Origin: Brevundimonas sp.
GTDB lineage: Bacteria; Pseudomonadota; Alphaproteobacteria; Caulobacterales; Caulobacteraceae
Reading direction: 5' to 3'
NCBI RefSeq assembly: GCF_013912005.1
Contig: NZ_JACESB010000006.1
Span: forward strand, 35,784-99,783
Length of the DNA: 64,000 nt
In this document: in pieces, positions 1-64,000 of the stretch
Layout: the number at the start of each line of letters is the position of its first letter
Numbering within the stretch: position 1 is the stretch's first letter
Notes under the pieces: model-generated
Database searches by the model: none
Seen by the model: the letters and a program-made list of their open reading frames with translations, nothing else
What the model was told of the DNA's origin: nothing
Program-made: the position numbers and the translations under genes

Positions 1-7
1 GGCGCTG

Positions 8-1000
8 ATGCGTGTGATCCTGCCGATGCCCGGCAATGAAACCTTCGCGGCCAACCTGGCGGCGGCCGGCGGATGGCGGCTGGGCGAATTGGAGACCCGC
101 CGCTTCCCGGACGGGGAGAGCTATGTCCGGATTCTTTCGGACGTGCGTGGCTGCGGCGTCGAGATCGTCTGCACCCTGGCGCGGCCGGATGACGCCTTCC
201 TGCCGCTCATCTTCGCCGCGGACGCCGCGCGCGACCTCGGCGCGACCGAGGTGAATCTCGTCGCCCCCTACCTCGCCTACATGCGCCAGGACCGGCGCTT
301 CAAGCCCGGTGAAGCGATCACCTCGCGAAGCTTCGCCCGGCTGGTCAGCGCGACTTTCGACCGGCTGACCACGATCGACCCGCACCTGCACCGCTACAGG
401 GCCCTTTCCGACCTCTATGACATCGACGGCCAGGTGCTGCATGCGGCATCGGTGCTCGCGGACTGGATCGCGGCGGAGGTCCGCGACCCCTTGATCATCG
501 GCCCCGACGAGGAAAGCGAACAGTGGGTCTCCGCCGTCGCCGCGCGGGTGGGCGCCCCACACGTCGTCCTGCGCAAGATCCGGCATGGAGACCGCGACGT
601 CGAGATCGCCGTCCCCGATCTTTCCCGCTTCCGCGCCCGAAGACCGGTGCTGATTGACGACATCGCCTCGTCCGGACGCACCCTGATCGAAGCCGCCCGG
701 CAGTTGCCCGCGCAAGGTCTGGCGCGCCCGGTCTGCGCCGTCGTGCACGGCGTGTTCGCCGCGGACGCCTACGACCAGTTGTCGGCCGTCGCCGGGCGTA
801 TCGTGTCGACCGACTCGGTTCCCCATCCAAGCAACGCCATCCCGCTTGCGCCCCTGGTGTCGGCGGCGCTCGCGCGCGGCGGGGAGGCGGAGGGGCCGGT
901 GCGTCGCCGGCGGCCGCCGGAACCGGTCGACCCCGTCGAACTGGCCGGCGTCGAATCCTTCCCCGCCAGCGATCCGCCCGGCTGGACGACGGGCGGGTGA
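8..1000 (+). CDS. prs: Ribose-phosphate pyrophosphokinase-like protein (Prs family, variant linked to AMP/thymidine phosphorylase) with a C-terminal SFPASDPP tail
   Basis: Motifs RRFPDGESYVRI, YLAYMRQDRRF, LIDDIASSGRTL (PRPP loop) and IVSTDSVPH. The ATG overlaps an upstream TGA at 6-8. Confidence 0.88.
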   Translation: MRVILPMPGNETFAANLAAAGGWRLGELETRRFPDGESYVRILSDVRGCGVEIVCTLARPDDAFLPLIFAADAARDLGATEVNLVAPYLAYMRQDRRFKPGEAITSRSFARLVSATFDRLTTIDPHLHRYRALSDLYDIDGQVLHAASVLADWIAAEVRDPLIIGPDEESEQWVSAVAARVGAPHVVLRKIRHGDRDVEIAVPDLSRFRARRPVLIDDIASSGRTLIEAARQLPAQGLARPVCAVVHGVFAADAYDQLSAVAGRIVSTDSVPHPSNAIPLAPLVSAALARGGEAEGPVRRRRPPEPVDPVELAGVESFPASDPPGWTTGG

Positions 1001-1009
1001 ACACCCCCC

Positions 1010-1023
1010 TTGATCCAACGCAA
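1010..1023 (+). promoter_or_regulatory. FNR/FixK-type box TTGATCCAACGCAA
   Basis: Matches TTG(A/C)-N6-(T/G)CAA. Centre is about 41-42 nt upstream of a position just before the AAGGAG RBS (1061-1066) of the ATG at 1076, the class II geometry. Confidence 0.65.
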
Positions 1024-1075
1024 TGCGCACCCCGAGCCGGGCCTGAAAGATCGGGCATCCAAGGAGACGACACCG

Positions 1076-1387
1076 ATGCGCACGCTCTTCCTCGCCTTGG
1101 CCTTGGCCGGCTCTCTGACCGCCGGCCAGGCCCTCGCCCAGAACCAGGACCTCGCCCCGTCCATCACGCCGCCGGCCGCGCAGCCGGAGACCGCCGCCCA
1201 GAGGCACGAACGGTGCAAGGCAGTGGTGGCCGCGGGCATGGAGCCGCGCCAGCGGCACGATCACCTGCGTGACAAGACCGGGGCCGCGACGCCGCCCAAG
1301 CCCCTGTCGGAAGCCGAGATGGATCGGCAGCACCGCGAGTGTGAGGCCCTGATGGCGAAGGCCAAGGCCGCCGACGCCGAGAAATAG
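1076..1387 (+). CDS. Small secreted hypothetical protein (103 aa; two Cys, HDH motif)
   Basis: AAGGAG RBS at 1061-1066, ATG at 1076, signal peptide MRTLFLALALAGSLTAGQALA. Confidence 0.75.
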   Translation: MRTLFLALALAGSLTAGQALAQNQDLAPSITPPAAQPETAAQRHERCKAVVAAGMEPRQRHDHLRDKTGAATPPKPLSEAEMDRQHRECEALMAKAKAADAEK

Positions 1388-1505
1388 CGCCAAAGGCCCC
1401 GACCCTCCGATCTCGTCACCACGTGCGAGGGGGAGGCCGTCGCGCGGCCGTAGTTCTTTACGAGCCGCCCGGGCCTCCCCGAGCGGCCCATCCTGGGGTG
1501 CGAAC

Positions 1506-3887
1506 ATGCCGCCGACCCGATCCGCCGCGTTCGAAGCCTGGGCCGCGGGCTACGGGGTCATCCGCCACGCGCCGGAGACCGTCGGCCGGATCGAGGCCCT
1601 CGCCGAGCGTCTGTGTCACCGCGACGAAGCCGGCCTCGACCGGTTTTACCGCTTGCTCGCCGCGGCCGACCGCCTGACCAGCGCCGGCATGTGGATGGTC
1701 GCCCACATGACCTATGCGCGGCGCGTCGACCTGACGGGCGCCGACCTGCCGGCCGAGGCCTTCAAACCACGGCCGGAAGGTCATACCGGCGGCTCCCTCA
1801 ACATGGTCCCGGCCTTCGTCGGCTATCTGGTCGCCAACGCGCTTTCTGGCGTCACCCGCTCCTGGGTGATGGGGCAGGGCCACTGCGTGGCCGCGATAGA
1901 GGCCGTCAACGCCCTGACCGGCGACGTCTCGCCGGCGCAGCGCGGTCGCTACGACCGCAGCGAGGAGGGACTTTCCCGCCTGGTGGCCGACTTCTATTCC
2001 TACGCCATCGGGCCAGACGGTCGACCGGCGGTCCCGATCGGCAGCCATTCCGGCGCCAACACCGCCGGGGCGATCTCGGAGGGCGGCTACCTCGGGTTCG
2101 CCGAGGTCCAGTACGTCCACATGCCTCTGCCGGGCGAGAGTCTCGTCGCCTTCCTGAGCGACGGGGCCTTCGAGGAGCAGAGGGGCTCGGACTGGTCGCC
2201 CCGCTGGTGGCGCGCCGACGACTGCGGCCTGACGATCCCGGTGATGATCCTCAATGGCCGCCGCATCGAGGAGCGTACGCAGATCGCCCAGGAAGGCGGC
2301 GCCGCCTGGCTGGCGGCCCACCTCCGCCTGAGCGGCTTCGATCCGTTTGTGGTGGACGGCCGCGATCCCGCCGCCATCGCCTGGGCCGTTCTCGAAGCCG
2401 AGGAGCGCCTGACCCGCTTCGCCGCCGACCCGTCTCGCCGGTATCCGGCGGCGATGCCCTATGTGATCGCCGAGACCGTCAAGGGCTTCGGCCTTCCAGG
2501 CGCGGGCACGAACCCGGCGCACAATCTTCCGCTGGCGGCGACGCCCCGCGACGACAGGGTTGCGCGCAAGGCCTTTCATGACGCGGCCCGGGTTCTGTTC
2601 GTGCCGCCCGCCGTTCTGGAAGACGCCGTCGGCGCGCTGGCCACCCACGAGGCGCAAGGCCGCTCCCTGGAAAGCCGGCACCCGGCCGCAGTGCGCCATC
2701 CGCCCGCCCCGATCCTGCCCCAGCCGAGCTGGGCCCAGCCGGACGCCGCGCCGGGCTGCGCCATGGAGGCGATCGACGGCTGGTTCGTGGAACTTGTGGA
2801 AGCGAACCCGGCCCTGCGCGTGCGGGTGGGCAATCCCGACGAACTGCGCAGCAATCACATGGGGCGGACGCTCGAGCGTCTCCGCCACCGCGTCAACACG
2901 CCCGAACGCGGAACCCCCGAAGCGATCGCTGGCGGCGTCATCACCGCACTTAACGAGGAGGCGGTGGCCGGCGCGGCCCTTGGCAACAAGGGCGGATTGA
3001 ACCTGATCGTGAGCTACGAGGCGTTCGCGATGAAGATGCTCGGCGGCCTGCGCCAGGAGATCATCTTCGCCCGGCATCAGCGCGAACTCGACCAGGGGCC
3101 GGGGTGGATCTCCGTGCCCCTGATCGTAACCTCCCACACCTGGGAGAACGCCAAGAATGAGCAGTCGCACCAGGATCCCACGATCGGCGAGGCGCTGCTG
3201 GGCGAGATGTCGGACGCCGCCCGGGTGCTGTTCCCGGTCGACGCGAACAGCGCCGTCGCCGCCCTTAAGGACGTCTATGGCCGCCGCGGCCAGATTGCCT
3301 GCGTGGTGGCGCCCAAGCGGGCCATGTCGCACCGTTTCACCGGCGCCGAGGCGGAGGCGCTGGTCCGGACGGGCGCGGCCCATCTCGCCGGCGACCCGCG
3401 CGAGGCCGAGATCCAGTTCGTCGCCATCGGCGCCTACCAGGCCGAGGAAGCGCTGAAGGCGGCCGAGCGGCTGCAGGCGCGCGGGCGCCAGGCCTGCGTC
3501 ACCGCTCTGATCGAGCCGGGCCGCTTCCGCGCGCCCCGGGATCCGCTCGAGGCCGCGCAGACGGTCGATGATGCGAGGCTGGCCGAGTTCTTCCCCCCGT
3601 CGCTGCCGCGTGTGATCCTCAGCCACACCCGGCCCGAGCCGATGCTGGGCCTGCTGCGCCGCCTGGACGGCGGACCAGGCTCGACCACGGCGCTGGGCTA
3701 CATCAGCCGCGGCGGAACGCTCGATGTCGCCGGCCTGCTGTTCGCCAACCGCTGCACTTGGGCGCACGCCGTGGACGCGGCGGCTGGCCTGTGCGGCTGG
3801 GCGCGGGACGATCTGTTCACGGGCCCGGAGCGGGCCGCCCTCGACGGGCGCGGCGATCCGGCCGCCCTTTCGACCATGGAGACCTGA
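1506..3887 (+). CDS. xfp: Phosphoketolase family (XFP-like, TPP-dependent) enzyme
   Basis: Motifs EGHTGGSLN, EGGYLG, TPP motif SDGAFEE...ILNG, NPDELRSN, ALNEE, SYEAF and NEQSHQDP; 793 aa. Confidence 0.88.
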   Translation: MPPTRSAAFEAWAAGYGVIRHAPETVGRIEALAERLCHRDEAGLDRFYRLLAAADRLTSAGMWMVAHMTYARRVDLTGADLPAEAFKPRPEGHTGGSLNMVPAFVGYLVANALSGVTRSWVMGQGHCVAAIEAVNALTGDVSPAQRGRYDRSEEGLSRLVADFYSYAIGPDGRPAVPIGSHSGANTAGAISEGGYLGFAEVQYVHMPLPGESLVAFLSDGAFEEQRGSDWSPRWWRADDCGLTIPVMILNGRRIEERTQIAQEGGAAWLAAHLRLSGFDPFVVDGRDPAAIAWAVLEAEERLTRFAADPSRRYPAAMPYVIAETVKGFGLPGAGTNPAHNLPLAATPRDDRVARKAFHDAARVLFVPPAVLEDAVGALATHEAQGRSLESRHPAAVRHPPAPILPQPSWAQPDAAPGCAMEAIDGWFVELVEANPALRVRVGNPDELRSNHMGRTLERLRHRVNTPERGTPEAIAGGVITALNEEAVAGAALGNKGGLNLIVSYEAFAMKMLGGLRQEIIFARHQRELDQGPGWISVPLIVTSHTWENAKNEQSHQDPTIGEALLGEMSDAARVLFPVDANSAVAALKDVYGRRGQIACVVAPKRAMSHRFTGAEAEALVRTGAAHLAGDPREAEIQFVAIGAYQAEEALKAAERLQARGRQACVTALIEPGRFRAPRDPLEAAQTVDDARLAEFFPPSLPRVILSHTRPEPMLGLLRRLDGGPGSTTALGYISRGGTLDVAGLLFANRCTWAHAVDAAAGLCGWARDDLFTGPERAALDGRGDPAALSTMET

Positions 3888-3889
3888 AG

Positions 3890-5244
<1,355 letters not shown>

Positions 5245-5248
<4 letters not shown>

Positions 5249-6762
5249 CCGGGTTGGCCGATCGCGCGCCGACGCTGAAAGCCCGCCGGCTGCGGCTGCA
5301 TACGCAGCACGAGCCGGTGGTGATCATGCGGAGCGACTGCCACGTCTGCCGCTCCGAGGGCCTGGCCGCCCGATCGCAGGTGCTGCTCGCAGCGGGGGAC
5401 AGGGCGGTCCAGGCGACTCTCTTCCAGGTCGATGGCGACGCCTTGCTGGCTCCGGACGAAGCGGCCCTGTCGGAGGCGGCCTGGACGCTGCTGGGCGTTC
5501 AGGAGGGCGATCCCATCCACGTCAGCCATCCGCCGACGCTGGAGTCGCTATCGAGTGTTCGCCGGCGCATCCACGGCCATCGCCTCGACGCGGAGGCCAT
5601 GGCCGGGATCGTGCGCGACGTCGTCGCCGGCCGCTACAGCGAAATCCACCTTTCGGCCTTCCTGACCGCGACCGCGGCTTGGCCGCTTGATGGCGACGAG
5701 ACCTCCCACCTGACCCAAGCGATGATCGAGGCCGGAGACCGGCTGTCGTGGAACGCTCCGATTGTGGTCGACAAGCACTCGATCGGCGGCCTTCCGGGCA
5801 ATCGCACTACGCCGATCGTCGTCGCCATCGTGGCGGCCCTCGGCCTGACCATGCCGAAGACCTCGTCGCGCGCCATCACCTCGCCGGCGGGCACGGCCGA
5901 CACGATGGAAACCCTGACCAAGGTCGATCTCGACATTCCGGCGATGCGCCGGGTGGTGGAAGCCGAAGGGGGATGCCTGGCCTGGGGCGGCGCGGTCCGT
6001 CTCAGTCCGGCGGACGACATCTTCATCCGCGTCGAGCGGGTGCTGGACATCGACACCGAAGGCCAGCTGATCGCCTCGGTGCTGTCAAAGAAGATCGCGG
6101 CGGGTTCCACCCACGTCGTTCTCGACATCCCGGTCGGCCCGACCGCCAAAGTCCGGAGCGAGGAAGCGGGCCGCGCCTTGGGCGAGCGCCTGGTCGAGAC
6201 CGCCTCGCGGTTCGGCCTCACGGCCGTCTGCCTGCAGAGCGACGGCTCCCAACCGGTCGGGCGGGGCGTGGGACCGGCGCTGGAGGCGCTGGATGTTCTC
6301 GCGGTCCTGCAGAACGATCCAGACGCGCCCGACGACCTGCGGCGCCGGGCTTGCACCCTGGCCGGCGCCGTGCTGGAGCTGGCGGGCGCCGCGGCCGAAG
6401 GCGACGGCTTCGGAGCCGCCGCGCAAGCGCTCGCCGACGGGCGCGCATGGTCGAAGTTCCAGCGGATCTGTGAGGCCCAGGGCGGGCTGCGGGTTCCGCC
6501 TGCCGCCGCCCTCCGGCGGCCGCTTGCGGCGACCCGCTCCGGCCGCGTCGTCCACATCAACAACCGCAAGGTCGCCCGGTTGGCGAAGCTCGCCGGCGCG
6601 CCGGACGCCAAGGCGGCGGGGCTGGCGGTGGAAGTTCGCCTTGGCCAGGAGATCGCGGCTGGGGACCCCTTGCTGACGGTCCATGCCCAGACGCCGGGCG
6701 AGCTCGCCTACGCCCTGGACTACGCCGCGGCGAACCTGGATCTCGTGGAGATCGAGGCCTGA
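5245..6762 (+). CDS. Thymidine/AMP phosphorylase family protein (AMP phosphorylase-like, with N-terminal extension)
   Basis: Motifs VDKHSIGGLPGNRTT, PKTSSRAITSPAGTADTME, SVLSKKIAAGS and QPVGRGVGPALEA. TTG start at 5245 overlapping the upstream TGA was chosen; the ORF track gives 5203. Confidence 0.9.
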
Positions 6763-6770
6763 CGGCGGAG

Positions 6771-7073
6771 CTAGACCGTCAACCAGACGAGGGCCAGGTA
6801 GCCCGCCAAGGGGAGGATCGCCGCCCAGCAGCCCCAGTAGAGCGCCTCTTCCCACCACGCGGCCGGCCGATCTGCGTCCAGCCTGCGCCGGGCCGTCATC
6901 GCCCCGAGATGGGCGAACAGGCCGACGGCGAACGGCTGGGCCGCGGCGGTCTTCAGAACGCCCGCCGCCAGCGCGCCCAAGCCGAGGCCGGCGGGCGCCG
7001 CGCCGACAACCGAGAGGGTGTCGAGGGCCTTCGCCCGCCGGGCCAGGGCGACGTCAGGCGCTGGCTTGGCCAT
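6771..7073 (-). CDS. Small membrane hypothetical protein
   Basis: Two to three hydrophobic segments. ATG at 7073 overlaps the 3' end of the ATPase gene. Confidence 0.5.
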
Positions 7074-9438
7074 GGGCCGCTCCGTCTTGATGCGGATGTC
7101 CCTGGCGGACATGCGCCCGGGGCCCGAGCCGCGTCCGCTTCAGCAACAGGGCGTTGATGGCGACCAGGGCCGAACTGCCGGACATGGCCAGGGCGGCGAT
7201 CTCCGGACTGAGGGTGAACGGATAGAAGACGCCGGCCGCCAACGGGAAGGCGATGACATTGTAGCCGACGGCCCACCAGAGGTTCTGGTGCATCTTGCGC
7301 AGGGTGGCGCGGGAGAGGGCGATCGCCTTGACCACGTCGGCCGGGTCGGAGCGCATCAGCACGACATCGGCGCTCTCGATCGCCACATCTGTCCCCGCGC
7401 CGATGGCGAAGCCGACGTCGGCCTGGGTGAGGGCCGGCGCGTCGTTGACGCCGTCGCCGACCATGCCGACCTTGTTTCCTTCGTCCTGCAGCGCCTTGAC
7501 CTTCGCGGCCTTGTCGCCCGGCAGTACCTCGGCCAGGACGATGTCGATCCCCAATTCATCGGCGATGCGTTTGGCGGTGCCGAGGTTGTCGCCGGTCATC
7601 ATCGCCACCTTGACCCCCAGCGCCTGGAGCGCCTCGATCGTCTGACGCGCGGTGGGACGCACGGCGTCGGCGACGGCGATCAGGCCGATGATCCGGCCCT
7701 CCTCGGCGATATGGACGACGGTGCGGCCGGCGCCCTGCAGGCGCTCGGACTCGGCGGCGAGATCGCCGAGATCGACGCCGTGCTCGGCCATCAGGATGCG
7801 GTTGCCGGACAGCAGCTGACGGCCCTCGACGGTCGCCATCAGGCCCTTGCCGCCGAAGGACTGGAAGTCCGTGGCGACCGCCACCGGCAGACCCGCGGCG
7901 CGCTCGCGCACCGCCTTGGCGATGTGATGCTCGGAGCCTTGCTCGATGGCGATGGCCCGGGTGAGCAGGGCCGTCTCGTCGAGCCCGGCGGCGGGCACGA
8001 CCTGCACCACCTTCGGCGCGCCCATGGTCAGAGTGCCGGTCTTGTCGAAGACCACGACATCCAGCTTGACCGACTCCTCGAGGGCCGCGGCGTCCTTGAT
8101 GAGGATTCCGTTCTGGGCCCCGAGGCCGGTGCCAACCATGACCGCCATGGGGGTGGCGAGGCCCAAGGCGTCCGGGCAGGCGATAACGAAGACGGTGATC
8201 GTCAGGGTCATGGCGAACAGCAGCGACTGGCCGATCACCCAGAACCAGATGGAGAAGGTCAGGAGGCCGATGACGATCGCCGCCAGCACCAGCCATTGCG
8301 ACGCGCGATCGGCGAGCAACTGGGCCGGGGCCTTGGAGTTCTGGGCCTCCTGGACCAGTTTGACGATCTGGGCGAGGGCGGTGTCCGCCCCGATCCGGGT
8401 GGCGCGATAGCGAAACGCCCCGGCGCCGTTGATCGAGCCGCCGACCACGGTGTCGCCGACCGCCTTGGCGACGGGCAGGGATTCTCCGGTCAGCATGGAC
8501 TCGTCGATGTCCGAACGGCCGTCCTCGATGGTCCCGTCGACGGGGATCCTGCCGCCGGGCCGCACGATGACCTCGTCGCCGACGATCACTGCCGAGGTCG
8601 CGATTTCGATCTCGACTCCGTTCCGCCGCACCCGGGCCGTCGGCGGCGCGAGGTCCATCAGATGGCGGATGGCCTCGGATGCGCCGGCCCTCGCCCGCAT
8701 CTCAAGCCAATGGCCGAGAAGGATGAACACCAGCAGCAGGGCGGAGGCTTCATAGAACTGGGGCGCGTCGTAGAAGAAGGTCGAGCCGATGCTGAAGAGA
8801 TAGCCCGTGCCCACGCTGAGCAGGACGAGGACGGCCATGTTGAGGGCGCCGCGGCGCAGCGCCCGAACTGCCGCCACGAAGAAGGGCCAACCCGGATAAA
8901 GGATCGCGGCGCTGGCGAGCACGAACAAGGTCGGCTCGAGCGGCAGGCCGAAGGGCGGCTCCATCTTCATGAAGTCCATGCCCATGGGGGCCAGGAAGAA
9001 GATCGGGATCGTGAACAGCAGGCTGATCAGGAAGCGATTGCGCATGTCCCGCGCCATCGCCTGCATGTCGGCGCCGGGGCCGTGACCCATGTCGTCATGG
9101 GCCGAGTGGGCGTCGCCGCCCTTCGCCGTCCGGGGTCCGTGCGCGGCGTGGTCGTGATGCGACGCAGCGTGGACGAGCGCCGGCGGGGCGGTGTCGGCGT
9201 CCGGCGCGCAGACGTGGCGGGGGAGGACCTCGCCCCGGCAATGGAAACCACAATCGCGCACCGCCTGGCGCAGCGCCGCGACGCTCGTCCTGGACTCGTC
9301 GTAGGTGACGGTCGCCGAGGCCGAGGCGAAGTTCGCCGCGACCTGGGCGACACCCGGCAAGGCGCGGAGTTTCTTTTCGACCACGAGGGGATCGAGCGGG
9401 GTTCTGAAGCTGGTGACGTCGACGGTCGCGGTGCGCAA
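7054..9438 (-). CDS. copA: Heavy-metal (probably Cu+) translocating P1B-type ATPase
   Basis: Motifs [23 protein letters not shown]6 CPD, TM7 YN and TM8 MSGSS. N-terminal HMA-like fold plus a His-rich linker. TTG start with AGGAG RBS. Confidence 0.92.
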
Positions 9439-9462
9439 GGGAACTCCTGGACGGAAGGCGGG

Positions 9463-10110
9463 TCAGGCGGCCGCGGGCGCGCCCAGTCGAGGTAGAAACG
9501 CCGGCGTGACGGCCTTGTAGCGGCGGTAGGCGTCGCCGAACTCCGCCAGCACGGCCTTCTCCTCGGCCAACGCCAGCCGCCAGTAGGTCACGACCAGGAT
9601 CGGGAACATGATCAGGGTCAGGAGGGTCGGCCACTGCAACAGGAAGCCGAACATCACCAGCACGAAGCCGACGTACTGAGGATGACGCATCCGCGAGTAG
9701 GGGCCGGTGGACGCCAGCACGCCCTCCTTCTGGGCCCGGTAGAGCACGGACCAGGCGGTCGAAATCAGCCAGAAGCCCCCGCCGATGAAGACGAAACTGA
9801 GGATGTGGAACGGGCCGAAGTGGGGGTTGGCCTTCCAGCCGATGGTCATCTCCAGCAGGTGGCCTGCATCGTGCGACAGCCAATCGACGCCCGGGAACCG
9901 CGTCTGCAGCCAGCCCGACAGCAGGTAGATGGTGAGCGGAAAGCCGTACATCTCGGTGAAGAGCGCCACGATGAAGGCGCTGAAGGCGCCGAACGCCCGC
10001 CAGTCGAGGCTCGTCCGCGGCTTGAAGAAGCTGAGCGCGAAGAAAATGAAGAGGACGGAATTGACGATCACCAGGGACCAGAGGCCGTAGGCTTGGGGTG
10101 TCTGGGTCAT
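9463..10110 (-). CDS. Isoprenylcysteine carboxylmethyltransferase-family membrane protein (copper-cluster type)
   Basis: Motifs FTEMYGFPLTIY, GPYSRMRHPQYVG and EEK...EFGDAY. ATG at 10110 overlaps the DUF2933 stop. Confidence 0.85.
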   Translation of the reverse strand: MTQTPQAYGLWSLVIVNSVLFIFFALSFFKPRTSLDWRAFGAFSAFIVALFTEMYGFPLTIYLLSGWLQTRFPGVDWLSHDAGHLLEMTIGWKANPHFGPFHILSFVFIGGGFWLISTAWSVLYRAQKEGVLASTGPYSRMRHPQYVGFVLVMFGFLLQWPTLLTLIMFPILVVTYWRLALAEEKAVLAEFGDAYRRYKAVTPAFLPRLGAPAAA

Positions 10111-10337
10111 GGTGCGCGCCCGCTGTCGGGGTCTTGAGCGCGGGGGGCCTGTGCATGGCCCCCGTGCGAGCCATGTCGCCCATGCATCGTGAAGTGCATG
10201 AGCGGACAGAGGAGGAGCAGCAGCAGAGGCGCCCATCCCAGCAGGTGCATTCGATGTTCGAAGGCCAGCAGGGCCAGGAGCGTCAGGGCGAAGAGCCCGA
10301 TCACGACCTTCGCCGCCAGTCCCAGGTTCGTCCTCAT
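10107..10337 (-). CDS. DUF2933-like small membrane protein
   Basis: H-L-L-G-W...LLLCPLMHFTMHGRHGSHGGH motif; GGAGG RBS upstream of the ATG at 10337. Confidence 0.82.
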   Translation of the reverse strand: MRTNLGLAAKVVIGLFALTLLALLAFEHRMHLLGWAPLLLLLLCPLMHFTMHGRHGSHGGHAQAPRAQDPDSGRAP

Positions 10338-10447
10338 CTCAAGGCCCTCCCTCCAAAGGATACGCAGCGAAACGGTGAGCCCCTCGCCAGGGTGTCCGCA
10401 GCGGCACCTCCCTCGACGCAGGCTGAACCGGGACCCCACGGGCCGCC

Positions 10448-10461
10448 TTGATCTGACGCAA
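10448..10461 (-). promoter_or_regulatory. FNR/FixK-type box (TTGATCTGACGCAA on +, TTGCGTCAGATCAA on -)
   Basis: 12/14 identical to the box at 1010-1023. Lies about 110 nt upstream of the DUF2933-ICMT-copA operon. Confidence 0.65.
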
Positions 10462-10502
10462 ACCGAAATTGCCCCCGCCGCGGCCCCTGGCGGAAGCGGA
10501 AT

Positions 10503-11684
10503 TCACCCTCGGTTTCGACGGAGCCAGTCGCCGGCAAGGCGGGCGATCATCGACTGTTCGTCTGTGGGGAGCACAAGCACATTGACGGCCGAGTCTCCGG
10601 CGCTGATGCGTCGGTCGCCTGCGGTGTTCCGGGCCTCGTCCAGGCGGACGCCGAGCCAGCCCGCGGCCGCGCAGATCCGCCGCCGGATCTCCGGCGAGTT
10701 CTCTCCGATGCCGGCGGTGAACACCAGGGTGTCCAGGCCGCCCAGCGCGGCGGCGAGGGAGCCGATGGCGCGACCGGCGCGGTAGACGAACAGGTCCACC
10801 GCCTCGCGGGCTTCCGAGGCGCCGCTGTCCAGCAGGACCTCCATGTCCCCGGAAAGGCCGGAGACGCCCAGCAGGCCGGAGTGGTGGGCGAGCAGATCGG
10901 CGACCGCGTCGGGCGACAGGCCCCGATCGCTAATCAGATGCAGGACCACGCCCGGATCAAGCGCGCCGCTGCGGGTGCTCATCGGCAGCCCATCCAGGGG
11001 CGTCATCCCCATGGTCGTGGCCATACTGCGCCCGTCATGGAGCGCGCAGAGGCTAGCTCCGGAGCCCAAGTGGGCGACGATGGTCCGGCCGCCCGCCTGC
11101 TCGCCGAGGACCGTCTGCAGCGCCTGCGCGATCCAGGCGAAAGACAAGCCGTGAAAGCCGTAGCTCATCACGCCGTCGCCGCTGAGGGCGCGGGGCAGGG
11201 CGTAGAGGCGCGCAAGCCGGGGCTGGGAGTGATGGAAGGCCGTATCGAAGCATCCCAGGTGCGGAACGCCGGGGATCGCCGCCATGGCCGTCTCGACGCA
11301 GGCGATATTGACCTCTTGATGCGCTGGGGCCAGCGGCGCAAGCCGCCGCAGGTTCGCCAGCACCCGTCCGTCCAACGGGGTGGGTTCGAAATAGTCCCGA
11401 CCGCCATGCACGATCCGGTGCCCGACCGCCGTGATCTCTCCGAGCCGCTTCGCGGCGCGCAGGCGCTCGAGCAGCAGGTCCAGAGCTCGCGAGGCCGACA
11501 TCGGCCCGCCTGAGAGCGGCTCGTGCCGAGACTCTGTCGCGTCTTCCCGCCGGACGCTCAGGCGCGGTTCGCCGGCCAGTCCAGCGACGGAGGCGCTCCA
11601 GACCCGCCGTTCGCCGAGCTCGTCATGGAGGGCGCACTTCAGGCTGGATGAACCGGCATTGATGGCGAGGATCAGACCAGCCAC
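10503..11684 (-). CDS. ackA: Acetate kinase
   Basis: Motifs INAGSSSLK, GHRIVHGG, FDTAFH, YGFHGLS, HLGSGAS, MGMTPLDG and FTAGIGENS. Confidence 0.95.
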   Translation of the reverse strand: MAGLILAINAGSSSLKCALHDELGERRVWSASVAGLAGEPRLSVRREDATESRHEPLSGGPMSASRALDLLLERLRAAKRLGEITAVGHRIVHGGRDYFEPTPLDGRVLANLRRLAPLAPAHQEVNIACVETAMAAIPGVPHLGCFDTAFHHSQPRLARLYALPRALSGDGVMSYGFHGLSFAWIAQALQTVLGEQAGGRTIVAHLGSGASLCALHDGRSMATTMGMTPLDGLPMSTRSGALDPGVVLHLISDRGLSPDAVADLLAHHSGLLGVSGLSGDMEVLLDSGASEAREAVDLFVYRAGRAIGSLAAALGGLDTLVFTAGIGENSPEIRRRICAAAGWLGVRLDEARNTAGDRRISAGDSAVNVLVLPTDEQSMIARLAGDWLRRNRG

Positions 11685-11776
11685 TGTCGCTCCGACTCGA
11701 CGGCTCGGTTTACGAACCCGGACAAGCAGGTTCGTTCCTGGGCCGGGGTTTGTGAAGACAGGGAAGAGGACGTCGC

Positions 11777-13051
11777 ATGACGCACGACGACGCCGGTCGG
11801 CCGAGCCGGGACGAGGTGCTCAATCGGGCGTGTTTCTGCATCACGCTCGAACGGCCGGCGCTCGAGACCGCCCTTCGCCGCGAAACCTCAGATCCGCAAT
11901 TGATCGACGCCCTGCTTTCCGAGCGTCCGCATCTATTCTCGAACGCGCCCGTCTTCGTCTCCAAAGAGGACCTCGCGGCTATGACCGTGGTCGTGGAGGC
12001 CTTGGAAGCGGCGGCCGAGACCCCAAGCTACCAGGAGCAGGTGCTGAGCTGGGCGCCCGAGATCGCTCGGCGGGATTTTGGCCCTCGCGGCGCCTTCATG
12101 GGGTACGACTTCCATCTGGGCGACGACGGGCCGCGGCTCATCGAGATCAACACCAACGCCGGCGGCGCCTTCCTCAACGCCATCCTGGCGCGGGCGCAGA
12201 GCGCTTGCTGTCGCGAGGTGAGAGAGGCCTTTCCGGTTGACGGGTCCGGAGCGTTCGAGGCGGCGGTCTGGCGCATGTTCCTCGACGAATGGGCGTCGCA
12301 AGGGAGGGCTGGGCAGCCCGGCCTGATCGCCATTGTCGACGACAGGCCGACGGAGCAGTACCTCTATCCGGAGTTCCTGCTGGCGAAGTCGCTGTTCGAA
12401 CGGCGCGGGGTCGAGGCGGTGATCGCCGATCCGACGGAGTTCGACCACGCCGGCGGCCGGCTGTCGCACCGGGGTCGTGCGATCGACCTGGTCTACAACC
12501 GGCTCGTGGATTTCGCTTTCGAGGCGGAAGACCACCGACCGTTTCGTGACGCCTACCTCGATGGGGCGGTGGTGGTGACGCCGAACGCCCGAAATCACGC
12601 TCTGCTGGCCGACAAGCGGAACCTGGTGCTGCTTTCCGACCCGGCGGCTGTGCGCGCGTTGGCGCTTCCGGATCGACACGAGCGGGCGCTGGCGGCGATT
12701 CCGAGAACCATTCTCGTGACCAAGGAAAACGCTGAAGCGATGTGGGCCGACCGCAAGCAGTTCTTCTTCAAGCCCGCGGGCGGGCACGGCGGCAAGGCGG
12801 TCTACCGTGGCGACAAGATCACCCGCGGGGTTTGGGCGCATGTGAGCAAGGGCGGCTACATCGCCCAGGAGGTTGCCCCGCCCGGTGAGCGCCGGCTCCG
12901 CGTGGACGGCGAGGTGCGGTCTCTGAAGCTGGACGTCCGCCTCTACACCTACCGAGCCAGGCCCCTTCTTGCCGCCGCCCGCCTCTATCAGGGCCAGACC
13001 ACCAACTTCAGGACTCCCGGCGGCGGTTTCGCGCCGGTCTATGCGGCGTAG
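11777..13051 (+). CDS. ATP-grasp-like ligase (glutathionylspermidine synthase / circularly permuted ATP-grasp-like), function unknown
   Basis: Motifs GYDFH...LIEINTNAGG, VYNRLVDF, FKPAGGHGGK, YIAQE and DVRLY; GAGGA RBS. Confidence 0.7.
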   Translation: MTHDDAGRPSRDEVLNRACFCITLERPALETALRRETSDPQLIDALLSERPHLFSNAPVFVSKEDLAAMTVVVEALEAAAETPSYQEQVLSWAPEIARRDFGPRGAFMGYDFHLGDDGPRLIEINTNAGGAFLNAILARAQSACCREVREAFPVDGSGAFEAAVWRMFLDEWASQGRAGQPGLIAIVDDRPTEQYLYPEFLLAKSLFERRGVEAVIADPTEFDHAGGRLSHRGRAIDLVYNRLVDFAFEAEDHRPFRDAYLDGAVVVTPNARNHALLADKRNLVLLSDPAAVRALALPDRHERALAAIPRTILVTKENAEAMWADRKQFFFKPAGGHGGKAVYRGDKITRGVWAHVSKGGYIAQEVAPPGERRLRVDGEVRSLKLDVRLYTYRARPLLAAARLYQGQTTNFRTPGGGFAPVYAA

Positions 13052-13175
13052 GGGCGGCGACGGAGGGGATGCGGGCGGTAAGCCCAGCCCTTAAGTCGAC
13101 CGTTGCGGCAACTCCCAGTTGCCATCATCGGCGAGGTGTCCGAGCCTCGCCCGTCTTTCCAGACGGGTGAGTGCG

Positions 13176-14126
13176 ATGCCGACAACAGTGGTCAAGCCGA
13201 TCCATTTCGAAGACTTCGGCGGCGTGGATTTCGAGCGCCTGGTCTTCGCCTACCTGCTGCGGGCGGGCTGGGTCGATGTCGCCTGGCACGGCCAGACAGG
13301 GAGTGACTTGGGCCGCGACATCATCGGGACGCAGGTCTTCGATGATGAACCTAATCGCCGAACCGTCGTGCAGTGCGTCAATCGCAGCAGCCTCACCAAG
13401 ACCAAGGCCGAACGGGACATGCGGCGGCCCGCCGATGCCCCGACCGGAAAGCCCGACGCCATACGCTTCATCTGTCGCGCCAACATCTCGTCGGAGCGAC
13501 GGGACCACGTCAGAATCTTTGGCCGGTCGCTCGGCGTAACGCACGCCGACGCCTGGTCGGGCGGCGAGTTCGAGGAGCATCTGCGCCATGACGCCGAGTT
13601 CCTGTTGCGGCGGTTCGTGGAAGGCGTGGCGTTCCCCGACGGCGCTGAGGATTTACGCCGGTTCATTGGCGATTTCCCGGACCTGACTGACGATGACGCA
13701 CTGCAGCTGATGGCGGCGGTGTTCGATCGTCCCGTCTTCCGCACGCCCTTCCAGGGTGAAAGCCAGTTGCCGGCCTTCCAACAGGCGATCAGCGACACCA
13801 TCGAAGCGCTCAACACCGGCGTGTGGCGAACGCGGGAAGGGCTTGAGGTGCGGCGCATCCCGTCACGCCATCACATCCGGTCGGCCGCCGTCCGGGCAAC
13901 GTTGGCGACCGTCGTCGAGAAGCTCGACCTCACGCGCGAGCTGTTCAGGGCCCGGCTGGCCGACGGTGGCGTGCGGCATTGCGACTGCGGCCAGGAGGAC
14001 TGCCCCGTATTCATGGTAACTGAGGCGGCGGCAGCTGAACTCGACACGGCGAGAAGGGACGCGCTGCGGACCTTCGGCTCGGTGACCCACGGGTTCGATG
14101 TCGAAATCCGGGAAGGCCGCTGGTGA
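13176..14126 (+). CDS. Mrr-like PD-(D/E)XK restriction-endonuclease domain protein with an unrecognised C-terminal domain
   Basis: N-terminal FEDF..VDFERLV..L, GQTGSDLGRDI, VVQC and W.G..FE..L pattern of Mrr_cat-type domains. ATG at 13176. Confidence 0.7.
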   Translation: MPTTVVKPIHFEDFGGVDFERLVFAYLLRAGWVDVAWHGQTGSDLGRDIIGTQVFDDEPNRRTVVQCVNRSSLTKTKAERDMRRPADAPTGKPDAIRFICRANISSERRDHVRIFGRSLGVTHADAWSGGEFEEHLRHDAEFLLRRFVEGVAFPDGAEDLRRFIGDFPDLTDDDALQLMAAVFDRPVFRTPFQGESQLPAFQQAISDTIEALNTGVWRTREGLEVRRIPSRHHIRSAAVRATLATVVEKLDLTRELFRARLADGGVRHCDCGQEDCPVFMVTEAAAAELDTARRDALRTFGSVTHGFDVEIREGRW

Positions 14127-15109
14127 GTGCGCCCTCGCTCTATGCTCGGATGCGCGAGCACGGGACGCTGACGGAGACGCCCAAGGACATCCCCGACGCG
14201 GTTTTCGCGCTGCCGTCGACTCTCAACTGGATGAAGGCCCTGGCGATCCTGACTACGGAACTTGGGGTGGATTTCCAGAACGCGCGGACCTTCTACCAGC
14301 GCGTCCAGCGACGCGACCTGGCCGAGCCGCAACTTAACTCGGTCTTCGAGCAACTCCTTTTCTCTCTCAATCAGCTCGCGGCCCTGCGTGCCCTGACGGC
14401 GGTCCCGAACAAGGCCGATGTCGCCCGGGTCGGCATCGTGACCTGGTACTATGGCGTCTACGGCGCGGCCTCGGCGATGATCGCGGCCGCAGACGGGTCC
14501 TTTCCGGAGACTCACGCGATGACGGCCCTGCAGTGGGACCGGCAGTTCGCCAACCCCAAGCTGGCGATGCCGCCCTTCGCCGATCGACTGAGCAGTGTGA
14601 AGAAGACCGACGCCGACGCAGAACTGGCGGCGCCCCGATCGCGCGGACAGTATTCGTTGACCATCACGCCAACAACGCTCGAACAGGCTTGGGGGTGTAG
14701 TGCGGAGTACCTGTCCGGCACCGCGGCCTGGGAACGATGGAACCAGGAGCAGCGGGTCCGGAGTTCCCCGGCCTTCAAAGCCTTGGAGGTCGAGGACTTT
14801 CGCACCAAGGCCGCCCGGGAACTGCGCGACGCCGCCTTCGTCCGAAAGAGCATCTGCTTCCTCCACGAGGCGTCCCGCTATCGCGGCAAGGCCAACTATC
14901 GGGACGCCATCTATCTCGCCTACGGCAGGTCTGTCTCGACCCTGGTCGATGGCTTCATCGACGATCTGGCGATCGTGCTGTCCCGCTTCTCCGCCATGGC
15001 CGCGGGCTACAGTTCGGTGCGGATGGGCAGGGACCGCTGGACCGAGTTCATGACGGACCTGGAAGCCCGGCGGGCTATTTCACTCTCGCCATTGGAGGTG
15101 TGGTCGTAG
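14123..15109 (+). CDS. Hypothetical protein with HEPN-like motifs
   Basis: GTG start overlaps the upstream TGA (GTGA 14123-14126). WYYGVYGAASAMIAA resembles the HEPN YYAxFHAA helix; later TH and RYRGKANY (R..A(D/N)Y-like) motifs. Confidence 0.6.
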   Translation: MSAPSLYARMREHGTLTETPKDIPDAVFALPSTLNWMKALAILTTELGVDFQNARTFYQRVQRRDLAEPQLNSVFEQLLFSLNQLAALRALTAVPNKADVARVGIVTWYYGVYGAASAMIAAADGSFPETHAMTALQWDRQFANPKLAMPPFADRLSSVKKTDADAELAAPRSRGQYSLTITPTTLEQAWGCSAEYLSGTAAWERWNQEQRVRSSPAFKALEVEDFRTKAARELRDAAFVRKSICFLHEASRYRGKANYRDAIYLAYGRSVSTLVDGFIDDLAIVLSRFSAMAAGYSSVRMGRDRWTEFMTDLEARRAISLSPLEVWS

Positions 15110-15423
15110 ATGCGCGAAGGCGCAGTGGGCCAGCAGGGCTGATAGCAAGCCTAGACTCACTGTAGTGTCAGCCGTGCTACAAGCGAGGCCGGGGACCCCG
15201 GAAATCGACCTTGCGACCGAAGTAAACAGCTATGAATGTGCTGCTGATAGGGTCTCCGGCGTTGTCAATAGGTCGCGAAAGATGTCCGGATCACCGACTT
15301 TTTATTTCATCCGTTTTCACTAGTCTTTTCAATGGCGTTAGATTTTTCCGGTCTTCTGATCGGCCTGAGCCAGGCTGTCGACAAGAAAATCCCGATAAAA
15401 CAAATAGTTATTTAATTTCAAGT

Positions 15424-15439
15424 GATCGAGTGGGAGTGA
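15424..15439 (+). repeat. att-site-like duplication of the guaA 3' end (GATCGAGTGGGAGTGA)
   Basis: Encodes IEWE*, the conserved GuaA C-terminus, in non-coding context. Contains the GAGTGGGA core known for guaA-targeting islands. Immediately preceded by ATAAAACAAATAGTTATTTAATTTCAA. Confidence 0.7.
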
Positions 15440-15682
15440 GGGGCGGCGGGCATGCGGGAGCGCCCTCCGGCGAGGGGCTTTCGTTGATGACGTCGGGCAG
15501 GCGCCGGAGCCTAAATCCAGTGGGTCTGCTCCTGACGGCCTTCTGACCTTCGCCGTGTCCGGTTGCGGATTCCTGTAATCGGCCGATAAGGGCAACATGG
15601 TCTGGCCGCAGACAATGGAGGCTCTTCGCCTCTTGCTCGCGGTGTTTTCCGTGGTACTCGCAGAAGGCGAGTGGGGGCTTAG

Positions 15683-16081
15683 GTGACGGACCAGAGCAGC
15701 GCCGACATCGGCACGGTCGTCGGTCAGGCGGATTCCGGCCTCGCCTGTCTGGCCATGCTGCTGGCGTTCCACCAGATGCCTGCTGCTCCCGAACAGCTGA
15801 GGCATTCGCTCGGCCACGGCGAGCCGGCTGACGAGGCTGACCTCGTCGGGCTGGCCAGACGTCTGGGGGCTCGCGCCAAGTCGGCGTCTGTTGATGTCGA
15901 GCGGCTTCTCGATCTCCCGCTGCCGGCCATCTGACGGGACGCGTCCGGGAACTTCTTCCTGATCGCAGCGGTGCGGGACGACGAAGTCCTGATCCAGCGG
16001 CCGGGCGAGCCGGCGCAGCGGCTGCCTCTCGGGCGGCTGGCGGAAGGGTGGTCCGGCCGGCGCTTGCGGCCAGACCGCTGA
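15683..16081 (+). pseudogene. Truncated HlyB-type type I secretion ABC transporter (C39-like N-terminal domain only)
   Basis: DSGLACLAMLLAFH...LARRLGARAK...LPLPAI. After an in-frame TGA at 15932-15934 the homology continues (RDASGNFFLIAAVRDDEVLIQRP...GWSGR) to TGATGA at 16079. No TM or ATPase domains follow. Confidence 0.8.
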
Positions 16082-16258
16082 TGAAGCGGAAGCCCGTCGC
16101 CGCGCTTGGGCCGCAGCTCATCAGCCGCGGCCGTAGGGTCCTGCTTCGCGATTTTGACTGCGGGGCTGCCAATCTGGATGTCGTGTTTTTGGCGCTCAGG
16201 GAATGACCGCTCCTGGCGCGGAGCAGTACTGCTTCGCGCCGCCAAGGAATGGCCCCGG

Positions 16259-16477
16259 TTAGCTGACCGCGAGTTCGACCAGCTGAGCTGCTATCGCGGT
16301 CCACGCGGCCAAACTCATGGCACAAATAGCTATGGCCCATTTTGTCAGCCATTCGATTTTGTCGCCGATGCGCACCAGGTCATCTTTGGTCGCGAGGACA
16401 CCTGTGACCGAGCGCCCTGCGTTAGACGGAGCGTGAATGTTTGACTCAGTTTCAATCACGCTGCGCCTCGCTATCAT
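16259..16477 (-). CDS. Possible small membrane-anchored protein with an ATKxDL coiled-coil motif (may be a remnant)
   Basis: C-terminus LATKDDLVRIGDKIEWLTKWAIAICAMSLAAW followed by a TM helix. Start uncertain. Confidence 0.3.
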   Translation of the reverse strand: MIARRSVIETESNIHAPSNAGRSVTGVLATKDDLVRIGDKIEWLTKWAIAICAMSLAAWTAIAAQLVELAVS

Positions 16478-16957
16478 TTCGAGTTGCGGAAAGCCGGGCC
16501 TTCCAGCCGCCCTGGACGGTGACCCAACCGCGACCAGAACTGCCTGCGCATGATGCGTCCCTGAAGTCGCCCCAGACAAGCGAGAAGTATGGCGGTAGAG
16601 TTCGGCTTCCAGCGTGCCTAGGAATGGCGTCTTTCCGCCTTGCCGGCAACGCTGGAAGCGGTGCCTAGCGGAGCTCCCCATCACGCGGGAACGTCCACGG
16701 TCCCAGATATACTATGGTGACCAGTGCGAGCTCCCGCACCCAATATCGCAGTCTCATCGCCGTCCTGGTCCCCCAGGGCGGCGATTTTGCGTTGGGCGGC
16801 CCGGCTCGACCTTGCGGCGCGCCTGTCGGAGCATGTCATCGTCCCGATCGGGCCTGCGCACCGGCCCCGGCGTCAGCCGCGGGCGCGCTGACGCTGCTCC
16901 GGGAGGGCTTCCCGGCCGCCGGCGCTCTCCGCCATCCGGCCGGCCCTCCGGCGTCGG

Positions 16958-19936
16958 TCACAGGCGCCAGCGCAGGCCGAGGCTGAAGCTGCGTCCGGCG
17001 CGGCCCAGCTGCAGCAGCCGGCTGCGGTCGCCCTCCCAGGCCATGTCCGTGGCGTCGGTCAGATTGGTCGCGCCGACGACCAGCTGCGCCGCGGGGCCGA
17101 TGTCCCAGGTGGCCTGGGCGTCGAGATATCCGGCGGGGGCGACCACGAACGAACTGACGCCGCCGCCCTGCATGTCGGCCTCCGACCGGAAGGCGGAGCG
17201 CCAGGACCAGGACAGCGCCAGTTCGAACGGGCCGCGCTCGAAATAGGGATTGAGCGACCAGGCGAGGTCGGAGACCCCCGCCAGCTCGCGCCGCGCGCCG
17301 CTGGTCCGGTCGGTGGCGCTGGCGCGGGTCCAGGTGGCGCTGGCCCACAGGCCCAGACCGGACGGAAGGCGGTGGTTGAAACCGAGCTCCAGCCCCGTGG
17401 TCCGCGCATGGCCGACGTTGCGCGGCCGCGACATCATCACCTCGGCGGTCACCGCCGCGCCGGCCCGGGTCTCGAACACCAGGGCCTCGGGCGCCTCGAC
17501 CGTCAGGATGAAGTCGTCGATCGACTTGTGAAACGCCGCCACGCTGAGGGCCCCGCGGGGGAAGCTCCACTCCCACGACAGGTCATAGTTGGTCGACCGA
17601 TAGGGCCGGAGCGCCGGATTGCCCCCCACGCCGGTGAAGATGGTGCCGGGGGCGGGATCGTCGATCTCCGCCTGGCCGCGATCGAAGATGGCCCGCACCA
17701 GGGTGCTGGCCGGCACGGTGGCGGACCTCAGGTCGGCCAGCGACGGGCGGGTGATCGTGCGCGAGACCGCCAGCCGCAGCAGCCGGTCCTCGTCCAGCTC
17801 GATGGCCAGGTTGGCGCTGGGCAGCCAGACCCGGTGCGAACCGGCGTGTCCGGCCGGCCGGACCTCGAGGACGCCGTCGGCGTCGACGCCGAGGATGGAG
17901 CCCTCCACCGCCGTCCGGACGTCGACCAGCCGCACGCCGAGATTTCCGAAGGTCGGCCGGCCCCCGAGCTCTCCGGCCACGTCGAGGCGGACATAGGCCG
18001 CCGCGATCCGTTCGCCGACGCGATAGGAGTTCTGAAGGTCCGCTCCGGTCGGGGCCAGATCCCGGGGGCGGGGCGACACTCCGTCGAACTCGCCGGGAAT
18101 GACGAAGGCGGTCTCGAACCAGTCTGATCCGGCGGTGATCCAGGGGCCGGGCCGGACCGTCAGCAGCCGTTCGAACACGGCGTCGGGCGTGGCGGCGGCA
18201 TAGGCGCCGGCGGCGGGATCGAAGCCGGGCCGCAGCGCCGCTTCCCGGTCGCGCCGCTGGTAGTCCCGGTTGCGGTCGCTGATCTGGAACCCGACCTGCA
18301 CCGCCGACAGGCCGCCGGGCCCCCGGCCCTGAAGCGGTCGCCGGGCGTCGAGCCTCGCCGTCACGTCGTCGTCCCGGGACTCCACCGCCCGGACGTGGAG
18401 GCGCGGCGGTCCGAGAAGGGCCGGGTCCAGCAGGTCGAAACCGGTCGACAGGCGGGCCGCCCGCCGGCGGGTTGCGGCGTCTCCCAGGTCGAAGGCCCAG
18501 GCGACGTCGGATGCGGACGTGGCGGATATGCGCTGCAGCGGCGTGTCGAGCACGGAGCGGGCCAGCGAGCCGCTGAGCCGCGGCGTGATCCGCCAGTTCC
18601 CCCGGCGCCAGACGGCGCCGACGGACGCCGCCAGGTTCAGGTGGGACTGGTCCGAGAACTCGGTGTTGTTGTCGATCTCGCCGTCCGCGACCGCTCCGGC
18701 CACCACCACCCCGTCCCGCACCCGGGCCGAGGCGCCCGGCGCCTGCAGCCGCTCGCCGAGGCCGAACACCAGCCGGTCCTCGCGGATCGCGTTGTCGAAG
18801 GTCGAGGCCAGGGCGTCGACATCCAGCGACAGGGTCGGAGACAGGCGCCAGTCGGCGCCTAGGAAGGCGCTGCGCCGGCGACGATCCTCGCGCTCCACCG
18901 TGGTGCGCACGTCGTTCGGCGCGGCCACCGTGACGCCCTCGAGCGCCAGATCCCGGTAGCGCTGGATCTGGAAGCGGTCGTAGAGCACCGACCGCTCCTC
19001 CTGCGCCACCCCCGCGACCACGCCGCGCTCGCCGTCGGCGGAGACCAGCCGTCCCGCGACGGAAACGTCCGGCCCGAGCCGTCCCGTGCGCCGTTCGAGA
19101 CCGGCGCCGGCGCGCACGGTCAGGAACGGCTCGCCGTCGAGCCCGCCGACGGTCTCGATGTCGATATTGGCGCCGATGCCGCCGTCGATCAGGTCGGGCG
19201 TCGCGGACTTGGTCAGGCGGGCCCCGGCCAGAAGATCGGCGGACAGGGCGCGGAAGCGGAATTGACGGCCGCTCTGGGTCGAGTTGCGGATGTTCTCGTT
19301 GAAGGCCACGGGCGCGCCGTTCAGGGTGACCGACTGGAACAGGGGCCCCAGACCCCGGACGCTGACGAACTGTCCCTCGCCCACCTCGCGCTCGATGGCG
19401 ACGCCGGGGACGCGCTGCAGGGCCTCGGCGAGATTGGCGGCGGGCGCCTCGCCGATCCGGGCCGCTGAAACCCCGTCCGAGATGACGTCGGCCTCCCGCT
19501 TGCGGCGCACGGCTTCGTCGATCTGTTCGGAGAACCGGCCGAGCACCACCACCGGCTCCAGTTCGGTCGGCTCCGCCTCCGGCGGGGCCGGCGGAGGCGC
19601 AGGCGGGGGCGCGGCCCGGACCTCCGCCCAGACCCGCACCCCGCGCGGGCCGACGAAGCGGTAGCGCAGGTCCGATCCCTGCAGCATGCGCCGCACCGCC
19701 GTCCGCCACGACATCCGTCCGCGCACGGCGCGCGTGCGCAGCCCGGGGCGCGGCCCCAGGAACACCAGTTCGCAGTCGGCGGCGAGGCACAGCTCGACCA
19801 GGGCCGCGGAGGCGTCTTGGGCCGGGATGTCGAGGTTGCGCAGGTCGGCGTCCTGGGCCGCAGCCGGCGAGGCCGCCAACGCCAGGCCGAACGCCGCCGC
19901 CACGCCGACCGGCAGCGATGGTGCAAGCGGTTTCAC
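16958..19936 (-). CDS. TonB-dependent receptor with N-terminal STN signalling domain
   Basis: Signal peptide, then LDIPAQDASAAL (STN) and a Pro-rich linker. Plug NLAEALQRVPGV...VSVRGL, barrel GGNPALRPY, C-terminal GRSFSLGLRWRL. Confidence 0.92.
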   Translation of the reverse strand: MKPLAPSLPVGVAAAFGLALAASPAAAQDADLRNLDIPAQDASAALVELCLAADCELVFLGPRPGLRTRAVRGRMSWRTAVRRMLQGSDLRYRFVGPRGVRVWAEVRAAPPPAPPPAPPEAEPTELEPVVVLGRFSEQIDEAVRRKREADVISDGVSAARIGEAPAANLAEALQRVPGVAIEREVGEGQFVSVRGLGPLFQSVTLNGAPVAFNENIRNSTQSGRQFRFRALSADLLAGARLTKSATPDLIDGGIGANIDIETVGGLDGEPFLTVRAGAGLERRTGRLGPDVSVAGRLVSADGERGVVAGVAQEERSVLYDRFQIQRYRDLALEGVTVAAPNDVRTTVEREDRRRRSAFLGADWRLSPTLSLDVDALASTFDNAIREDRLVFGLGERLQAPGASARVRDGVVVAGAVADGEIDNNTEFSDQSHLNLAASVGAVWRRGNWRITPRLSGSLARSVLDTPLQRISATSASDVAWAFDLGDAATRRRAARLSTGFDLLDPALLGPPRLHVRAVESRDDDVTARLDARRPLQGRGPGGLSAVQVGFQISDRNRDYQRRDREAALRPGFDPAAGAYAAATPDAVFERLLTVRPGPWITAGSDWFETAFVIPGEFDGVSPRPRDLAPTGADLQNSYRVGERIAAAYVRLDVAGELGGRPTFGNLGVRLVDVRTAVEGSILGVDADGVLEVRPAGHAGSHRVWLPSANLAIELDEDRLLRLAVSRTITRPSLADLRSATVPASTLVRAIFDRGQAEIDDPAPGTIFTGVGGNPALRPYRSTNYDLSWEWSFPRGALSVAAFHKSIDDFILTVEAPEALVFETRAGAAVTAEVMMSRPRNVGHARTTGLELGFNHRLPSGLGLWASATWTRASATDRTSGARRELAGVSDLAWSLNPYFERGPFELALSWSWRSAFRSEADMQGGGVSSFVVAPAGYLDAQATWDIGPAAQLVVGATNLTDATDMAWEGDRSRLLQLGRAGRSFSLGLRWRL

Positions 19937-20014
19937 GCGGCGATACCCAGTCGAGACGGCGGCGGGAGCAGCCCGATCCCTTAGCGTCGTGGCGTGACAG
20001 CTCTGCGATAGCGC

Positions 20015-21016
20015 CTATTCGGCGCGGATCAGGGTTCGTCCGTCCGTCGTGGTCTCGACCGATATCGGCAGCAGCCGGTCCATCCGCTCGACCAGGGTTC
20101 CCTGCCCGGTCAGCGGCAGGACCGCGGTCACCCGGGTGCGGGCCAGCCGGGCGTCGGCGACCACCAGCGGCCGGTCGGCGTAGCGGCCGGCGGCGGCGAC
20201 CACCTCGGACAGGGGGGCGTCGCGGAACACCAGCCGGCGCTTGCGCCACGCGGTCGGGGTCTCGACGTCGACCTGTTCCGGCCGGCCCGGGCCGTCGGCG
20301 GTCAGCCGCAGCCTCTGGCCGGGGAGCAGGCGAACCGCGCCGGCCAGGGCGTCGGGATCGCCGGCGTCCCTGGCGCTGACGGACACCCGGCCCTCCAGCA
20401 GGAACACCTCGCCGCCCGCGTCGGTGAGCGCAGTGACGAAGCGGGTGCCGGTCACGATCACCCGCTGGTCCGCCAGGGCGACCTGGAAGGGGACGGCCGC
20501 GTCATGCGCCACCTCGAAATAGGCCGCGCCGCGTTCCAGCCCGACGCGCCGGACGTCGTCCGACAGGTCGACCCGGATCGCCGAGTCGGCGTCCAGCGTC
20601 ACCCTCGACCCGTCCGCGAGCACCACGTCGCGAATCTGCGTCGGCGAGCTCCGGTAGAGCTCGCCGGGGGACCGCAACATCGGCCACGCCAGGGTCACGG
20701 CGACGGTGAGGGCGGCGGCCGCCAGCCCCCCGGCCGCCAGCGCCCGGTTCCGCGGCCGCGCGAGCCCGGCGCCGGTCCGGGCGGGCCGCTGGCCGAGCCG
20801 GGCCAGGTCGGCCGCGAACATCGCCCGCAGCGGCTCGAGCGCGAGGCTGTCCGCCCTGGCCGCCTCGTACCGGGCGAGGTGATCAGGATCCGCCTCCAGC
20901 CACGCCAGGAACCCGTCCTGGTCGCGCGCGTCGACATCCGGCCGGCTCATGCGCGCCAGCCAGTCCTCGGCAGTCCGGGGCCGTCGGTCGAACAGGGCCG
21001 TCAGGCGGTCGATCAT
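20015..21016 (-). CDS. fecR: FecR-family anti-sigma / transmembrane sensor
   Basis: A.DWLARM...F..WL, one TM helix, LADGSRVTLDADS, GAAYFEVAHD...PF.V, VTGTRF and W....LVF.D.PL motifs. Confidence 0.92.
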   Translation of the reverse strand: MIDRLTALFDRRPRTAEDWLARMSRPDVDARDQDGFLAWLEADPDHLARYEAARADSLALEPLRAMFAADLARLGQRPARTGAGLARPRNRALAAGGLAAAALTVAVTLAWPMLRSPGELYRSSPTQIRDVVLADGSRVTLDADSAIRVDLSDDVRRVGLERGAAYFEVAHDAAVPFQVALADQRVIVTGTRFVTALTDAGGEVFLLEGRVSVSARDAGDPDALAGAVRLLPGQRLRLTADGPGRPEQVDVETPTAWRKRRLVFRDAPLSEVVAAAGRYADRPLVVADARLARTRVTAVLPLTGQGTLVERMDRLLPISVETTTDGRTLIRAE

Positions 21017-21103
21017 GAGCGGGCGGGTCTCCTCACCGAAGGCGTACCCGGACGGTCGCCGCGATTCCCTTCACAAGTCACAACGATCCAGCCGGCCGAC
21101 ACC

Positions 21104-21610
21104 TCAGCCCTCCCGGGATTTTTTCAGTTGGCGGAGCGCTTCCGCGACGTACTTCTCGACCATGCTGACCGAGACCCCCAGCCGCGCCGCGATCTGGCGA
21201 TAGGTCAGGGCCTCGAACCGGTGCAGCAGGAAGGCGTCGCGGCAGCGCGGGGGCAGGGCGCGGATCACCGCCGCCGCGGCGGCGAGGTTCTGGCGCTGGA
21301 TGAGGCGATCATCGGCGGGACTGGCCTCGCTGGCGATGGCGCGGGGCCCGGCGTCGAGCGCATGCACGTCGTCGTCCGACCGCCGCCGGGTTTCGCGGGT
21401 TTCGGCCTTCCAGCGGTCGTGCTGCAGGTTGCGGGCGATGACGAACAGCAGCGGCCGGGCGTCGGGCGACTCCAGCCGGTGGCCGGCGCGGTGAAACCTC
21501 AGGAAGGCGTCCTGCACCACGTCCTCCACATCCGCGGCCGCGCCGCCCTTGCGGGTCAGCCAGACGATCAGCTCGCGGCGCAGGTCGGCGACGACGGCTT
21601 CAGGCGACAT
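21104..21610 (-). CDS. fecI: ECF sigma factor, FecI-like
   Basis: Region 2 DVEDVVQDAFLR...IARNL and region 4 LPPRCRDAFLLHRFEALTYRQIAARLGVSVSMVEKY. Confidence 0.92.
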   Translation of the reverse strand: MSPEAVVADLRRELIVWLTRKGGAAADVEDVVQDAFLRFHRAGHRLESPDARPLLFVIARNLQHDRWKAETRETRRRSDDDVHALDAGPRAIASEASPADDRLIQRQNLAAAAAVIRALPPRCRDAFLLHRFEALTYRQIAARLGVSVSMVEKYVAEALRQLKKSREG

Positions 21611-21641
21611 GAGGCCCTTTCCGGCGCGACGGGCAGGCGAA

Positions 21642-21668
21642 GACGCCCCCTCGCGAGGAGGGGGCGTC
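21642..21668 (-). terminator. GC-rich hairpin after the TonB receptor gene
   Basis: Stem GACGCCCCCT / AGGGGGCGTC with a 7-nt loop; weak U-tract. Confidence 0.5.
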
Positions 21669-21691
21669 CGGGCAGGGCGGCCGTGCGGGGA

Positions 21692-24478
21692 TCAGAAGCT
21701 CGCCCGCAGGCCGAAGGTCACGCGCCGTCCCGACAGCTCGTACATGGTCGGGAAGGAGGGATCCATCGTGTAGCCGGTGGTCGCCTCGTCGGTGACGTTG
21801 ATGCCTTCCAGGGTCAGCTGGATCGCATCGTTGACGTTGTAGCTGACCGAGACGTCGGTCTGGCCGTAGCCGTCGCGCCAGATCGGGTACATCTCGTAGC
21901 CGATGCCTTCGACGTACTTGTCCTTGAAGTTGTAGGACGCGCGCGCCTGGAAGCGGTCGTTCTCGTAGAACAGGGTGACGTTGTAGGTGGACTCGGCCAG
22001 GCCGACCGGCGGGGTCGGGACGTCGAGGTCGGACTCCCCGGTCAGCGAGCTGTCGAGGATCGTGTAGTTGGCGTTGATCCCGAAGCCCTCCAGCGGGGCG
22101 TAGATCAGGTCCAGCGGCACGATGGCCACCAGCTCGAGGCCGCTGACCTCGTACGAGCCCTCGGCGTTGACGGGCTGGTAGACGTCGAAGTCGTAGACGC
22201 CGTCGATGGTGCCGTTGGCGTTGTACTTGGTCACGTTCGGCACGGTGCCGGTGAGCTCGCTGCGGACGACGCCCTCGATCTCCTTCCAGAAGTACGAGAC
22301 CGCCAGCAGGCCGCCGCCGCCCAGGTACCGCTCCAGGCCGAGCTCCCACTGCCTGGCGTAGGTCGGCTCGAGGTTCGGATTGCCGTCCGTGAAGCGGAAG
22401 GAGTTCCAGTTGGCGGTCCGCTTGTAGGCCAGGTCCGTCAGGGCCGGCCGCATCAGGGTCTCCGAAGCCGCGCCCCGGAAGACCAGGCTGTCGGTCAGAT
22501 CGGCGGTGAAGTTCAGGCTGGGCAGGATCTTGTCGTAGCCGCCGTCGCTGGACACCGGCGCCGGCGTGTAGCCGGTGGAGCCGTTCGGGTTCTGGATCTG
22601 ATGGTAGCCCGAGGAGGTGATCGAGGTGTCGACCCAGCGGGCGCCGCCGTTGACCGCGACCGGGACGGGGCCGACGTCGAAGTTCAGATCCGCCATCGCG
22701 TAGAGGCTGAGCACCTCCTCGGAGACCTCATAGTACTGGCCGGGGTCGAAGGGGGTGAAGAAGCCGTCGTAGCGGAAGGTCCGGCGCGCGTACTCGTTGG
22801 AGACCTGGCTCCAAGTCAGGTCGCGGGCGCTGTAGGCGCCGCCGGGCACCAGATCGCCGATCGGGGTCAGTTCGCTGTCGGCCAGCGTGCGCGTGTTGAC
22901 CCAGATGGTGCTGCCGTTCGAAGGCCCCTGGATCTTCTTCTCGCCGTACTGGCGCTCCTTCGACCGGTCGGTATAGCGGGCGCCGATCTGGATGCTGGTC
23001 AGGGCCGGGAAGGCCTCCAGGTCGAAGTCGCGGGTGAAGTCGACCTGGGCCGCATACTTGTCGTCGGTGATGCTTTCGAAGGTGGTCTCGTACGCCTCGA
23101 ACAGGTAGCGCGAGGGCGCATTGTACATGTCGATCGTCGCCGGGTTGGCGCTGGGGATCGTCTCGCCGCCGGTGTCGGTCCAGCGGGTCCGCGACGGCGC
23201 ATAGGCGACGTGCTTGAGGTTGGCGTAGTCCAGCGTCTTCTCGGCGCCCGAGTAGCCGGCGAGGGCGTGCAGGGCCCAGTCGTCGCCGCGCCAGTCCATC
23301 TCGGCGCCGAACTGGGCGTACTCGGTCTCGTTGATCCGCTCCTTGCTCAGGAACTCGTGCTGGGTGGCGGTGTAGGAGACGTCGCGCAGCACGACCATGC
23401 CGTAGTCGGCCAGGGTGGTGTCGTCGTATTCGTGGATGGTCTCGAAGGTGCTGCGGCTCGAGGCGGAATAGGCCGCGGCGTCGTATTCGTCCTCGGTCGC
23501 GTCATAGCCGCCGAGCATGGCGTCGAACGCCAGGTTGAAGGTCGAGGACGGGCGGTACTGCAGCGACAGGGTGCCGCCCCACTGGTCCTGGGTGTTCAGA
23601 TAGGCGCGGTCGCCGACCTTGTCCTGGAAGATGACGCGGCTGGTCTGGTCGCGATCCATGCGGTCGGTGATGATCACGCCGGCGTCGCGCGCCAGAACGG
23701 CCTGCGCCTGGGTCCCGCGCCCGCTGCCCGCCTCGAGGAAGCGGAAGGCCGGCCGGAAGTTGATGCCCGAGTTGGAATCCGTCCGGTTGGTCCGGCGCGC
23801 GGTCGAGAACGACCCCAGCAGACCCCAGTCGCCCCAGGTGTTGCTGGCGAGGAAGGAGACCTTGGGATCGATCTCCTCGGAGATCGAATTGTAGGCGCCT
23901 TCGACCGAGGCGACCAGTTCATGGCCGCGGTAGTCGAACGGACGCGCGGTCGAGATGTTGACGGCGCCGGCGATGCCGCCTTCCTCGTCGGAAGCGCGCG
24001 GCGACTTCTGCACCGTGACCTGCTGGATGATCTCCGAGGCGAAGATGTCGAGCTCGACCTCACGCCCGCCGCTGCCCGAGGCGGTCGCCAGGTCGTTGAT
24101 GGTGACGAAGGTGAACTCGCTCGGCAGGCCGCGCACGCTGACGCGGCCGCCCAGGCCGCGGTTGCGCTCGATGGTCACGCCGGGGATGCGCTGCAGCGCC
24201 TCGGCCAGGTTCTGCTCGGGGAAGTTGGCGACGTCGGTGGCGACGATGGAGTCCGAGAAGCCGACGTTGTCGCGCTTGATGTCCACGGCGCGCTCGAGGC
24301 TGCGCTGATAGCTGCCGGTGACGATGATCTCGTCCAGCTGGTCGGTCGGCTCTTCGGCCGCGGGGGCTTCCTGGGCGGCGGCGCCGCCGGCGCCGAGGGC
24401 GGCGAGGGCGCATCCGCCCATCAGCCACGACAGGTTGGCCCGGCGGCCGGGGCCGCGTCCGTTGCTCGATCTGGTCAT
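21692..24478 (-). CDS. TonB-dependent receptor (no STN domain)
   Basis: TonB box EIIVTG, plug NLAEALQRIPGVTI..GRVSVRGL, GNPNLEP, terminal GRRVTFGLRASF. Confidence 0.94.
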   Translation of the reverse strand: MTRSSNGRGPGRRANLSWLMGGCALAALGAGGAAAQEAPAAEEPTDQLDEIIVTGSYQRSLERAVDIKRDNVGFSDSIVATDVANFPEQNLAEALQRIPGVTIERNRGLGGRVSVRGLPSEFTFVTINDLATASGSGGREVELDIFASEIIQQVTVQKSPRASDEEGGIAGAVNISTARPFDYRGHELVASVEGAYNSISEEIDPKVSFLASNTWGDWGLLGSFSTARRTNRTDSNSGINFRPAFRFLEAGSGRGTQAQAVLARDAGVIITDRMDRDQTSRVIFQDKVGDRAYLNTQDQWGGTLSLQYRPSSTFNLAFDAMLGGYDATEDEYDAAAYSASSRSTFETIHEYDDTTLADYGMVVLRDVSYTATQHEFLSKERINETEYAQFGAEMDWRGDDWALHALAGYSGAEKTLDYANLKHVAYAPSRTRWTDTGGETIPSANPATIDMYNAPSRYLFEAYETTFESITDDKYAAQVDFTRDFDLEAFPALTSIQIGARYTDRSKERQYGEKKIQGPSNGSTIWVNTRTLADSELTPIGDLVPGGAYSARDLTWSQVSNEYARRTFRYDGFFTPFDPGQYYEVSEEVLSLYAMADLNFDVGPVPVAVNGGARWVDTSITSSGYHQIQNPNGSTGYTPAPVSSDGGYDKILPSLNFTADLTDSLVFRGAASETLMRPALTDLAYKRTANWNSFRFTDGNPNLEPTYARQWELGLERYLGGGGLLAVSYFWKEIEGVVRSELTGTVPNVTKYNANGTIDGVYDFDVYQPVNAEGSYEVSGLELVAIVPLDLIYAPLEGFGINANYTILDSSLTGESDLDVPTPPVGLAESTYNVTLFYENDRFQARASYNFKDKYVEGIGYEMYPIWRDGYGQTDVSVSYNVNDAIQLTLEGINVTDEATTGYTMDPSFPTMYELSGRRVTFGLRASF

Positions 24479-24605
24479 TGGTATCCCCGCTGGGTCGATG
24501 TTGACGTCGGCGGCCGCCGGCGTGGTCGCCGGCCTTCGCCCCCGCAGGCATCAACGACGGTCATCGGCCGCCCCTCAGCGTGTGACAGCGGAATTCATCC
24601 AATCT

Positions 24606-26435
24606 TCACCGTGGCGTCGCGTTCGCCGCCGCGGCGCGCCGCGCCTGCGCCGCCCGCATCTCCGCCCGCGCCATTTCCATGTCGCGCCGGAAGGTCTCCG
24701 AGGCCTGCTCGGCCCCGTAGATCACCGCCCCGGACAGGATCCCGGCCTCGGCGGCGCTGTAGCTGTGCGAGCCGCAGATGTAGCGGCTCTCGGCGAACTC
24801 CCGCCCCCGGGCGTACAGGGCGTCGGCCCGCCAGGGCGCCAGCTCGGCCAGGATCATGGCCACGTGCATGCCGTGCGCGGCGTGGCCTGACGGATAGTCG
24901 GGATTGCCGGCCAGATGGTCCGACTTCGGCTCGCAGATCGGCAGATCGGCGCCGAGATACGGCCGCCGGGTCGCCCAGCGGGTCTTGGCCTCGCCGACCA
25001 CCGCGCGGTCGTTCCCCGCCCGGTTGAGCAGGGCCGTCAGGAGCGGGGCCTCCTCCTCGGTGAGCCGCATGCCGAGGGCCTCGGCGAAGTGATCGTACAT
25101 GTGACCCCGGACGTCGTGGGCGGCCAGGTCCCAGCGCGGCGAGCCCTCCAGCGCCCGGGTCTCGCGGAACAGGTCGGCGTTGGCGCGGTCGCGCGGCGAG
25201 CCGGGCTCGGGCGGGGGCGCCAGCACCACGGTCAGGTCCGGCCGGTCCGCCGGGGCGAGGTAGCCCCGCACCGGCGCGCCCTCGACCCCCTCGATCGCGA
25301 GGTCATCGCAGCGCGCCGCGCCGCGCACCGGATTGCACGCCGCCGCCGCCCCGCCGGTCAGCCGCGTCTGGTAGGCCGGGAAGCGCGGGTCGGCCCACAG
25401 GTAGTCGGTCGAGACGTACTGCGCCCCGCTGGCGAAGGCGGCGCTGCGCCGGGTCGTCTCGCCGCTGCGCGCCTCGCGGGTGTCCGCGTCGGCGCGGGTG
25501 CGCACCATGAAGCCGGCCGCCACCGCGGCGCGGATGCGGTCCTGCTGGGCCACGGGATCGTTGAGGGTCAGATAGGCGGCGGCGGGGGAGGCCTCGTCGG
25601 CATTGACGAACATGGCCCGCCCCTCCAGCGACGGCCGCCCGGCGGCGTAGGCCGCGACCTTGTCGGCCCCCTCGTCGAGGGCGAAGAAGACCTTGCCGCG
25701 CGCCTCGGCGAGGGTGGGCCAGCCGCCCGCCAGCACCGCCTCGCGCAGGGTCGCGCGCCCGCTCCGCACCGTGTCCGGCGTGATCAGCCGGTCCGGCCCG
25801 AACACCGAGCGGATTTCGGCGTCCAGGGCGTCCCAGGCGGCGGCGTCGAAGTCCAGCAGGGCGGTTCCGCCCGGCATCGAGGGCCGGCCGGTCTTGGCGT
25901 TGAGCATGATCAGGATCGGCGCATGGTCCGGATGCGCCGTCGACCAGTCGCGGATCTCGCCCAGGCAGGCGACGAAGGTCAGGCACGAACTGCGGAAGTC
26001 GACGTCCGGCATGTGCAGGGTCTTGAAGCCCGGCCGGGCCATGGCGGCGGCGAAGGCCGGGCTGGCCGGGGCGCCGCCGCCCAGGGCCGTCAGCGGCCGT
26101 GCGAAGCGGCCGCCCTCCGGGTCGTGCAGCACGTCCAGCTCCAGCTGGCGGGCGCCGGCGTCCAGCTGTTCGGCCAGCGGCCGGTGGGCGTAGTCGAGGC
26201 CCAGCGCCCCGTCGCCCGCCGCGGCGACCATGGCCGCCATCTCGTCCGCGGGAATGGCCAGCTTGTAGCTGTTGTGGGTGCCGACGGCCTGCAGGTCGTT
26301 GAGCCGCAGCGTCCGGTCCATCCAGGCCCGGGCGCAGGCGTCGCCGCCGGCGGCCTGCACGTCCGCGGCCGCGGGGCGGCAGCCGGGATCGTCGAACGCG
26401 GCCGCCAGCGCGAGCGAGGTCAGCAGGGCGAGCAT
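24606..26435 (-). CDS. Secreted fusion: Ca-dependent PI-PLC-like phosphodiesterase plus C-terminal PAP2 (class A) acid phosphatase
   Basis: N-terminal half has GTHNSYK, QLELDV and HMPDVD. C-terminal half has KTRWATRRP, YPSGH and SRYICGSH. Signal peptide and GGAGG RBS present. Confidence 0.85.
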   Translation of the reverse strand: MLALLTSLALAAAFDDPGCRPAAADVQAAGGDACARAWMDRTLRLNDLQAVGTHNSYKLAIPADEMAAMVAAAGDGALGLDYAHRPLAEQLDAGARQLELDVLHDPEGGRFARPLTALGGGAPASPAFAAAMARPGFKTLHMPDVDFRSSCLTFVACLGEIRDWSTAHPDHAPILIMLNAKTGRPSMPGGTALLDFDAAAWDALDAEIRSVFGPDRLITPDTVRSGRATLREAVLAGGWPTLAEARGKVFFALDEGADKVAAYAAGRPSLEGRAMFVNADEASPAAAYLTLNDPVAQQDRIRAAVAAGFMVRTRADADTREARSGETTRRSAAFASGAQYVSTDYLWADPRFPAYQTRLTGGAAAACNPVRGAARCDDLAIEGVEGAPVRGYLAPADRPDLTVVLAPPPEPGSPRDRANADLFRETRALEGSPRWDLAAHDVRGHMYDHFAEALGMRLTEEEAPLLTALLNRAGNDRAVVGEAKTRWATRRPYLGADLPICEPKSDHLAGNPDYPSGHAAHGMHVAMILAELAPWRADALYARGREFAESRYICGSHSYSAAEAGILSGAVIYGAEQASETFRRDMEMARAEMRAAQARRAAAANATPR

Positions 26436-26760
26436 GGTTCCTCCGGAGCAGCGGCGGAGGCCTAACAGCCGATCACGACAGCGGCGTTGCGCGAGCCTCG
26501 CCTCCTACAACGCCGCCCGTTCCCCCGACCTCAATCAAGTCGGGCGGCGTCCGGCGGATGGCCCGCCTCGAAGGCGTCGCAGGGCCGGGCGACGGTGGGG
26601 TTCGTCCGGGCGGCCAGGGCAGGCCGGACGGGGACAGACGCCAGCCATCGGGGCCGGGTCGGGACCACAGGTCCAGGCGGCACCGGCGGCGGGTGACGAG
26701 CGGCGGGTTTCCCGATCCTTGCGGCGATTTCACCTCGCCGCCCCAATCCCGCCTTCTTCC

Positions 26761-26788
26761 GCTACAAACGTAGCGCTACGCATGTAGC
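26761..26788. promoter_or_regulatory. Tandem BlaI/MecI/CopY-type operators
   Basis: Two adjacent 14-bp palindromes, GCTACAAACGTAGC and GCTACGCATGTAGC. Each resembles the TACAnnTGTA box; they end 16 nt before the blaI-like start. Confidence 0.75.
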
Positions 26789-26804
26789 GATCCGGAGGCG
26801 AGGG

Positions 26805-27179
26805 ATGATCGAGGGACTGCCGAGGCGGGAACGCGACGTTTTCGAAACCCTTTGCCGACTGGGCGAGGGCGGCACGGCGGCGGTGCGCGCCGGCCTGGCC
26901 GATCCCCTCAGCGACTCCGCGGTCCGCACGCTCCTCGCCCGGCTGGAGGCCAAGGGGCTGGTCGAGCGGCGCCGGCAGCCCGGCGGCATCGTCTACCGCC
27001 CGTCGCCGCAGCCGGAGGCGCTCGCGACCGGGGCGCTGCGCCGGATCGTCGACACCTTCTTCGCCGGATCCGCCGTCACCGCGGCGACAGCCCTGCTCGG
27101 TCTGACGCGGACGCTGCGTCCGGACGAGGTCGAGGCGCTGACCCGCGCCATCGATGAAGCGAGGGAGCGCGACCGGTGA
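26805..27179 (+). CDS. BlaI/MecI/CopY family transcriptional repressor
   Basis: RERDVFETL, SAVRTLLARLEAKGLV, IVDTFFAGS winged-helix pattern. Confidence 0.9.
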   Translation: MIEGLPRRERDVFETLCRLGEGGTAAVRAGLADPLSDSAVRTLLARLEAKGLVERRRQPGGIVYRPSPQPEALATGALRRIVDTFFAGSAVTAATALLGLTRTLRPDEVEALTRAIDEARERDR

Positions 27180-28762
27180 GCGGCGCCCTCGTCGCGATCG
27201 CCGATCTTCTCGTCCGCTCCGGCCTCGTCGCCGGACTCGCGCTGGTCGCGGCGGGGGCGGGACGGTGGGGCCCGCCGAGGCGCCGCGTCGCCATCCTCCG
27301 CGCCGGCGTCTGCCTGCTGCTGGCCTTGCCCGTGATGATGGCCGCAGGTCCCGGCCTGCCGCTGGAGCTTCTGCCGGCGGAGCCGCCGGCGACGAGCCCG
27401 ACGCCGGTCTGGACCGGCGAGCTCGGCCCGGTCCGGGGCGTCGCCGTCGAGGCGACGGTGTCGCCGCCGTCCCTGACGACCCTGGCCGGATGGCTCTGGG
27501 CCGCCGGAGCCCTGCTGGTGATCGGTCGCCTTGCGCTGGGCGTCTGGACGCTGCACCGCTGGACCCGCGCCGCGGACGTCGTCGTCGCCCCGGCGTGGAC
27601 GTCCGTCCTTGCCCGCCTCGGCGGCCCCCGGCCGCCCCGCCTGCTGGTTGCAGATCCGGCGTCGGCGCCGCTCAGCTGGGGCCTGCCGCCCGGCGTGGTC
27701 CTGGTCGGACCGGAGTGCCTGCGGCGGCCCGAAGCCGCCCGCGCCGTCCTGGCCCATGAACTGGCCCACATCCGCCACGGGGACTGGCTGTTCCTGCTGC
27801 TGTCGCGGCTGGCGCTGGCGCTGTTCTGGTTCAACCCGCTGGTCTGGAAGCTCCACGCCGACCTGGTCGCCCGGACCGAGGAGGCGGCGGACGCCGCCGC
27901 CCTGGTCGAGGTGCCGCCCGCCGACTACGCCCGCACCCTCGTCAGCCTGGCGGCTGGCGCGGGCCATCCCGCCGCCCTGGCCATGGCCGGGCCGGCTCCC
28001 ACCCTCGCCAGAAGGATCGCCTGCATCATGAAGACGCATCCCGCATCGCCCGCCCGGCCGCTCGCCGCGGCCCTGACCGTGGCCGGCCTCGTCGCCGTCG
28101 CGACCCCGATCGCCGCCGTGGAGCTGACGCCCCGGGCGCCCGAGCCGCCGCAGGCTCCGGCCGCGCCCCCCGCGCCGCCGGCCCTGCCGGCGTTGGCCCC
28201 GCTCGCGCCCCCGGCGCCGCCCGCTCCGCCGGTCGCCCGGGCGCCCGCGCCGCCGGCCCCGCCGCAGCCGTCGCACGGGTCGGAGGGGATCGGCGCGGCG
28301 GAGCGCGCCGAAATCCGGGCCGCCGCCGAACAGGCCCGCGCCCACGCGGCGGAAGCGCGGGCTCACGCCGCAGCGGCGCGGGAGGCGGCGCTGGCCCATG
28401 CGGCCGAAGCGCGGGCGCACGGGCAGGCGGCGGCCGCCGCCGGCGAACGGGCCCGGGCGGAGGCCGAGGTGCACGCCGCGGCGGCGCACCGGGCGGCGGC
28501 GCGGGCCATGGCCGAGGCGCGGGTCGAGATGGCCCGCGGGGCCGGGGAGATGATGGAAGGCGCCCGGACGATGCGGACCGAGGGCGAGCGGCTGCGCGAT
28601 CCGGCCTACCGGGCCGAGCAGATCGCGCGGGCGCGGGCGCGGGGCGACCGCGTTCCGACCGACGCCGAGTTGCTGGACCTGTCCCGCCGGCTGCCGCAGC
28701 AGGCCGACGAGCTGGAGGCCCAGGCCCGGCGGCTGCGCGAGCAAGCCGCCGAGATCGGCTGA
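27176..28762 (+). CDS. M56 (BlaR1/MecR1-type) membrane metallopeptidase with Pro/Ala linker and Ala/His/Arg-rich tail
   Basis: VLAHELAHIRHGD, WFNPLVW, EEAAD and Y...LV motifs. GTG start overlaps the blaI stop. No penicillin-binding sensor domain. Confidence 0.88.
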   Translation: MSGALVAIADLLVRSGLVAGLALVAAGAGRWGPPRRRVAILRAGVCLLLALPVMMAAGPGLPLELLPAEPPATSPTPVWTGELGPVRGVAVEATVSPPSLTTLAGWLWAAGALLVIGRLALGVWTLHRWTRAADVVVAPAWTSVLARLGGPRPPRLLVADPASAPLSWGLPPGVVLVGPECLRRPEAARAVLAHELAHIRHGDWLFLLLSRLALALFWFNPLVWKLHADLVARTEEAADAAALVEVPPADYARTLVSLAAGAGHPAALAMAGPAPTLARRIACIMKTHPASPARPLAAALTVAGLVAVATPIAAVELTPRAPEPPQAPAAPPAPPALPALAPLAPPAPPAPPVARAPAPPAPPQPSHGSEGIGAAERAEIRAAAEQARAHAAEARAHAAAAREAALAHAAEARAHGQAAAAAGERARAEAEVHAAAAHRAAARAMAEARVEMARGAGEMMEGARTMRTEGERLRDPAYRAEQIARARARGDRVPTDAELLDLSRRLPQQADELEAQARRLREQAAEIG

Positions 28763-28768
28763 CGACCC

Positions 28769-31666
28769 TCAGCCCGCGGCGCGGGCGGCGTCCCACCAGC
28801 GGACGGCGTCGGCGTCGCGGGCGCTGAGGTCCGGATAGTCCGGATCCGAGCCGACGTCCGGCACCCGCCGCCACGAGCGGGCGCACTTCGGGTGATCGGC
28901 GAGGCGGACGTCGACCGTGACGGCGTCGCCGCCCTCGACCAGTTCCGCGCCCGAGGTGCGGAACACCTCGGCGGGGTCGAGACCCTCGAAGGGGGCGAAG
29001 GCGCCGGCCGGGCCGGTGACCACGGGCCAGGCGTCGAGCGCGCCGCCGATGCGCTTGTCGCGCCGGGCCGACTCGAGCGCCTCGTTGACGATCTCCAGCA
29101 CCGTCTGCACCCCGGCCCAGCGGTCCGCCTCGGCCGGGTTGCGCCATTCGCCGGGCGTGTCCGGGATGACCCGGGCGCAGTTGGTTCCCGCGTCGGGGAA
29201 GCGGGTGGTCCAGGCCTCCTCCATGGTGAAGGGAACCAGCGGCGCCAGCCAGGCGGTCAGGCGCAGGAAGACCTCGTCCATCACCGTGCGGGCGGCGCGG
29301 CGGCGGTCGGCGTCGGGCCGGTCGCAATAGAGGCTGTCCTTGCGGACGTCGAAGTAGAGGGCCGACAGGTCGTTGGAGCAGAACTCCAGCACGGGCCGGA
29401 CGACGTCCTGGAAGCGGTACTCGCGGTAGGCCTGCCGCACCCCGGCGTCGAGCTCCCACAGCCGGTGCAGGATGAACTTCTCCAGCGGCGGCATGCGGTC
29501 GTACGGCAGGCGCTCGGCCTCGTCGAAGCCGGCCAGGGCGCCGAGCAGGTAGCGCACGGTGTTGCGCAGCTTGCGGTAGGCGTCGACCGTGGTCTGCAGG
29601 ATCTGTTTGCCGATCCGCTGGTCCTCGGCGTAGTCGACCAGGGCCACCCACAGGCGGAGGATGTCGGCGCCGGACTCCTTGATCACCGTCGCGGGATCGA
29701 CGGTGTTGCCCTTCGACTTCGACATCTTCTCCCCGTTCTCGTCGAGGGTGAAGCCGTGGGTCAGGACCGCCTCGTAGGGGGCGCGGCCGCGCGTGCCGCA
29801 GCCTTCCAGCAGGTTGGACTGGAACCAGCCGCGGTGCTGGTCCGAGCCCTCGAGGTAGAGGTCGGCGGGCCAGCGCGTGTCGGCGCGGCCTTCCAGGGTG
29901 AAGGCGTGGGTGCAGCCCGAGTCGAACCAGACGTCGAGGATGTCCTCGACCTTCTCGTAGCGATCCGGGTCGTGCGCGCCGAGGAAGTCGCTGTCCGGGC
30001 GGGTGAACCAGGCGTCGGCGCCGCCCTCGGCGATGGCCGCGACGATGCGGGCGTCGACCTCGGGGTCGTGCAGCGGCTGGCCGGTCTCCTTGTCCACGAA
30101 CATGGCCAGCGGGGTGCCCCAGGCGCGCTGGCGGCTGATCAGCCAGTCCGGCCGGCCCTCGACCATGGAGCGGATGCGGTTCTTGCCGGCGGCCGGGTGG
30201 AAGGCGGTGGCGTCGATGGCGGCCAGCGCCCGCTCGCGCAGCGTGCCGTCGTCCTCCAGCGGCTTGTCCATGCGGATGAACCACTGCGGCGTGTTGCGGA
30301 AGATGACCGGGGCGCGCGAGCGCCAGGAGTGCGGATAGGAATGCTCCAGCCGGCCGCGGGCCAGCAGGGCGCCGGCCTCGATCAGCTTCTCGATCACGGC
30401 CGGGTTGGCGGAGCCGAACTTGCCGGTCTTCTTGCCTTCGGTCTCCAGCACCTTGAGGCCGGCGAACAGGGGCACGTGCGGATAGTAGGCGCCGTCGGGG
30501 TCGACGGTGTCGGGCACCTCGTGATGGCCGTGGGCCTTCCACACCTCGAAGTCGTCCGCGCCGTGGCCGGGCGCGGTGTGCACGAAGCCGGTGCCGGCGT
30601 CGTCGGTGACGTGATCGCCGGCCAGCAGCGGCACGGAGAAGCCGTAGCCCGGAGACAGCGGCGCCAGCGGGTGGGCGCACTCCAGTCCCGAGGGATTCAG
30701 GTCGTCGATGCGGGTCCAGCGGGCGATCTTCGCGGCCCTGAACACCTCCTCCGCCAGCTTGTCGGCGAGGATCAGCCGGTCGCCCGGCCTGGCCCACGGC
30801 TCGAACTCCAGCCCTTCCTCCATGGCCGCGACCTCGTAGAGGCCGTAGGCGATGTCGGGGCCGTAGCTGATGGCGCGGTTGGCGGGGATGGTCCACGGCG
30901 TGGTGGTCCAGATCACCACCGACGGGGTCGCGGTGCGGAACGACAGCAGGTCGTCGGGGTGGTCGTCGGTGGCGCCGGTCACCGGGAACTTCACCCAGAT
31001 CGTCGGGCTGACGTGGTCGTGGTACTCGATCTCGGCGTCGGCCAGGGCGGTGCGTTCGACCGGCGACCACATCACCGGTTTGGAGCCGCGGTACAGCTGG
31101 CCCGAGTTCTTGAACTTGTGGAACTCGGCGACGATCGCCGCCTCGGTCGGGAAGTCCATGGTGGCGTAGCGGCCGGCCCAGTCGCCGGTGACGCCCAGCC
31201 GCTTGAACTGCTCGCGCTGCACGTCGATCCAGCCGGCGGCGTACTCGCGGCAGGCCTGGCGGAACTCGGCCTTGGAGACCTCGTCCTTGCGGCGGCCCTT
31301 CGCCCGGAACTGCTCCTCGATCTTCCACTCGATGGGCAGGCCGTGGCAGTCCCAGCCGGGCACGAAGTCGACGTCGTAGCCGAGCAGGAAGCGGCTGCGG
31401 ACCACGAAGTCCTTCAGCGTCTTGTTGAGGGCGTGGCCGATGTGGATGTCGCCGTTGGCGTAGGGCGGGCCGTCGTGGAGCACGTAGAGGGGCGCGCCCT
31501 CGGCCTGGCGCTGCTTGCGCAGGGTCGCATACAGGTCGCCCCACTGCTCGAGGATCAGCGGCTCCTTCTGGGGCAGGCCGCCGCGCATGGGGAAGGGCGT
31601 CTCCGGCAGGAAGACGGTGTCGCGGTAGTCGCGGCCAGTGGAGGAATTTTCGCCGGCGTCAGCCAT
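28769..31666 (-). CDS. ileS: Isoleucine--tRNA ligase
   Basis: PYANGDIHIGH (HIGH motif), GWDCHGLPIE, DWLISRQRAWG and KMSKS. ATG at 31666. Confidence 0.98.
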   Translation of the reverse strand: MADAGENSSTGRDYRDTVFLPETPFPMRGGLPQKEPLILEQWGDLYATLRKQRQAEGAPLYVLHDGPPYANGDIHIGHALNKTLKDFVVRSRFLLGYDVDFVPGWDCHGLPIEWKIEEQFRAKGRRKDEVSKAEFRQACREYAAGWIDVQREQFKRLGVTGDWAGRYATMDFPTEAAIVAEFHKFKNSGQLYRGSKPVMWSPVERTALADAEIEYHDHVSPTIWVKFPVTGATDDHPDDLLSFRTATPSVVIWTTTPWTIPANRAISYGPDIAYGLYEVAAMEEGLEFEPWARPGDRLILADKLAEEVFRAAKIARWTRIDDLNPSGLECAHPLAPLSPGYGFSVPLLAGDHVTDDAGTGFVHTAPGHGADDFEVWKAHGHHEVPDTVDPDGAYYPHVPLFAGLKVLETEGKKTGKFGSANPAVIEKLIEAGALLARGRLEHSYPHSWRSRAPVIFRNTPQWFIRMDKPLEDDGTLRERALAAIDATAFHPAAGKNRIRSMVEGRPDWLISRQRAWGTPLAMFVDKETGQPLHDPEVDARIVAAIAEGGADAWFTRPDSDFLGAHDPDRYEKVEDILDVWFDSGCTHAFTLEGRADTRWPADLYLEGSDQHRGWFQSNLLEGCGTRGRAPYEAVLTHGFTLDENGEKMSKSKGNTVDPATVIKESGADILRLWVALVDYAEDQRIGKQILQTTVDAYRKLRNTVRYLLGALAGFDEAERLPYDRMPPLEKFILHRLWELDAGVRQAYREYRFQDVVRPVLEFCSNDLSALYFDVRKDSLYCDRPDADRRRAARTVMDEVFLRLTAWLAPLVPFTMEEAWTTRFPDAGTNCARVIPDTPGEWRNPAEADRWAGVQTVLEIVNEALESARRDKRIGGALDAWPVVTGPAGAFAPFEGLDPAEVFRTSGAELVEGGDAVTVDVRLADHPKCARSWRRVPDVGSDPDYPDLSARDADAVRWWDAARAAG

Positions 31667-31758
31667 GAAGTCTCGTTTCGTCGTCTGGGTTCGTTCCGCC
31701 TGGAGCGCCGGTCGGCGCTGGAGATCCCGGCGAGCGCGGGGCTGCAAGCCCTGCGGCG

Positions 31759-31806
31759 CTACGCCGGGCGGCTAATCGAAATCGGGCGAAACAGGCGGAC
31801 GTCCAT
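31759..31806 (-). promoter_or_regulatory. Candidate ileS leader peptide uORF MDVRLFRPISISRPA
   Basis: ATG...TAG with two ATT Ile codons, 92 nt upstream of ileS, followed by two hairpins. Confidence 0.4.
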
Positions 31807-31910
31807 GGCGCCGCCGGTCTAGCAGAGGCGGGACGGGGCGCGCCACCGGAAAGCGCCGGCTTGTCAGCCGTCGGGCGGAGCCGGATAGTCGGCGGCGGGA
31901 GGATCCTTTC

Positions 31911-32441
31911 ATGCGCCGTTACGCCCTGATCGCCGTCGCCTGCGCCGCCCTGGCGGCCTGCTCGTCGCCGGAGACCGAGGTCGGCGAGACCGCCGACGCG
32001 CCGGCCGCCCTGCCGCCGGGCCGGGACGCCATCTACGAGGCGGCGCGGGTCGGACCGGAGGAGTTCGTCCGCGCCGTCTATGCGGCCCACGCCGCCGGGG
32101 CCATGGGCGAGCCGCCGAAGCCGGGGCAGGAGCCGATCTACGGGCGGATGCTCAACGCCATGATCGGCGAGGACTTCCGGCGGGCGGGGGACGACGTTCC
32201 CACGCTGAACTGGGACCCGATCTGCGACTGCCAGGACGGGGAGGGGTTCCGGCTGGAGTCGGTGACGGTGCGCGAGAGCTCGGCGACCGAGGCGGAGGCC
32301 GACGTGGTCTTCGTCAACAGCGGCGAGACGCACCGGCAGACGCTGAAGCTGGTCAAGGAGGGGCCGATGTGGCGCATCTCCGACTTCCTCGTTCCGGGGC
32401 GGCCGCCGCTCAGCGAGACGCTGATGGCGGCGATCAGCTGA
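31911..32441 (+). CDS. Lipoprotein, DUF3828/YbjP-like
   Basis: Lipobox LAAC, LNWDPICDCQD and LVKEGPMWRISD. Confidence 0.75.
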   Translation: MRRYALIAVACAALAACSSPETEVGETADAPAALPPGRDAIYEAARVGPEEFVRAVYAAHAAGAMGEPPKPGQEPIYGRMLNAMIGEDFRRAGDDVPTLNWDPICDCQDGEGFRLESVTVRESSATEAEADVVFVNSGETHRQTLKLVKEGPMWRISDFLVPGRPPLSETLMAAIS

Positions 32442-33363
32442 GCACGGCGCGGGCATCGGCGGCGTCCCGGTCGATCTGCGCCTTGAGGGCGTCGAGGTCG
32501 TCGAAGCTGAGCTCCGGGCGGAGGAAGGCGACCAGCTCGGTCTCGATGGTCTGGCCGTAGAGGTCGCCGGCGAAGTCGAACAGCCAGACCTCGAGCAGGG
32601 GTTCGTCGGTGCGGAACATCGGCCGGACGCCGAGGCTGGCGACGCCGTCGAGGCGGCGGCCGTCGGGCAGGCGGACGCGGACCGCATAGATGCCGAAGGC
32701 CGGACGCATGTAGTCGCCGAGGGGCACGTTCGCCGTGGGCACGCCGATGGTGCGGCCGCGCTTGTCGCCGTGGATGACCTCGCCCTCGATGGCGAAGGGG
32801 CGGCCGAGGATGGCGGCGGCGCGGGCCATGTCGCCGGCGTGCAGGGCCTCGCGCACCGCCGAGGAGGACAGCTTGAGGCCGCCGGCGTCGTCGACCCGGT
32901 CGGCGACGGAAACGGTGAAGCCGAGGTCCGCGCCGTAGCGGCGCAGCGCCTCGGGCGACCCGGTGCGGCCCTTGCCGAAGGTGAAGTCGAAGCCGACCGC
33001 GGCATGGCGGACGCCGAGGCCGTCGGCCAGCACCTGGCGGGCGAAGGCCTCGTCGGACATGGCGGCCATGTCCGCGTCGAACGGCAGCAGGTGGAGCCGG
33101 TCGACGCCGAGGGGGGCGAGCGCGCGGGCCATCTGGCCGGGCGTCATCAGCCGGAAGGGGGCGGCGGCGGGCTGGAACCAGCGGCGGGGGTGCGGGTCGA
33201 AGCTGACCACGGCCAGCGGCGCCGCCAGGGCGCGGGCCGCCTCGGCGGCCTCGGCGATGACCGCCTGGTGGCCGCGGTGCACGCCGTCGAAGGCGCCGAG
33301 GGCGACCGCCGCCCCTCTCAGCCCGGGGGGCAGGCTGCGCCAGCCGCGGACGACCGGGATCAC
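32434..33363 (-). CDS. ribF: Bifunctional riboflavin kinase / FAD synthetase
   Basis: Motifs GAFDGVHRGH, VGFDFTFG, SSSAVR, GDKRGRTIGVPTAN and LEVWLFDF. Confidence 0.97.
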   Translation of the reverse strand: MIPVVRGWRSLPPGLRGAAVALGAFDGVHRGHQAVIAEAAEAARALAAPLAVVSFDPHPRRWFQPAAAPFRLMTPGQMARALAPLGVDRLHLLPFDADMAAMSDEAFARQVLADGLGVRHAAVGFDFTFGKGRTGSPEALRRYGADLGFTVSVADRVDDAGGLKLSSSAVREALHAGDMARAAAILGRPFAIEGEVIHGDKRGRTIGVPTANVPLGDYMRPAFGIYAVRVRLPDGRRLDGVASLGVRPMFRTDEPLLEVWLFDFAGDLYGQTIETELVAFLRPELSFDDLDALKAQIDRDAADARAVLS

Positions 33364-33370
33364 GGCCGCC

Positions 33371-33832
33371 TCAGCGGGCGGAGGGCTTGCGGCGACGGGG
33401 CACGCGGACGACCGCGATGCCGTCCATGATCAGCTTGCCGTCGACAAAGCCCTCGCAGTTGAGCCGCACCCGCGCCTGCTCCTGCTCCACCTCGATGACG
33501 GTGATGCGGATCAGCACCGTGTCGTCGACGCGCACCGGCAGGTGGAATTTCAGCGTCTGGGAGACGTAGATCGAACCGGCGCCGGGCAGGATGGTGCCGA
33601 CCACGGCGGAGCCGAAGGAGGCCGACAGCAGGCCGTGGGCGATGCGGCCGCGATAGGCGGTCTTCGCCGCGAACCCCTCGTCGAGGTGCACCGGATTGAA
33701 GTCGTCGGAGGCCTCGGCGAAGCGGCGGATGCGCTCCTCGGTCGCCTGGATGACCTTCTCGGCGGCCATGCCGGGACGAAGCTCCTCGAGGATGTAGCCG
33801 CCCGAGGGATGTTGCTGGACCAGTTCGACCAT
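33371..33832 (-). CDS. MaoC-family (R)-enoyl-CoA hydratase
   Basis: SDDFNPVHLD and RIAHGLL...GTILPG hydratase motifs. Confidence 0.9.
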   Translation of the reverse strand: MVELVQQHPSGGYILEELRPGMAAEKVIQATEERIRRFAEASDDFNPVHLDEGFAAKTAYRGRIAHGLLSASFGSAVVGTILPGAGSIYVSQTLKFHLPVRVDDTVLIRITVIEVEQEQARVRLNCEGFVDGKLIMDGIAVVRVPRRRKPSAR

Positions 33833-33861
33833 GGACGGGGCTTAGCCTGAATTGCGGCGCC

Positions 33862-34731
33862 TCACCACGCCAGATCGAGCGTGGCGTAGCGGGCGTAGCA
33901 GGTTTCGGCCTTCAGCAGCTCGCCGGCCCGTTCCGGATCCAGCCGGCCGTCGGGGCCGCGGGCGGCGTCGCCGTGGATGCCCTGGGCGACGAACAGGCAG
34001 TCGAGGCCCTGGGCGTTGGCGCCGCGCACGTCGGTGACCACGCCGTCGCCGATGCACAGGACGCGCGAGCGGTCGGCCGGACGGCCCAGCAGACGCGCGG
34101 CCTCGTCGAGGGCGAGGTCGTAGATGGGGCCGAAGGGCTTGCCGGCCATGACCACCCGGCCGCCGAGTTCGGCGTAGAGGTCGGCCAGGGCCCCGCCGCA
34201 GTAGATCAGCCTGTCGCCGCGCTGGACCACCCGGTCGGGATTGGCGCAGATCAGCTCGAGGTCGCGGGCGGCGCCGGCGGCGAGGCGCTCGCGGTAGTCC
34301 TCGGGGGTCTCGGTCTCGTCGTCGACCGGACCGGTGACGGAGATGAAGGCGGCGTCGGCCGCGCCGTGGGCGCTGGTCAGGCCGAGACCCTCGTAGAGCG
34401 GCCAGTCGCGCTCGGGGCCGATCACCCAGGCCGGGCCGGGGGCGCGGCGGGCCAGTTCGGCGCGGGTGGCGTCGCCGGAGGTGACGAAGGCCCGCCAGCT
34501 GTCGCGCGGCACCTTCAGCCGGTCGAGCTGGGCGACCACGTCCGAAGAGGGGCGCGGCGAGTTGGAGATCAGCACCACGTGGCCGTGGTCGCGGTTGAAG
34601 CGGGCCAGCGCCTCGCAGGCGGCCGGCCAGCTCTCGCGGCCGTTGTGGATCACGCCCCAGACGTCGCAGAGCAGGATGTCGTAGTCGCCGGCGATCGCGC
34701 CGAGGCCGGGGAGCGGGTGGGGCAGGGTCAT
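33862..34731 (-). CDS. HAD-superfamily subfamily IIA hydrolase
   Basis: Motifs LCDVWGVIHNG, ISNSPR, CANPD, GKP and IGDGVVTD. Confidence 0.92.
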   Translation of the reverse strand: MTLPHPLPGLGAIAGDYDILLCDVWGVIHNGRESWPAACEALARFNRDHGHVVLISNSPRPSSDVVAQLDRLKVPRDSWRAFVTSGDATRAELARRAPGPAWVIGPERDWPLYEGLGLTSAHGAADAAFISVTGPVDDETETPEDYRERLAAGAARDLELICANPDRVVQRGDRLIYCGGALADLYAELGGRVVMAGKPFGPIYDLALDEAARLLGRPADRSRVLCIGDGVVTDVRGANAQGLDCLFVAQGIHGDAARGPDGRLDPERAGELLKAETCYARYATLDLAW

Positions 34732-35295
34732 GCGGGGGGCATAGCGGGTTCGGCCGGGCGGGAGAAGGCGCGAGTCGGCGCCGCTTCCGGGGGGAAGCGG
34801 TGGCGGGAAGGGTGCGGGGCGCCGGGCCTCGCCCGGTCTGTGGGATGATTACCGTTTCGACGAGACAGACGCCCCGCGCAGCCGTTGGACGCGCGCTCTC
34901 CGGCTGGCGGCCCTGACATTCGAGCCTTGCCGGATCTCCGCCGGGACCGTTGCCGGGCCCGACGCGGGGCGGACATGACGGCGCTCTTCAGGGGACGTCA
35001 GCAGCCCGCATTCCAGTAGCGCGCGGCGAGCAAGGGACGCCATCCACCCGACGTCCACGAGGACCCCGGGACTGCCCTTCGCCCCGGCTTCATCGCTCGA
35101 CCACAGCCCGCCGTCGTCGAGGTCGTGGATCCGACGCCCTCCCCATCGACGGGATGGGCGGAAGTGTAAGGGAGGCTTTTGCCCCGGCGGGCAAATGACG
35201 CTGGTGGTTCCGGATTGCGGCGGAGGAACAGCAGGTTGGCCCTCGCATGTGCGAGCGTAGCGGATGAACTGCTGACACCTCGGCGGCGGACCCGC

Positions 35296-35379
35296 CCCCT
35301 CCACCGCCTTCGGCGGTCCCCCTCCCCCTGCGGGGGAGGAATGGGAGCCGCCGCTGCAGTTCCTCCCCCGCGGGGGAGG
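35296..35379. repeat. REP-like palindromic intergenic element
   Basis: Hairpin ACCGCC-TTCG-GCGGT, then CCTCCCCC-TGC-GGGGGAGG, and a second TCCTCCCCCGCGGGGGAGG. Related copy at 48696-48720. Confidence 0.7.
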
Positions 35380-35805
35380 TCAGCCGCCGTGCAGGCAGCG
35401 GCGGCCGGCGTAGAGGCCGTTGAGGTAGAACCAGCGGTTCTGGACGGCGAGGGCCTCGGCCTGGCGGCGTTCGCGCTCCTCGCGGGTCAGGGCGTCGGCC
35501 CCGGCGAACAGCAGGCCGGCGCCGGGGATGAGCATGGCCGCGCCGGCTTTCGCGATGGCGCCGAGGCCGCCGCCGGACGGCGTGCCGCCCATGTCGGCGC
35601 TGAGCGCGGCCGCCTCGTCGGCGATCTGGCGGCAGGTGAGAGCCTCGTCGGCGGCGCGGATCACCGGCGCCGGGACCTCAGCGGCGGCGCGGCCCTCCGC
35701 CGGCGGCGACCGGTCGGGCGAGGCGTCCTGGGCCGCGGCGGCGCCCGCGCCGGCGAGGGCGAGGGCGGCGAGGGCGGCGGCCGGGATCATCGGGCGTGGG
35801 GTCAC
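35380..35805 (-). CDS. Secreted hypothetical protein
   Basis: Signal peptide ending [14 protein letters not shown], a Gly-rich hydrophobic segment and a C-terminal Cys. Confidence 0.65.
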
Positions 35806-35868
35806 GGTCGAACTCCATTCCGCCCCCCGACCGGGAACAGAACGGCGGACGCCCCCGGGGGGTTGCCT

Positions 35869-37779
35869 TCAGGCGCGGACGGCGCGGGTCGCCTCGACGC
35901 CGAGGGCCTGCAGGGCCGCGGCGGCGATGTGGGAGGCGTTCAGACCCGCCGCCTCGTACTGGGCGAAGGGCGCGTCCTGGTCCTGGAAGACGTCGGGCAG
36001 GTGCAGGGTGCGGATCTTCAGCCCGGCGTCGAGCGCCCCCTTCTCCGCCAGCAGCTGCAGCACGAAGGCGCCGAAGCCGCCCATGGCCCCCTCCTCCACC
36101 GTGATCAGGGCCTCGTGCTCGCGCGCGAGCCGCAGGATCAGATCCGCGTCCAGCGGCTTGGCGAAGCGGGCGTCGGCGACGGTGGCCGAGACGCCGCGGG
36201 CGGCGAGGGCCTCGGCCGCCTTGAGCGACTCCTGCAGGCGCGTGCCGAGCGACAGGATGGCGACCGTCGTGCCCTCGCGGACGATGCGGCCCTTGCCGAT
36301 CTCGAGCGGGGCGGCGAGCTCCGGGATCTCGACGCCGACGCCGTCGCCGCGCGGGTAGCGGAAGGCCGAGGGGCGGTCGTCGATGGCCAGGGAGGTGGAG
36401 ATCATCGCCGCCAGCTCGGCCTCGTCCGAGGCGGCCATCAGCACCATGCCCGGCAGGGCGCCCATGTAGCCGATGTCGAACGAGCCGGCGTGGGTGGACC
36501 CGTCGGCGCCGACGAGACCGGCCCGGTCCATGGCGAAGCGCACCGGCAGCGACTGGATGGCGACGTCGTGGACCACCTGGTCGTAGCCGCGCTGGAGGAA
36601 GGTCGAATAGATGGCGCAGACCGGCTTCATGCCGTCGGCGGCGAGGCCGGCGGCGAAGGTGACGGCGTGCTGTTCGGCGATGCCGACGTCGTAGGTGCGG
36701 TCCGGATAGGCCTGGCCGAACAGGTCGAGGCCGGTGCCCGAGGGCATGGCCGCGGTGATGGCGACGATCGAGGGGTCGGCGGCGGCGTGCTTGATCAGCT
36801 CGGTCCCGAACACCTTGGTGTAGCTGGGGGCGTTGGAGGCCGGCTTCGACTGCTTGCCGGAGACGACGTCGAACTTGACCACCGCGTGCAGCTTGTCGGC
36901 GCTGCTCTCGGCCGGGGCGTAGCCCTTGCCCTTCTGGGTGACGACGTGGACCAGCACCGGACGGTCGGTGATGGCCGCGGCGTTCTTCAGGATGGGCACC
37001 AGGTTGTCCATGTCGTGCCCGTCGATCGGGCCGACGTAGTAGAAGCCGAGCTCCTCGAAGAAGGTGCCGCCGGTGACCATGCCGCGGGCGTATTCCTCGG
37101 CCTTGCGGGCGGCGTCCTTGAACGGGCGCGGCAGGTGTTCGGCGAACTTCTTGCCGAGCTTGCGCATGCCCCGGTAGGTCCCGCCGGAAACCAGGCCGGC
37201 GAGATAGGCGCTCATGCCGCCCACGGGCGGGGCGATCGACATGTCGTTGTCGTTGAGCACCACCATCAGCTGGCCGCGCGTCGCCTCGACGGCGTTGTTC
37301 ATCGCCTCATAGGCCATGCCGGCGGACATGGAGCCGTCGCCGATGACGGCCACGACCCTGTTGTCTCCGCCCTTCTGGTCGCGGGCGGCGGCGAAGCCGA
37401 GGGCGGCCGAGATCGAGGTCGAGGCGTGGGCGGCGCCGAAGGGGTCGTATTCGCTCTCCGAGCGCTTGGTGAAGCCGGACAGGCCGCCGCCCTGGCGCAG
37501 GGTGCGGATGCGGTCGCGCCGGCCGGTCAGAATCTTGTGCGGATAGCACTGGTGGCCGACGTCCCAGATCAGGATGTCCTTCGGCGTCTCGAAGACGTGG
37601 TGCAGGGCCACCGTCAGCTCGACCACGCCGAGGCCGGCGCCGAGGTGGCCGCCGGTGGTGGAGACGGCGTCGATGGTCTCGGCCCGCACCTCGTCGGCCA
37701 GCTGCTTCAGCCGGGCGATGTCGAAACCGCGCATGTCGGCGGGCAGCTTGACCTGGTCGAGGAGCGGGGTGTCGGGCAT
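35869..37779 (-). CDS. dxs: 1-deoxy-D-xylulose-5-phosphate synthase
   Basis: Motifs [47 protein letters not shown] and [10 protein letters not shown]. Confidence 0.98.
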
Positions 37780-38004
37780 CGGGGCAACGTGAACAGCGCC
37801 CGGGGCGGGCGAAACGATGAGGCTATCCCATGAACGCCTCGCACGGCGAATGCCAGTGAGAGATTCCTGAGCAGTTCGTGATCGGCTCCCCGGCGAGCGG
37901 CGGGGGGAGCCATATCCGAAGCCGCCAGTCTACGTCGGCCCGGACAAACAGGCGAGTGTCCACGATGTCGCCGGGCGGGCGGTCCGGCCGTTCATCCCCT
38001 CGCC

Positions 38005-38865
38005 TCAGGTCCGGCGCTGCAGCACGTAGTCGACGCTGGCCTTGAGGATGTCGGCGTCGGGGCCGAACAGGTCGAGGTGGGCGCGGGCCTGGGCGGCGAG
38101 GTGGTCGACGCGGGAGCGCGCCGCCTCGACGCCGAGCAGGGTGACGAAGTTGGTCTTGCCCTGGGCCTGGTCCTTGCGGGCGGCCTTGCCGAGCAGGTCC
38201 TCGTCGCCCTCCACATCGAGCAGGTCGTCGACGATCTGGTAGGCCAGGCCGATGTCGTGGGCGAAGCTGGTCAGGGCCTGGCGCTCGGGCTCGCGGGCGC
38301 GGGCGACGATCAGCGGAATCTCGAAGGCGTAGGTGAACAGGGCGCCGGTCTTGAGCCGCTGCATGCGGGCGACGCCGCCGAGGTCGTCGCGGACCCCCAG
38401 CAGGTCGATCATCTGGCCGCCGGCCATGCCCCGGGCGCCGGACGCCATCGACAGGCGGGCGGCCAGCTCGCAGCGCACGGCCGGGTCCTCGTGGGTGTCG
38501 GGGTGCAGGACGATGTCGAAGGCGGCGGTCTGCAGGGCGTCGCCGGCGAGGATGGCGGTGGCCTCGTCATAGGCGCGGTGCAGGGTCGGCCGGCCGCGGC
38601 GCATGTCGTCGTCGTCCATGGCCGGCAGGTCGTCGTGGACGAGGCTGTAGGCGTGGACGCACTCGAGGGCGCAGGCGGCGCGCAGCACCGCCCGCTCCTC
38701 GATGTCGAACAGGCGCGCGGCCTCCAGCGCGAAGAAGGGGCGCAGCCGCTTGCCGGGGCCGAGGGCGGCGTAGCGCATGGCCTCGGTCAGGCGCGACTCG
38801 GGGCCGTCGGCGCGCGGCAGCAGCTCGTCGAGGGCGACGGTGACGAGGTCGGCGACCTCGGCCAC
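38005..38865 (-). CDS. ispA: Farnesyl diphosphate synthase / geranyltranstransferase
   Basis: [32 protein letters not shown] and YQIVDD motifs. The frame stays open to about 38928, so the true start may be further upstream. Confidence 0.95.
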
Positions 38866-38924
38866 CCGGTCGATGACGCCCTGCTCCGGCGAGTTGGCGG
38901 CCTGGATCCTGGAGGGGGGGACGG

Positions 38925-39278
38925 TCAGAACAGCCTCCCGCCGGGCGGGACGTCGCGGTCGACGCCGACGAGGACCACCTTGCCGTCGGCGTCGGGGAAG
39001 CCGAGGGTCAGGACCTCCGACATGAAGGGGCCGATCTGGCGCGGCGGGAAGTTGACCACGGCGGCGACCTTGCGGCCGTGCAGCTCCTCGAGGGTGTAGT
39101 GTTCGGTGATCTGGGCCGAGGACTTCTTCACCCCGATGTCCGGGCCGAAGTCGATGGTCAGGCGGTAGGCGGGCTTGCGCGCCTCCGGAAACGGCTCGGC
39201 CCGGACGACCTCGCCGACGCGGATGTCGACCCGGAGGAAGTCGTCGAACGAGATCCGTTCGGACGGCGGACCCGACAT
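38925..39278 (-). CDS. csaA: tRNA-binding protein / secretion chaperone CsaA
   Basis: [33 protein letters not shown]. Confidence 0.92.
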
Positions 39279-39526
39279 CACTCGAACGCGGCGGGTTCGA
39301 CGCCGCGGGCCTGGCCGTCGGCGCCGACGACGATCTTCTCGACGCGCAGCTGGGCGGCCTTCAGGCGGGCCTCGCAGTGGGCCTTGAGGCGCGCGCCCTC
39401 CTCGTAGAGGGCGATCGACTCCTCGAGCGGCGCCTGGCCGGACTCGAGCTTCTGGACGATCTGCTCGAGGCGCTGGAGGGCGTCCTCGAAGCTGAGGTCG
39501 GCGGGAATGGCGGCGGCGTCGGTCAT
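39278..39526 (-). CDS. xseB: Exodeoxyribonuclease VII small subunit
   Basis: [32 protein letters not shown]...C. Confidence 0.96.
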
Positions 39527-39575
39527 CGGCGGGACCCTAGAGGCGGGCGCCGTGCGCCTCAAGGGGCGCGGCGGA

Positions 39576-40256
39576 TCAGCGTTTCTCGTAGCGGCGCTGG
39601 GACCAGTATTTGAAGCCCTGGTTGTGGACGAGCTTCCAGCCGTCGGCCTTCAGGCGGCGGCCGACCATGTGGTTGAAATAGCCGTGGGCGAGGACCAGCA
39701 CGTCCTGGCCGGACTCGGCGCGCTCGATCAGGGCCTGGGCCGCCTGCTCCGCCCGCCTCTCGGCCTCGGCGCGGGTCTCCTGGCCCTCGTGATGGTTGAA
39801 GGCGTGCCACCAGAAGCGGGCCACCGCGCCCCAGTATTTGGGCGGCAGCCTGAACCAGGCGGGGAAGCGGGGCGGCGGCAGGGGCGCCTCGATGAACAGG
39901 GCGTCGGACATGACCTCGCGGCCGGCGGCGACGGCGGCGGCGGTCTCCTGGGCGCGCTGGCGGGTGGAGGCGTAGATGGCGCCGGCCCCCTCGGCGGTGG
40001 CGACCAGCTCGGGCGGCGGGGTCTGGCCGGCGCGCAGGCCGCCGACCTCGTAGCGGGCCCACCAGTCGCGGTACTGGTCGGCGGTGAGCAGGCATTTGCG
40101 CGACAGGGCGGGCTCGCCGTGGCGGGCGAGGATGATGGCCCCCGGCCGCACCGCCACGAGGGCGGCGGCGCGCGGGAGCGGCGCAGGCGGGGCGCCGGTT
40201 TCTGCCGAGGGCTCGCGGGCGGGGGCTGACATGCGCGACAGGTCGGGAAGTCCCAT
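39576..40256 (-). CDS. Histidine phosphatase family protein
   Basis: LARHGEP, RAQETA and VLAHG motifs. Start uncertain (40256 or 40232). Confidence 0.85.
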   Translation of the reverse strand: MGLPDLSRMSAPAREPSAETGAPPAPLPRAAALVAVRPGAIILARHGEPALSRKCLLTADQYRDWWARYEVGGLRAGQTPPPELVATAEGAGAIYASTRQRAQETAAAVAAGREVMSDALFIEAPLPPPRFPAWFRLPPKYWGAVARFWWHAFNHHEGQETRAEAERRAEQAAQALIERAESGQDVLVLAHGYFNHMVGRRLKADGWKLVHNQGFKYWSQRRYEKR

Positions 40257-40404
40257 GCGTTCCGACCCTTGTCCTCCCCAAAGCCTGACCCGGGCGTTCG
40301 CCGAGCGACACGCCCCCCTGCAGGTGGTAGCCGCCATCGGGCGGGGTGACAACCTCGTCGGCGCCGGGCTTGCCGCGGCGGGCGCGCCGGGCTAGGCGCC
40401 GGGG

Positions 40405-40932
40405 ATGAACGAAGCCGTGATCCGCCCTGCCGTCGACGCCGACGCCCCGGCCCTGGGCGAGCTGGGACGGCAGACCTTCATCGACACCTTCGTGGCGGGA
40501 TTCGGCATCCCCTACCCGGCCGACGACCTGACAACCTTCCTCGACGCCAGCTTCAGCCCGGAGACGATCCGCACGAAGCTGAAGGAGCCCGGGGCGGCGT
40601 GGTGGGTGGCCGAGCAGGACGGGCGGCTGCTGGCCTTCGCCAACGCCGGGCCGAACACCCTCCCCCATCCCGAGGCGCGGGCGAGCCACGCCGAGCTGCG
40701 GCGCCTCTATGTGTCGAAGGCGGCGCAGGGCCTCGGCCTCGGCACGCGGCTGCTGGAGACGGCGCTGGCGTGGATGGAGGCGCACACCGACGGGCCGCTG
40801 TGGATCGGCGTGTGGAGCGGCAATCTGAAGGCCCAGAAGCTGTACGCCGCCTACGGCTTCGAAAAGGCCGGGGAGTACCAGTACCCGGTCGGGCGCTGGC
40901 TGGACGACGAGTTCATCCTGCGCCGCGGCTAG
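40405..40932 (+). CDS. GNAT N-acetyltransferase
   Basis: LRRLYV..AQGLGLGTRLL and N.KAQKLYAAYGF. Confidence 0.9.
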   Translation: MNEAVIRPAVDADAPALGELGRQTFIDTFVAGFGIPYPADDLTTFLDASFSPETIRTKLKEPGAAWWVAEQDGRLLAFANAGPNTLPHPEARASHAELRRLYVSKAAQGLGLGTRLLETALAWMEAHTDGPLWIGVWSGNLKAQKLYAAYGFEKAGEYQYPVGRWLDDEFILRRG

Positions 40933-40966
40933 CGGAACCGTTGCGGCCGCCGTCGGTTCGGCCGGC

Positions 40967-41695
40967 ATGGGCGACGTTCGGATCGGCACCTCGGGCTGGG
41001 CCTACAAGGACTGGAACGGGCCGTTCTATCCCGAAGAGGTCAGGGCGGCGGGGCGGCTGGAATACATCTCGCGGCGGTTCCGCACGCTGGAGATCAACGC
41101 CAGCTTCTACCGCATGCCGACGGACCGCGCGGTGGCGGGGTGGCGGGCGCAGACGCCGGACGACTTCGTGTTCGCCTGGAAGGCCTCCCGCTTCATCACC
41201 CACAACAAGAAGCTGAAGGATCCGGCCGAGCCGCTGGCCTACATGTTCGGGCGGATCGCCGGCCTGGGGCCGAAGATCGGGCCGATCCTGTTCCAGCTGC
41301 CGCCCAACCTGCACCGCAACGACGAACGGCTGGAGAGCTTCCTCGACGCCCTGCCGGGGGGACACCGGTACAGCGTCGAGTTCCGCCATCCCGGCTGGTA
41401 CGCCGACGAGGTGCTGGCGATGTTGCGCAAGCGGAACGTGGCCCTGTGCATCTCCGATCACCACCACGCCCCGGCGCCGTGGGAGGCGACGGCGGACTTC
41501 ATCTACCTCAGGGGACACGGCCCCGGCGGCCGGTATCACGGCCGCTACGGCGAGGGGGCGCTGACGGACTGGGCGCAGGCGATCCGCCGGTGGCGGAAGG
41601 CGCGCGACGTCTTCGTCTATTTCGACAACGACATCAAGAGCGCCGCGCCGCAGGATGCGGACCAGCTGATCGGGCTGCTGGAGCGTTCCGGTTGA
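40967..41695 (+). CDS. DUF72 family protein
   Basis: IGTSGW.Y..W, EINASFY, LFQLPP, VEFRH, YLRGHG and YFDND. Confidence 0.93.
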   Translation: MGDVRIGTSGWAYKDWNGPFYPEEVRAAGRLEYISRRFRTLEINASFYRMPTDRAVAGWRAQTPDDFVFAWKASRFITHNKKLKDPAEPLAYMFGRIAGLGPKIGPILFQLPPNLHRNDERLESFLDALPGGHRYSVEFRHPGWYADEVLAMLRKRNVALCISDHHHAPAPWEATADFIYLRGHGPGGRYHGRYGEGALTDWAQAIRRWRKARDVFVYFDNDIKSAAPQDADQLIGLLERSG

Positions 41696-41720
41696 CGGGC
41701 CGACGCGCTATGTTGAGGGC

Positions 41721-42014
41721 ATGACCCGCGACGAACTGCTGGCCAAGCTGCGCGAACTGAAGCCCTGGCTGGAGGCGCAGGGCATCGTCAACGTCCGCCT
41801 GTTCGGCAGCTATGCCCGCGACGAGGCGGGGCCGGACAGCGACGTGGATCTGCTGGTGGAGGTCACGCGGCCCTTGCCCGGGAGCTGGGGGCGACCGGAT
41901 GTCGAAGCCGGGCTGAGCGAGAAGCTGGGGCTCGATGTCCAGGTGGTCACGGAGCAGGCGCTGACGAACCCCTACATCCGGTACACAGCGGAGCGCGACG
42001 CTCTTGTTGTCTGA
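41721..42014 (+). CDS. mntA: MNT minimal nucleotidyltransferase (antitoxin)
   Basis: FGSYARDEAGPDSDVDLL matches GSX10DXD. Confidence 0.9.
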   Translation: MTRDELLAKLRELKPWLEAQGIVNVRLFGSYARDEAGPDSDVDLLVEVTRPLPGSWGRPDVEAGLSEKLGLDVQVVTEQALTNPYIRYTAERDALVV

Positions 42015-42360
42015 CCCCAGGGACGCCGCATTTCTCTTCGAGATGCATCGCATCCTCAGGGAGATCGCGGACCTGGTCGAGGGCCAGGTCCGCGAGGACT
42101 TCCTGGCTGATCGCTTCAAGCCCGATGCGCTCGCCGTTCGTTTCCTGATGCTCGGGGAAGCGACCAACCGGATCGGTCGAGGAACGTGGGCGCTGCACCC
42201 ACAGATCGAGTGGAGAAGGATCGCAAACCTTCGGCACCTGATCGCGCACGAATACCGGAAGATCGATCACGGCGAACTGTGGAAGATCGCCGCCACTGAA
42301 GCCCCGCTTTTGGCCCGCACACTCCCCTTCCCGCCCACACCCGCGGACGTCTTCGACTGA
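42004..42360 (+). CDS. hepT: HEPN/DUF86 ribonuclease toxin
   Basis: LGEATNRI, IEWRRIANL, RHLIAHEY (RX4H plus Tyr) and ID...LW. Overlaps mntA. Confidence 0.88.
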   Translation: MLSDPRDAAFLFEMHRILREIADLVEGQVREDFLADRFKPDALAVRFLMLGEATNRIGRGTWALHPQIEWRRIANLRHLIAHEYRKIDHGELWKIAATEAPLLARTLPFPPTPADVFD

Positions 42361-43538
42361 TGCTCCTCCCCTTCTTCACCGCCCTGCGCGACGCGAAAGT
42401 GCCTGTCTCCATGAAGGAATGGCTCCATCTGATGGAGGCCATGGATCGCGGCGTGGCCGGCGGTCGGGTGGAGGATTTCTACCACCTGTCGCGGGCGGTG
42501 CTGATCAAGGACGAGAAGCACTACGACCGGTTCGACCAGGTGTTCGGCAAGGTGTTCGCCGGGATCGAGACCGTCGGCGCGGGCGAGGACCTGACCACCG
42601 ACATCCCCGAGGACTGGCTGCGGCTGTTGACCGAGAAATTCCTCACCGACGAGGAGAAGGCGCAGATCGAGGCCCTGGGCGGGTTCGAAATGCTGATGGA
42701 GACGCTGAAGCAGCGGCTGGAGGAGCAGAAGGGCCGGCACGAGGGCGGCAACAAGTGGATCGGCACCGGCGGGACCAGCCCCTTCGGCCACGGCGGCTAC
42801 AATCCCGAGGGGGTGCGCATCGGCGGTCCGGGCCGGCACGGGCGCGCGGTCAAGGTGTGGGAGAAACGCGAGTACCGGAACCTCGACGACAGCGTCGAGC
42901 TGGGCACGCGCAACATCAAGGTCGCCCTGCGCCGCCTGCGCCGGTTCGCCCGGCAGGGCGCGCCGGACGAACTGGACATGGACGCCACCATCGACGGGAC
43001 GGCGCGGCAGGGCTGGCTGGACATCCACATGCGGCCCGAGCGGCGCAACACCATCAAGGTGCTGCTGTTCCTCGACATCGGCGGATCGATGGATGCCCAT
43101 GTGAAGATGTGCGAGGAGCTGTTCTCGGCCGCGAAGACCGAGTTCAAGCATCTGGAATTCTTCTACTTCCACAACTGCCTCTACGAGGGCGTGTGGAAGG
43201 ACAACCGGCGCCGGCACACCGAGAAGATCCCGACGTGGGAGGTGCTGCACCGGTACGCCGCCGACTGGCGGGCGATCTTCGTCGGCGACGCCACGATGAG
43301 TCCGTACGAGGTCACCATGCCGGGCGGCTCGGTGGAGCACTGGAACGAGGAGGCGGGCGCCGTCTGGCTGAAGCGGGCGACGCAGCAGTGGGACCGGGTG
43401 GCGTGGCTGAACCCTGCGCCCGAGCGGTACTGGAGCTATTCGCCGTCGGTGGGGATGATCCGCGAACTGGTCGACGAACGGATGTACCCGCTCACCCTGG
43501 AAGGGCTGGACAAGGCGATGCGGGCGCTGGCCAAATAG
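42360..43538 (+). CDS. vWA domain (CoxE-like) protein
   Basis: KWIGTGGTSPFG, FLDIGGSMD (MIDAS), YFHNC and VGDATMSPYE. Confidence 0.9.
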   Translation: MLLPFFTALRDAKVPVSMKEWLHLMEAMDRGVAGGRVEDFYHLSRAVLIKDEKHYDRFDQVFGKVFAGIETVGAGEDLTTDIPEDWLRLLTEKFLTDEEKAQIEALGGFEMLMETLKQRLEEQKGRHEGGNKWIGTGGTSPFGHGGYNPEGVRIGGPGRHGRAVKVWEKREYRNLDDSVELGTRNIKVALRRLRRFARQGAPDELDMDATIDGTARQGWLDIHMRPERRNTIKVLLFLDIGGSMDAHVKMCEELFSAAKTEFKHLEFFYFHNCLYEGVWKDNRRRHTEKIPTWEVLHRYAADWRAIFVGDATMSPYEVTMPGGSVEHWNEEAGAVWLKRATQQWDRVAWLNPAPERYWSYSPSVGMIRELVDERMYPLTLEGLDKAMRALAK

Positions 43539-43567
43539 GCCGTCGGGTCACGAAGAGGAGGACCTCG

Positions 43568-44083
43568 ATGCTCGCCGCCGTCATCGCCCTGCTGCTGCTG
43601 CCGCAGACCGCGCCCGCCGCCACCGGACAGGTGGTCTGGTCGGAGCCCCCGCCCCCCGCGGCCGAGGCGCCCGCCGCGCCGGCCCCGCCGCCGATTCCCG
43701 ACAGCGCCCGCACGGACCCCTATGGTTACGAGCGCGCCCAGTGCAATCCGATGATCCGCGGCGCCGACGAGAGTCTGGAGGCTTGCCAGTCACGGGTGCG
43801 CAGCGTGCTGGCGGCGCATCTGGGCGCCGCCCTGCCGGCGGGGCTGGCTCCGGAGGCCGCCGCCGACAGCTGCCGGCAGGAGGCGGGGGACGACGGCTAC
43901 GGACTGGAGTGCGCCCGGCGAGGGCGGAGCGTCCCCGCAGGCCCGCAGCTGCGCGAGCGGACCTGCACGACCCGGCCCCGGGTGACGGACGGCGGCGGAG
44001 TCGCCTTCCGCGAGGAATGCACCGTCAACGACCAGGAGGAACGCGACGAGGGCCTGCGCATCCGGCTGGGCGGCGAGGACTGA
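43568..44083 (+). CDS. Secreted hypothetical protein with six Cys
   Basis: GAGGA RBS, signal peptide and Pro-rich linker; DPYGYERAQC motif. Confidence 0.7.
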   Translation: MLAAVIALLLLPQTAPAATGQVVWSEPPPPAAEAPAAPAPPPIPDSARTDPYGYERAQCNPMIRGADESLEACQSRVRSVLAAHLGAALPAGLAPEAAADSCRQEAGDDGYGLECARRGRSVPAGPQLRERTCTTRPRVTDGGGVAFREECTVNDQEERDEGLRIRLGGED

Positions 44084-44090
44084 CCGCACA

Positions 44091-44118
44091 GAAAACGCCG
44101 CCCCCGGAAGGGGCGGCG
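44091..44118 (-). terminator. Rho-independent terminator downstream of csbD
   Basis: Stem CGCCGCCCC / GGGGCGGCG followed on the - strand by TTTTC. Confidence 0.7.
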
Positions 44119-44140
44119 CGTTCGCCGGCGGGAGCCGGGA

Positions 44141-44326
44141 CTAGTGGCGCTTGTCGTCGCGAAGCGAGTCCTTCACGCCGCCGACGGCGTTCTGGACCTT
44201 GCCTTCCACCTGGTCGGCCTTGCCCTCGGTCTTCAGCTTCTGGTCGCCGGTGAGGTCGCCGGCGGCTTCCTTCACCTTGCCGCCCATGTTCTTGGCGGAA
44301 CCTTCGACGCGGTCATGATCGGCCAT
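44141..44326 (-). CDS. csbD: CsbD family general stress protein
   Basis: DRVEGSAKNMGGKVKEAAGDLTGD..L..EG..DQ..GK; AAGGAGG RBS. Confidence 0.93.
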   Translation of the reverse strand: MADHDRVEGSAKNMGGKVKEAAGDLTGDQKLKTEGKADQVEGKVQNAVGGVKDSLRDDKRH

Positions 44327-44375
44327 GAGACCCTCCTTGTGCGGCGCCCCCAGGGTGGCGGCGCGTCGGAACCTC

Positions 44376-44400
44376 AACGGGTCGCCCCGGCGGCCGTTCC
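44376..44400 (-). promoter_or_regulatory. EcfG/sigmaT (general stress) promoter of csbD
   Basis: GGAAC-N16-CGTT on the - strand, an exact match to the consensus. Confidence 0.85.
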
Positions 44401-44409
44401 GCGCCTGAC

Positions 44410-44862
44410 TCAGGCGTGATGACGCAGCCAGGCGGCGACCGCCCAGGCGTGGGCGTCGTGGCGCAGTTCGGCGAGGGCCGCGTGCGGGTGGAGCCAGACC
44501 AGTTCGTGGTCGTCCTCGATCTTGGCGGCGGGATCGAGCGACAGTCGGCGGGCGATCCAGAAGCCGCCGACGTTGTTGTGGGGCGTCCCGTCCGACTTGC
44601 GGAAATACTGCCCGGCGGCGGCGATGCGCTCGACCGGCTCGACCGTCATGCCGGTCTCCTCGAGGAACTCGCGCACGAGCGCCTGCTCCTCGGTCTCGTC
44701 GCCGTCGATCGCGCCGCCGGGCAGGTCGTAGTAGCTGCCCGCGCCGCGGTCGACGCGGACGCAGGCGAGGCGGGCGTCGTGAAACACCAGGCCGAAGGCG
44801 GTGGCGCGGTCCGGATAGTCCAGACCCGCGTCGCGCCGGCCGAACTGCAGGGCCGGCCGCAT
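44410..44862 (-). CDS. NUDIX hydrolase
   Basis: Nudix box LPGGAIDGDETEEQALVREFLEETG. Confidence 0.9.
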   Translation of the reverse strand: MRPALQFGRRDAGLDYPDRATAFGLVFHDARLACVRVDRGAGSYYDLPGGAIDGDETEEQALVREFLEETGMTVEPVERIAAAGQYFRKSDGTPHNNVGGFWIARRLSLDPAAKIEDDHELVWLHPHAALAELRHDAHAWAVAAWLRHHA

Positions 44863-45908
44863 CAGAGATCGAAGGCCAGACGGGCGCGCACGCCCTTGTG
44901 GTCCGGGTCCAGCTCCACGGAGGAGCGCAGGCCCGCGGCCATGGCCGAGACGATCTTGCCGCCGAGACCGGTGCCCTTGGGCTTGCCGTCGCCCATGCCG
45001 GGACCGTCGTCCTCCACCGTCAGCAGCGCGCGCCGGTCGCCGTCCGGCTCGAGGATGACGCGGATCTCGCCGCCCGCCCCCGGCGCGTAGGCGTATTTGG
45101 CGGCGTTGGTGACCAGCTCGGTGACGACCACGCCGAGCGAGACCGCCTGGTCCGTGGACACCCGCATCGGCCGGGCCTTCAGCACCACCCGCGGCGATCC
45201 GGCGTCCGGCCCGAGCGACTTGGACAGCTCGTCGATCAGACCCTCGAGGTATTCGTCCATGGCCACCGAGGCCATGTCGCCGGAGGTGTAGAGCCGCCGG
45301 TGGACGTGGGCGACGGCCTCGATGCGGGCCTGGGACTCGCGGAGCGCGGCGCGGGCGCCCTCGTCGGTGAGGTGGCGCAGCTGCAGGGACATGAAGCTGG
45401 AGACCAGCTGGAGCGAGTTGCCGACGCGGTGGTTGACCTCGCGCAGCATGGCCTCGGCCCGGTCGCGGGCGAGCCGGACCTGCTCCTGCGCCTCCTCGTG
45501 CTCCCGCTTCAGCCGGCGCGCCTGCAGGGCGTGCTCGAGCGCGTTGCGGAGAAGGGCGGTGAAGTCCTCGGAGACGTCCTTGATCACATAGTCGGCGGCA
45601 CCGGCGCGCAGGGCGGCGACGGCGATGCGGCCCTCCTGGGCGCCGGTGACGTAGACCACCGGCGGGGGGTCCGGCAGGGCGATGATGTCGGGCAGCACGT
45701 CGAGGCCTTCGCGGCCGGGCATGTAGTGGTCAAGGGCGACGACGTCGAAGCGCCCGGCCGCCGCGCCCAGAAGATCGAGCCCCGCGTCGCCGTCGGGCGC
45801 GCAGGTGACGACATAGCCGTGACGCCCCAGCTCCTTCTCGACCAGCCGCGACAGGCCGCGGTCATCGTCGATGTAGAGCAGGCGAATGACCTCCCCCGCA
45901 GCCTTCAC
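44862..45908 (-). CDS. Receiver domain plus HisKA_2/HWE-type histidine kinase
   Basis: Receiver IDDD...LDHYMP...YVIK, H-box EVNHRVGNSLQ, ELVTNAAKY, VEDDGPG and GLG. Confidence 0.92.
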   Translation of the reverse strand: MKAAGEVIRLLYIDDDRGLSRLVEKELGRHGYVVTCAPDGDAGLDLLGAAAGRFDVVALDHYMPGREGLDVLPDIIALPDPPPVVYVTGAQEGRIAVAALRAGAADYVIKDVSEDFTALLRNALEHALQARRLKREHEEAQEQVRLARDRAEAMLREVNHRVGNSLQLVSSFMSLQLRHLTDEGARAALRESQARIEAVAHVHRRLYTSGDMASVAMDEYLEGLIDELSKSLGPDAGSPRVVLKARPMRVSTDQAVSLGVVVTELVTNAAKYAYAPGAGGEIRVILEPDGDRRALLTVEDDGPGMGDGKPKGTGLGGKIVSAMAAGLRSSVELDPDHKGVRARLAFDL

Positions 45909-46330
45909 TCGATCTCCGGCGCCTGCATCACCGAGAGGAAAAGCCCAAGCTGGCGAATGGCTCCCGCAAAGCTTTCATAATCGACCGGCTTGGTGATGTA
46001 GACGTTGCAGCCGAGGTCGTAGCAGCGCTGGATCTCCAGCTTGTCGTCGGTGGTGGTCAGGACCACGACCGGCGCGCGGTGCAGGCGTTCGTCGCCCTTG
46101 ACCCGGGCGAGGATGTCCGTGCCGGACATGTCGGGCAGATTCAGGTCCAGCAGGATGAGCAACGGCCCGTTCTGGCGGACCTCCTCGCTGAACAGGAAGT
46201 CGATCGCGGCGCCGCCCTCCGAGAAGTGCGCGATCTCGTTGGCGATGTTGGCCCGGCGGATATTCTTCTCGATCAGCTTGGCGTGGCCGAGGTCGTCCTC
46301 GATCATCACGATCTTGACGGAAGCGCTCAT
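45905..46330 (-). CDS. Single-domain response regulator (Rcp1-like)
   Basis: IEDD, LLDLNLP, VLTTTD and YITKP. ATG at 46330. Confidence 0.93.
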   Translation of the reverse strand: MSASVKIVMIEDDLGHAKLIEKNIRRANIANEIAHFSEGGAAIDFLFSEEVRQNGPLLILLDLNLPDMSGTDILARVKGDERLHRAPVVVLTTTDDKLEIQRCYDLGCNVYITKPVDYESFAGAIRQLGLFLSVMQAPEIE

Positions 46331-47859
46331 GTGAAGTCTCCGGCGTCGGCGAGGCTCAGGCGTTTGGGGAATTTCAGGATGAATGTCGAGCCCCGGCCGA
46401 GCTCGGATTCGACGCTGATCTCGCCGCCGAGACGGCGAACGCTGTTGCGCACGAAGGCCAGGCCGAGACCCTCGCCGGGGCGGTCCTGGCGGCCGGAGCG
46501 GCGGAACAGTTCGAAGATCCGCTCGTGGTCCCGTTCGGAGATGCCGCGGCCGTTGTCCTCCACGCGGTAGACGACGCGGCCGTCGGGCTCCTCCCGTCCG
46601 GAGACCACGATGCGCCCCGGCCGGGCCGGATCGAGGTATTTGAGGGCGTTGTCGACGAGGTTGCCGAAGATCTGCTCGACCGACAGGCGGTCGCTCTCCA
46701 GCCACGGCAGGGGCTCGACAAGGACCTCGGCGGCGGCGGACGCGGTCTGGTGGCGGACGCTGGCGGCGATCGCCTCGACCATGCTGGTCATGTCGAGGCT
46801 TTCGACGACGAGGGCCCGCCGCCCCTCCCGCGACAGGCGCAGGATAGCGTTGATCAGCCGGTCCATCTTCTCGGTCGAGGCGCGGATGAAGCCGATCGCC
46901 TCCGGCACGTCCTCGCGCACGGCGACCACCGCGTCCGGATCCAGGCTCTTCGGCGCCCGGTGCTCGATCGTGTCGATCTGGCGGGCCAGCACCTTGTTGG
47001 CCTGCTCCAGCTCGGAGGTGTAGCCCATCACATTGACCAGCGGCGCGCGCAGGTCGTGGCTGACGATATAGGCGAAGCGCTGGATCTCCTCGTTGGCCCG
47101 GGTGAGGTCGGCGGTGCGGTCGCGGACCTTGGTCTCGAGACTGGCGTTGAGGGCGGCGATGGCGTCGCGGGCCTGCTGGATCTCGAGGACGTAGCGGCGG
47201 ATCAGCCAGGCGCTGACCCCGGCCAGAACGAGGATCAGCAACGCCCCGATGGCGTTGGCGAGGACGGTGACCGCCCCGGACCACTCCGACTGCCGGGTGC
47301 GGAACTGGAGCCGGGTGACCTGGATCTCGTCGATGGCCTCGATCTCGACCCGCATGGCGTCCATCATGGCCTTGCCGCGGCCGCTGCGGACGTCGGCCAC
47401 GGCCTCGCCGATGCGCCCGGTGCGGGCGAAGCCGATGGTGCGGTCCATCAGGGCCAGTCGTTCGTCGGACAGCTCGCGCACCCGCTCCACGCGCGGCTGC
47501 AGGTCGGGATCGCCGGCGGTCAGGGCGGTGAGCTCGGCGAACAGCTCCGGCAGCTCGCGCCGCGCCTCGTCATGGACGGTCAGGTAGGTCGGCCGACCGG
47601 TGAGCATGAAGCCGCGCTGGCCGGTCTCGGCGTCGACGAGGCGGGTCAGAAGCTGGCGCGACAGGAAACGCACCTGCTGGGCCTGTTCGACCGTGTCGTT
47701 GAACTCGGCGGTGCGCCGGATCATCACGAAGACGGCCAGGTTGATGGCCAGCAGCAGGACAATGGCGAGGGCCAGCAGCGCGGCGATCCGGCGACCCAGG
47801 GTCGGCGAGCTGAGGAACCGGCCGAAGGCCCGGAGGGTGTCGCGCGAGGCCGAAATCAT
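46327..47859 (-). CDS. CHASE3 sensor histidine kinase
   Basis: TM-CHASE3 (DAETGQRGF, GKAMMDAMR)-TM, H-box YIVSHDLRAPL, NLVDNALKY, VEDNGRG and GLGL. Confidence 0.93.
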   Translation of the reverse strand: MISASRDTLRAFGRFLSSPTLGRRIAALLALAIVLLLAINLAVFVMIRRTAEFNDTVEQAQQVRFLSRQLLTRLVDAETGQRGFMLTGRPTYLTVHDEARRELPELFAELTALTAGDPDLQPRVERVRELSDERLALMDRTIGFARTGRIGEAVADVRSGRGKAMMDAMRVEIEAIDEIQVTRLQFRTRQSEWSGAVTVLANAIGALLILVLAGVSAWLIRRYVLEIQQARDAIAALNASLETKVRDRTADLTRANEEIQRFAYIVSHDLRAPLVNVMGYTSELEQANKVLARQIDTIEHRAPKSLDPDAVVAVREDVPEAIGFIRASTEKMDRLINAILRLSREGRRALVVESLDMTSMVEAIAASVRHQTASAAAEVLVEPLPWLESDRLSVEQIFGNLVDNALKYLDPARPGRIVVSGREEPDGRVVYRVEDNGRGISERDHERIFELFRRSGRQDRPGEGLGLAFVRNSVRRLGGEISVESELGRGSTFILKFPKRLSLADAGDFT

Positions 47860-47977
47860 CGGCCGGGAGCATTAGCGGGGGGAATGGCCCTGTCCAGTCG
47901 CGTGAGGAGAGAAACCCTCGCCGCCTCCCCACAAATGGGTACAGTCTGCGGCGTTCAGGGCGAAAAGGGGCGGGCTG

Positions 47978-48688
47978 ATGGTCTGGTGGTGGTGGATTGC
48001 GCCGGCGGTGGTCGCGCTTCTCGGGCTGACGCTGCTGTTCCGGGGCCTCGCCGCCCTGTTCCGCGGCCGGTTCGTCGCCGGGCTGGCGGGGGGCGGGACG
48101 GGGGCCCTGCTGACCGCGGCCGCGACGATCGCGGCCCTGCTGGCCCTGGACGTGCAGACCTACGCCCGGCTGACCTACGAACGGCCGGTGGCGACGCTGG
48201 AGACCCGGCAGCTCGGGCCGCAGTACTACGAGGCGACGCTGATCCAGCCGGCGCGGGGGGAGCGCGCGCCGGCGGCGACCAGCCTGTATCCGTTGCACGG
48301 CGACGAGTGGCGGATCGAGGCCCAGGTGCTGAAGTGGAAGCCGTGGGCCAATGTGCTGGGGCTGGACGCGCAATACCGGCTGGACCGGCTGTCGGGGCGG
48401 TACCGGTCGGTGCAGCAGGAGATCGAGGCCGAGCGCAGCGTGCATCCGCTGGCGGGCGGGGACGCCGGGCCGGACTGGCTGCCGTGGCGGCTGGACGCCT
48501 GGGAGCTGGCGCGGCGTCATCGCCGGTACGTGGACGCGGTCGACACCCTGTACGGCGGGGCGGCCTACATGCCGATGGCCGACGGGGCGCGCTACGAGAT
48601 CTGGATCACCCAGTCGGGACTGGTGGCGCGGCCGGCCAACGAGGCGGCGCGGGCGGCCTCGGCGGGCGGCTGGACGGAAGCGCCGTAG
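47978..48688 (+). CDS. Conserved membrane-anchored hypothetical protein
   Basis: Two N-terminal TM helices, GDEWRIEAQVLKWK, YRLDRLSGRY and YGGAAYMPMADGA; good GC3 bias. Confidence 0.75.
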   Translation: MVWWWWIAPAVVALLGLTLLFRGLAALFRGRFVAGLAGGGTGALLTAAATIAALLALDVQTYARLTYERPVATLETRQLGPQYYEATLIQPARGERAPAATSLYPLHGDEWRIEAQVLKWKPWANVLGLDAQYRLDRLSGRYRSVQQEIEAERSVHPLAGGDAGPDWLPWRLDAWELARRHRRYVDAVDTLYGGAAYMPMADGARYEIWITQSGLVARPANEAARAASAGGWTEAP

Positions 48689-48695
48689 CGGGCTT

Positions 48696-48720
48696 CCCCC
48701 TCCCCCGCCGGCGAGGAATG
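48696..48720. repeat. Degenerate copy of the REP-like element
   Basis: CCCCCTCCCCCGCCGGCGAGGAATG versus CCCCCTCCCCCTGCGGGGGAGGAATG at 35318-35343; lies between convergent genes. Confidence 0.6.
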
Positions 48721-48722
48721 AC

Positions 48723-50825
48723 TCAGACCGAGCCGATGGTGCGCAGCCGGGCGCGGGGGTGGACCTCGTTCTGGCTCATCACCACGGTCTGGCCTCGGAA
48801 GCGCTCGATGATCGAGCGGACGTAGGGGCGGATCTGCGGGCCGGTCAGCAGCACCGCCGTCTCGCCGGCCATGGCGGCGCGCTCGAACACGTCGCGGACG
48901 GCGCGGATGAAGTCCTGCAGCTTCGACGGGGCCATGGCCAGCTGGCGCTCCTCGCCCTGGCCGACGAGGCTCTCGGCGAAGGCCTGCTCCCACTCCGGCG
49001 ACAGGGTGACGATCGGCAGGGCGCCGTCCTCGCCCTTGTGCTGCCAGCACAGCTGCCGGGCGAGGCGGGCGCGGACGTGCTCGACGAGGGTGGTGACCGA
49101 GGAGGTGTGCGGCGCGGCCTCGGCGAGGCCCTCGAGGATGGCCGGCAGGTCGCGGATCGAGACCTTCTCGCGCAGCAGGGACTGGAGGACGCGCTGCAGG
49201 GTGGTGACGGTGACCACCGCCGGGATGAGCTCGTCGACCAGCTTCTTCTCTTCCGGCCCCAGCTCCTTCAGCAGCTTCTGCACCTCGGCGTAGGAGAGCA
49301 GGTCGGCCATGTTCTCCTTGAGGATCTCGGTCAGGTGGGTGGTCAGCACCGTCGAGGGATCGACGATGGTGTAGCCGCGGAAGGTGGCCTCCTCGCGCAG
49401 GCTCTCGTCGATCCAGGTGGCGGGCAGGCCGAAGGCGGGCTCGCGGGTGTGCTCGCCGGGCAGCTCGACCTGGCGGCCGGCGGGATCCATGGCCATCAGG
49501 CAGCCGAGACGGACCTCGCCCTGGCCGGCCTCCATCTCCTTGATGCGGATGGCGTAGCCCTGGGTGCCGAGGCGCATGTTGTCGAGAATGCGCACGGACG
49601 GCATGACGAAGCCGTACTCCTGGGCCAGGGAGCGGCGCAGGGCGCGGACCTGGTCGGTCAGGCGGCGGCCCTCGAGGTCGTTGATCAGGGACAGCAGCGA
49701 GTAGCCCAGCTCGATCTTGACCTCGTCGATGGACAGGGCGGTGCCGATCGGCTCCTCGACGTCCTCCTTCGGCCCGGCCACGACGGCCTCGGGATCGACG
49801 GGCTTCGGCTTGAGCCGGGCCCGGCCCAGCCGCCAGGCCATGAAGCCGGCGCCGATGGCGAGGGCGGCGAAGGGCAGCAGCGGCATGCCGGGGATCAGGC
49901 CGATCAGGCCGGCGGCGCCGGAGACCACGCCGAGGCTGACAGGATTGGTGGCGAGCTGGCTGACCAGGGCCTTGTCGGCCGAGCCCTCGACCCCCGCCTT
50001 CGACACCAGGAAGCCGGCGGCGATGGAGACGATCAGGGCCGGCACCTGGGTGACGAGGCCGTCGCCGACCGTGAGCAGGACGTAGGTGTTGGCCGCCTCG
50101 CCGGCCGGCAGGCCGTGCTGCAGCACGCCGATGAGGATGCCGCCGAGGGCGTTGATGAAGGTGATGATCAGGCCGGCGACGGCGTCGCCGCGCACGAACT
50201 TCGAGGCGCCGTCCATGGCCCCGAAGAAGGTCGATTCCTGCTCCAGCTCCTTGCGGCGCAGCTTGGCCGTGTCCTCGTCGATCAGACCCGCCGACAGGTC
50301 GGCGTCGATCGCCATCTGCTTGCCCGGCATGGAGTCGAGGGTGAAGCGGGCGCTGACCTCGGCGATCCGGGTGGAACCCTTGGTGATGACCACGAAATTC
50401 ACCACCAGCAGGATGGCGAAGATGATGATGCCGATGATGAAGCTGCCGCCCATCATCAGGCTGCCGAAGGCCTGGATCACCTGGCCGGCCGAGTCGTGGC
50501 CCTCGTGCCCGTGGCTGAGGATCAGGCGCGTCGAGGCGAGGTTGAGGCCGAGGCGGTAGAGGGTCGCGACCAGCAGCACCGTCGGGAAGATGGCGAAGTC
50601 GAGCGGCCGCTTCATCAGCAGGGCCGTCATCAGGATCAGCACCGAGCCGACGATGGAGATGGCCAGCAGCAGGTCCAGCAGCATGCCGGGCACCGGCACG
50701 ATCAGCAGCATGATGATGCCGATCACGCCGAGCGCCATCAGCACCTCGCCGCGCAGCAGCCAGCCGCGCATGTCGCCGGCGGTGGGACGGGCCATGCCGT
50801 CCTTCATCAGCGGCGCGTCAGTCAT
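48723..50825 (-). CDS. flhA: Flagellar export apparatus protein FlhA
   Basis: FPTVLLVATLYRLGLNLASTR, AEVSARFTLDSMPGKQMAID, FFGAMDGASKFVRGDA. Confidence 0.98.
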   Translation of the reverse strand: MTDAPLMKDGMARPTAGDMRGWLLRGEVLMALGVIGIIMLLIVPVPGMLLDLLLAISIVGSVLILMTALLMKRPLDFAIFPTVLLVATLYRLGLNLASTRLILSHGHEGHDSAGQVIQAFGSLMMGGSFIIGIIIFAILLVVNFVVITKGSTRIAEVSARFTLDSMPGKQMAIDADLSAGLIDEDTAKLRRKELEQESTFFGAMDGASKFVRGDAVAGLIITFINALGGILIGVLQHGLPAGEAANTYVLLTVGDGLVTQVPALIVSIAAGFLVSKAGVEGSADKALVSQLATNPVSLGVVSGAAGLIGLIPGMPLLPFAALAIGAGFMAWRLGRARLKPKPVDPEAVVAGPKEDVEEPIGTALSIDEVKIELGYSLLSLINDLEGRRLTDQVRALRRSLAQEYGFVMPSVRILDNMRLGTQGYAIRIKEMEAGQGEVRLGCLMAMDPAGRQVELPGEHTREPAFGLPATWIDESLREEATFRGYTIVDPSTVLTTHLTEILKENMADLLSYAEVQKLLKELGPEEKKLVDELIPAVVTVTTLQRVLQSLLREKVSIRDLPAILEGLAEAAPHTSSVTTLVEHVRARLARQLCWQHKGEDGALPIVTLSPEWEQAFAESLVGQGEERQLAMAPSKLQDFIRAVRDVFERAAMAGETAVLLTGPQIRPYVRSIIERFRGQTVVMSQNEVHPRARLRTIGSV

Positions 50826-51732
50826 GGCCGAGCGCCTTCAGGGCGAGGCGGACCGCCCCGGCGATCACGGCGTCGTTGGCCGCCGCGGAAGACGACGGCG
50901 TGGCATGATAGTAGGAGGCGATCACCACCGGCTCGCCCGAGGGCGGAAAGACCAGTCCGATGTCGTTGGTCGGGCCGTACCCGCCCGTCCCGGTCTTGTG
51001 CGCCACCGTCCAGCCCGCCGGGACCCCCGCCCGGATCCGGGCGGCTCCGGTGGGCGAGTCGATCATCCAGCGCATCAGGCGCGTGCGGCTGTCGGCGGCG
51101 AGCGGGGTGTCGGCGCTGACGAACAGCCGCCGCATGTTGGCGACGGACTGCGCCGGCAGGATGGTGTCCTTGTCGCCGTCCAGCCGGTTCATCTCGGGTT
51201 CGAGGCGATCGACCGTGGTGCTGTCGTCGCCGATCGACCGGTACCAGTCGCGCCAGGCGTCGAGGCCGCCGTATTCGCGGATGAGGATGTTGGCCGCGGG
51301 GTTGTCGCTGACCTCGACCACCGCCTTGCACAGGGTCTCGATGGACAGGGTGGAGCCGACGGCCGGCTCGGTGACCGGCGCGTGGCTGACCATGTCCGCG
51401 GCGACGACCGGGACCTCGCGCGCGAGGCTCTCCTCGCCGCGCTGGACCCGTTCGAGGGTGGCGGCGGCGAGGTACATCTTGAAGGTCGAGCAGTAGACGA
51501 ACCGCTCCTGCGCCCGCCAGCCGACGCTGCGGCCGGAGGCGACGTCGAGGGCGGCGAAGCCGAGGCGGCCGCCGTTGCGCGCCTCGAGCGGGGCGAGGTC
51601 GATGGGCGCCATGGCGGCGGCCGGGCGCGCCGGCTGTTCCGCCGGCCCCGTCGCGGACTGTCGCGAACAGGCGGGGGCGACGAGGGCGGCGAGGCCGGTC
51701 AGGACGCTTCTGCGGTCCGTCGGGAGCGACAT
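50818..51732 (-). CDS. bla: Class A serine beta-lactamase, Tat lipoprotein-type signal
   Basis: CSTFK (SxxK), SDN, RLEPEMN (E166/N170) and HKTG. N-terminus has RRSVL and the lipobox VAPAC. Confidence 0.92.
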   Translation of the reverse strand: MSLPTDRRSVLTGLAALVAPACSRQSATGPAEQPARPAAAMAPIDLAPLEARNGGRLGFAALDVASGRSVGWRAQERFVYCSTFKMYLAAATLERVQRGEESLAREVPVVAADMVSHAPVTEPAVGSTLSIETLCKAVVEVSDNPAANILIREYGGLDAWRDWYRSIGDDSTTVDRLEPEMNRLDGDKDTILPAQSVANMRRLFVSADTPLAADSRTRLMRWMIDSPTGAARIRAGVPAGWTVAHKTGTGGYGPTNDIGLVFPPSGEPVVIASYYHATPSSSAAANDAVIAGAVRLALKALGHD

Positions 51733-51733
51733 G

Positions 51734-53125
<1,392 letters not shown>

Positions 53126-53163
53126 CGGTCTTCTCCCCTAATCTCTCACAGCCGGTCGCCGCT

Positions 53164-53496
53164 TCAGGCGCCCGAGTCCTCGGTCTTGATGATTTCCGTC
53201 ATGGTCACGCCCAGCCGGTCCTCGACGACCACGACCTCGCCGCGGGCGACGAGACGGTTGTTGACGAAGATGTCGATGGCCTCGCCGACCTTGCGGTCCA
53301 GCTCCAGCACCGAGCCGCGGTTCAGCTTGAGCAGCTGGGCCACGGACATGTGCGCCTTGCCGAGAACGGCCGAGATGTTGACCGGGACGTCGAACACCGG
53401 CGCGAGGTCGTGCGCCGTCTTCTCGCCGTGCTCCTCGTGCGGGGCCAGGGCGGTGGACTCGGGGAATTCCTCGAGCGCGATGGTGTCGGACGCCAT
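53164..53496 (-). CDS. fliN: Flagellar motor switch protein FliN
   Basis: VFDVPVNISAVLG, LELDRKVGE and GEVVVV. Confidence 0.95.
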   Translation of the reverse strand: MASDTIALEEFPESTALAPHEEHGEKTAHDLAPVFDVPVNISAVLGKAHMSVAQLLKLNRGSVLELDRKVGEAIDIFVNNRLVARGEVVVVEDRLGVTMTEIIKTEDSGA

Positions 53497-54137
53497 TACG
53501 GCCTCCCTTCGGTGAGGGTTTCAGCGTGCCCCGCCTCGGCGGCGAGGGCGGAATGCAGGGCTTCCGCCATGCGGCTCATGGCGGCGTCCGCGTCGAACTC
53601 GGCGCGGCCGTCGGCCCATTCGAGCCGGAAGGCGGCCGGGGCCAGGCCGGGCTCGTCGCGGAAGGCGACCAGGCCGGTGAAGCCGGCGTCGGCGCAGAGG
53701 GACTCGATCCGGCGGCGGGTCTCCTCGTCGAGGTCCGCGGCGCGGATGACCAGCCGCGGCGAGGCGTCGATCTCGTGGCCCAGCGCCTCCAGCGCCGCCT
53801 GCAGCGGACCGGCCGGGAAGCGGTCGAGGGCGGCGGCGGCGACGACCCGCGCCGCGGCGAGCGCCAGATCGGCGGACTGCTCGCGGTGGGTGCGGGCGAT
53901 CTGGGCCAGGGCCGGGGCGGCGTGGTCGATCGACCGGGCGATGACGGAGAGGGCCTGGGCCTGGAGGCTGGCGGTCTCGGCGAGGGCGGCCTCGCGGGCC
54001 TCCAGCCGCGCCTGCGCCACCAGCGCCTCGACCTCGGCCGGGGCGAAGGCGCGCTTCGGCGGCTGCCAGGCGGACGGCTGGACCACCGCGCCGTCGGCGT
54101 CGAACTCGGTGTCGAAGATGAAGGGGCGCGCGGTCAT
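53496..54137 (-). CDS. fliH: Flagellar assembly protein FliH (FlbE)
   Basis: PFIFDTEFD at the N-terminus, EWADG at the C-terminus; lies between fliG and fliN. Confidence 0.88.
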   Translation of the reverse strand: MTARPFIFDTEFDADGAVVQPSAWQPPKRAFAPAEVEALVAQARLEAREAALAETASLQAQALSVIARSIDHAAPALAQIARTHREQSADLALAAARVVAAAALDRFPAGPLQAALEALGHEIDASPRLVIRAADLDEETRRRIESLCADAGFTGLVAFRDEPGLAPAAFRLEWADGRAEFDADAAMSRMAEALHSALAAEAGHAETLTEGRP

Positions 54138-54138
54138 G

Positions 54139-55176
54139 TCAGTAGATCAGCTCGTCGTCGCCGCTCTGGCCGACCAGCATGATCTCGCCCTTGGCGGCGA
54201 GGTCCTTGGCGACCTGGACCATGGCCATCTGCGCCTGGTCGACGTCCTTGAGGCGCACCGGCCCCATGCCCTCCATGTCCTCGCGCATGATCTTGGCGGC
54301 GCGCTCCGACATGTTGGAGAAGAACAGCTCGCGCAGCGCCTCGGAGGCGCCCTTGAGGGCGAGGGCCAGCTGGTCCTTCTCGACGGCCCGGAGCAGGGTC
54401 TGGATGCCGCCGGGGTCGAGCTTGCTGAGGTCCTCGAACACGAACATCAGGGCGCGGATGCGCTCGGCGGCCTCGCGGTTGCGCTCCTCGAGCGCGCCGA
54501 TGAAGCGGGCCTCGGTCTGGCGGTCGAAGCTGTTGAAGATGTCGGCCATCAGCTCGTGGCTGTCGCGCTTGGAGGTGCGGGCCAGGTTGGACATGAACTC
54601 GGTGCGCAGGGTCTGCTCGATCTTGTCGAGGATGTCGCGCTGCACCGGCTCCATGCGCAGCATGCGCTGGACGCATTCGAGGGCGAAGTCCTCCGGCAGG
54701 GCGGTCAGCACCCGGGCGGCGTGGTCCGGCTTGATCTTGGACAGCACCACCGCGACCGTCTGCGGGTATTCGTTCTTCAGATAGTTGGCGAGCACGGCCT
54801 CGTTCACGTTGCCGAGCTTGTCCCACATGGTGCGGCCGGCGGGACCGCGGATCTCCTCCATCAGGGCGTCGACGCGGTCGGGCGGCATGAAGGCCGCGAG
54901 CAGGCGCTGGGTCTGCTCGTAGCTGCCCATGACCGCGCCCGAGCCGCTCATGCCCGAGACGAACTCGACCATCAGCTCCTCGACCACGTTGGCCGAGACG
55001 GTGCCGAGCGAGGCCATGGCCTGCGAGATTTCCTTGATCTCGTCCTCGTCGAGACCCTGCCACAGGCGGGTGTGGTCCTCGCCGAGCGACAGCAGGATGA
55101 CGGCGGCCTTCTCCGGCCCCGTCAGCTTCCTGACGTCGTCGATGGTCGGCTTCTTGCTCACGAGGCGGGCCGTCAT
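54139..55176 (-). CDS. fliG: Flagellar motor switch protein FliG
   Basis: [32 protein letters not shown] and MSERAA. Confidence 0.97.
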
Positions 55177-56810
55177 CCGCCTTCATGCACCCAGTTGCGG
55201 AGGATCGAGGTCGATTCCTCCGGGTGCCGCTCGACGAAGTCGGCGACCTTCTTGACCGAGGAGGCCTTCACCTGGCCCTCGATGCGGGCGATGTCGAGCC
55301 GCTGCTCCATCTCCGAGGGGCCGGTCAGCTGGGCCGGCGCGCCGCCGGCGCCGCCGACGATGGTGGTCTGCAGCGAGGTGACGGCGGGGCCGCCGGGGGC
55401 GGCCAGTTGGGGCGCGGCGCCGCCGCCGGCGGCGGTCTTCAGCAGCGGACGCAGCACGAAGAAGATCAGCAGCACGCCAGTGACCAGCAGGACCAGCAGC
55501 TCGACCCCGCGCATCAGGTCGTTCTTGGTGAAGTTGAACAGCGAGGAACCCGCCTCGACGCCGCCGTCCGGCAGGGCGTCGCGGCTGAAGCGGACGTTCT
55601 GGACCTCGATCCGGTCGCCGCGCTCCTCGTCGATGCCGACCGCGGCCGCCACGAGGGCGCGGATCTGGGCGATCTCCTCCTCCGAGCGCGGGGCCCAGGT
55701 CGGCTCGCCCTCGCCGTTGGCCGGCGGGGTCCAGCGGCCGTCGACGGCCACCGAGACGGCCAGCTTCTTGATCTCGCCGGCTTCCTTCACCGTGGTCGTG
55801 GTGGTGTTGGAGATCTCGTAGTTGGTGGTCTCGGTCGACTGGGTGTCGCGCGAGCCGATCGGGGTGGCGTTGGGGGCCTCGCCGCCGGGGATGTTGTTGG
55901 CCGCGGTGGCGCCGCCGTCGGCCGCGCCGGTGGTGTCCTGGCTCTCGGAGCCGTTGGTCGACATCGAGCGCACCACCTGGCCGTCGGGGTCGAAGCGCTG
56001 CTCCTGGGTGGTGGAGCGGCTGTGGTCGATCTCGGCCGTGACCTGGACGCGGGCGGCGCCGACGCCGACCACGCCCTCGACGATGTCCTTGATGCGGGCC
56101 TGCAGCTGGGCCTCGGTCTGGCCGCGGGCCTCCTCGGCCGAGGCGGCGGAGAAGCCGGCGTCGTCCGAGCCCGCCGCGAGGGTGCGGTTGGAGGTGTCGG
56201 TGAGGGTGACCCGCTCCGGCTTCAGGTTCGGCACCGAGGAGGCGACGACGTTGCGGATCGCCTGCACCTGGGCGCCGCTGAGCTGACCGCCGGCGACGCC
56301 GACGACGACGGCGGCGGTGGGCTCGGCAGCCTGGGCCTGGAACAGCTGGCGCTCGGGCAGGGCGATCATCACCCGGGCGGAGGAGATGCCGCGCATGGCC
56401 AGGATGGTGCGGGCCAGCTCGCCCTCCAGCGCCCGCTTGGCGTTGAGGTTCTGCTGGAACTCGGTCTGGCCGAGCACCGACTGGTTGTCGAAGATCTCGT
56501 AGCCGACCGAGCCGGAGGTCACGAGCCCCTTGCCGGCGACCAGCATGCGGGCCTCTCCCACCTCGTCGCGGCTGACGAAGATGGTCGAGCCGTCGCCCTT
56601 CGAGCTGTACTTGATGCCGGCGGAGTCGAGGGCGGCGGTGACCTCGGAGGCCTCGCGCAGGTCGAGGTTGGAGTACAGGAGGGCGTCAGGGGCCTGGCCG
56701 ATGCGCAGCATCAGGGCCACCAGCACCGCCGCGACGCCGGCGGCGACGCCGAGCACCACGGTCAGACGACCGATCCCGAATCTCTGCAACGCCGCCGTGA
56801 AGCCGCCCAC
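55173..56810 (-). CDS. fliF: Flagellar M-ring protein FliF
   Basis: [23 protein letters not shown] and NYEIS. GTG start at 56810 chosen; the ORF track gives 56846. Confidence 0.96.
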
Positions 56811-56876
56811 GCGTCCCCGCCCCGATACACGCGGGTACTCGATCAAGGCCCGCTAGGCAGAAACTGCCGCCTCTGT

Positions 56877-56893
56877 GGTAAACGCGGCGTTAA
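56877..56893 (-). promoter_or_regulatory. CtrA binding site of the class II fliF promoter
   Basis: TTAA-CGCCGCG-TTTA(CC) on the - strand (TTAA-N7-TTAA consensus). Confidence 0.8.
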
Positions 56894-56909
56894 GTCGTGA
56901 CCGCGGAGC

Positions 56910-57290
56910 GTGTGCTTGAACCCCTACCTGACGCCGGTGGCCCTGCTGGTCGCCTCCAACGTGTTCATGACCTTCGCCTGGTACGGGCACCTGAAGTTCG
57001 GCTCCAAGCCGCTGTGGATCGTCGTGCTGGTCAGCTGGGGCATCGCCCTGGTCGAGTACTGCCTCGCGGTGCCGGCGAACCGGTGGGGGCATCAGGTCTA
57101 TTCGGCGGCCGAGCTGAAGACGATGCAGGAGGTGATCACCCTGCTGGTCTTCGCGGTGTTCTCGGTCACCGTGCTGCGGGAGAAGCTGACCCTGAACCAC
57201 GCCGTTGGCTTCGCCCTGATCATGGCGGGGGCGTGGGTGGTGTTCCGGGGGCCGTTCGGGGCGGTCAGCGCCGGCGGCGGGCCTGCATGA
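56910..57290 (+). CDS. DMT-family (DUF486) membrane protein
   Basis: SNVFMTFAWYGHLK, SWGIALVEY and LKTMQEVITL. Confidence 0.88.
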   Translation: MCLNPYLTPVALLVASNVFMTFAWYGHLKFGSKPLWIVVLVSWGIALVEYCLAVPANRWGHQVYSAAELKTMQEVITLLVFAVFSVTVLREKLTLNHAVGFALIMAGAWVVFRGPFGAVSAGGGPA

Positions 57291-58341
57291 CGAAGCCGAT
57301 GACCCGCGCGGCGGCCTCGAAATGCTCGCGCGGGATGGTCTCGTCGACGTCGACCGCGGCGTAGAGGGCGCGGGCCAGGGGGACGTTCTCGACCACCGGC
57401 ACCTCGTGTTCGCGGGCGACCTCGCGGATGCGCAGGGCGAGGGCGTCGACGCCCTTGGCGACGCAGACGGGGGCGGCGTCGCCCTGGTCGGGCTCGTAGC
57501 GCAGGGCGACGGAATAGTGGGTCGGGTTGGTGACCACGACCGTCGCCTTGGGGACGTTCTGCATCATCCGCTGGCGGCTGCGCTGGGCCCGGATCTGCTT
57601 GAGGCGCGCCTTGACGTGGGGATCGCCCTCGGACTGCTTGTAGTCCTCCTTGACCTCCTCCTTGGTCATCTTCATGCGCTCGGCGAAGCGGTAGCGCTGC
57701 CACAGGTAGTCGGCGCCGGCGGTGAAGGCGAGGAAGACGAGGGCGGCGCCCAGCAGGGCCACGGCGAGGTCCCGGGCCAGCGGCAGGATGGCCGCCGGGT
57801 GCATGGCGGCGAGGTTCTCGAGCTCGCGCACGTGCGGGCGCAGGACCAGCCAGCAGATCACCCCGACCGCGAGCAGCTTCAGAAAGGTCTTCACGAACTG
57901 CACCAGGCCGTCGGGGCCGAAGATGCGCTTGAAGCCGGCCAGGGGGTTCACCCGCGACCACTCGGGCTTGAGCTTCTCGCCGGTGAAGATCAGGCCGGAC
58001 TGGGCCAGGTTGCCGCCGGCCCCGCCGAGGATGGTGGCCAGCATCAGCGCCCCGAGGAAGGGAGCCGCCGCCCACAGGGCGCGTCCGCCGATCTCGACCC
58101 CGGCCCCCGCGTCGAGGCCGCCCATCAGGGTGTGCGGCGCGGCGATGAAGGGCAGCAGCTGCTCGGCCATGGAGGTGGCGAAGACGCCGCCGGCCATCAG
58201 GATCACCGCCGCCGCCCCGAGCAGGCTGAGCGCGGAGGCGACGTCCGGCGACTTGGCGACGTCGCCCTTCTTGCGCGCCTCCGCGAGTTTTCGCGGGGTT
58301 GCCTCTTCTGTCTTCGACTCGGGATCGGCGCCTTCAGCCAC
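57265..58341 (-). CDS. flhB: Flagellar export protein FlhB
   Basis: KTEEATPRKL, SEGDPHVK, NPTH autocleavage motif and VENVPLARAL. Confidence 0.98.
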   Translation of the reverse strand: MAEGADPESKTEEATPRKLAEARKKGDVAKSPDVASALSLLGAAAVILMAGGVFATSMAEQLLPFIAAPHTLMGGLDAGAGVEIGGRALWAAAPFLGALMLATILGGAGGNLAQSGLIFTGEKLKPEWSRVNPLAGFKRIFGPDGLVQFVKTFLKLLAVGVICWLVLRPHVRELENLAAMHPAAILPLARDLAVALLGAALVFLAFTAGADYLWQRYRFAERMKMTKEEVKEDYKQSEGDPHVKARLKQIRAQRSRQRMMQNVPKATVVVTNPTHYSVALRYEPDQGDAAPVCVAKGVDALALRIREVAREHEVPVVENVPLARALYAAVDVDETIPREHFEAAARVIGFVMQARRRR

Positions 58342-59104
58342 CGGCCCCTCCCACGAAGACGTCGGCCACGGCGCGGTAGCGGTCGATGAACACCGTGCCC
58401 AGCACGCCGAGGCCGAGGGCGAAGATCGACAGGCCGAGGATGATGCTGAGCGGCGCGGCGGCGAAGAAGACCTGGAACTGCGGCATCACCCGCCCGACCA
58501 GGCCGGCGGCGAGGTTGAAGATCAGACCGAAGACCAGCACCGGCGCCGCGAGCTGGACGCCGAGCAGGAAGGCGTCGTTGACGGTGCGGACGGCGAGCGA
58601 AACGAAGTCGCCGGTGATCAGCGGCCGGGCCGGGGCGATCAGGTCGTAGGAGCCGACGAGGCCGGCGACGAACAGGTGATGGGTGTTGGTGGCGAACACC
58701 AGGGTCGTGCCCAGCAGCATCAGGAAGGCCGAGATGGTCGTGCCGGGCTGGGCCTGCAGCGGATTGGCGGTCTGGGCGAAGCTGAGGGCGGTCTGCAGCG
58801 ACACCACCTCTCCGGCGGTCGACAGGGCGGTGGTGAAGGCGCGCAGGATGGCGCCGATGCCGAGGCCGACCAGCACCTCCCGGATGATCCAGCCGACCAT
58901 GCCCCCGAGCGAGGCCGGCAGGGCCGGGAGGGCGCCGGCGACCACCGGCCAGAGGGCGAGGCTGATGACCAGGGCCAGCGACAGGCGGATGCGCGGCGGG
59001 ACGTAGCTCTCGCCGATGCCGGGCAGCATCAGCAGCACGGCGCCGATGCGGGCGAAGATCAGCGCGCCCTGCCAGACCTGGTCGGCTGTCGCATAGGGCT
59101 CCAC
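58334..59104 (-). CDS. fliR: Flagellar export protein FliR
   Basis: FARIGAVLLMLPG, GLVGRVMPQFQVFF; multi-TM protein between fliQ and flhB. Confidence 0.95.
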   Translation of the reverse strand: MEPYATADQVWQGALIFARIGAVLLMLPGIGESYVPPRIRLSLALVISLALWPVVAGALPALPASLGGMVGWIIREVLVGLGIGAILRAFTTALSTAGEVVSLQTALSFAQTANPLQAQPGTTISAFLMLLGTTLVFATNTHHLFVAGLVGSYDLIAPARPLITGDFVSLAVRTVNDAFLLGVQLAAPVLVFGLIFNLAAGLVGRVMPQFQVFFAAAPLSIILGLSIFALGLGVLGTVFIDRYRAVADVFVGGAGG

Positions 59105-59108
59105 CGGC

Positions 59109-59372
59109 TCACATGCCGGCGATGCGGGCGGCGATGGACTGCATGAAGCCGCCCAGCAGGGCGCCCATCAGCGGCAGGAACAGCAGCAGGGAGACGAAGA
59201 TGGCGATGATCTTCGGGGCGAAGATCAGGGTCTGCTCCTGGATCTGGGTCAGCGCCTGGAACAGGCCGATGACCACCCCGACGACCAGGCCGACCAGCAG
59301 CACGGGCAGGCACAGCTGGATGGTCAGCCACAGGGCGTCGCGCCCCACGTCCAGAACTTCCGCGCCGTTCAT
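59109..59372 (-). CDS. fliQ: Flagellar export protein FliQ
   Basis: GLFQALTQIQEQTLIFAPKI. Confidence 0.96.
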   Translation of the reverse strand: MNGAEVLDVGRDALWLTIQLCLPVLLVGLVVGVVIGLFQALTQIQEQTLIFAPKIIAIFVSLLLFLPLMGALLGGFMQSIAARIAGM

Positions 59373-59420
59373 CGAAACTCGCACTCCCGGGATGACCGGG
59401 CAGAAAATGCCGGGGGCGTG

Positions 59421-59436
59421 GTTAACGGGGCGTTAG
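59421..59436 (-). promoter_or_regulatory. CtrA binding site of the fliQ promoter
   Basis: CTAA-CGCCCCG-TTAAC on the - strand, about 50 nt upstream of fliQ. Confidence 0.8.
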
Positions 59437-59510
59437 GAACGGCGGCCCCGCTGCCCCTTTACCCGGGCCGGTCGATGCGGGACGCTGGCCCGACCCCCGC
59501 GGAGCCTCCA

Positions 59511-60806
59511 ATGCGCCTGATCCTCGCCGCCGTCCTGTCCCTCTGCCTCGCGGGGCCGGTCCTCGCCGGGCCCACCGATGCGGAGCGCACGATGATGCAG
59601 ACGGTGGAGGCCGAGCACGAGCGGCACGTCGGGCTGCTGGAGCGGCTGGTGAACCGGAACAGCGGCACCCTCAATCTCGAGGGCGTGCGGGCGGTCGGGG
59701 ACATGGTCCGCGCCGAGCTGGAGCCGCTCGGCTTCGAGGTGCGGTGGGTCGACATGGGGGAGACCGGACGCGCCGGGCACCTGGTCGCCTCGCATCCGGG
59801 ACCGGGCCGCAACGTGCTGCTGATCGGCCACCTCGACACGGTGTTCGAGCCGGACAGCCCGTTCCAGACCTTCGTCCGTGACGGCGCGCGCGCTGTCGGA
59901 CCCGGCATCGGCGACGACAAGGGCGGCGTGGTGGTGATCATCGCGGCCCTGCGGGCGATGCAGGCGGCGGGGACCCTCGGCGACGCCAACGTCACCGTCG
60001 TCCTGACCGGCGACGAGGAACGGCCGGGATCGCCGCTGGCGATCGCCCGGCGCGACCTGATCGAGGCGGGGCGCGCGGCGGACTTTGCGCTGGAGTTCGA
60101 GAACCTGGCGGTGGAGGACGGCCAGGACTTCGGCACCGTGGCCCGGCGCAGCTCGTCCAGCTGGACGCTGACGACCAGCGGCCGCACCGGCCACTCCAGC
60201 GGGGTGTTCAACGACGCGCTCGGCTACGGCGCGATCTACGAGATGGCGCGCATCCTCGACGCCTTCCGGCGCGAGCTGCCGGAGCCGAACCTGACCTACA
60301 ACGTCGGGGTGATGGCCGGCGGAACGCCGGCGGCGATCGACGGGGCCGGCTTCCGCGTCACGGCCTCGGGCAAGACCAATATCGTCGCGGAGACCGCGGT
60401 CGCCCGGGGCGACCTGCGCACCCTGACGCCCGAGCAGGACGCGCGGGTGCGCGCCCGGATGGCCGCGATCGTCGCCGAGCATCTGCCCCGCACGGACGCC
60501 GAACTGGTGTTTGCCGAGGACGGCTATCCCCCGATGGCCCCGAGCGAAGGAAGCCGCGCCCTGCTGGCGCGGCTGAACGCCGTGAACCGCGACCTCGGCC
60601 TGCCGGAAATGGCCGAGTACGATCCGGCCCGCCGGGGCGCGGCGGACAGCGGCTTCGTGGCGGCGGACGTGGCGACCCTGGCCGGCCTCGGCGTCGCCGG
60701 CGGCGGGGCCCACGCCGAGGGGGAATGGGTCGACCTCGACAGCCTGATCCGCCAGTCGCAGCGCGCGGCGGTGCTGATCAGCCGGCTCAGCCTCGGAACG
60801 GAGTGA
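59511..60806 (+). CDS. Secreted M20 family metallopeptidase (glutamate carboxypeptidase-like)
   Basis: Signal peptide, IGHLDTV, GDDKGG, GDEE, FE and HAEGE. Confidence 0.9.
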   Translation: MRLILAAVLSLCLAGPVLAGPTDAERTMMQTVEAEHERHVGLLERLVNRNSGTLNLEGVRAVGDMVRAELEPLGFEVRWVDMGETGRAGHLVASHPGPGRNVLLIGHLDTVFEPDSPFQTFVRDGARAVGPGIGDDKGGVVVIIAALRAMQAAGTLGDANVTVVLTGDEERPGSPLAIARRDLIEAGRAADFALEFENLAVEDGQDFGTVARRSSSSWTLTTSGRTGHSSGVFNDALGYGAIYEMARILDAFRRELPEPNLTYNVGVMAGGTPAAIDGAGFRVTASGKTNIVAETAVARGDLRTLTPEQDARVRARMAAIVAEHLPRTDAELVFAEDGYPPMAPSEGSRALLARLNAVNRDLGLPEMAEYDPARRGAADSGFVAADVATLAGLGVAGGGAHAEGEWVDLDSLIRQSQRAAVLISRLSLGTE

Positions 60807-60852
60807 GGCGCCGGGGCTGGAACTTCCGCGTCCGACGCGGTCTAAGGCGGGC

Positions 60853-61428
60853 ATGACCGATGCCCCCGTCTCCCAGGCCGAAGCCGAGGCCGCCGTCCGC
60901 ACCCTGATCCGCTGGGCCGGGGACGATCCCGACCGGGAGGGCGTGCTCGATACGCCCGCGCGGGTGGCGCGCAGCTACCGCGAGCTGTTCGCCGGCTACG
61001 CCAGCGATCCGCGGGAATATCTCGAGCGCACCTTCGAGGAGGTCGGCGGCTACGACGAGCTGGTGGTGCTGAAGGACATCCGCTTCGTCAGCTTCTGCGA
61101 ACACCACATGCTGCCGGTGGTCGGCCGCGCCCACGTCGGCTACCTGCCCACCGACCGGGTGGTCGGCATCTCCAAGCTGGCGCGGGTGGTGCACGGCTTC
61201 GCCCGACGGCTGCAGATCCAGGAGAAGATGACCTCCGAGATCGCCACCGCCATCCACGAGGTGTTGCGCCCGCAGGGCGTGGGCGTGGTGATCGAGGCCG
61301 AGCACAGCTGCATGACGCTGCGGGGGGTCAATACGGCGGGCGCGAGTCTGTCGACCAGTTGTCTGATGGGCGTGATCCGCGACGACCCGCGCACCCGCGA
61401 GGAGTTCCTGCGACTGGTCCGGGGCTGA
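60853..61428 (+). CDS. folE: GTP cyclohydrolase I
   Basis: TPARVAR, FCEHHMLP, GISKLAR, RLQIQE and HSCMTLRG. Confidence 0.97.
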   Translation: MTDAPVSQAEAEAAVRTLIRWAGDDPDREGVLDTPARVARSYRELFAGYASDPREYLERTFEEVGGYDELVVLKDIRFVSFCEHHMLPVVGRAHVGYLPTDRVVGISKLARVVHGFARRLQIQEKMTSEIATAIHEVLRPQGVGVVIEAEHSCMTLRGVNTAGASLSTSCLMGVIRDDPRTREEFLRLVRG

Positions 61429-61456
61429 TCTCCGTCGCGTGGCGCAAGGTCGCCCG

Positions 61457-61481
61457 GGAACGAGCCGGGCCGCCTCCTGTT
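61457..61481 (+). promoter_or_regulatory. Probable EcfG/sigmaT promoter
   Basis: GGAAC-N16-TGTT upstream of the RBS (AAGGAG) of the ATG at 61511. Confidence 0.55.
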
Positions 61482-61510
61482 CTGAACCCGTGTCAGAAAA
61501 GGAGACGACG

Positions 61511-61798
61511 ATGGCGAACGCCGGCGACGACCGTGAGACGGTCTACCTGAACACCGCGGACCGCGAGAGCCTGTGCCGACTGGACGGCGTGGAGCCGCAG
61601 ATCGCCGAGGCCCTGATCGAGGCCCGTCCGTTCCACGAATGGGGCGACCTGAAGCGGGTCGACGGCGTCGACCAGGAGCGGATCAACGCGCTGAAGAGCG
61701 CCGGCGCCGAGCTGGGCGAGCCCACGAGCGGCCCGATCGGAGAGCCCGGCAGCGGCGGCAGCGCCGACTCGCCCGCGGGCAATATGGGCCGGGCCTGA
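61511..61798 (+). CDS. Small helix-hairpin-helix (ComEA-like) protein
   Basis: LNTADRESLCRLDGV...AEALIEARPF..WGDLKRVDGV; no signal peptide. Confidence 0.8.
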   Translation: MANAGDDRETVYLNTADRESLCRLDGVEPQIAEALIEARPFHEWGDLKRVDGVDQERINALKSAGAELGEPTSGPIGEPGSGGSADSPAGNMGRA

Positions 61799-61857
61799 CC
61801 TGACTCCGGAAACGCGGCCCGGTCCTTGCGGAATTCGCCTCCGAGGAGGCTTTTCGG

Positions 61858-63006
61858 ATGGCCTGGACCGCGATTTCGACCCGGAATGAGACACCGCCCA
61901 TCGTGCGCGGCGGCTGGCTGGACGCGCTGCGTTTCATTGTGGCCGGGCTGATCATCCTGCATCACTTCCAGGGCGCCGGGCCGATCGCCCTCGCCGAGAG
62001 CCTGCATCCGGCGTTCGAGCGCAGCGGCTTCCTGCTGACCAACTTCTTCCTGATCGACAGCGGCTATGTGCTGATGCGGGTGTACGGCGCCTCGGTGGCC
62101 GGCGGCCGGATGTCGGCGGGCGACTTCTTCCTCAAGCGCTACCTGCGCGTCGTCCCGGCGCACCTGATGATGGGGCTGGCGCTGGTGGCGCTGGTGGTCG
62201 GGGGCGGGATGCTGGGCTTCGCGCCCCGCGCGCCGGAATGGTTCCGCTGGGACCAGCTGCCGGCCCAGCTGACCCTGACCCAGGCGTACGGCGTCCCCGG
62301 CGGCTACGGCTGGAACGCGCCAAGCTGGTCGATCTCGGCCCTGATCGGCTGCTACCTGGCGTTCCCGTGGCTGCTGCGCGGGCTGATGAAGCTGGGGCCG
62401 TGGGCGACGCTGGGCCTGGGCGTCGGAGGTTACCTGCTGGCCAATGAACTCACCTGGGCGCTGCTCGGCTATCCGGTCTACCAGATGCCCATGGGCTTCG
62501 GCTTCTTCCGCGCCCTGCCCCTGTTCTTCCTCGGCATGGCGCTGGCGTGGTTCGCGCAGAAGACCTGGATCCATCCGCGGCTGGCCGGCTGGTCGGGGAT
62601 CGGCGCGGCGGTGCTGCTGGCCGGCCTGCAGTTCTTCGACAAGCACGCCCTGGCGTCGCTGGCCTGCATCTCGGTGATCATCCTCGCGGCGGGGGCGACC
62701 CCCACCCCGCGGCCGTCGAAGTGGGTCGAGAAGGCGGCGCAGGTCAGCTTCTCGATGTTCATCACCAACGAGGTCGTCCGCATCGCCTGGTTCGGCGTGG
62801 GCAATGTGGCGATCGCCCGGCTGGCCCTGCCGGTGGCGGCCCAGTGGGCGATCTGGGCCGGCGGCGTGCTGGCCGCCTTCGCCTTCGCCTGGCTGTTCCA
62901 CGTCGCCGTGGACCAGCCGCTCCAGAACCGCATCCGCGACTGGCTGAAGGGCCGGCGCGCCCGCAAGGCGCCGGCGCTCCAGCCGGTGGTGTCGCTGGAG
63001 GGCTGA
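61858..63006 (+). CDS. Acyltransferase family 3 membrane protein
   Basis: LDALRF..A..IILHHF, FFLIDSGYVL, R..R, WN.PSWSISA and SFSMFI; GAGGAGG RBS. Confidence 0.88.
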   Translation: MAWTAISTRNETPPIVRGGWLDALRFIVAGLIILHHFQGAGPIALAESLHPAFERSGFLLTNFFLIDSGYVLMRVYGASVAGGRMSAGDFFLKRYLRVVPAHLMMGLALVALVVGGGMLGFAPRAPEWFRWDQLPAQLTLTQAYGVPGGYGWNAPSWSISALIGCYLAFPWLLRGLMKLGPWATLGLGVGGYLLANELTWALLGYPVYQMPMGFGFFRALPLFFLGMALAWFAQKTWIHPRLAGWSGIGAAVLLAGLQFFDKHALASLACISVIILAAGATPTPRPSKWVEKAAQVSFSMFITNEVVRIAWFGVGNVAIARLALPVAAQWAIWAGGVLAAFAFAWLFHVAVDQPLQNRIRDWLKGRRARKAPALQPVVSLEG

Positions 63007-63012
63007 GCCGGC

Positions 63013-63999
63013 CTAGCCGCCGCAGCCCGTCGCCGAACCCGCCTCCACCCGGCCGGCCTTCATGACCAGCCGGGGCGTGCGCAGCGGGGTCAGCGCGGCG
63101 GTCGGGTCGCCCTCGACGGCGACCAGATCGGCCCAGGCCTGCGGGCGCACCACGCCGAGCCCGTCGTCCCCGAGCATCCGCCCGGCCTCCCAGGTGGCGC
63201 TCCGGAGCACCTCGGCCGGTGTCATGCCGGACTCCACATAGGCGTCGAGCACCCCGAGCGCCGAAGCCCCCCTGCCCCGCTCGTACGGCCCGTAGGCGTC
63301 GGAACCGGCGGCGATGCGGACGCCGAGACGGCGGGCGCGACGGATGCGGTCGCGGCTCTCCTCAAGGTGTCGTTCGACCTCCTCGCGCGGCGGCCGCTGC
63401 GGCCAGCCGGCGGTGATCTCCAGCGCCCGCTCCAGCGAGACGTCGGTGGGCACCAGCCAGACCCCCTTCTCCGCCATCAGACGCAGCGTCGCGTCCGAGA
63501 CCTGGTAGGCGTGCTCGATCGAGGTGACGCCGGCCTCGACCGCCTCGCGGACAGCCTCGTCGCCGGTGGCGTGGGCGGCGACGGGGATGCGATGGCGCCT
63601 GGCCTCGGCGACGATGGCCGCCATCTCCTCGGGCGAAAGACGGGTCCGCTGGGGCGTGGCCTCGGCGTAGATCTTGATCACCTCGGCGCCGCGGGCGATG
63701 GCCTCGCGGACTGCCGCGCGGCCGTCCTCGACGCCGGTGACGATGCGGTATTCGGCGTCGACGAGGTGGTGCGGATCGTGCGGCTGGGGCTGCAGCTGCC
63801 CGCCGGCCGGCGCGAGCCCCGGACCCGAGCCGTAGATGCGCGGCCCCGGGACCGAACCGCCCCGGACGCCCTGCTCGAGCATCAGGTCGAGGAAGCGCCC
63901 CGAGTTGCCGAGGTCGCGCACGCTGGTGAAGCCGGCCTCGAGGTATTCGCGGGCGCGCCGGGCGCCGGCGAGGCTGCGCACCACGTCGCCCTGGATGGC
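63013..63999 (-). CDS. Amidohydrolase family protein (Xaa-Pro dipeptidase-like), 5' end outside the window
   Basis: AGFTSVRDLG, VIKIYA, VAAHA, SIEHA, AAGSDA and ADLVAVEGDP. The frame is open to the window edge. Confidence 0.88.
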   Translation of the reverse strand, partial: AIQGDVVRSLAGARRAREYLEAGFTSVRDLGNSGRFLDLMLEQGVRGGSVPGPRIYGSGPGLAPAGGQLQPQPHDPHHLVDAEYRIVTGVEDGRAAVREAIARGAEVIKIYAEATPQRTRLSPEEMAAIVAEARRHRIPVAAHATGDEAVREAVEAGVTSIEHAYQVSDATLRLMAEKGVWLVPTDVSLERALEITAGWPQRPPREEVERHLEESRDRIRRARRLGVRIAAGSDAYGPYERGRGASALGVLDAYVESGMTPAEVLRSATWEAGRMLGDDGLGVVRPQAWADLVAVEGDPTAALTPLRTPRLVMKAGRVEAGSATGCGG

Positions 64000-64000
64000 C

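What the first reader, a model, noticed from the sequence alone, without database searches (positions are those of the whole stretch)
15290..15439. Orphan guaA 3' end marks the right junction of an integrative element
GATCGAGTGGGAGTGA (IEWE*) at 15424-15439 is the terminal sequence of GMP synthase genes, but here it is non-coding. It is preceded by the most AT-rich tract in the window, including an AAATA-GT-TATTT inverted repeat. Established: tyrosine integrases that target the guaA 3' end duplicate this sequence, with core GAGTGGGA. Prediction: an intact guaA on the + strand and an integrase lie upstream of the window, and everything up to 15439 is excisable cargo.
Basis: partly seen in the sequence, partly recalled or inferred. 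Interest (0 to 1): 0.65.

Follow-up and report, generated by a model that had tools for sequence, protein, structure and literature searches.

The report
Stranded guaA attachment-site relic in island
The short "end of guaA" sequence is a real attachment-site scar of a well-known family of mobile islands that insert behind the guaA gene. Here it is stranded inside a different, tRNA-linked metal-resistance island far from guaA, so it is a fossil and not the working edge of an excisable element.

Summary
GATCGAGTGGGAGTGA sits at 15424-15439, is non-coding, is unique in the genome, and follows the most AT-rich tract of the window. That tract is the conserved right arm of GIsul2-type islands, which target guaA and recombine at the core GAGTGGGA. 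The 52 bases after the site resemble the sequence that follows guaA in relatives with an unoccupied site.

The predicted partner is not upstream. The contig runs back 51 kb to a 23S-5S-tRNA-Met operon and a large serine recombinase gene. A 65-nt repeat containing the tRNA-Met 3' end lies at 16729-16793, 1.3 kb right of the orphan. In two relatives the tRNA-Met is followed within 0.2-8 kb by the homologue of window 26.7 kb.

The real guaA, with a P4-type integrase 55% identical to GIsul2 Int, lies on contig C17. In another Brevundimonas genome that element is 99% identical and ends at a different orphan, on contig C1.

The window's site is therefore a relic attR inside a mosaic tRNA-Met island. 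It is a new member of a known kind and of modest interest.

The parts
1..15199 (.). Cargo of the island, which continues 35 kb upstream of the window to C39:796. It holds a Prs-like/phosphoketolase/beta-CASP/phosphorylase/acetate-kinase module, a P-type ATPase, an ATP-grasp gene and a Mrr-like plus HEPN-like pair.
   Evidence: Pfam hits. GC3 is 0.77-0.86 against a genome median of 0.91. C39:13408-49996 is 97.5-99% identical to G021:C14 in a different context.
15200..15423 (+). Right arm (attR arm) of a GIsul2-family guaA-targeting element. Its conserved blocks are TTGTCAATAGGTCGCGAAAGAT...GATCAC...TTTTTA at 15262-15302, TTTTCA at about 15326-15331, and CGG-N-CGG at about 15350-15373. This is the AT-rich tract of the finding.
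   Evidence: Alignment of 8 right ends from 5 genomes shows the same blocks at the same distance from the core. It is the most AT-rich tract in the window.
15424..15439 (+). Orphan guaA 3' end. The core GATCGAGTGGGA (GAGTGGGA at 15428-15435) is followed by the native-type GTGA ending. Element-supplied ends read ATAA, ATGA or ATAG.
   Evidence: The core is as published for GIsul2 (PMC9376610).
15440..15494 (+). Flank resembling the sequence that follows the guaA stop codon in relatives with unoccupied sites. It holds a terminator-like hairpin at 15462-15478 followed by TTTCGTT.
   Evidence: 31/35 identical to the guaA-downstream sequence of G019 and 36/49 to that of G016. 43/52 identical to site 2 of G021 and 41/52 to the G018 site at 2288 kb. 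Hairpin. The fold z-score is only -1.1.
15683..15934 (+). Fragment of a peptidase-C39 (bacteriocin-exporter type) domain that ends in an in-frame TGA. It is a pseudogene remnant between the relic attR and the island end.
   Evidence: Pfam PF03412, E 4.7e-11, 83 aa then a stop.
16729..16793 (+). Right copy of a 65-nt direct repeat, 86% identical to C39:782-846. Its first 13 nt, GCTCCCGCACCCA, are the 3' end of tRNA-Met, followed by a 13-bp hairpin and a T-run. It marks the right boundary of the 51.7-kb insertion at tRNA-Met.
   Evidence: BLAST E 2.8e-14, alignment, hairpin. In G023 and G021 the tRNA-Met is followed by a terminator and then, 0.2 kb and 8 kb on, by the homologue of window 26717+.
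16958..19936 (-). TonB-dependent receptor gene. It is the first gene outside the tRNA-Met repeat and has GC3 0.91. It is followed by FecR, a second receptor, PI-PLC, a class I tRNA synthetase, dxs and flhA/flbD/fliF, which are chromosomal genes.
   Evidence: Pfam; GC3.

Best explanation
The site is a fossil right attachment site (attR) of a GIsul2-family integrative element. It consists of a right arm, the core GAGTGGGA, the native GAG-TGA end of guaA and about 52 nt of guaA-downstream terminator.

The junction forms as follows. A P4-type tyrosine integrase recombines the element's attP with the last codons of guaA. The element supplies a new ...GAA-TRR end and its own terminator to guaA. The original end is pushed to the far side of the element.

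In this Brevundimonas genome the junction no longer lies behind guaA. It sits 1.3 kb inside the right end of a 51.7-kb mosaic island carrying metal-resistance and low-oxygen genes. That island is inserted at the 3' end of the rrn-distal tRNA-Met, is bracketed by a 65-nt tRNA-Met repeat, and carries a large serine recombinase at its other end.

Shown here: the identity of the core, arm and flank; the absence of a partner attL or integrase on the contig; the tRNA-Met boundaries; and the fact that the genome's real guaA-linked element (C17 plus C1) has its own attR.

Inferred: island DNA once integrated at a guaA was moved, together with its attR and a little flank, into the tRNA-Met island. The likely route is recombination among the related, heavily reshuffled metal islands of this genus. 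The relic is now passive unless a family integrase acts on it in trans.
For: Identity of the site:
- Core and uniqueness.
- Published core and guaA target of the GIsul2 integrase: PMC9376610.
- The C17 integrase has Arm-DNA-bind_3, Phage_int_M and Phage_integrase domains with AlpA next to it. It is 54.8% identical to the integrase of GIsul2 on pAB3.
- 73 of 80 integrase homologues have GA[AG]TGGGA 276-301 nt upstream, nearly all preceded by guaA's last codons.
- Right-arm blocks are shared by 8 right ends.
- The flank is homologous to the guaA-downstream sequence of G019 and G016.

Not paired with guaA:
- guaA lies on C17.
- C39:1-795 is 23S/5S/tRNA-Met.
- C39:797-2380 encodes a large serine recombinase.
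- There are no integrase or left-arm remnants in C39:1-53000.
- In G041 the C17 element continues into C1 and ends at the C1 orphan. Identity jumps from 80% to 99-100% exactly at the left core, and drops from 97-99.6% to 26-29% (unrelated sequence) at the right core.

tRNA-Met island:
- The 65-nt repeat.
- G023 and G021 lack the island between tRNA-Met and the homologue of window 26717.
- GC3 steps up at about C39:51-52 kb.

Mosaicism: G021:C14 carries C1-, C39- and C17-like modules in another order, including 36.5 kb at 97.5-99% identity.
Against: - The route by which an attR with guaA flank reached a tRNA-Met island is not shown. Only about 52 nt of flank is recognisably guaA-type, and the 1.2 kb that follows has no homologue next to guaA in any relative examined.
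- The assembly is a 42-contig draft, so the order of C17, C1 and C39 is inferred from relatives, not observed. Contig ends share no overlaps.
- Large serine recombinases do not normally create 65-nt repeats. The repeat may record two successive occupants of the site, not one integration.
Confidence: 0.7

Rival explanations
1. The site is the live attR of the element whose attL and integrase sit at guaA. The contigs are simply unlinked in the draft, and everything between guaA and 15439 excises as one element.
For: The genome has exactly one guaA-linked attL with an intact family integrase and AlpA. The window's site is the only orphan that keeps the native GAGTGA ending plus a guaA-type terminator. 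This is what the outermost attR of a guaA array should look like. The right arm is intact.
Against: - Upstream of the island on the same contig is an rrn operon end and tRNA-Met, not guaA.
- In G041 and G042 the C17 end is followed, after about 13.5 kb, by the C1 start, and the element ends at the C1-type right end.
- G023 and G021 place this locus next to tRNA-Met.
- The model would need an rrn operon inside the element.
Confidence: 0.07
2. The junction arose in place. A guaA-family element integrated into a secondary or decoy attB that already lay inside the tRNA-Met island. Under this model ATCGAGTGGGA comes from attP and the GTGA plus flank from the target. The element's left end, with its integrase, was later deleted.
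For: - Secondary-site integration is real in this family. Six of 80 integrase loci join the left arm to targets that share only (T)GGGA, and GIsul2 does the same (PMC9376610).
- B. sanguinis (G018) has a second family integrase inserted at CCTGGGA|ATAA, 2.4 kb from the same rrn-tRNA-Met. About 113 kb further on lies a right arm, a core and the same flank.
Against: - The flank is homologous to the true guaA-downstream sequence of G019 and G016, not to a random target.
- In G018 the two junctions are not reciprocal. The intact target gene in G003 continues ATGGCCGCATTG..., not the flank.
- No integrase or left-arm remnant is left in C39.
Confidence: 0.18
3. The site is a chance match, or the remnant of a duplicated or decayed guaA gene.
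For: Only 12-16 nt match guaA.
Against: - The expected number of chance copies of the 16-mer in 64 kb is about 3e-5, and the reversed-pattern control gives 0 in 25 genomes.
- There is no guaA homology upstream of the 12 nt. Instead the family's right arm is there.
- The downstream flank is conserved.
Confidence: 0.01

Closest known systems
GIsul2 and its att sites (attL, attLR, attR; Harmer et al. 2017; Zhang et al. 2022, PMC9376610)
   Same: The core is the same, 5'-GAGTGGGA-3', at the last codons of guaA. The integrase is of the same P4 type (54.8% identical over 94% of its length) and has AlpA beside it. The genome's guaA-linked element has an arsR-acr3-arsH module near the integrase, as GIsul2 does. 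GIsul2 also carries an internal, native-looking GAGTGGGAGTGA site (attLR) and also integrates at secondary (T)GGG(A) sites.
   Different: The window's site is not behind guaA and has no integrase or attL partner on its contig. The host is an alphaproteobacterium (Brevundimonas). The cargo is Cu/Czc/As resistance and a low-oxygen metabolic module, with no sul2 or ISCR2. The arms are not alignable with the E. coli/Shigella element by simple search. Excision has not been tested.
PIME family of guaA-adjacent integrative mobilizable elements (bioRxiv 10.64898/2026.01.12.698999)
   Same: Both use int plus alpA at the guaA attB. The genome's C17/C1 element also has MobC/NikA-like and MobA/VirD2-like relaxase genes, which fits a mobilizable element.
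   Different: [quoted passage not shown] No repA, trbJ or trbL turned up in the ORFs scanned here or in the 13.5-kb segment of G041. The preprint's text does not mention Alphaproteobacteria and reports 94% of its elements in Gammaproteobacteria.
tRNA-gene-associated genomic islands carrying a large serine recombinase
   Same: The island that holds the relic starts immediately after tRNA-Met with a Resolvase/Recombinase/Zn-ribbon protein. It is bracketed by a repeat containing the tRNA 3' end. It is absent from the same locus in relatives.
   Different: Serine integrases normally leave no long direct repeats. Recombinase activity and excision have not been tested. The island is a mosaic that includes a tyrosine-integrase att relic.

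Membership tests
GIsul2-family guaA-targeting integrative elements (the window's site) | Junction contains the core 5'-GAGTGGGA-3' | tested here: met
   GAGTGGGA is at 15428-15435 within GATCGAGTGGGAGTGA. The core is as published in PMC9376610.
GIsul2-family guaA-targeting integrative elements (the window's site) | The element lies directly behind an intact guaA whose 3' end it restores (attL) | tested here: not met
   guaA is on contig C17. The C39 island begins at 23S-5S-tRNA-Met. The C17 attL pairs with the C1 orphan in G041 and G042.
GIsul2-family guaA-targeting integrative elements (the window's site) | A P4-type tyrosine integrase of the family (plus AlpA) at the left end of the same element | tested here: not met
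   tblastn with 80 family integrases and blastn with about 70 left arms find nothing significant in C39:1-53000. The only family integrase in the assembly is on C17.
GIsul2-family guaA-targeting integrative elements (the window's site) | Conserved right arm adjoining the core | tested here: met
   Blocks TTGTCAATA..TC.CGAAAGAT..GATCA..TTTTTA, TTTTCA and CGG..CGG lie at fixed distances from the core in 8 right ends.
GIsul2-family guaA-targeting integrative elements (the window's site) | Integrase-dependent excision to attP plus attB | not testable with these tools
GIsul2-family element (the genome's C17 plus C1 element, for comparison) | guaA-attL-int-alpA ... right arm-core, transferred as a unit | tested here: met
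   Between G000 and G041, identity is 80% left of the core and 99-100% right of it. At the right end it is 97-99.6% left of the core and 26-29% right of it.
PIME (int, alpA, repA, trbJ, trbL) | Co-occurrence of all five core genes | tested here: inconclusive
   int and alpA are present on C17. MobC and a relaxase are on C1. No repA, trbJ or trbL was found among the ORFs scanned, but not every ORF was scanned, and the segment between C17 and C1 is missing from the assembly.
tRNA-linked island with a large serine recombinase | Resolvase, Recombinase and Zn-ribbon protein at the island end next to the tRNA | tested here: met
   C39:797-2380(-), 528 aa, with PF00239, PF07508 and PF13408. tRNA-Met is at C39:719-795.
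tRNA-linked island with a large serine recombinase | Flanking repeat of the tRNA 3' end, and an empty site in relatives | tested here: met
   The 65-nt repeat C39:782-846 / 52512-52576. In G023, tRNA-Met is followed 205 nt later by the homologue of window 26717+. In G021 the gap is 8 kb.

The most novel reading that the evidence does not exclude
The relic is not dead. Its right arm and core are intact, and GIsul2 Int is known to recombine attR with attB and to mobilise integrase-less units bounded by cores. The stranded attR could therefore be a second docking site for the resident C17 integrase or for incoming family elements. It would couple a tyrosine-integrase system to a serine-recombinase, tRNA-Met island. 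It would also drive the module shuffling and the non-reciprocal junctions seen here and in B. sanguinis. Portable attR-plus-flank modules would then be a mechanism for building mosaic metal-resistance islands and for chromosome rearrangement.
Probability: 0.12. Interest if true: 0.5.

Novelty: new member of a known kind. Interest (0 to 1): 0.3.

Why it matters
The guaA 3' end is an established hotspot for integrative mobilizable elements that spread resistance and defence genes. This case shows three things:
- The family is abundant in Brevundimonas and other Alphaproteobacteria, where it carries metal-resistance cargo.
- An orphan guaA end does not by itself locate an element's partner. Att relics can be carried into unrelated loci when islands recombine, which is a caution for automated island delineation.
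- The genome's working guaA element can be delimited to the base by comparison with a second species.

None of this changes what is known about how the family works.

Tried and rejected
- Contig-end overlaps to link C17, C1 and C39: none found. The first 1.5 kb of each contig is not repeated, apart from the 65-nt tRNA-Met repeat.
- A single 71-kb element made of C17 plus C39. The size matched the 68.7-kb island of B. albigilva, but that island is colinear with C17 plus C1, not C39.
- A tandem array guaA-[A]-[B]-15439. The C1 orphan is followed by 310 kb of chromosome, and its flank has homologues downstream of the guaA array in G021. C39 starts at an rrn operon.
- The C39 right flank as mobile or plasmid DNA. 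It encodes a class I tRNA synthetase, dxs and flhA/fliF.
- Synteny of the DNA downstream of guaA in the unoccupied genomes G016 and G019 with the window. Only about 55-130 nt is shared.
- The flank as the 3' end of the membrane-protein gene interrupted in G018. The intact gene in G003 continues differently.
- Remnants of a family integrase or left arm in C39: only noise-level hits.
- The AAATA-GT-TATTT inverted repeat as a functional site: it is not conserved among right arms.

Full report
**1. The observation.** The 16-mer GATCGAGTGGGAGTGA is at window 15424-15439 and occurs once in the 2.89-Mb, 42-contig assembly. The window is C39:35784-99783.

The site is non-coding. A TAA lies three codons upstream in the IEWE* frame. 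Identity to the genome's real guaA end covers only the 12 nt GATCGAGTGGGA.

The preceding tract, 15277-15426, is the most AT-rich of the window at every scale tested. The AAATA-GT-TATTT palindrome exists at 15402-15413 but is not conserved in related arms.

Chance is excluded. The degenerate pattern ATYGARTGGGARTRR gives 36 hits in 25 genomes of the genus and none for the reversed control.

**2. The family.** The genome's guaA is on another contig, C17:20037-21662, minus strand. It ends ...GATCGAGTGGGAATAA. About 280 nt further on is a 423-aa integrase with Arm-DNA-bind_3, Phage_int_M and Phage_integrase domains. It is followed by AlpA, ArsR, Acr3, ArsH, a CDF transporter and a CzcCBA-type pump.

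The integrase is 54.8% identical to the integrase of GIsul2 on A. baumannii pAB3. I confirmed that locus as int-alpA-repA-repC-trbJKL-ars-ISCR2-sul2. GIsul2 integrates at the guaA 3' end through the core GAGTGGGA, uses reduced cores at secondary sites, and its integrase recombines attL, attR and an internal attLR (PMC9376610). A 2026 preprint describes guaA-adjacent elements with int and alpA as a widespread family, PIME.

The organism is a Brevundimonas. Of 80 integrase homologues at 70% identity or more, from Brevundimonas, sphingomonads, Rhizobiales and Acetobacteraceae, 73 have GA[AG]TGGGA 276-301 nt upstream. Nearly all of these are preceded by guaA's last codons. Six are at secondary sites that share only (T)GGGA.

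**3. Native and element-supplied ends.** In the genus, seven genomes with a single copy of the pattern have guaA ending GAGTGA. In occupied sites guaA ends GAATAA, GAATGA or GAATAG, followed by a conserved left arm (TTCGGGCCTTTCGG...) that brings its own terminator.

The window's orphan has the native GAGTGA. The following ~52 nt are 31/35 identical to the sequence after guaA in G019, and 36/49 identical to that in G016. They include a terminator-like hairpin, although the fold is not statistically unusual.

Left of the orphan, the AT-rich tract aligns with seven other right ends from G000-C1, G021, G041, G042 and G018. The conserved blocks lie at fixed distances from the core. The site is therefore a genuine attR of this family. 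The arm block TCTCGAAAG is the reverse complement of CTTTCGAGA in the left arm, which makes these candidate arm-type sites. That is an inference.

**4. The site does not pair with guaA.** A third guaA-type site exists at C1:40639 (ATCGAGTGGGAATGA), with a homologous right arm.

In G041, a Brevundimonas MAG whose integrase is 100% identical, the island behind guaA is colinear with these segments in order: C17:20051-1, a 13.5-kb segment absent from G000, C1:31-2929, and C1:23383-40651. It ends at the orphan core. Identity between the two genomes is 80% in guaA and jumps to 99-100% exactly at the core. At the right end it is 97-99.6% up to the core and 26-29% (unrelated sequence) beyond it.

B. 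albigilva (G042) shows the same C17-to-C1 order. C1 also carries MobC/NikA-like and relaxase genes. The genome's guaA-linked element is therefore a mobilizable island of about 60-75 kb, made of C17 plus C1, with its own attR.

**5. What the window's site sits in.** Contig C39 begins with the last 461 nt of 23S rRNA, then 5S rRNA and tRNA-Met. Immediately after the tRNA, on the minus strand, is a 528-aa large serine recombinase.

Next come a C5 methylase, a GIY-YIG protein, an AAA_13 ATPase, CopA-type ATPases, a multicopper oxidase, RND and ABC transporters, and the low-oxygen module seen at the start of the window. No family integrase or left arm can be detected anywhere in C39:1-53000.

A 65-nt direct repeat, 86% identical, links C39:782-846 to window 16729-16793. 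Its first 13 nt are the tRNA-Met 3' end, followed by a hairpin and a T-run.

To the right lie TonB-dependent receptors, FecR, PI-PLC, a class I tRNA synthetase, dxs and flhA/flbD/fliF. GC3 rises from 0.77-0.86 to 0.89-0.94 at this point.

In G023 the tRNA-Met and its terminator are followed 205 nt later by the homologue of window 26717+. In G021, the closest relative, the gap is 8 kb. The 51.7 kb from C39:796 to window 16728 is therefore an insertion at tRNA-Met. The guaA-type attR lies 1.3 kb inside its right end, separated from the boundary by a peptidase-C39 pseudogene fragment.

**6. How it got there (inferred).** The metal islands of this genus are heavily reshuffled. G021:C14 carries C1-, C39- and C17-like modules in a different order, including 36.5 kb that is 97.5-99% identical to C39:13408-49996. 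It has neither recombinase nearby.

B. sanguinis (G018) has a comparable layout at the same rrn-tRNA-Met locus. A family integrase is inserted at the secondary site CCTGGGA|ATAA. About 113 kb further on lie a right arm, a core and the same flank. The two junctions are not reciprocal, because the intact target gene in G003 continues differently.

The most economical reading is that island DNA once integrated behind a guaA was moved by recombination into the tRNA-Met island, together with its attR and a short flank. An in-situ integration into a decoy site followed by loss of the left end remains possible (about 0.18).

**7. Limits.** The assembly is a draft. The order of the contigs is inferred from relatives. 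The origin of the portable 55-130-nt flank, which recurs after cores in G016, G019, G021 and G018 with unrelated DNA beyond it, is unexplained.

**8. Verdict.** This is a new member, and a relic, of a known kind. Interest is about 0.3.

Noticed in passing
G000 contigs C17:1-20051 and C1:1-40653 (outside the window): The genome's real guaA-linked element carries int, alpA, arsR-acr3-arsH, a CDF transporter, czcCBA, MobC/NikA-like and relaxase genes, and copD/DUF305/MauE. It is 98-100% identical in a Brevundimonas MAG of another species (G041). The identity switches exactly at the two GAGTGGGA cores, which indicates recent horizontal transfer of a mobilizable island.
   Followed up: yes
C39:797-2380 (35 kb upstream of the window) and window 16729-16793: A large serine recombinase abuts the rrn-distal tRNA-Met. 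A 65-nt repeat (the tRNA 3' end plus a hairpin) brackets 51.7 kb. Several other Brevundimonas genomes have a homologous recombinase at the same place, and some are decayed.
   Followed up: partly
window 15683-15934: A peptidase-C39 domain fragment ends at an in-frame TGA, and similar sequence continues in frame after it. It looks like the pseudogene of a bacteriocin-type ABC exporter.
   Followed up: partly
C39:13408-49996 (window up to 14213) versus G021:C14:29646-66154: A 36.5-kb block is 97.5-99% identical between two species but sits in different island contexts. The identity stops 1.2 kb before the relic attR, inside or next to the Mrr-like/HEPN-like pair.
   Followed up: partly
L054 (B. 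sanguinis NCCP 15609, about 2.40 Mb) and L123 (about 2.288 Mb): A second family integrase is integrated at the secondary site CCTGGGA|ATAA inside a membrane-protein gene. The matching right end carries a guaA-type flank instead of the rest of that gene. These non-reciprocal junctions imply a later rearrangement.
   Followed up: partly
L004, L009, L022, L123, L124 (100-130 nt after the core): A conserved segment of about 130 nt, ending in a GTAGTAGATTTAGGGA-like motif, follows the core in G016, G019, G021 and both G018 orphans. The DNA beyond it is unrelated in each case. Its nature is unknown.
   Followed up: no
C1:40654-48350 (outside the window): Right of the C1 orphan lie a cytochrome c, a Usp, a second beta-CASP hydrolase, a Crp/Fnr regulator and a flavoprotein. 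This is functionally similar to the low-oxygen module at window 8-11684, and it has homologues downstream of the guaA array in G021.
   Followed up: no
window 15270-15283 and C17 left arm: The most conserved right-arm block, TC(T/G)CGAAAGAT, is the reverse complement of the CTTTCGAGA repeats in the left arm. These are candidate arm-type binding sites for the integrase's N-terminal domain.
   Followed up: partly
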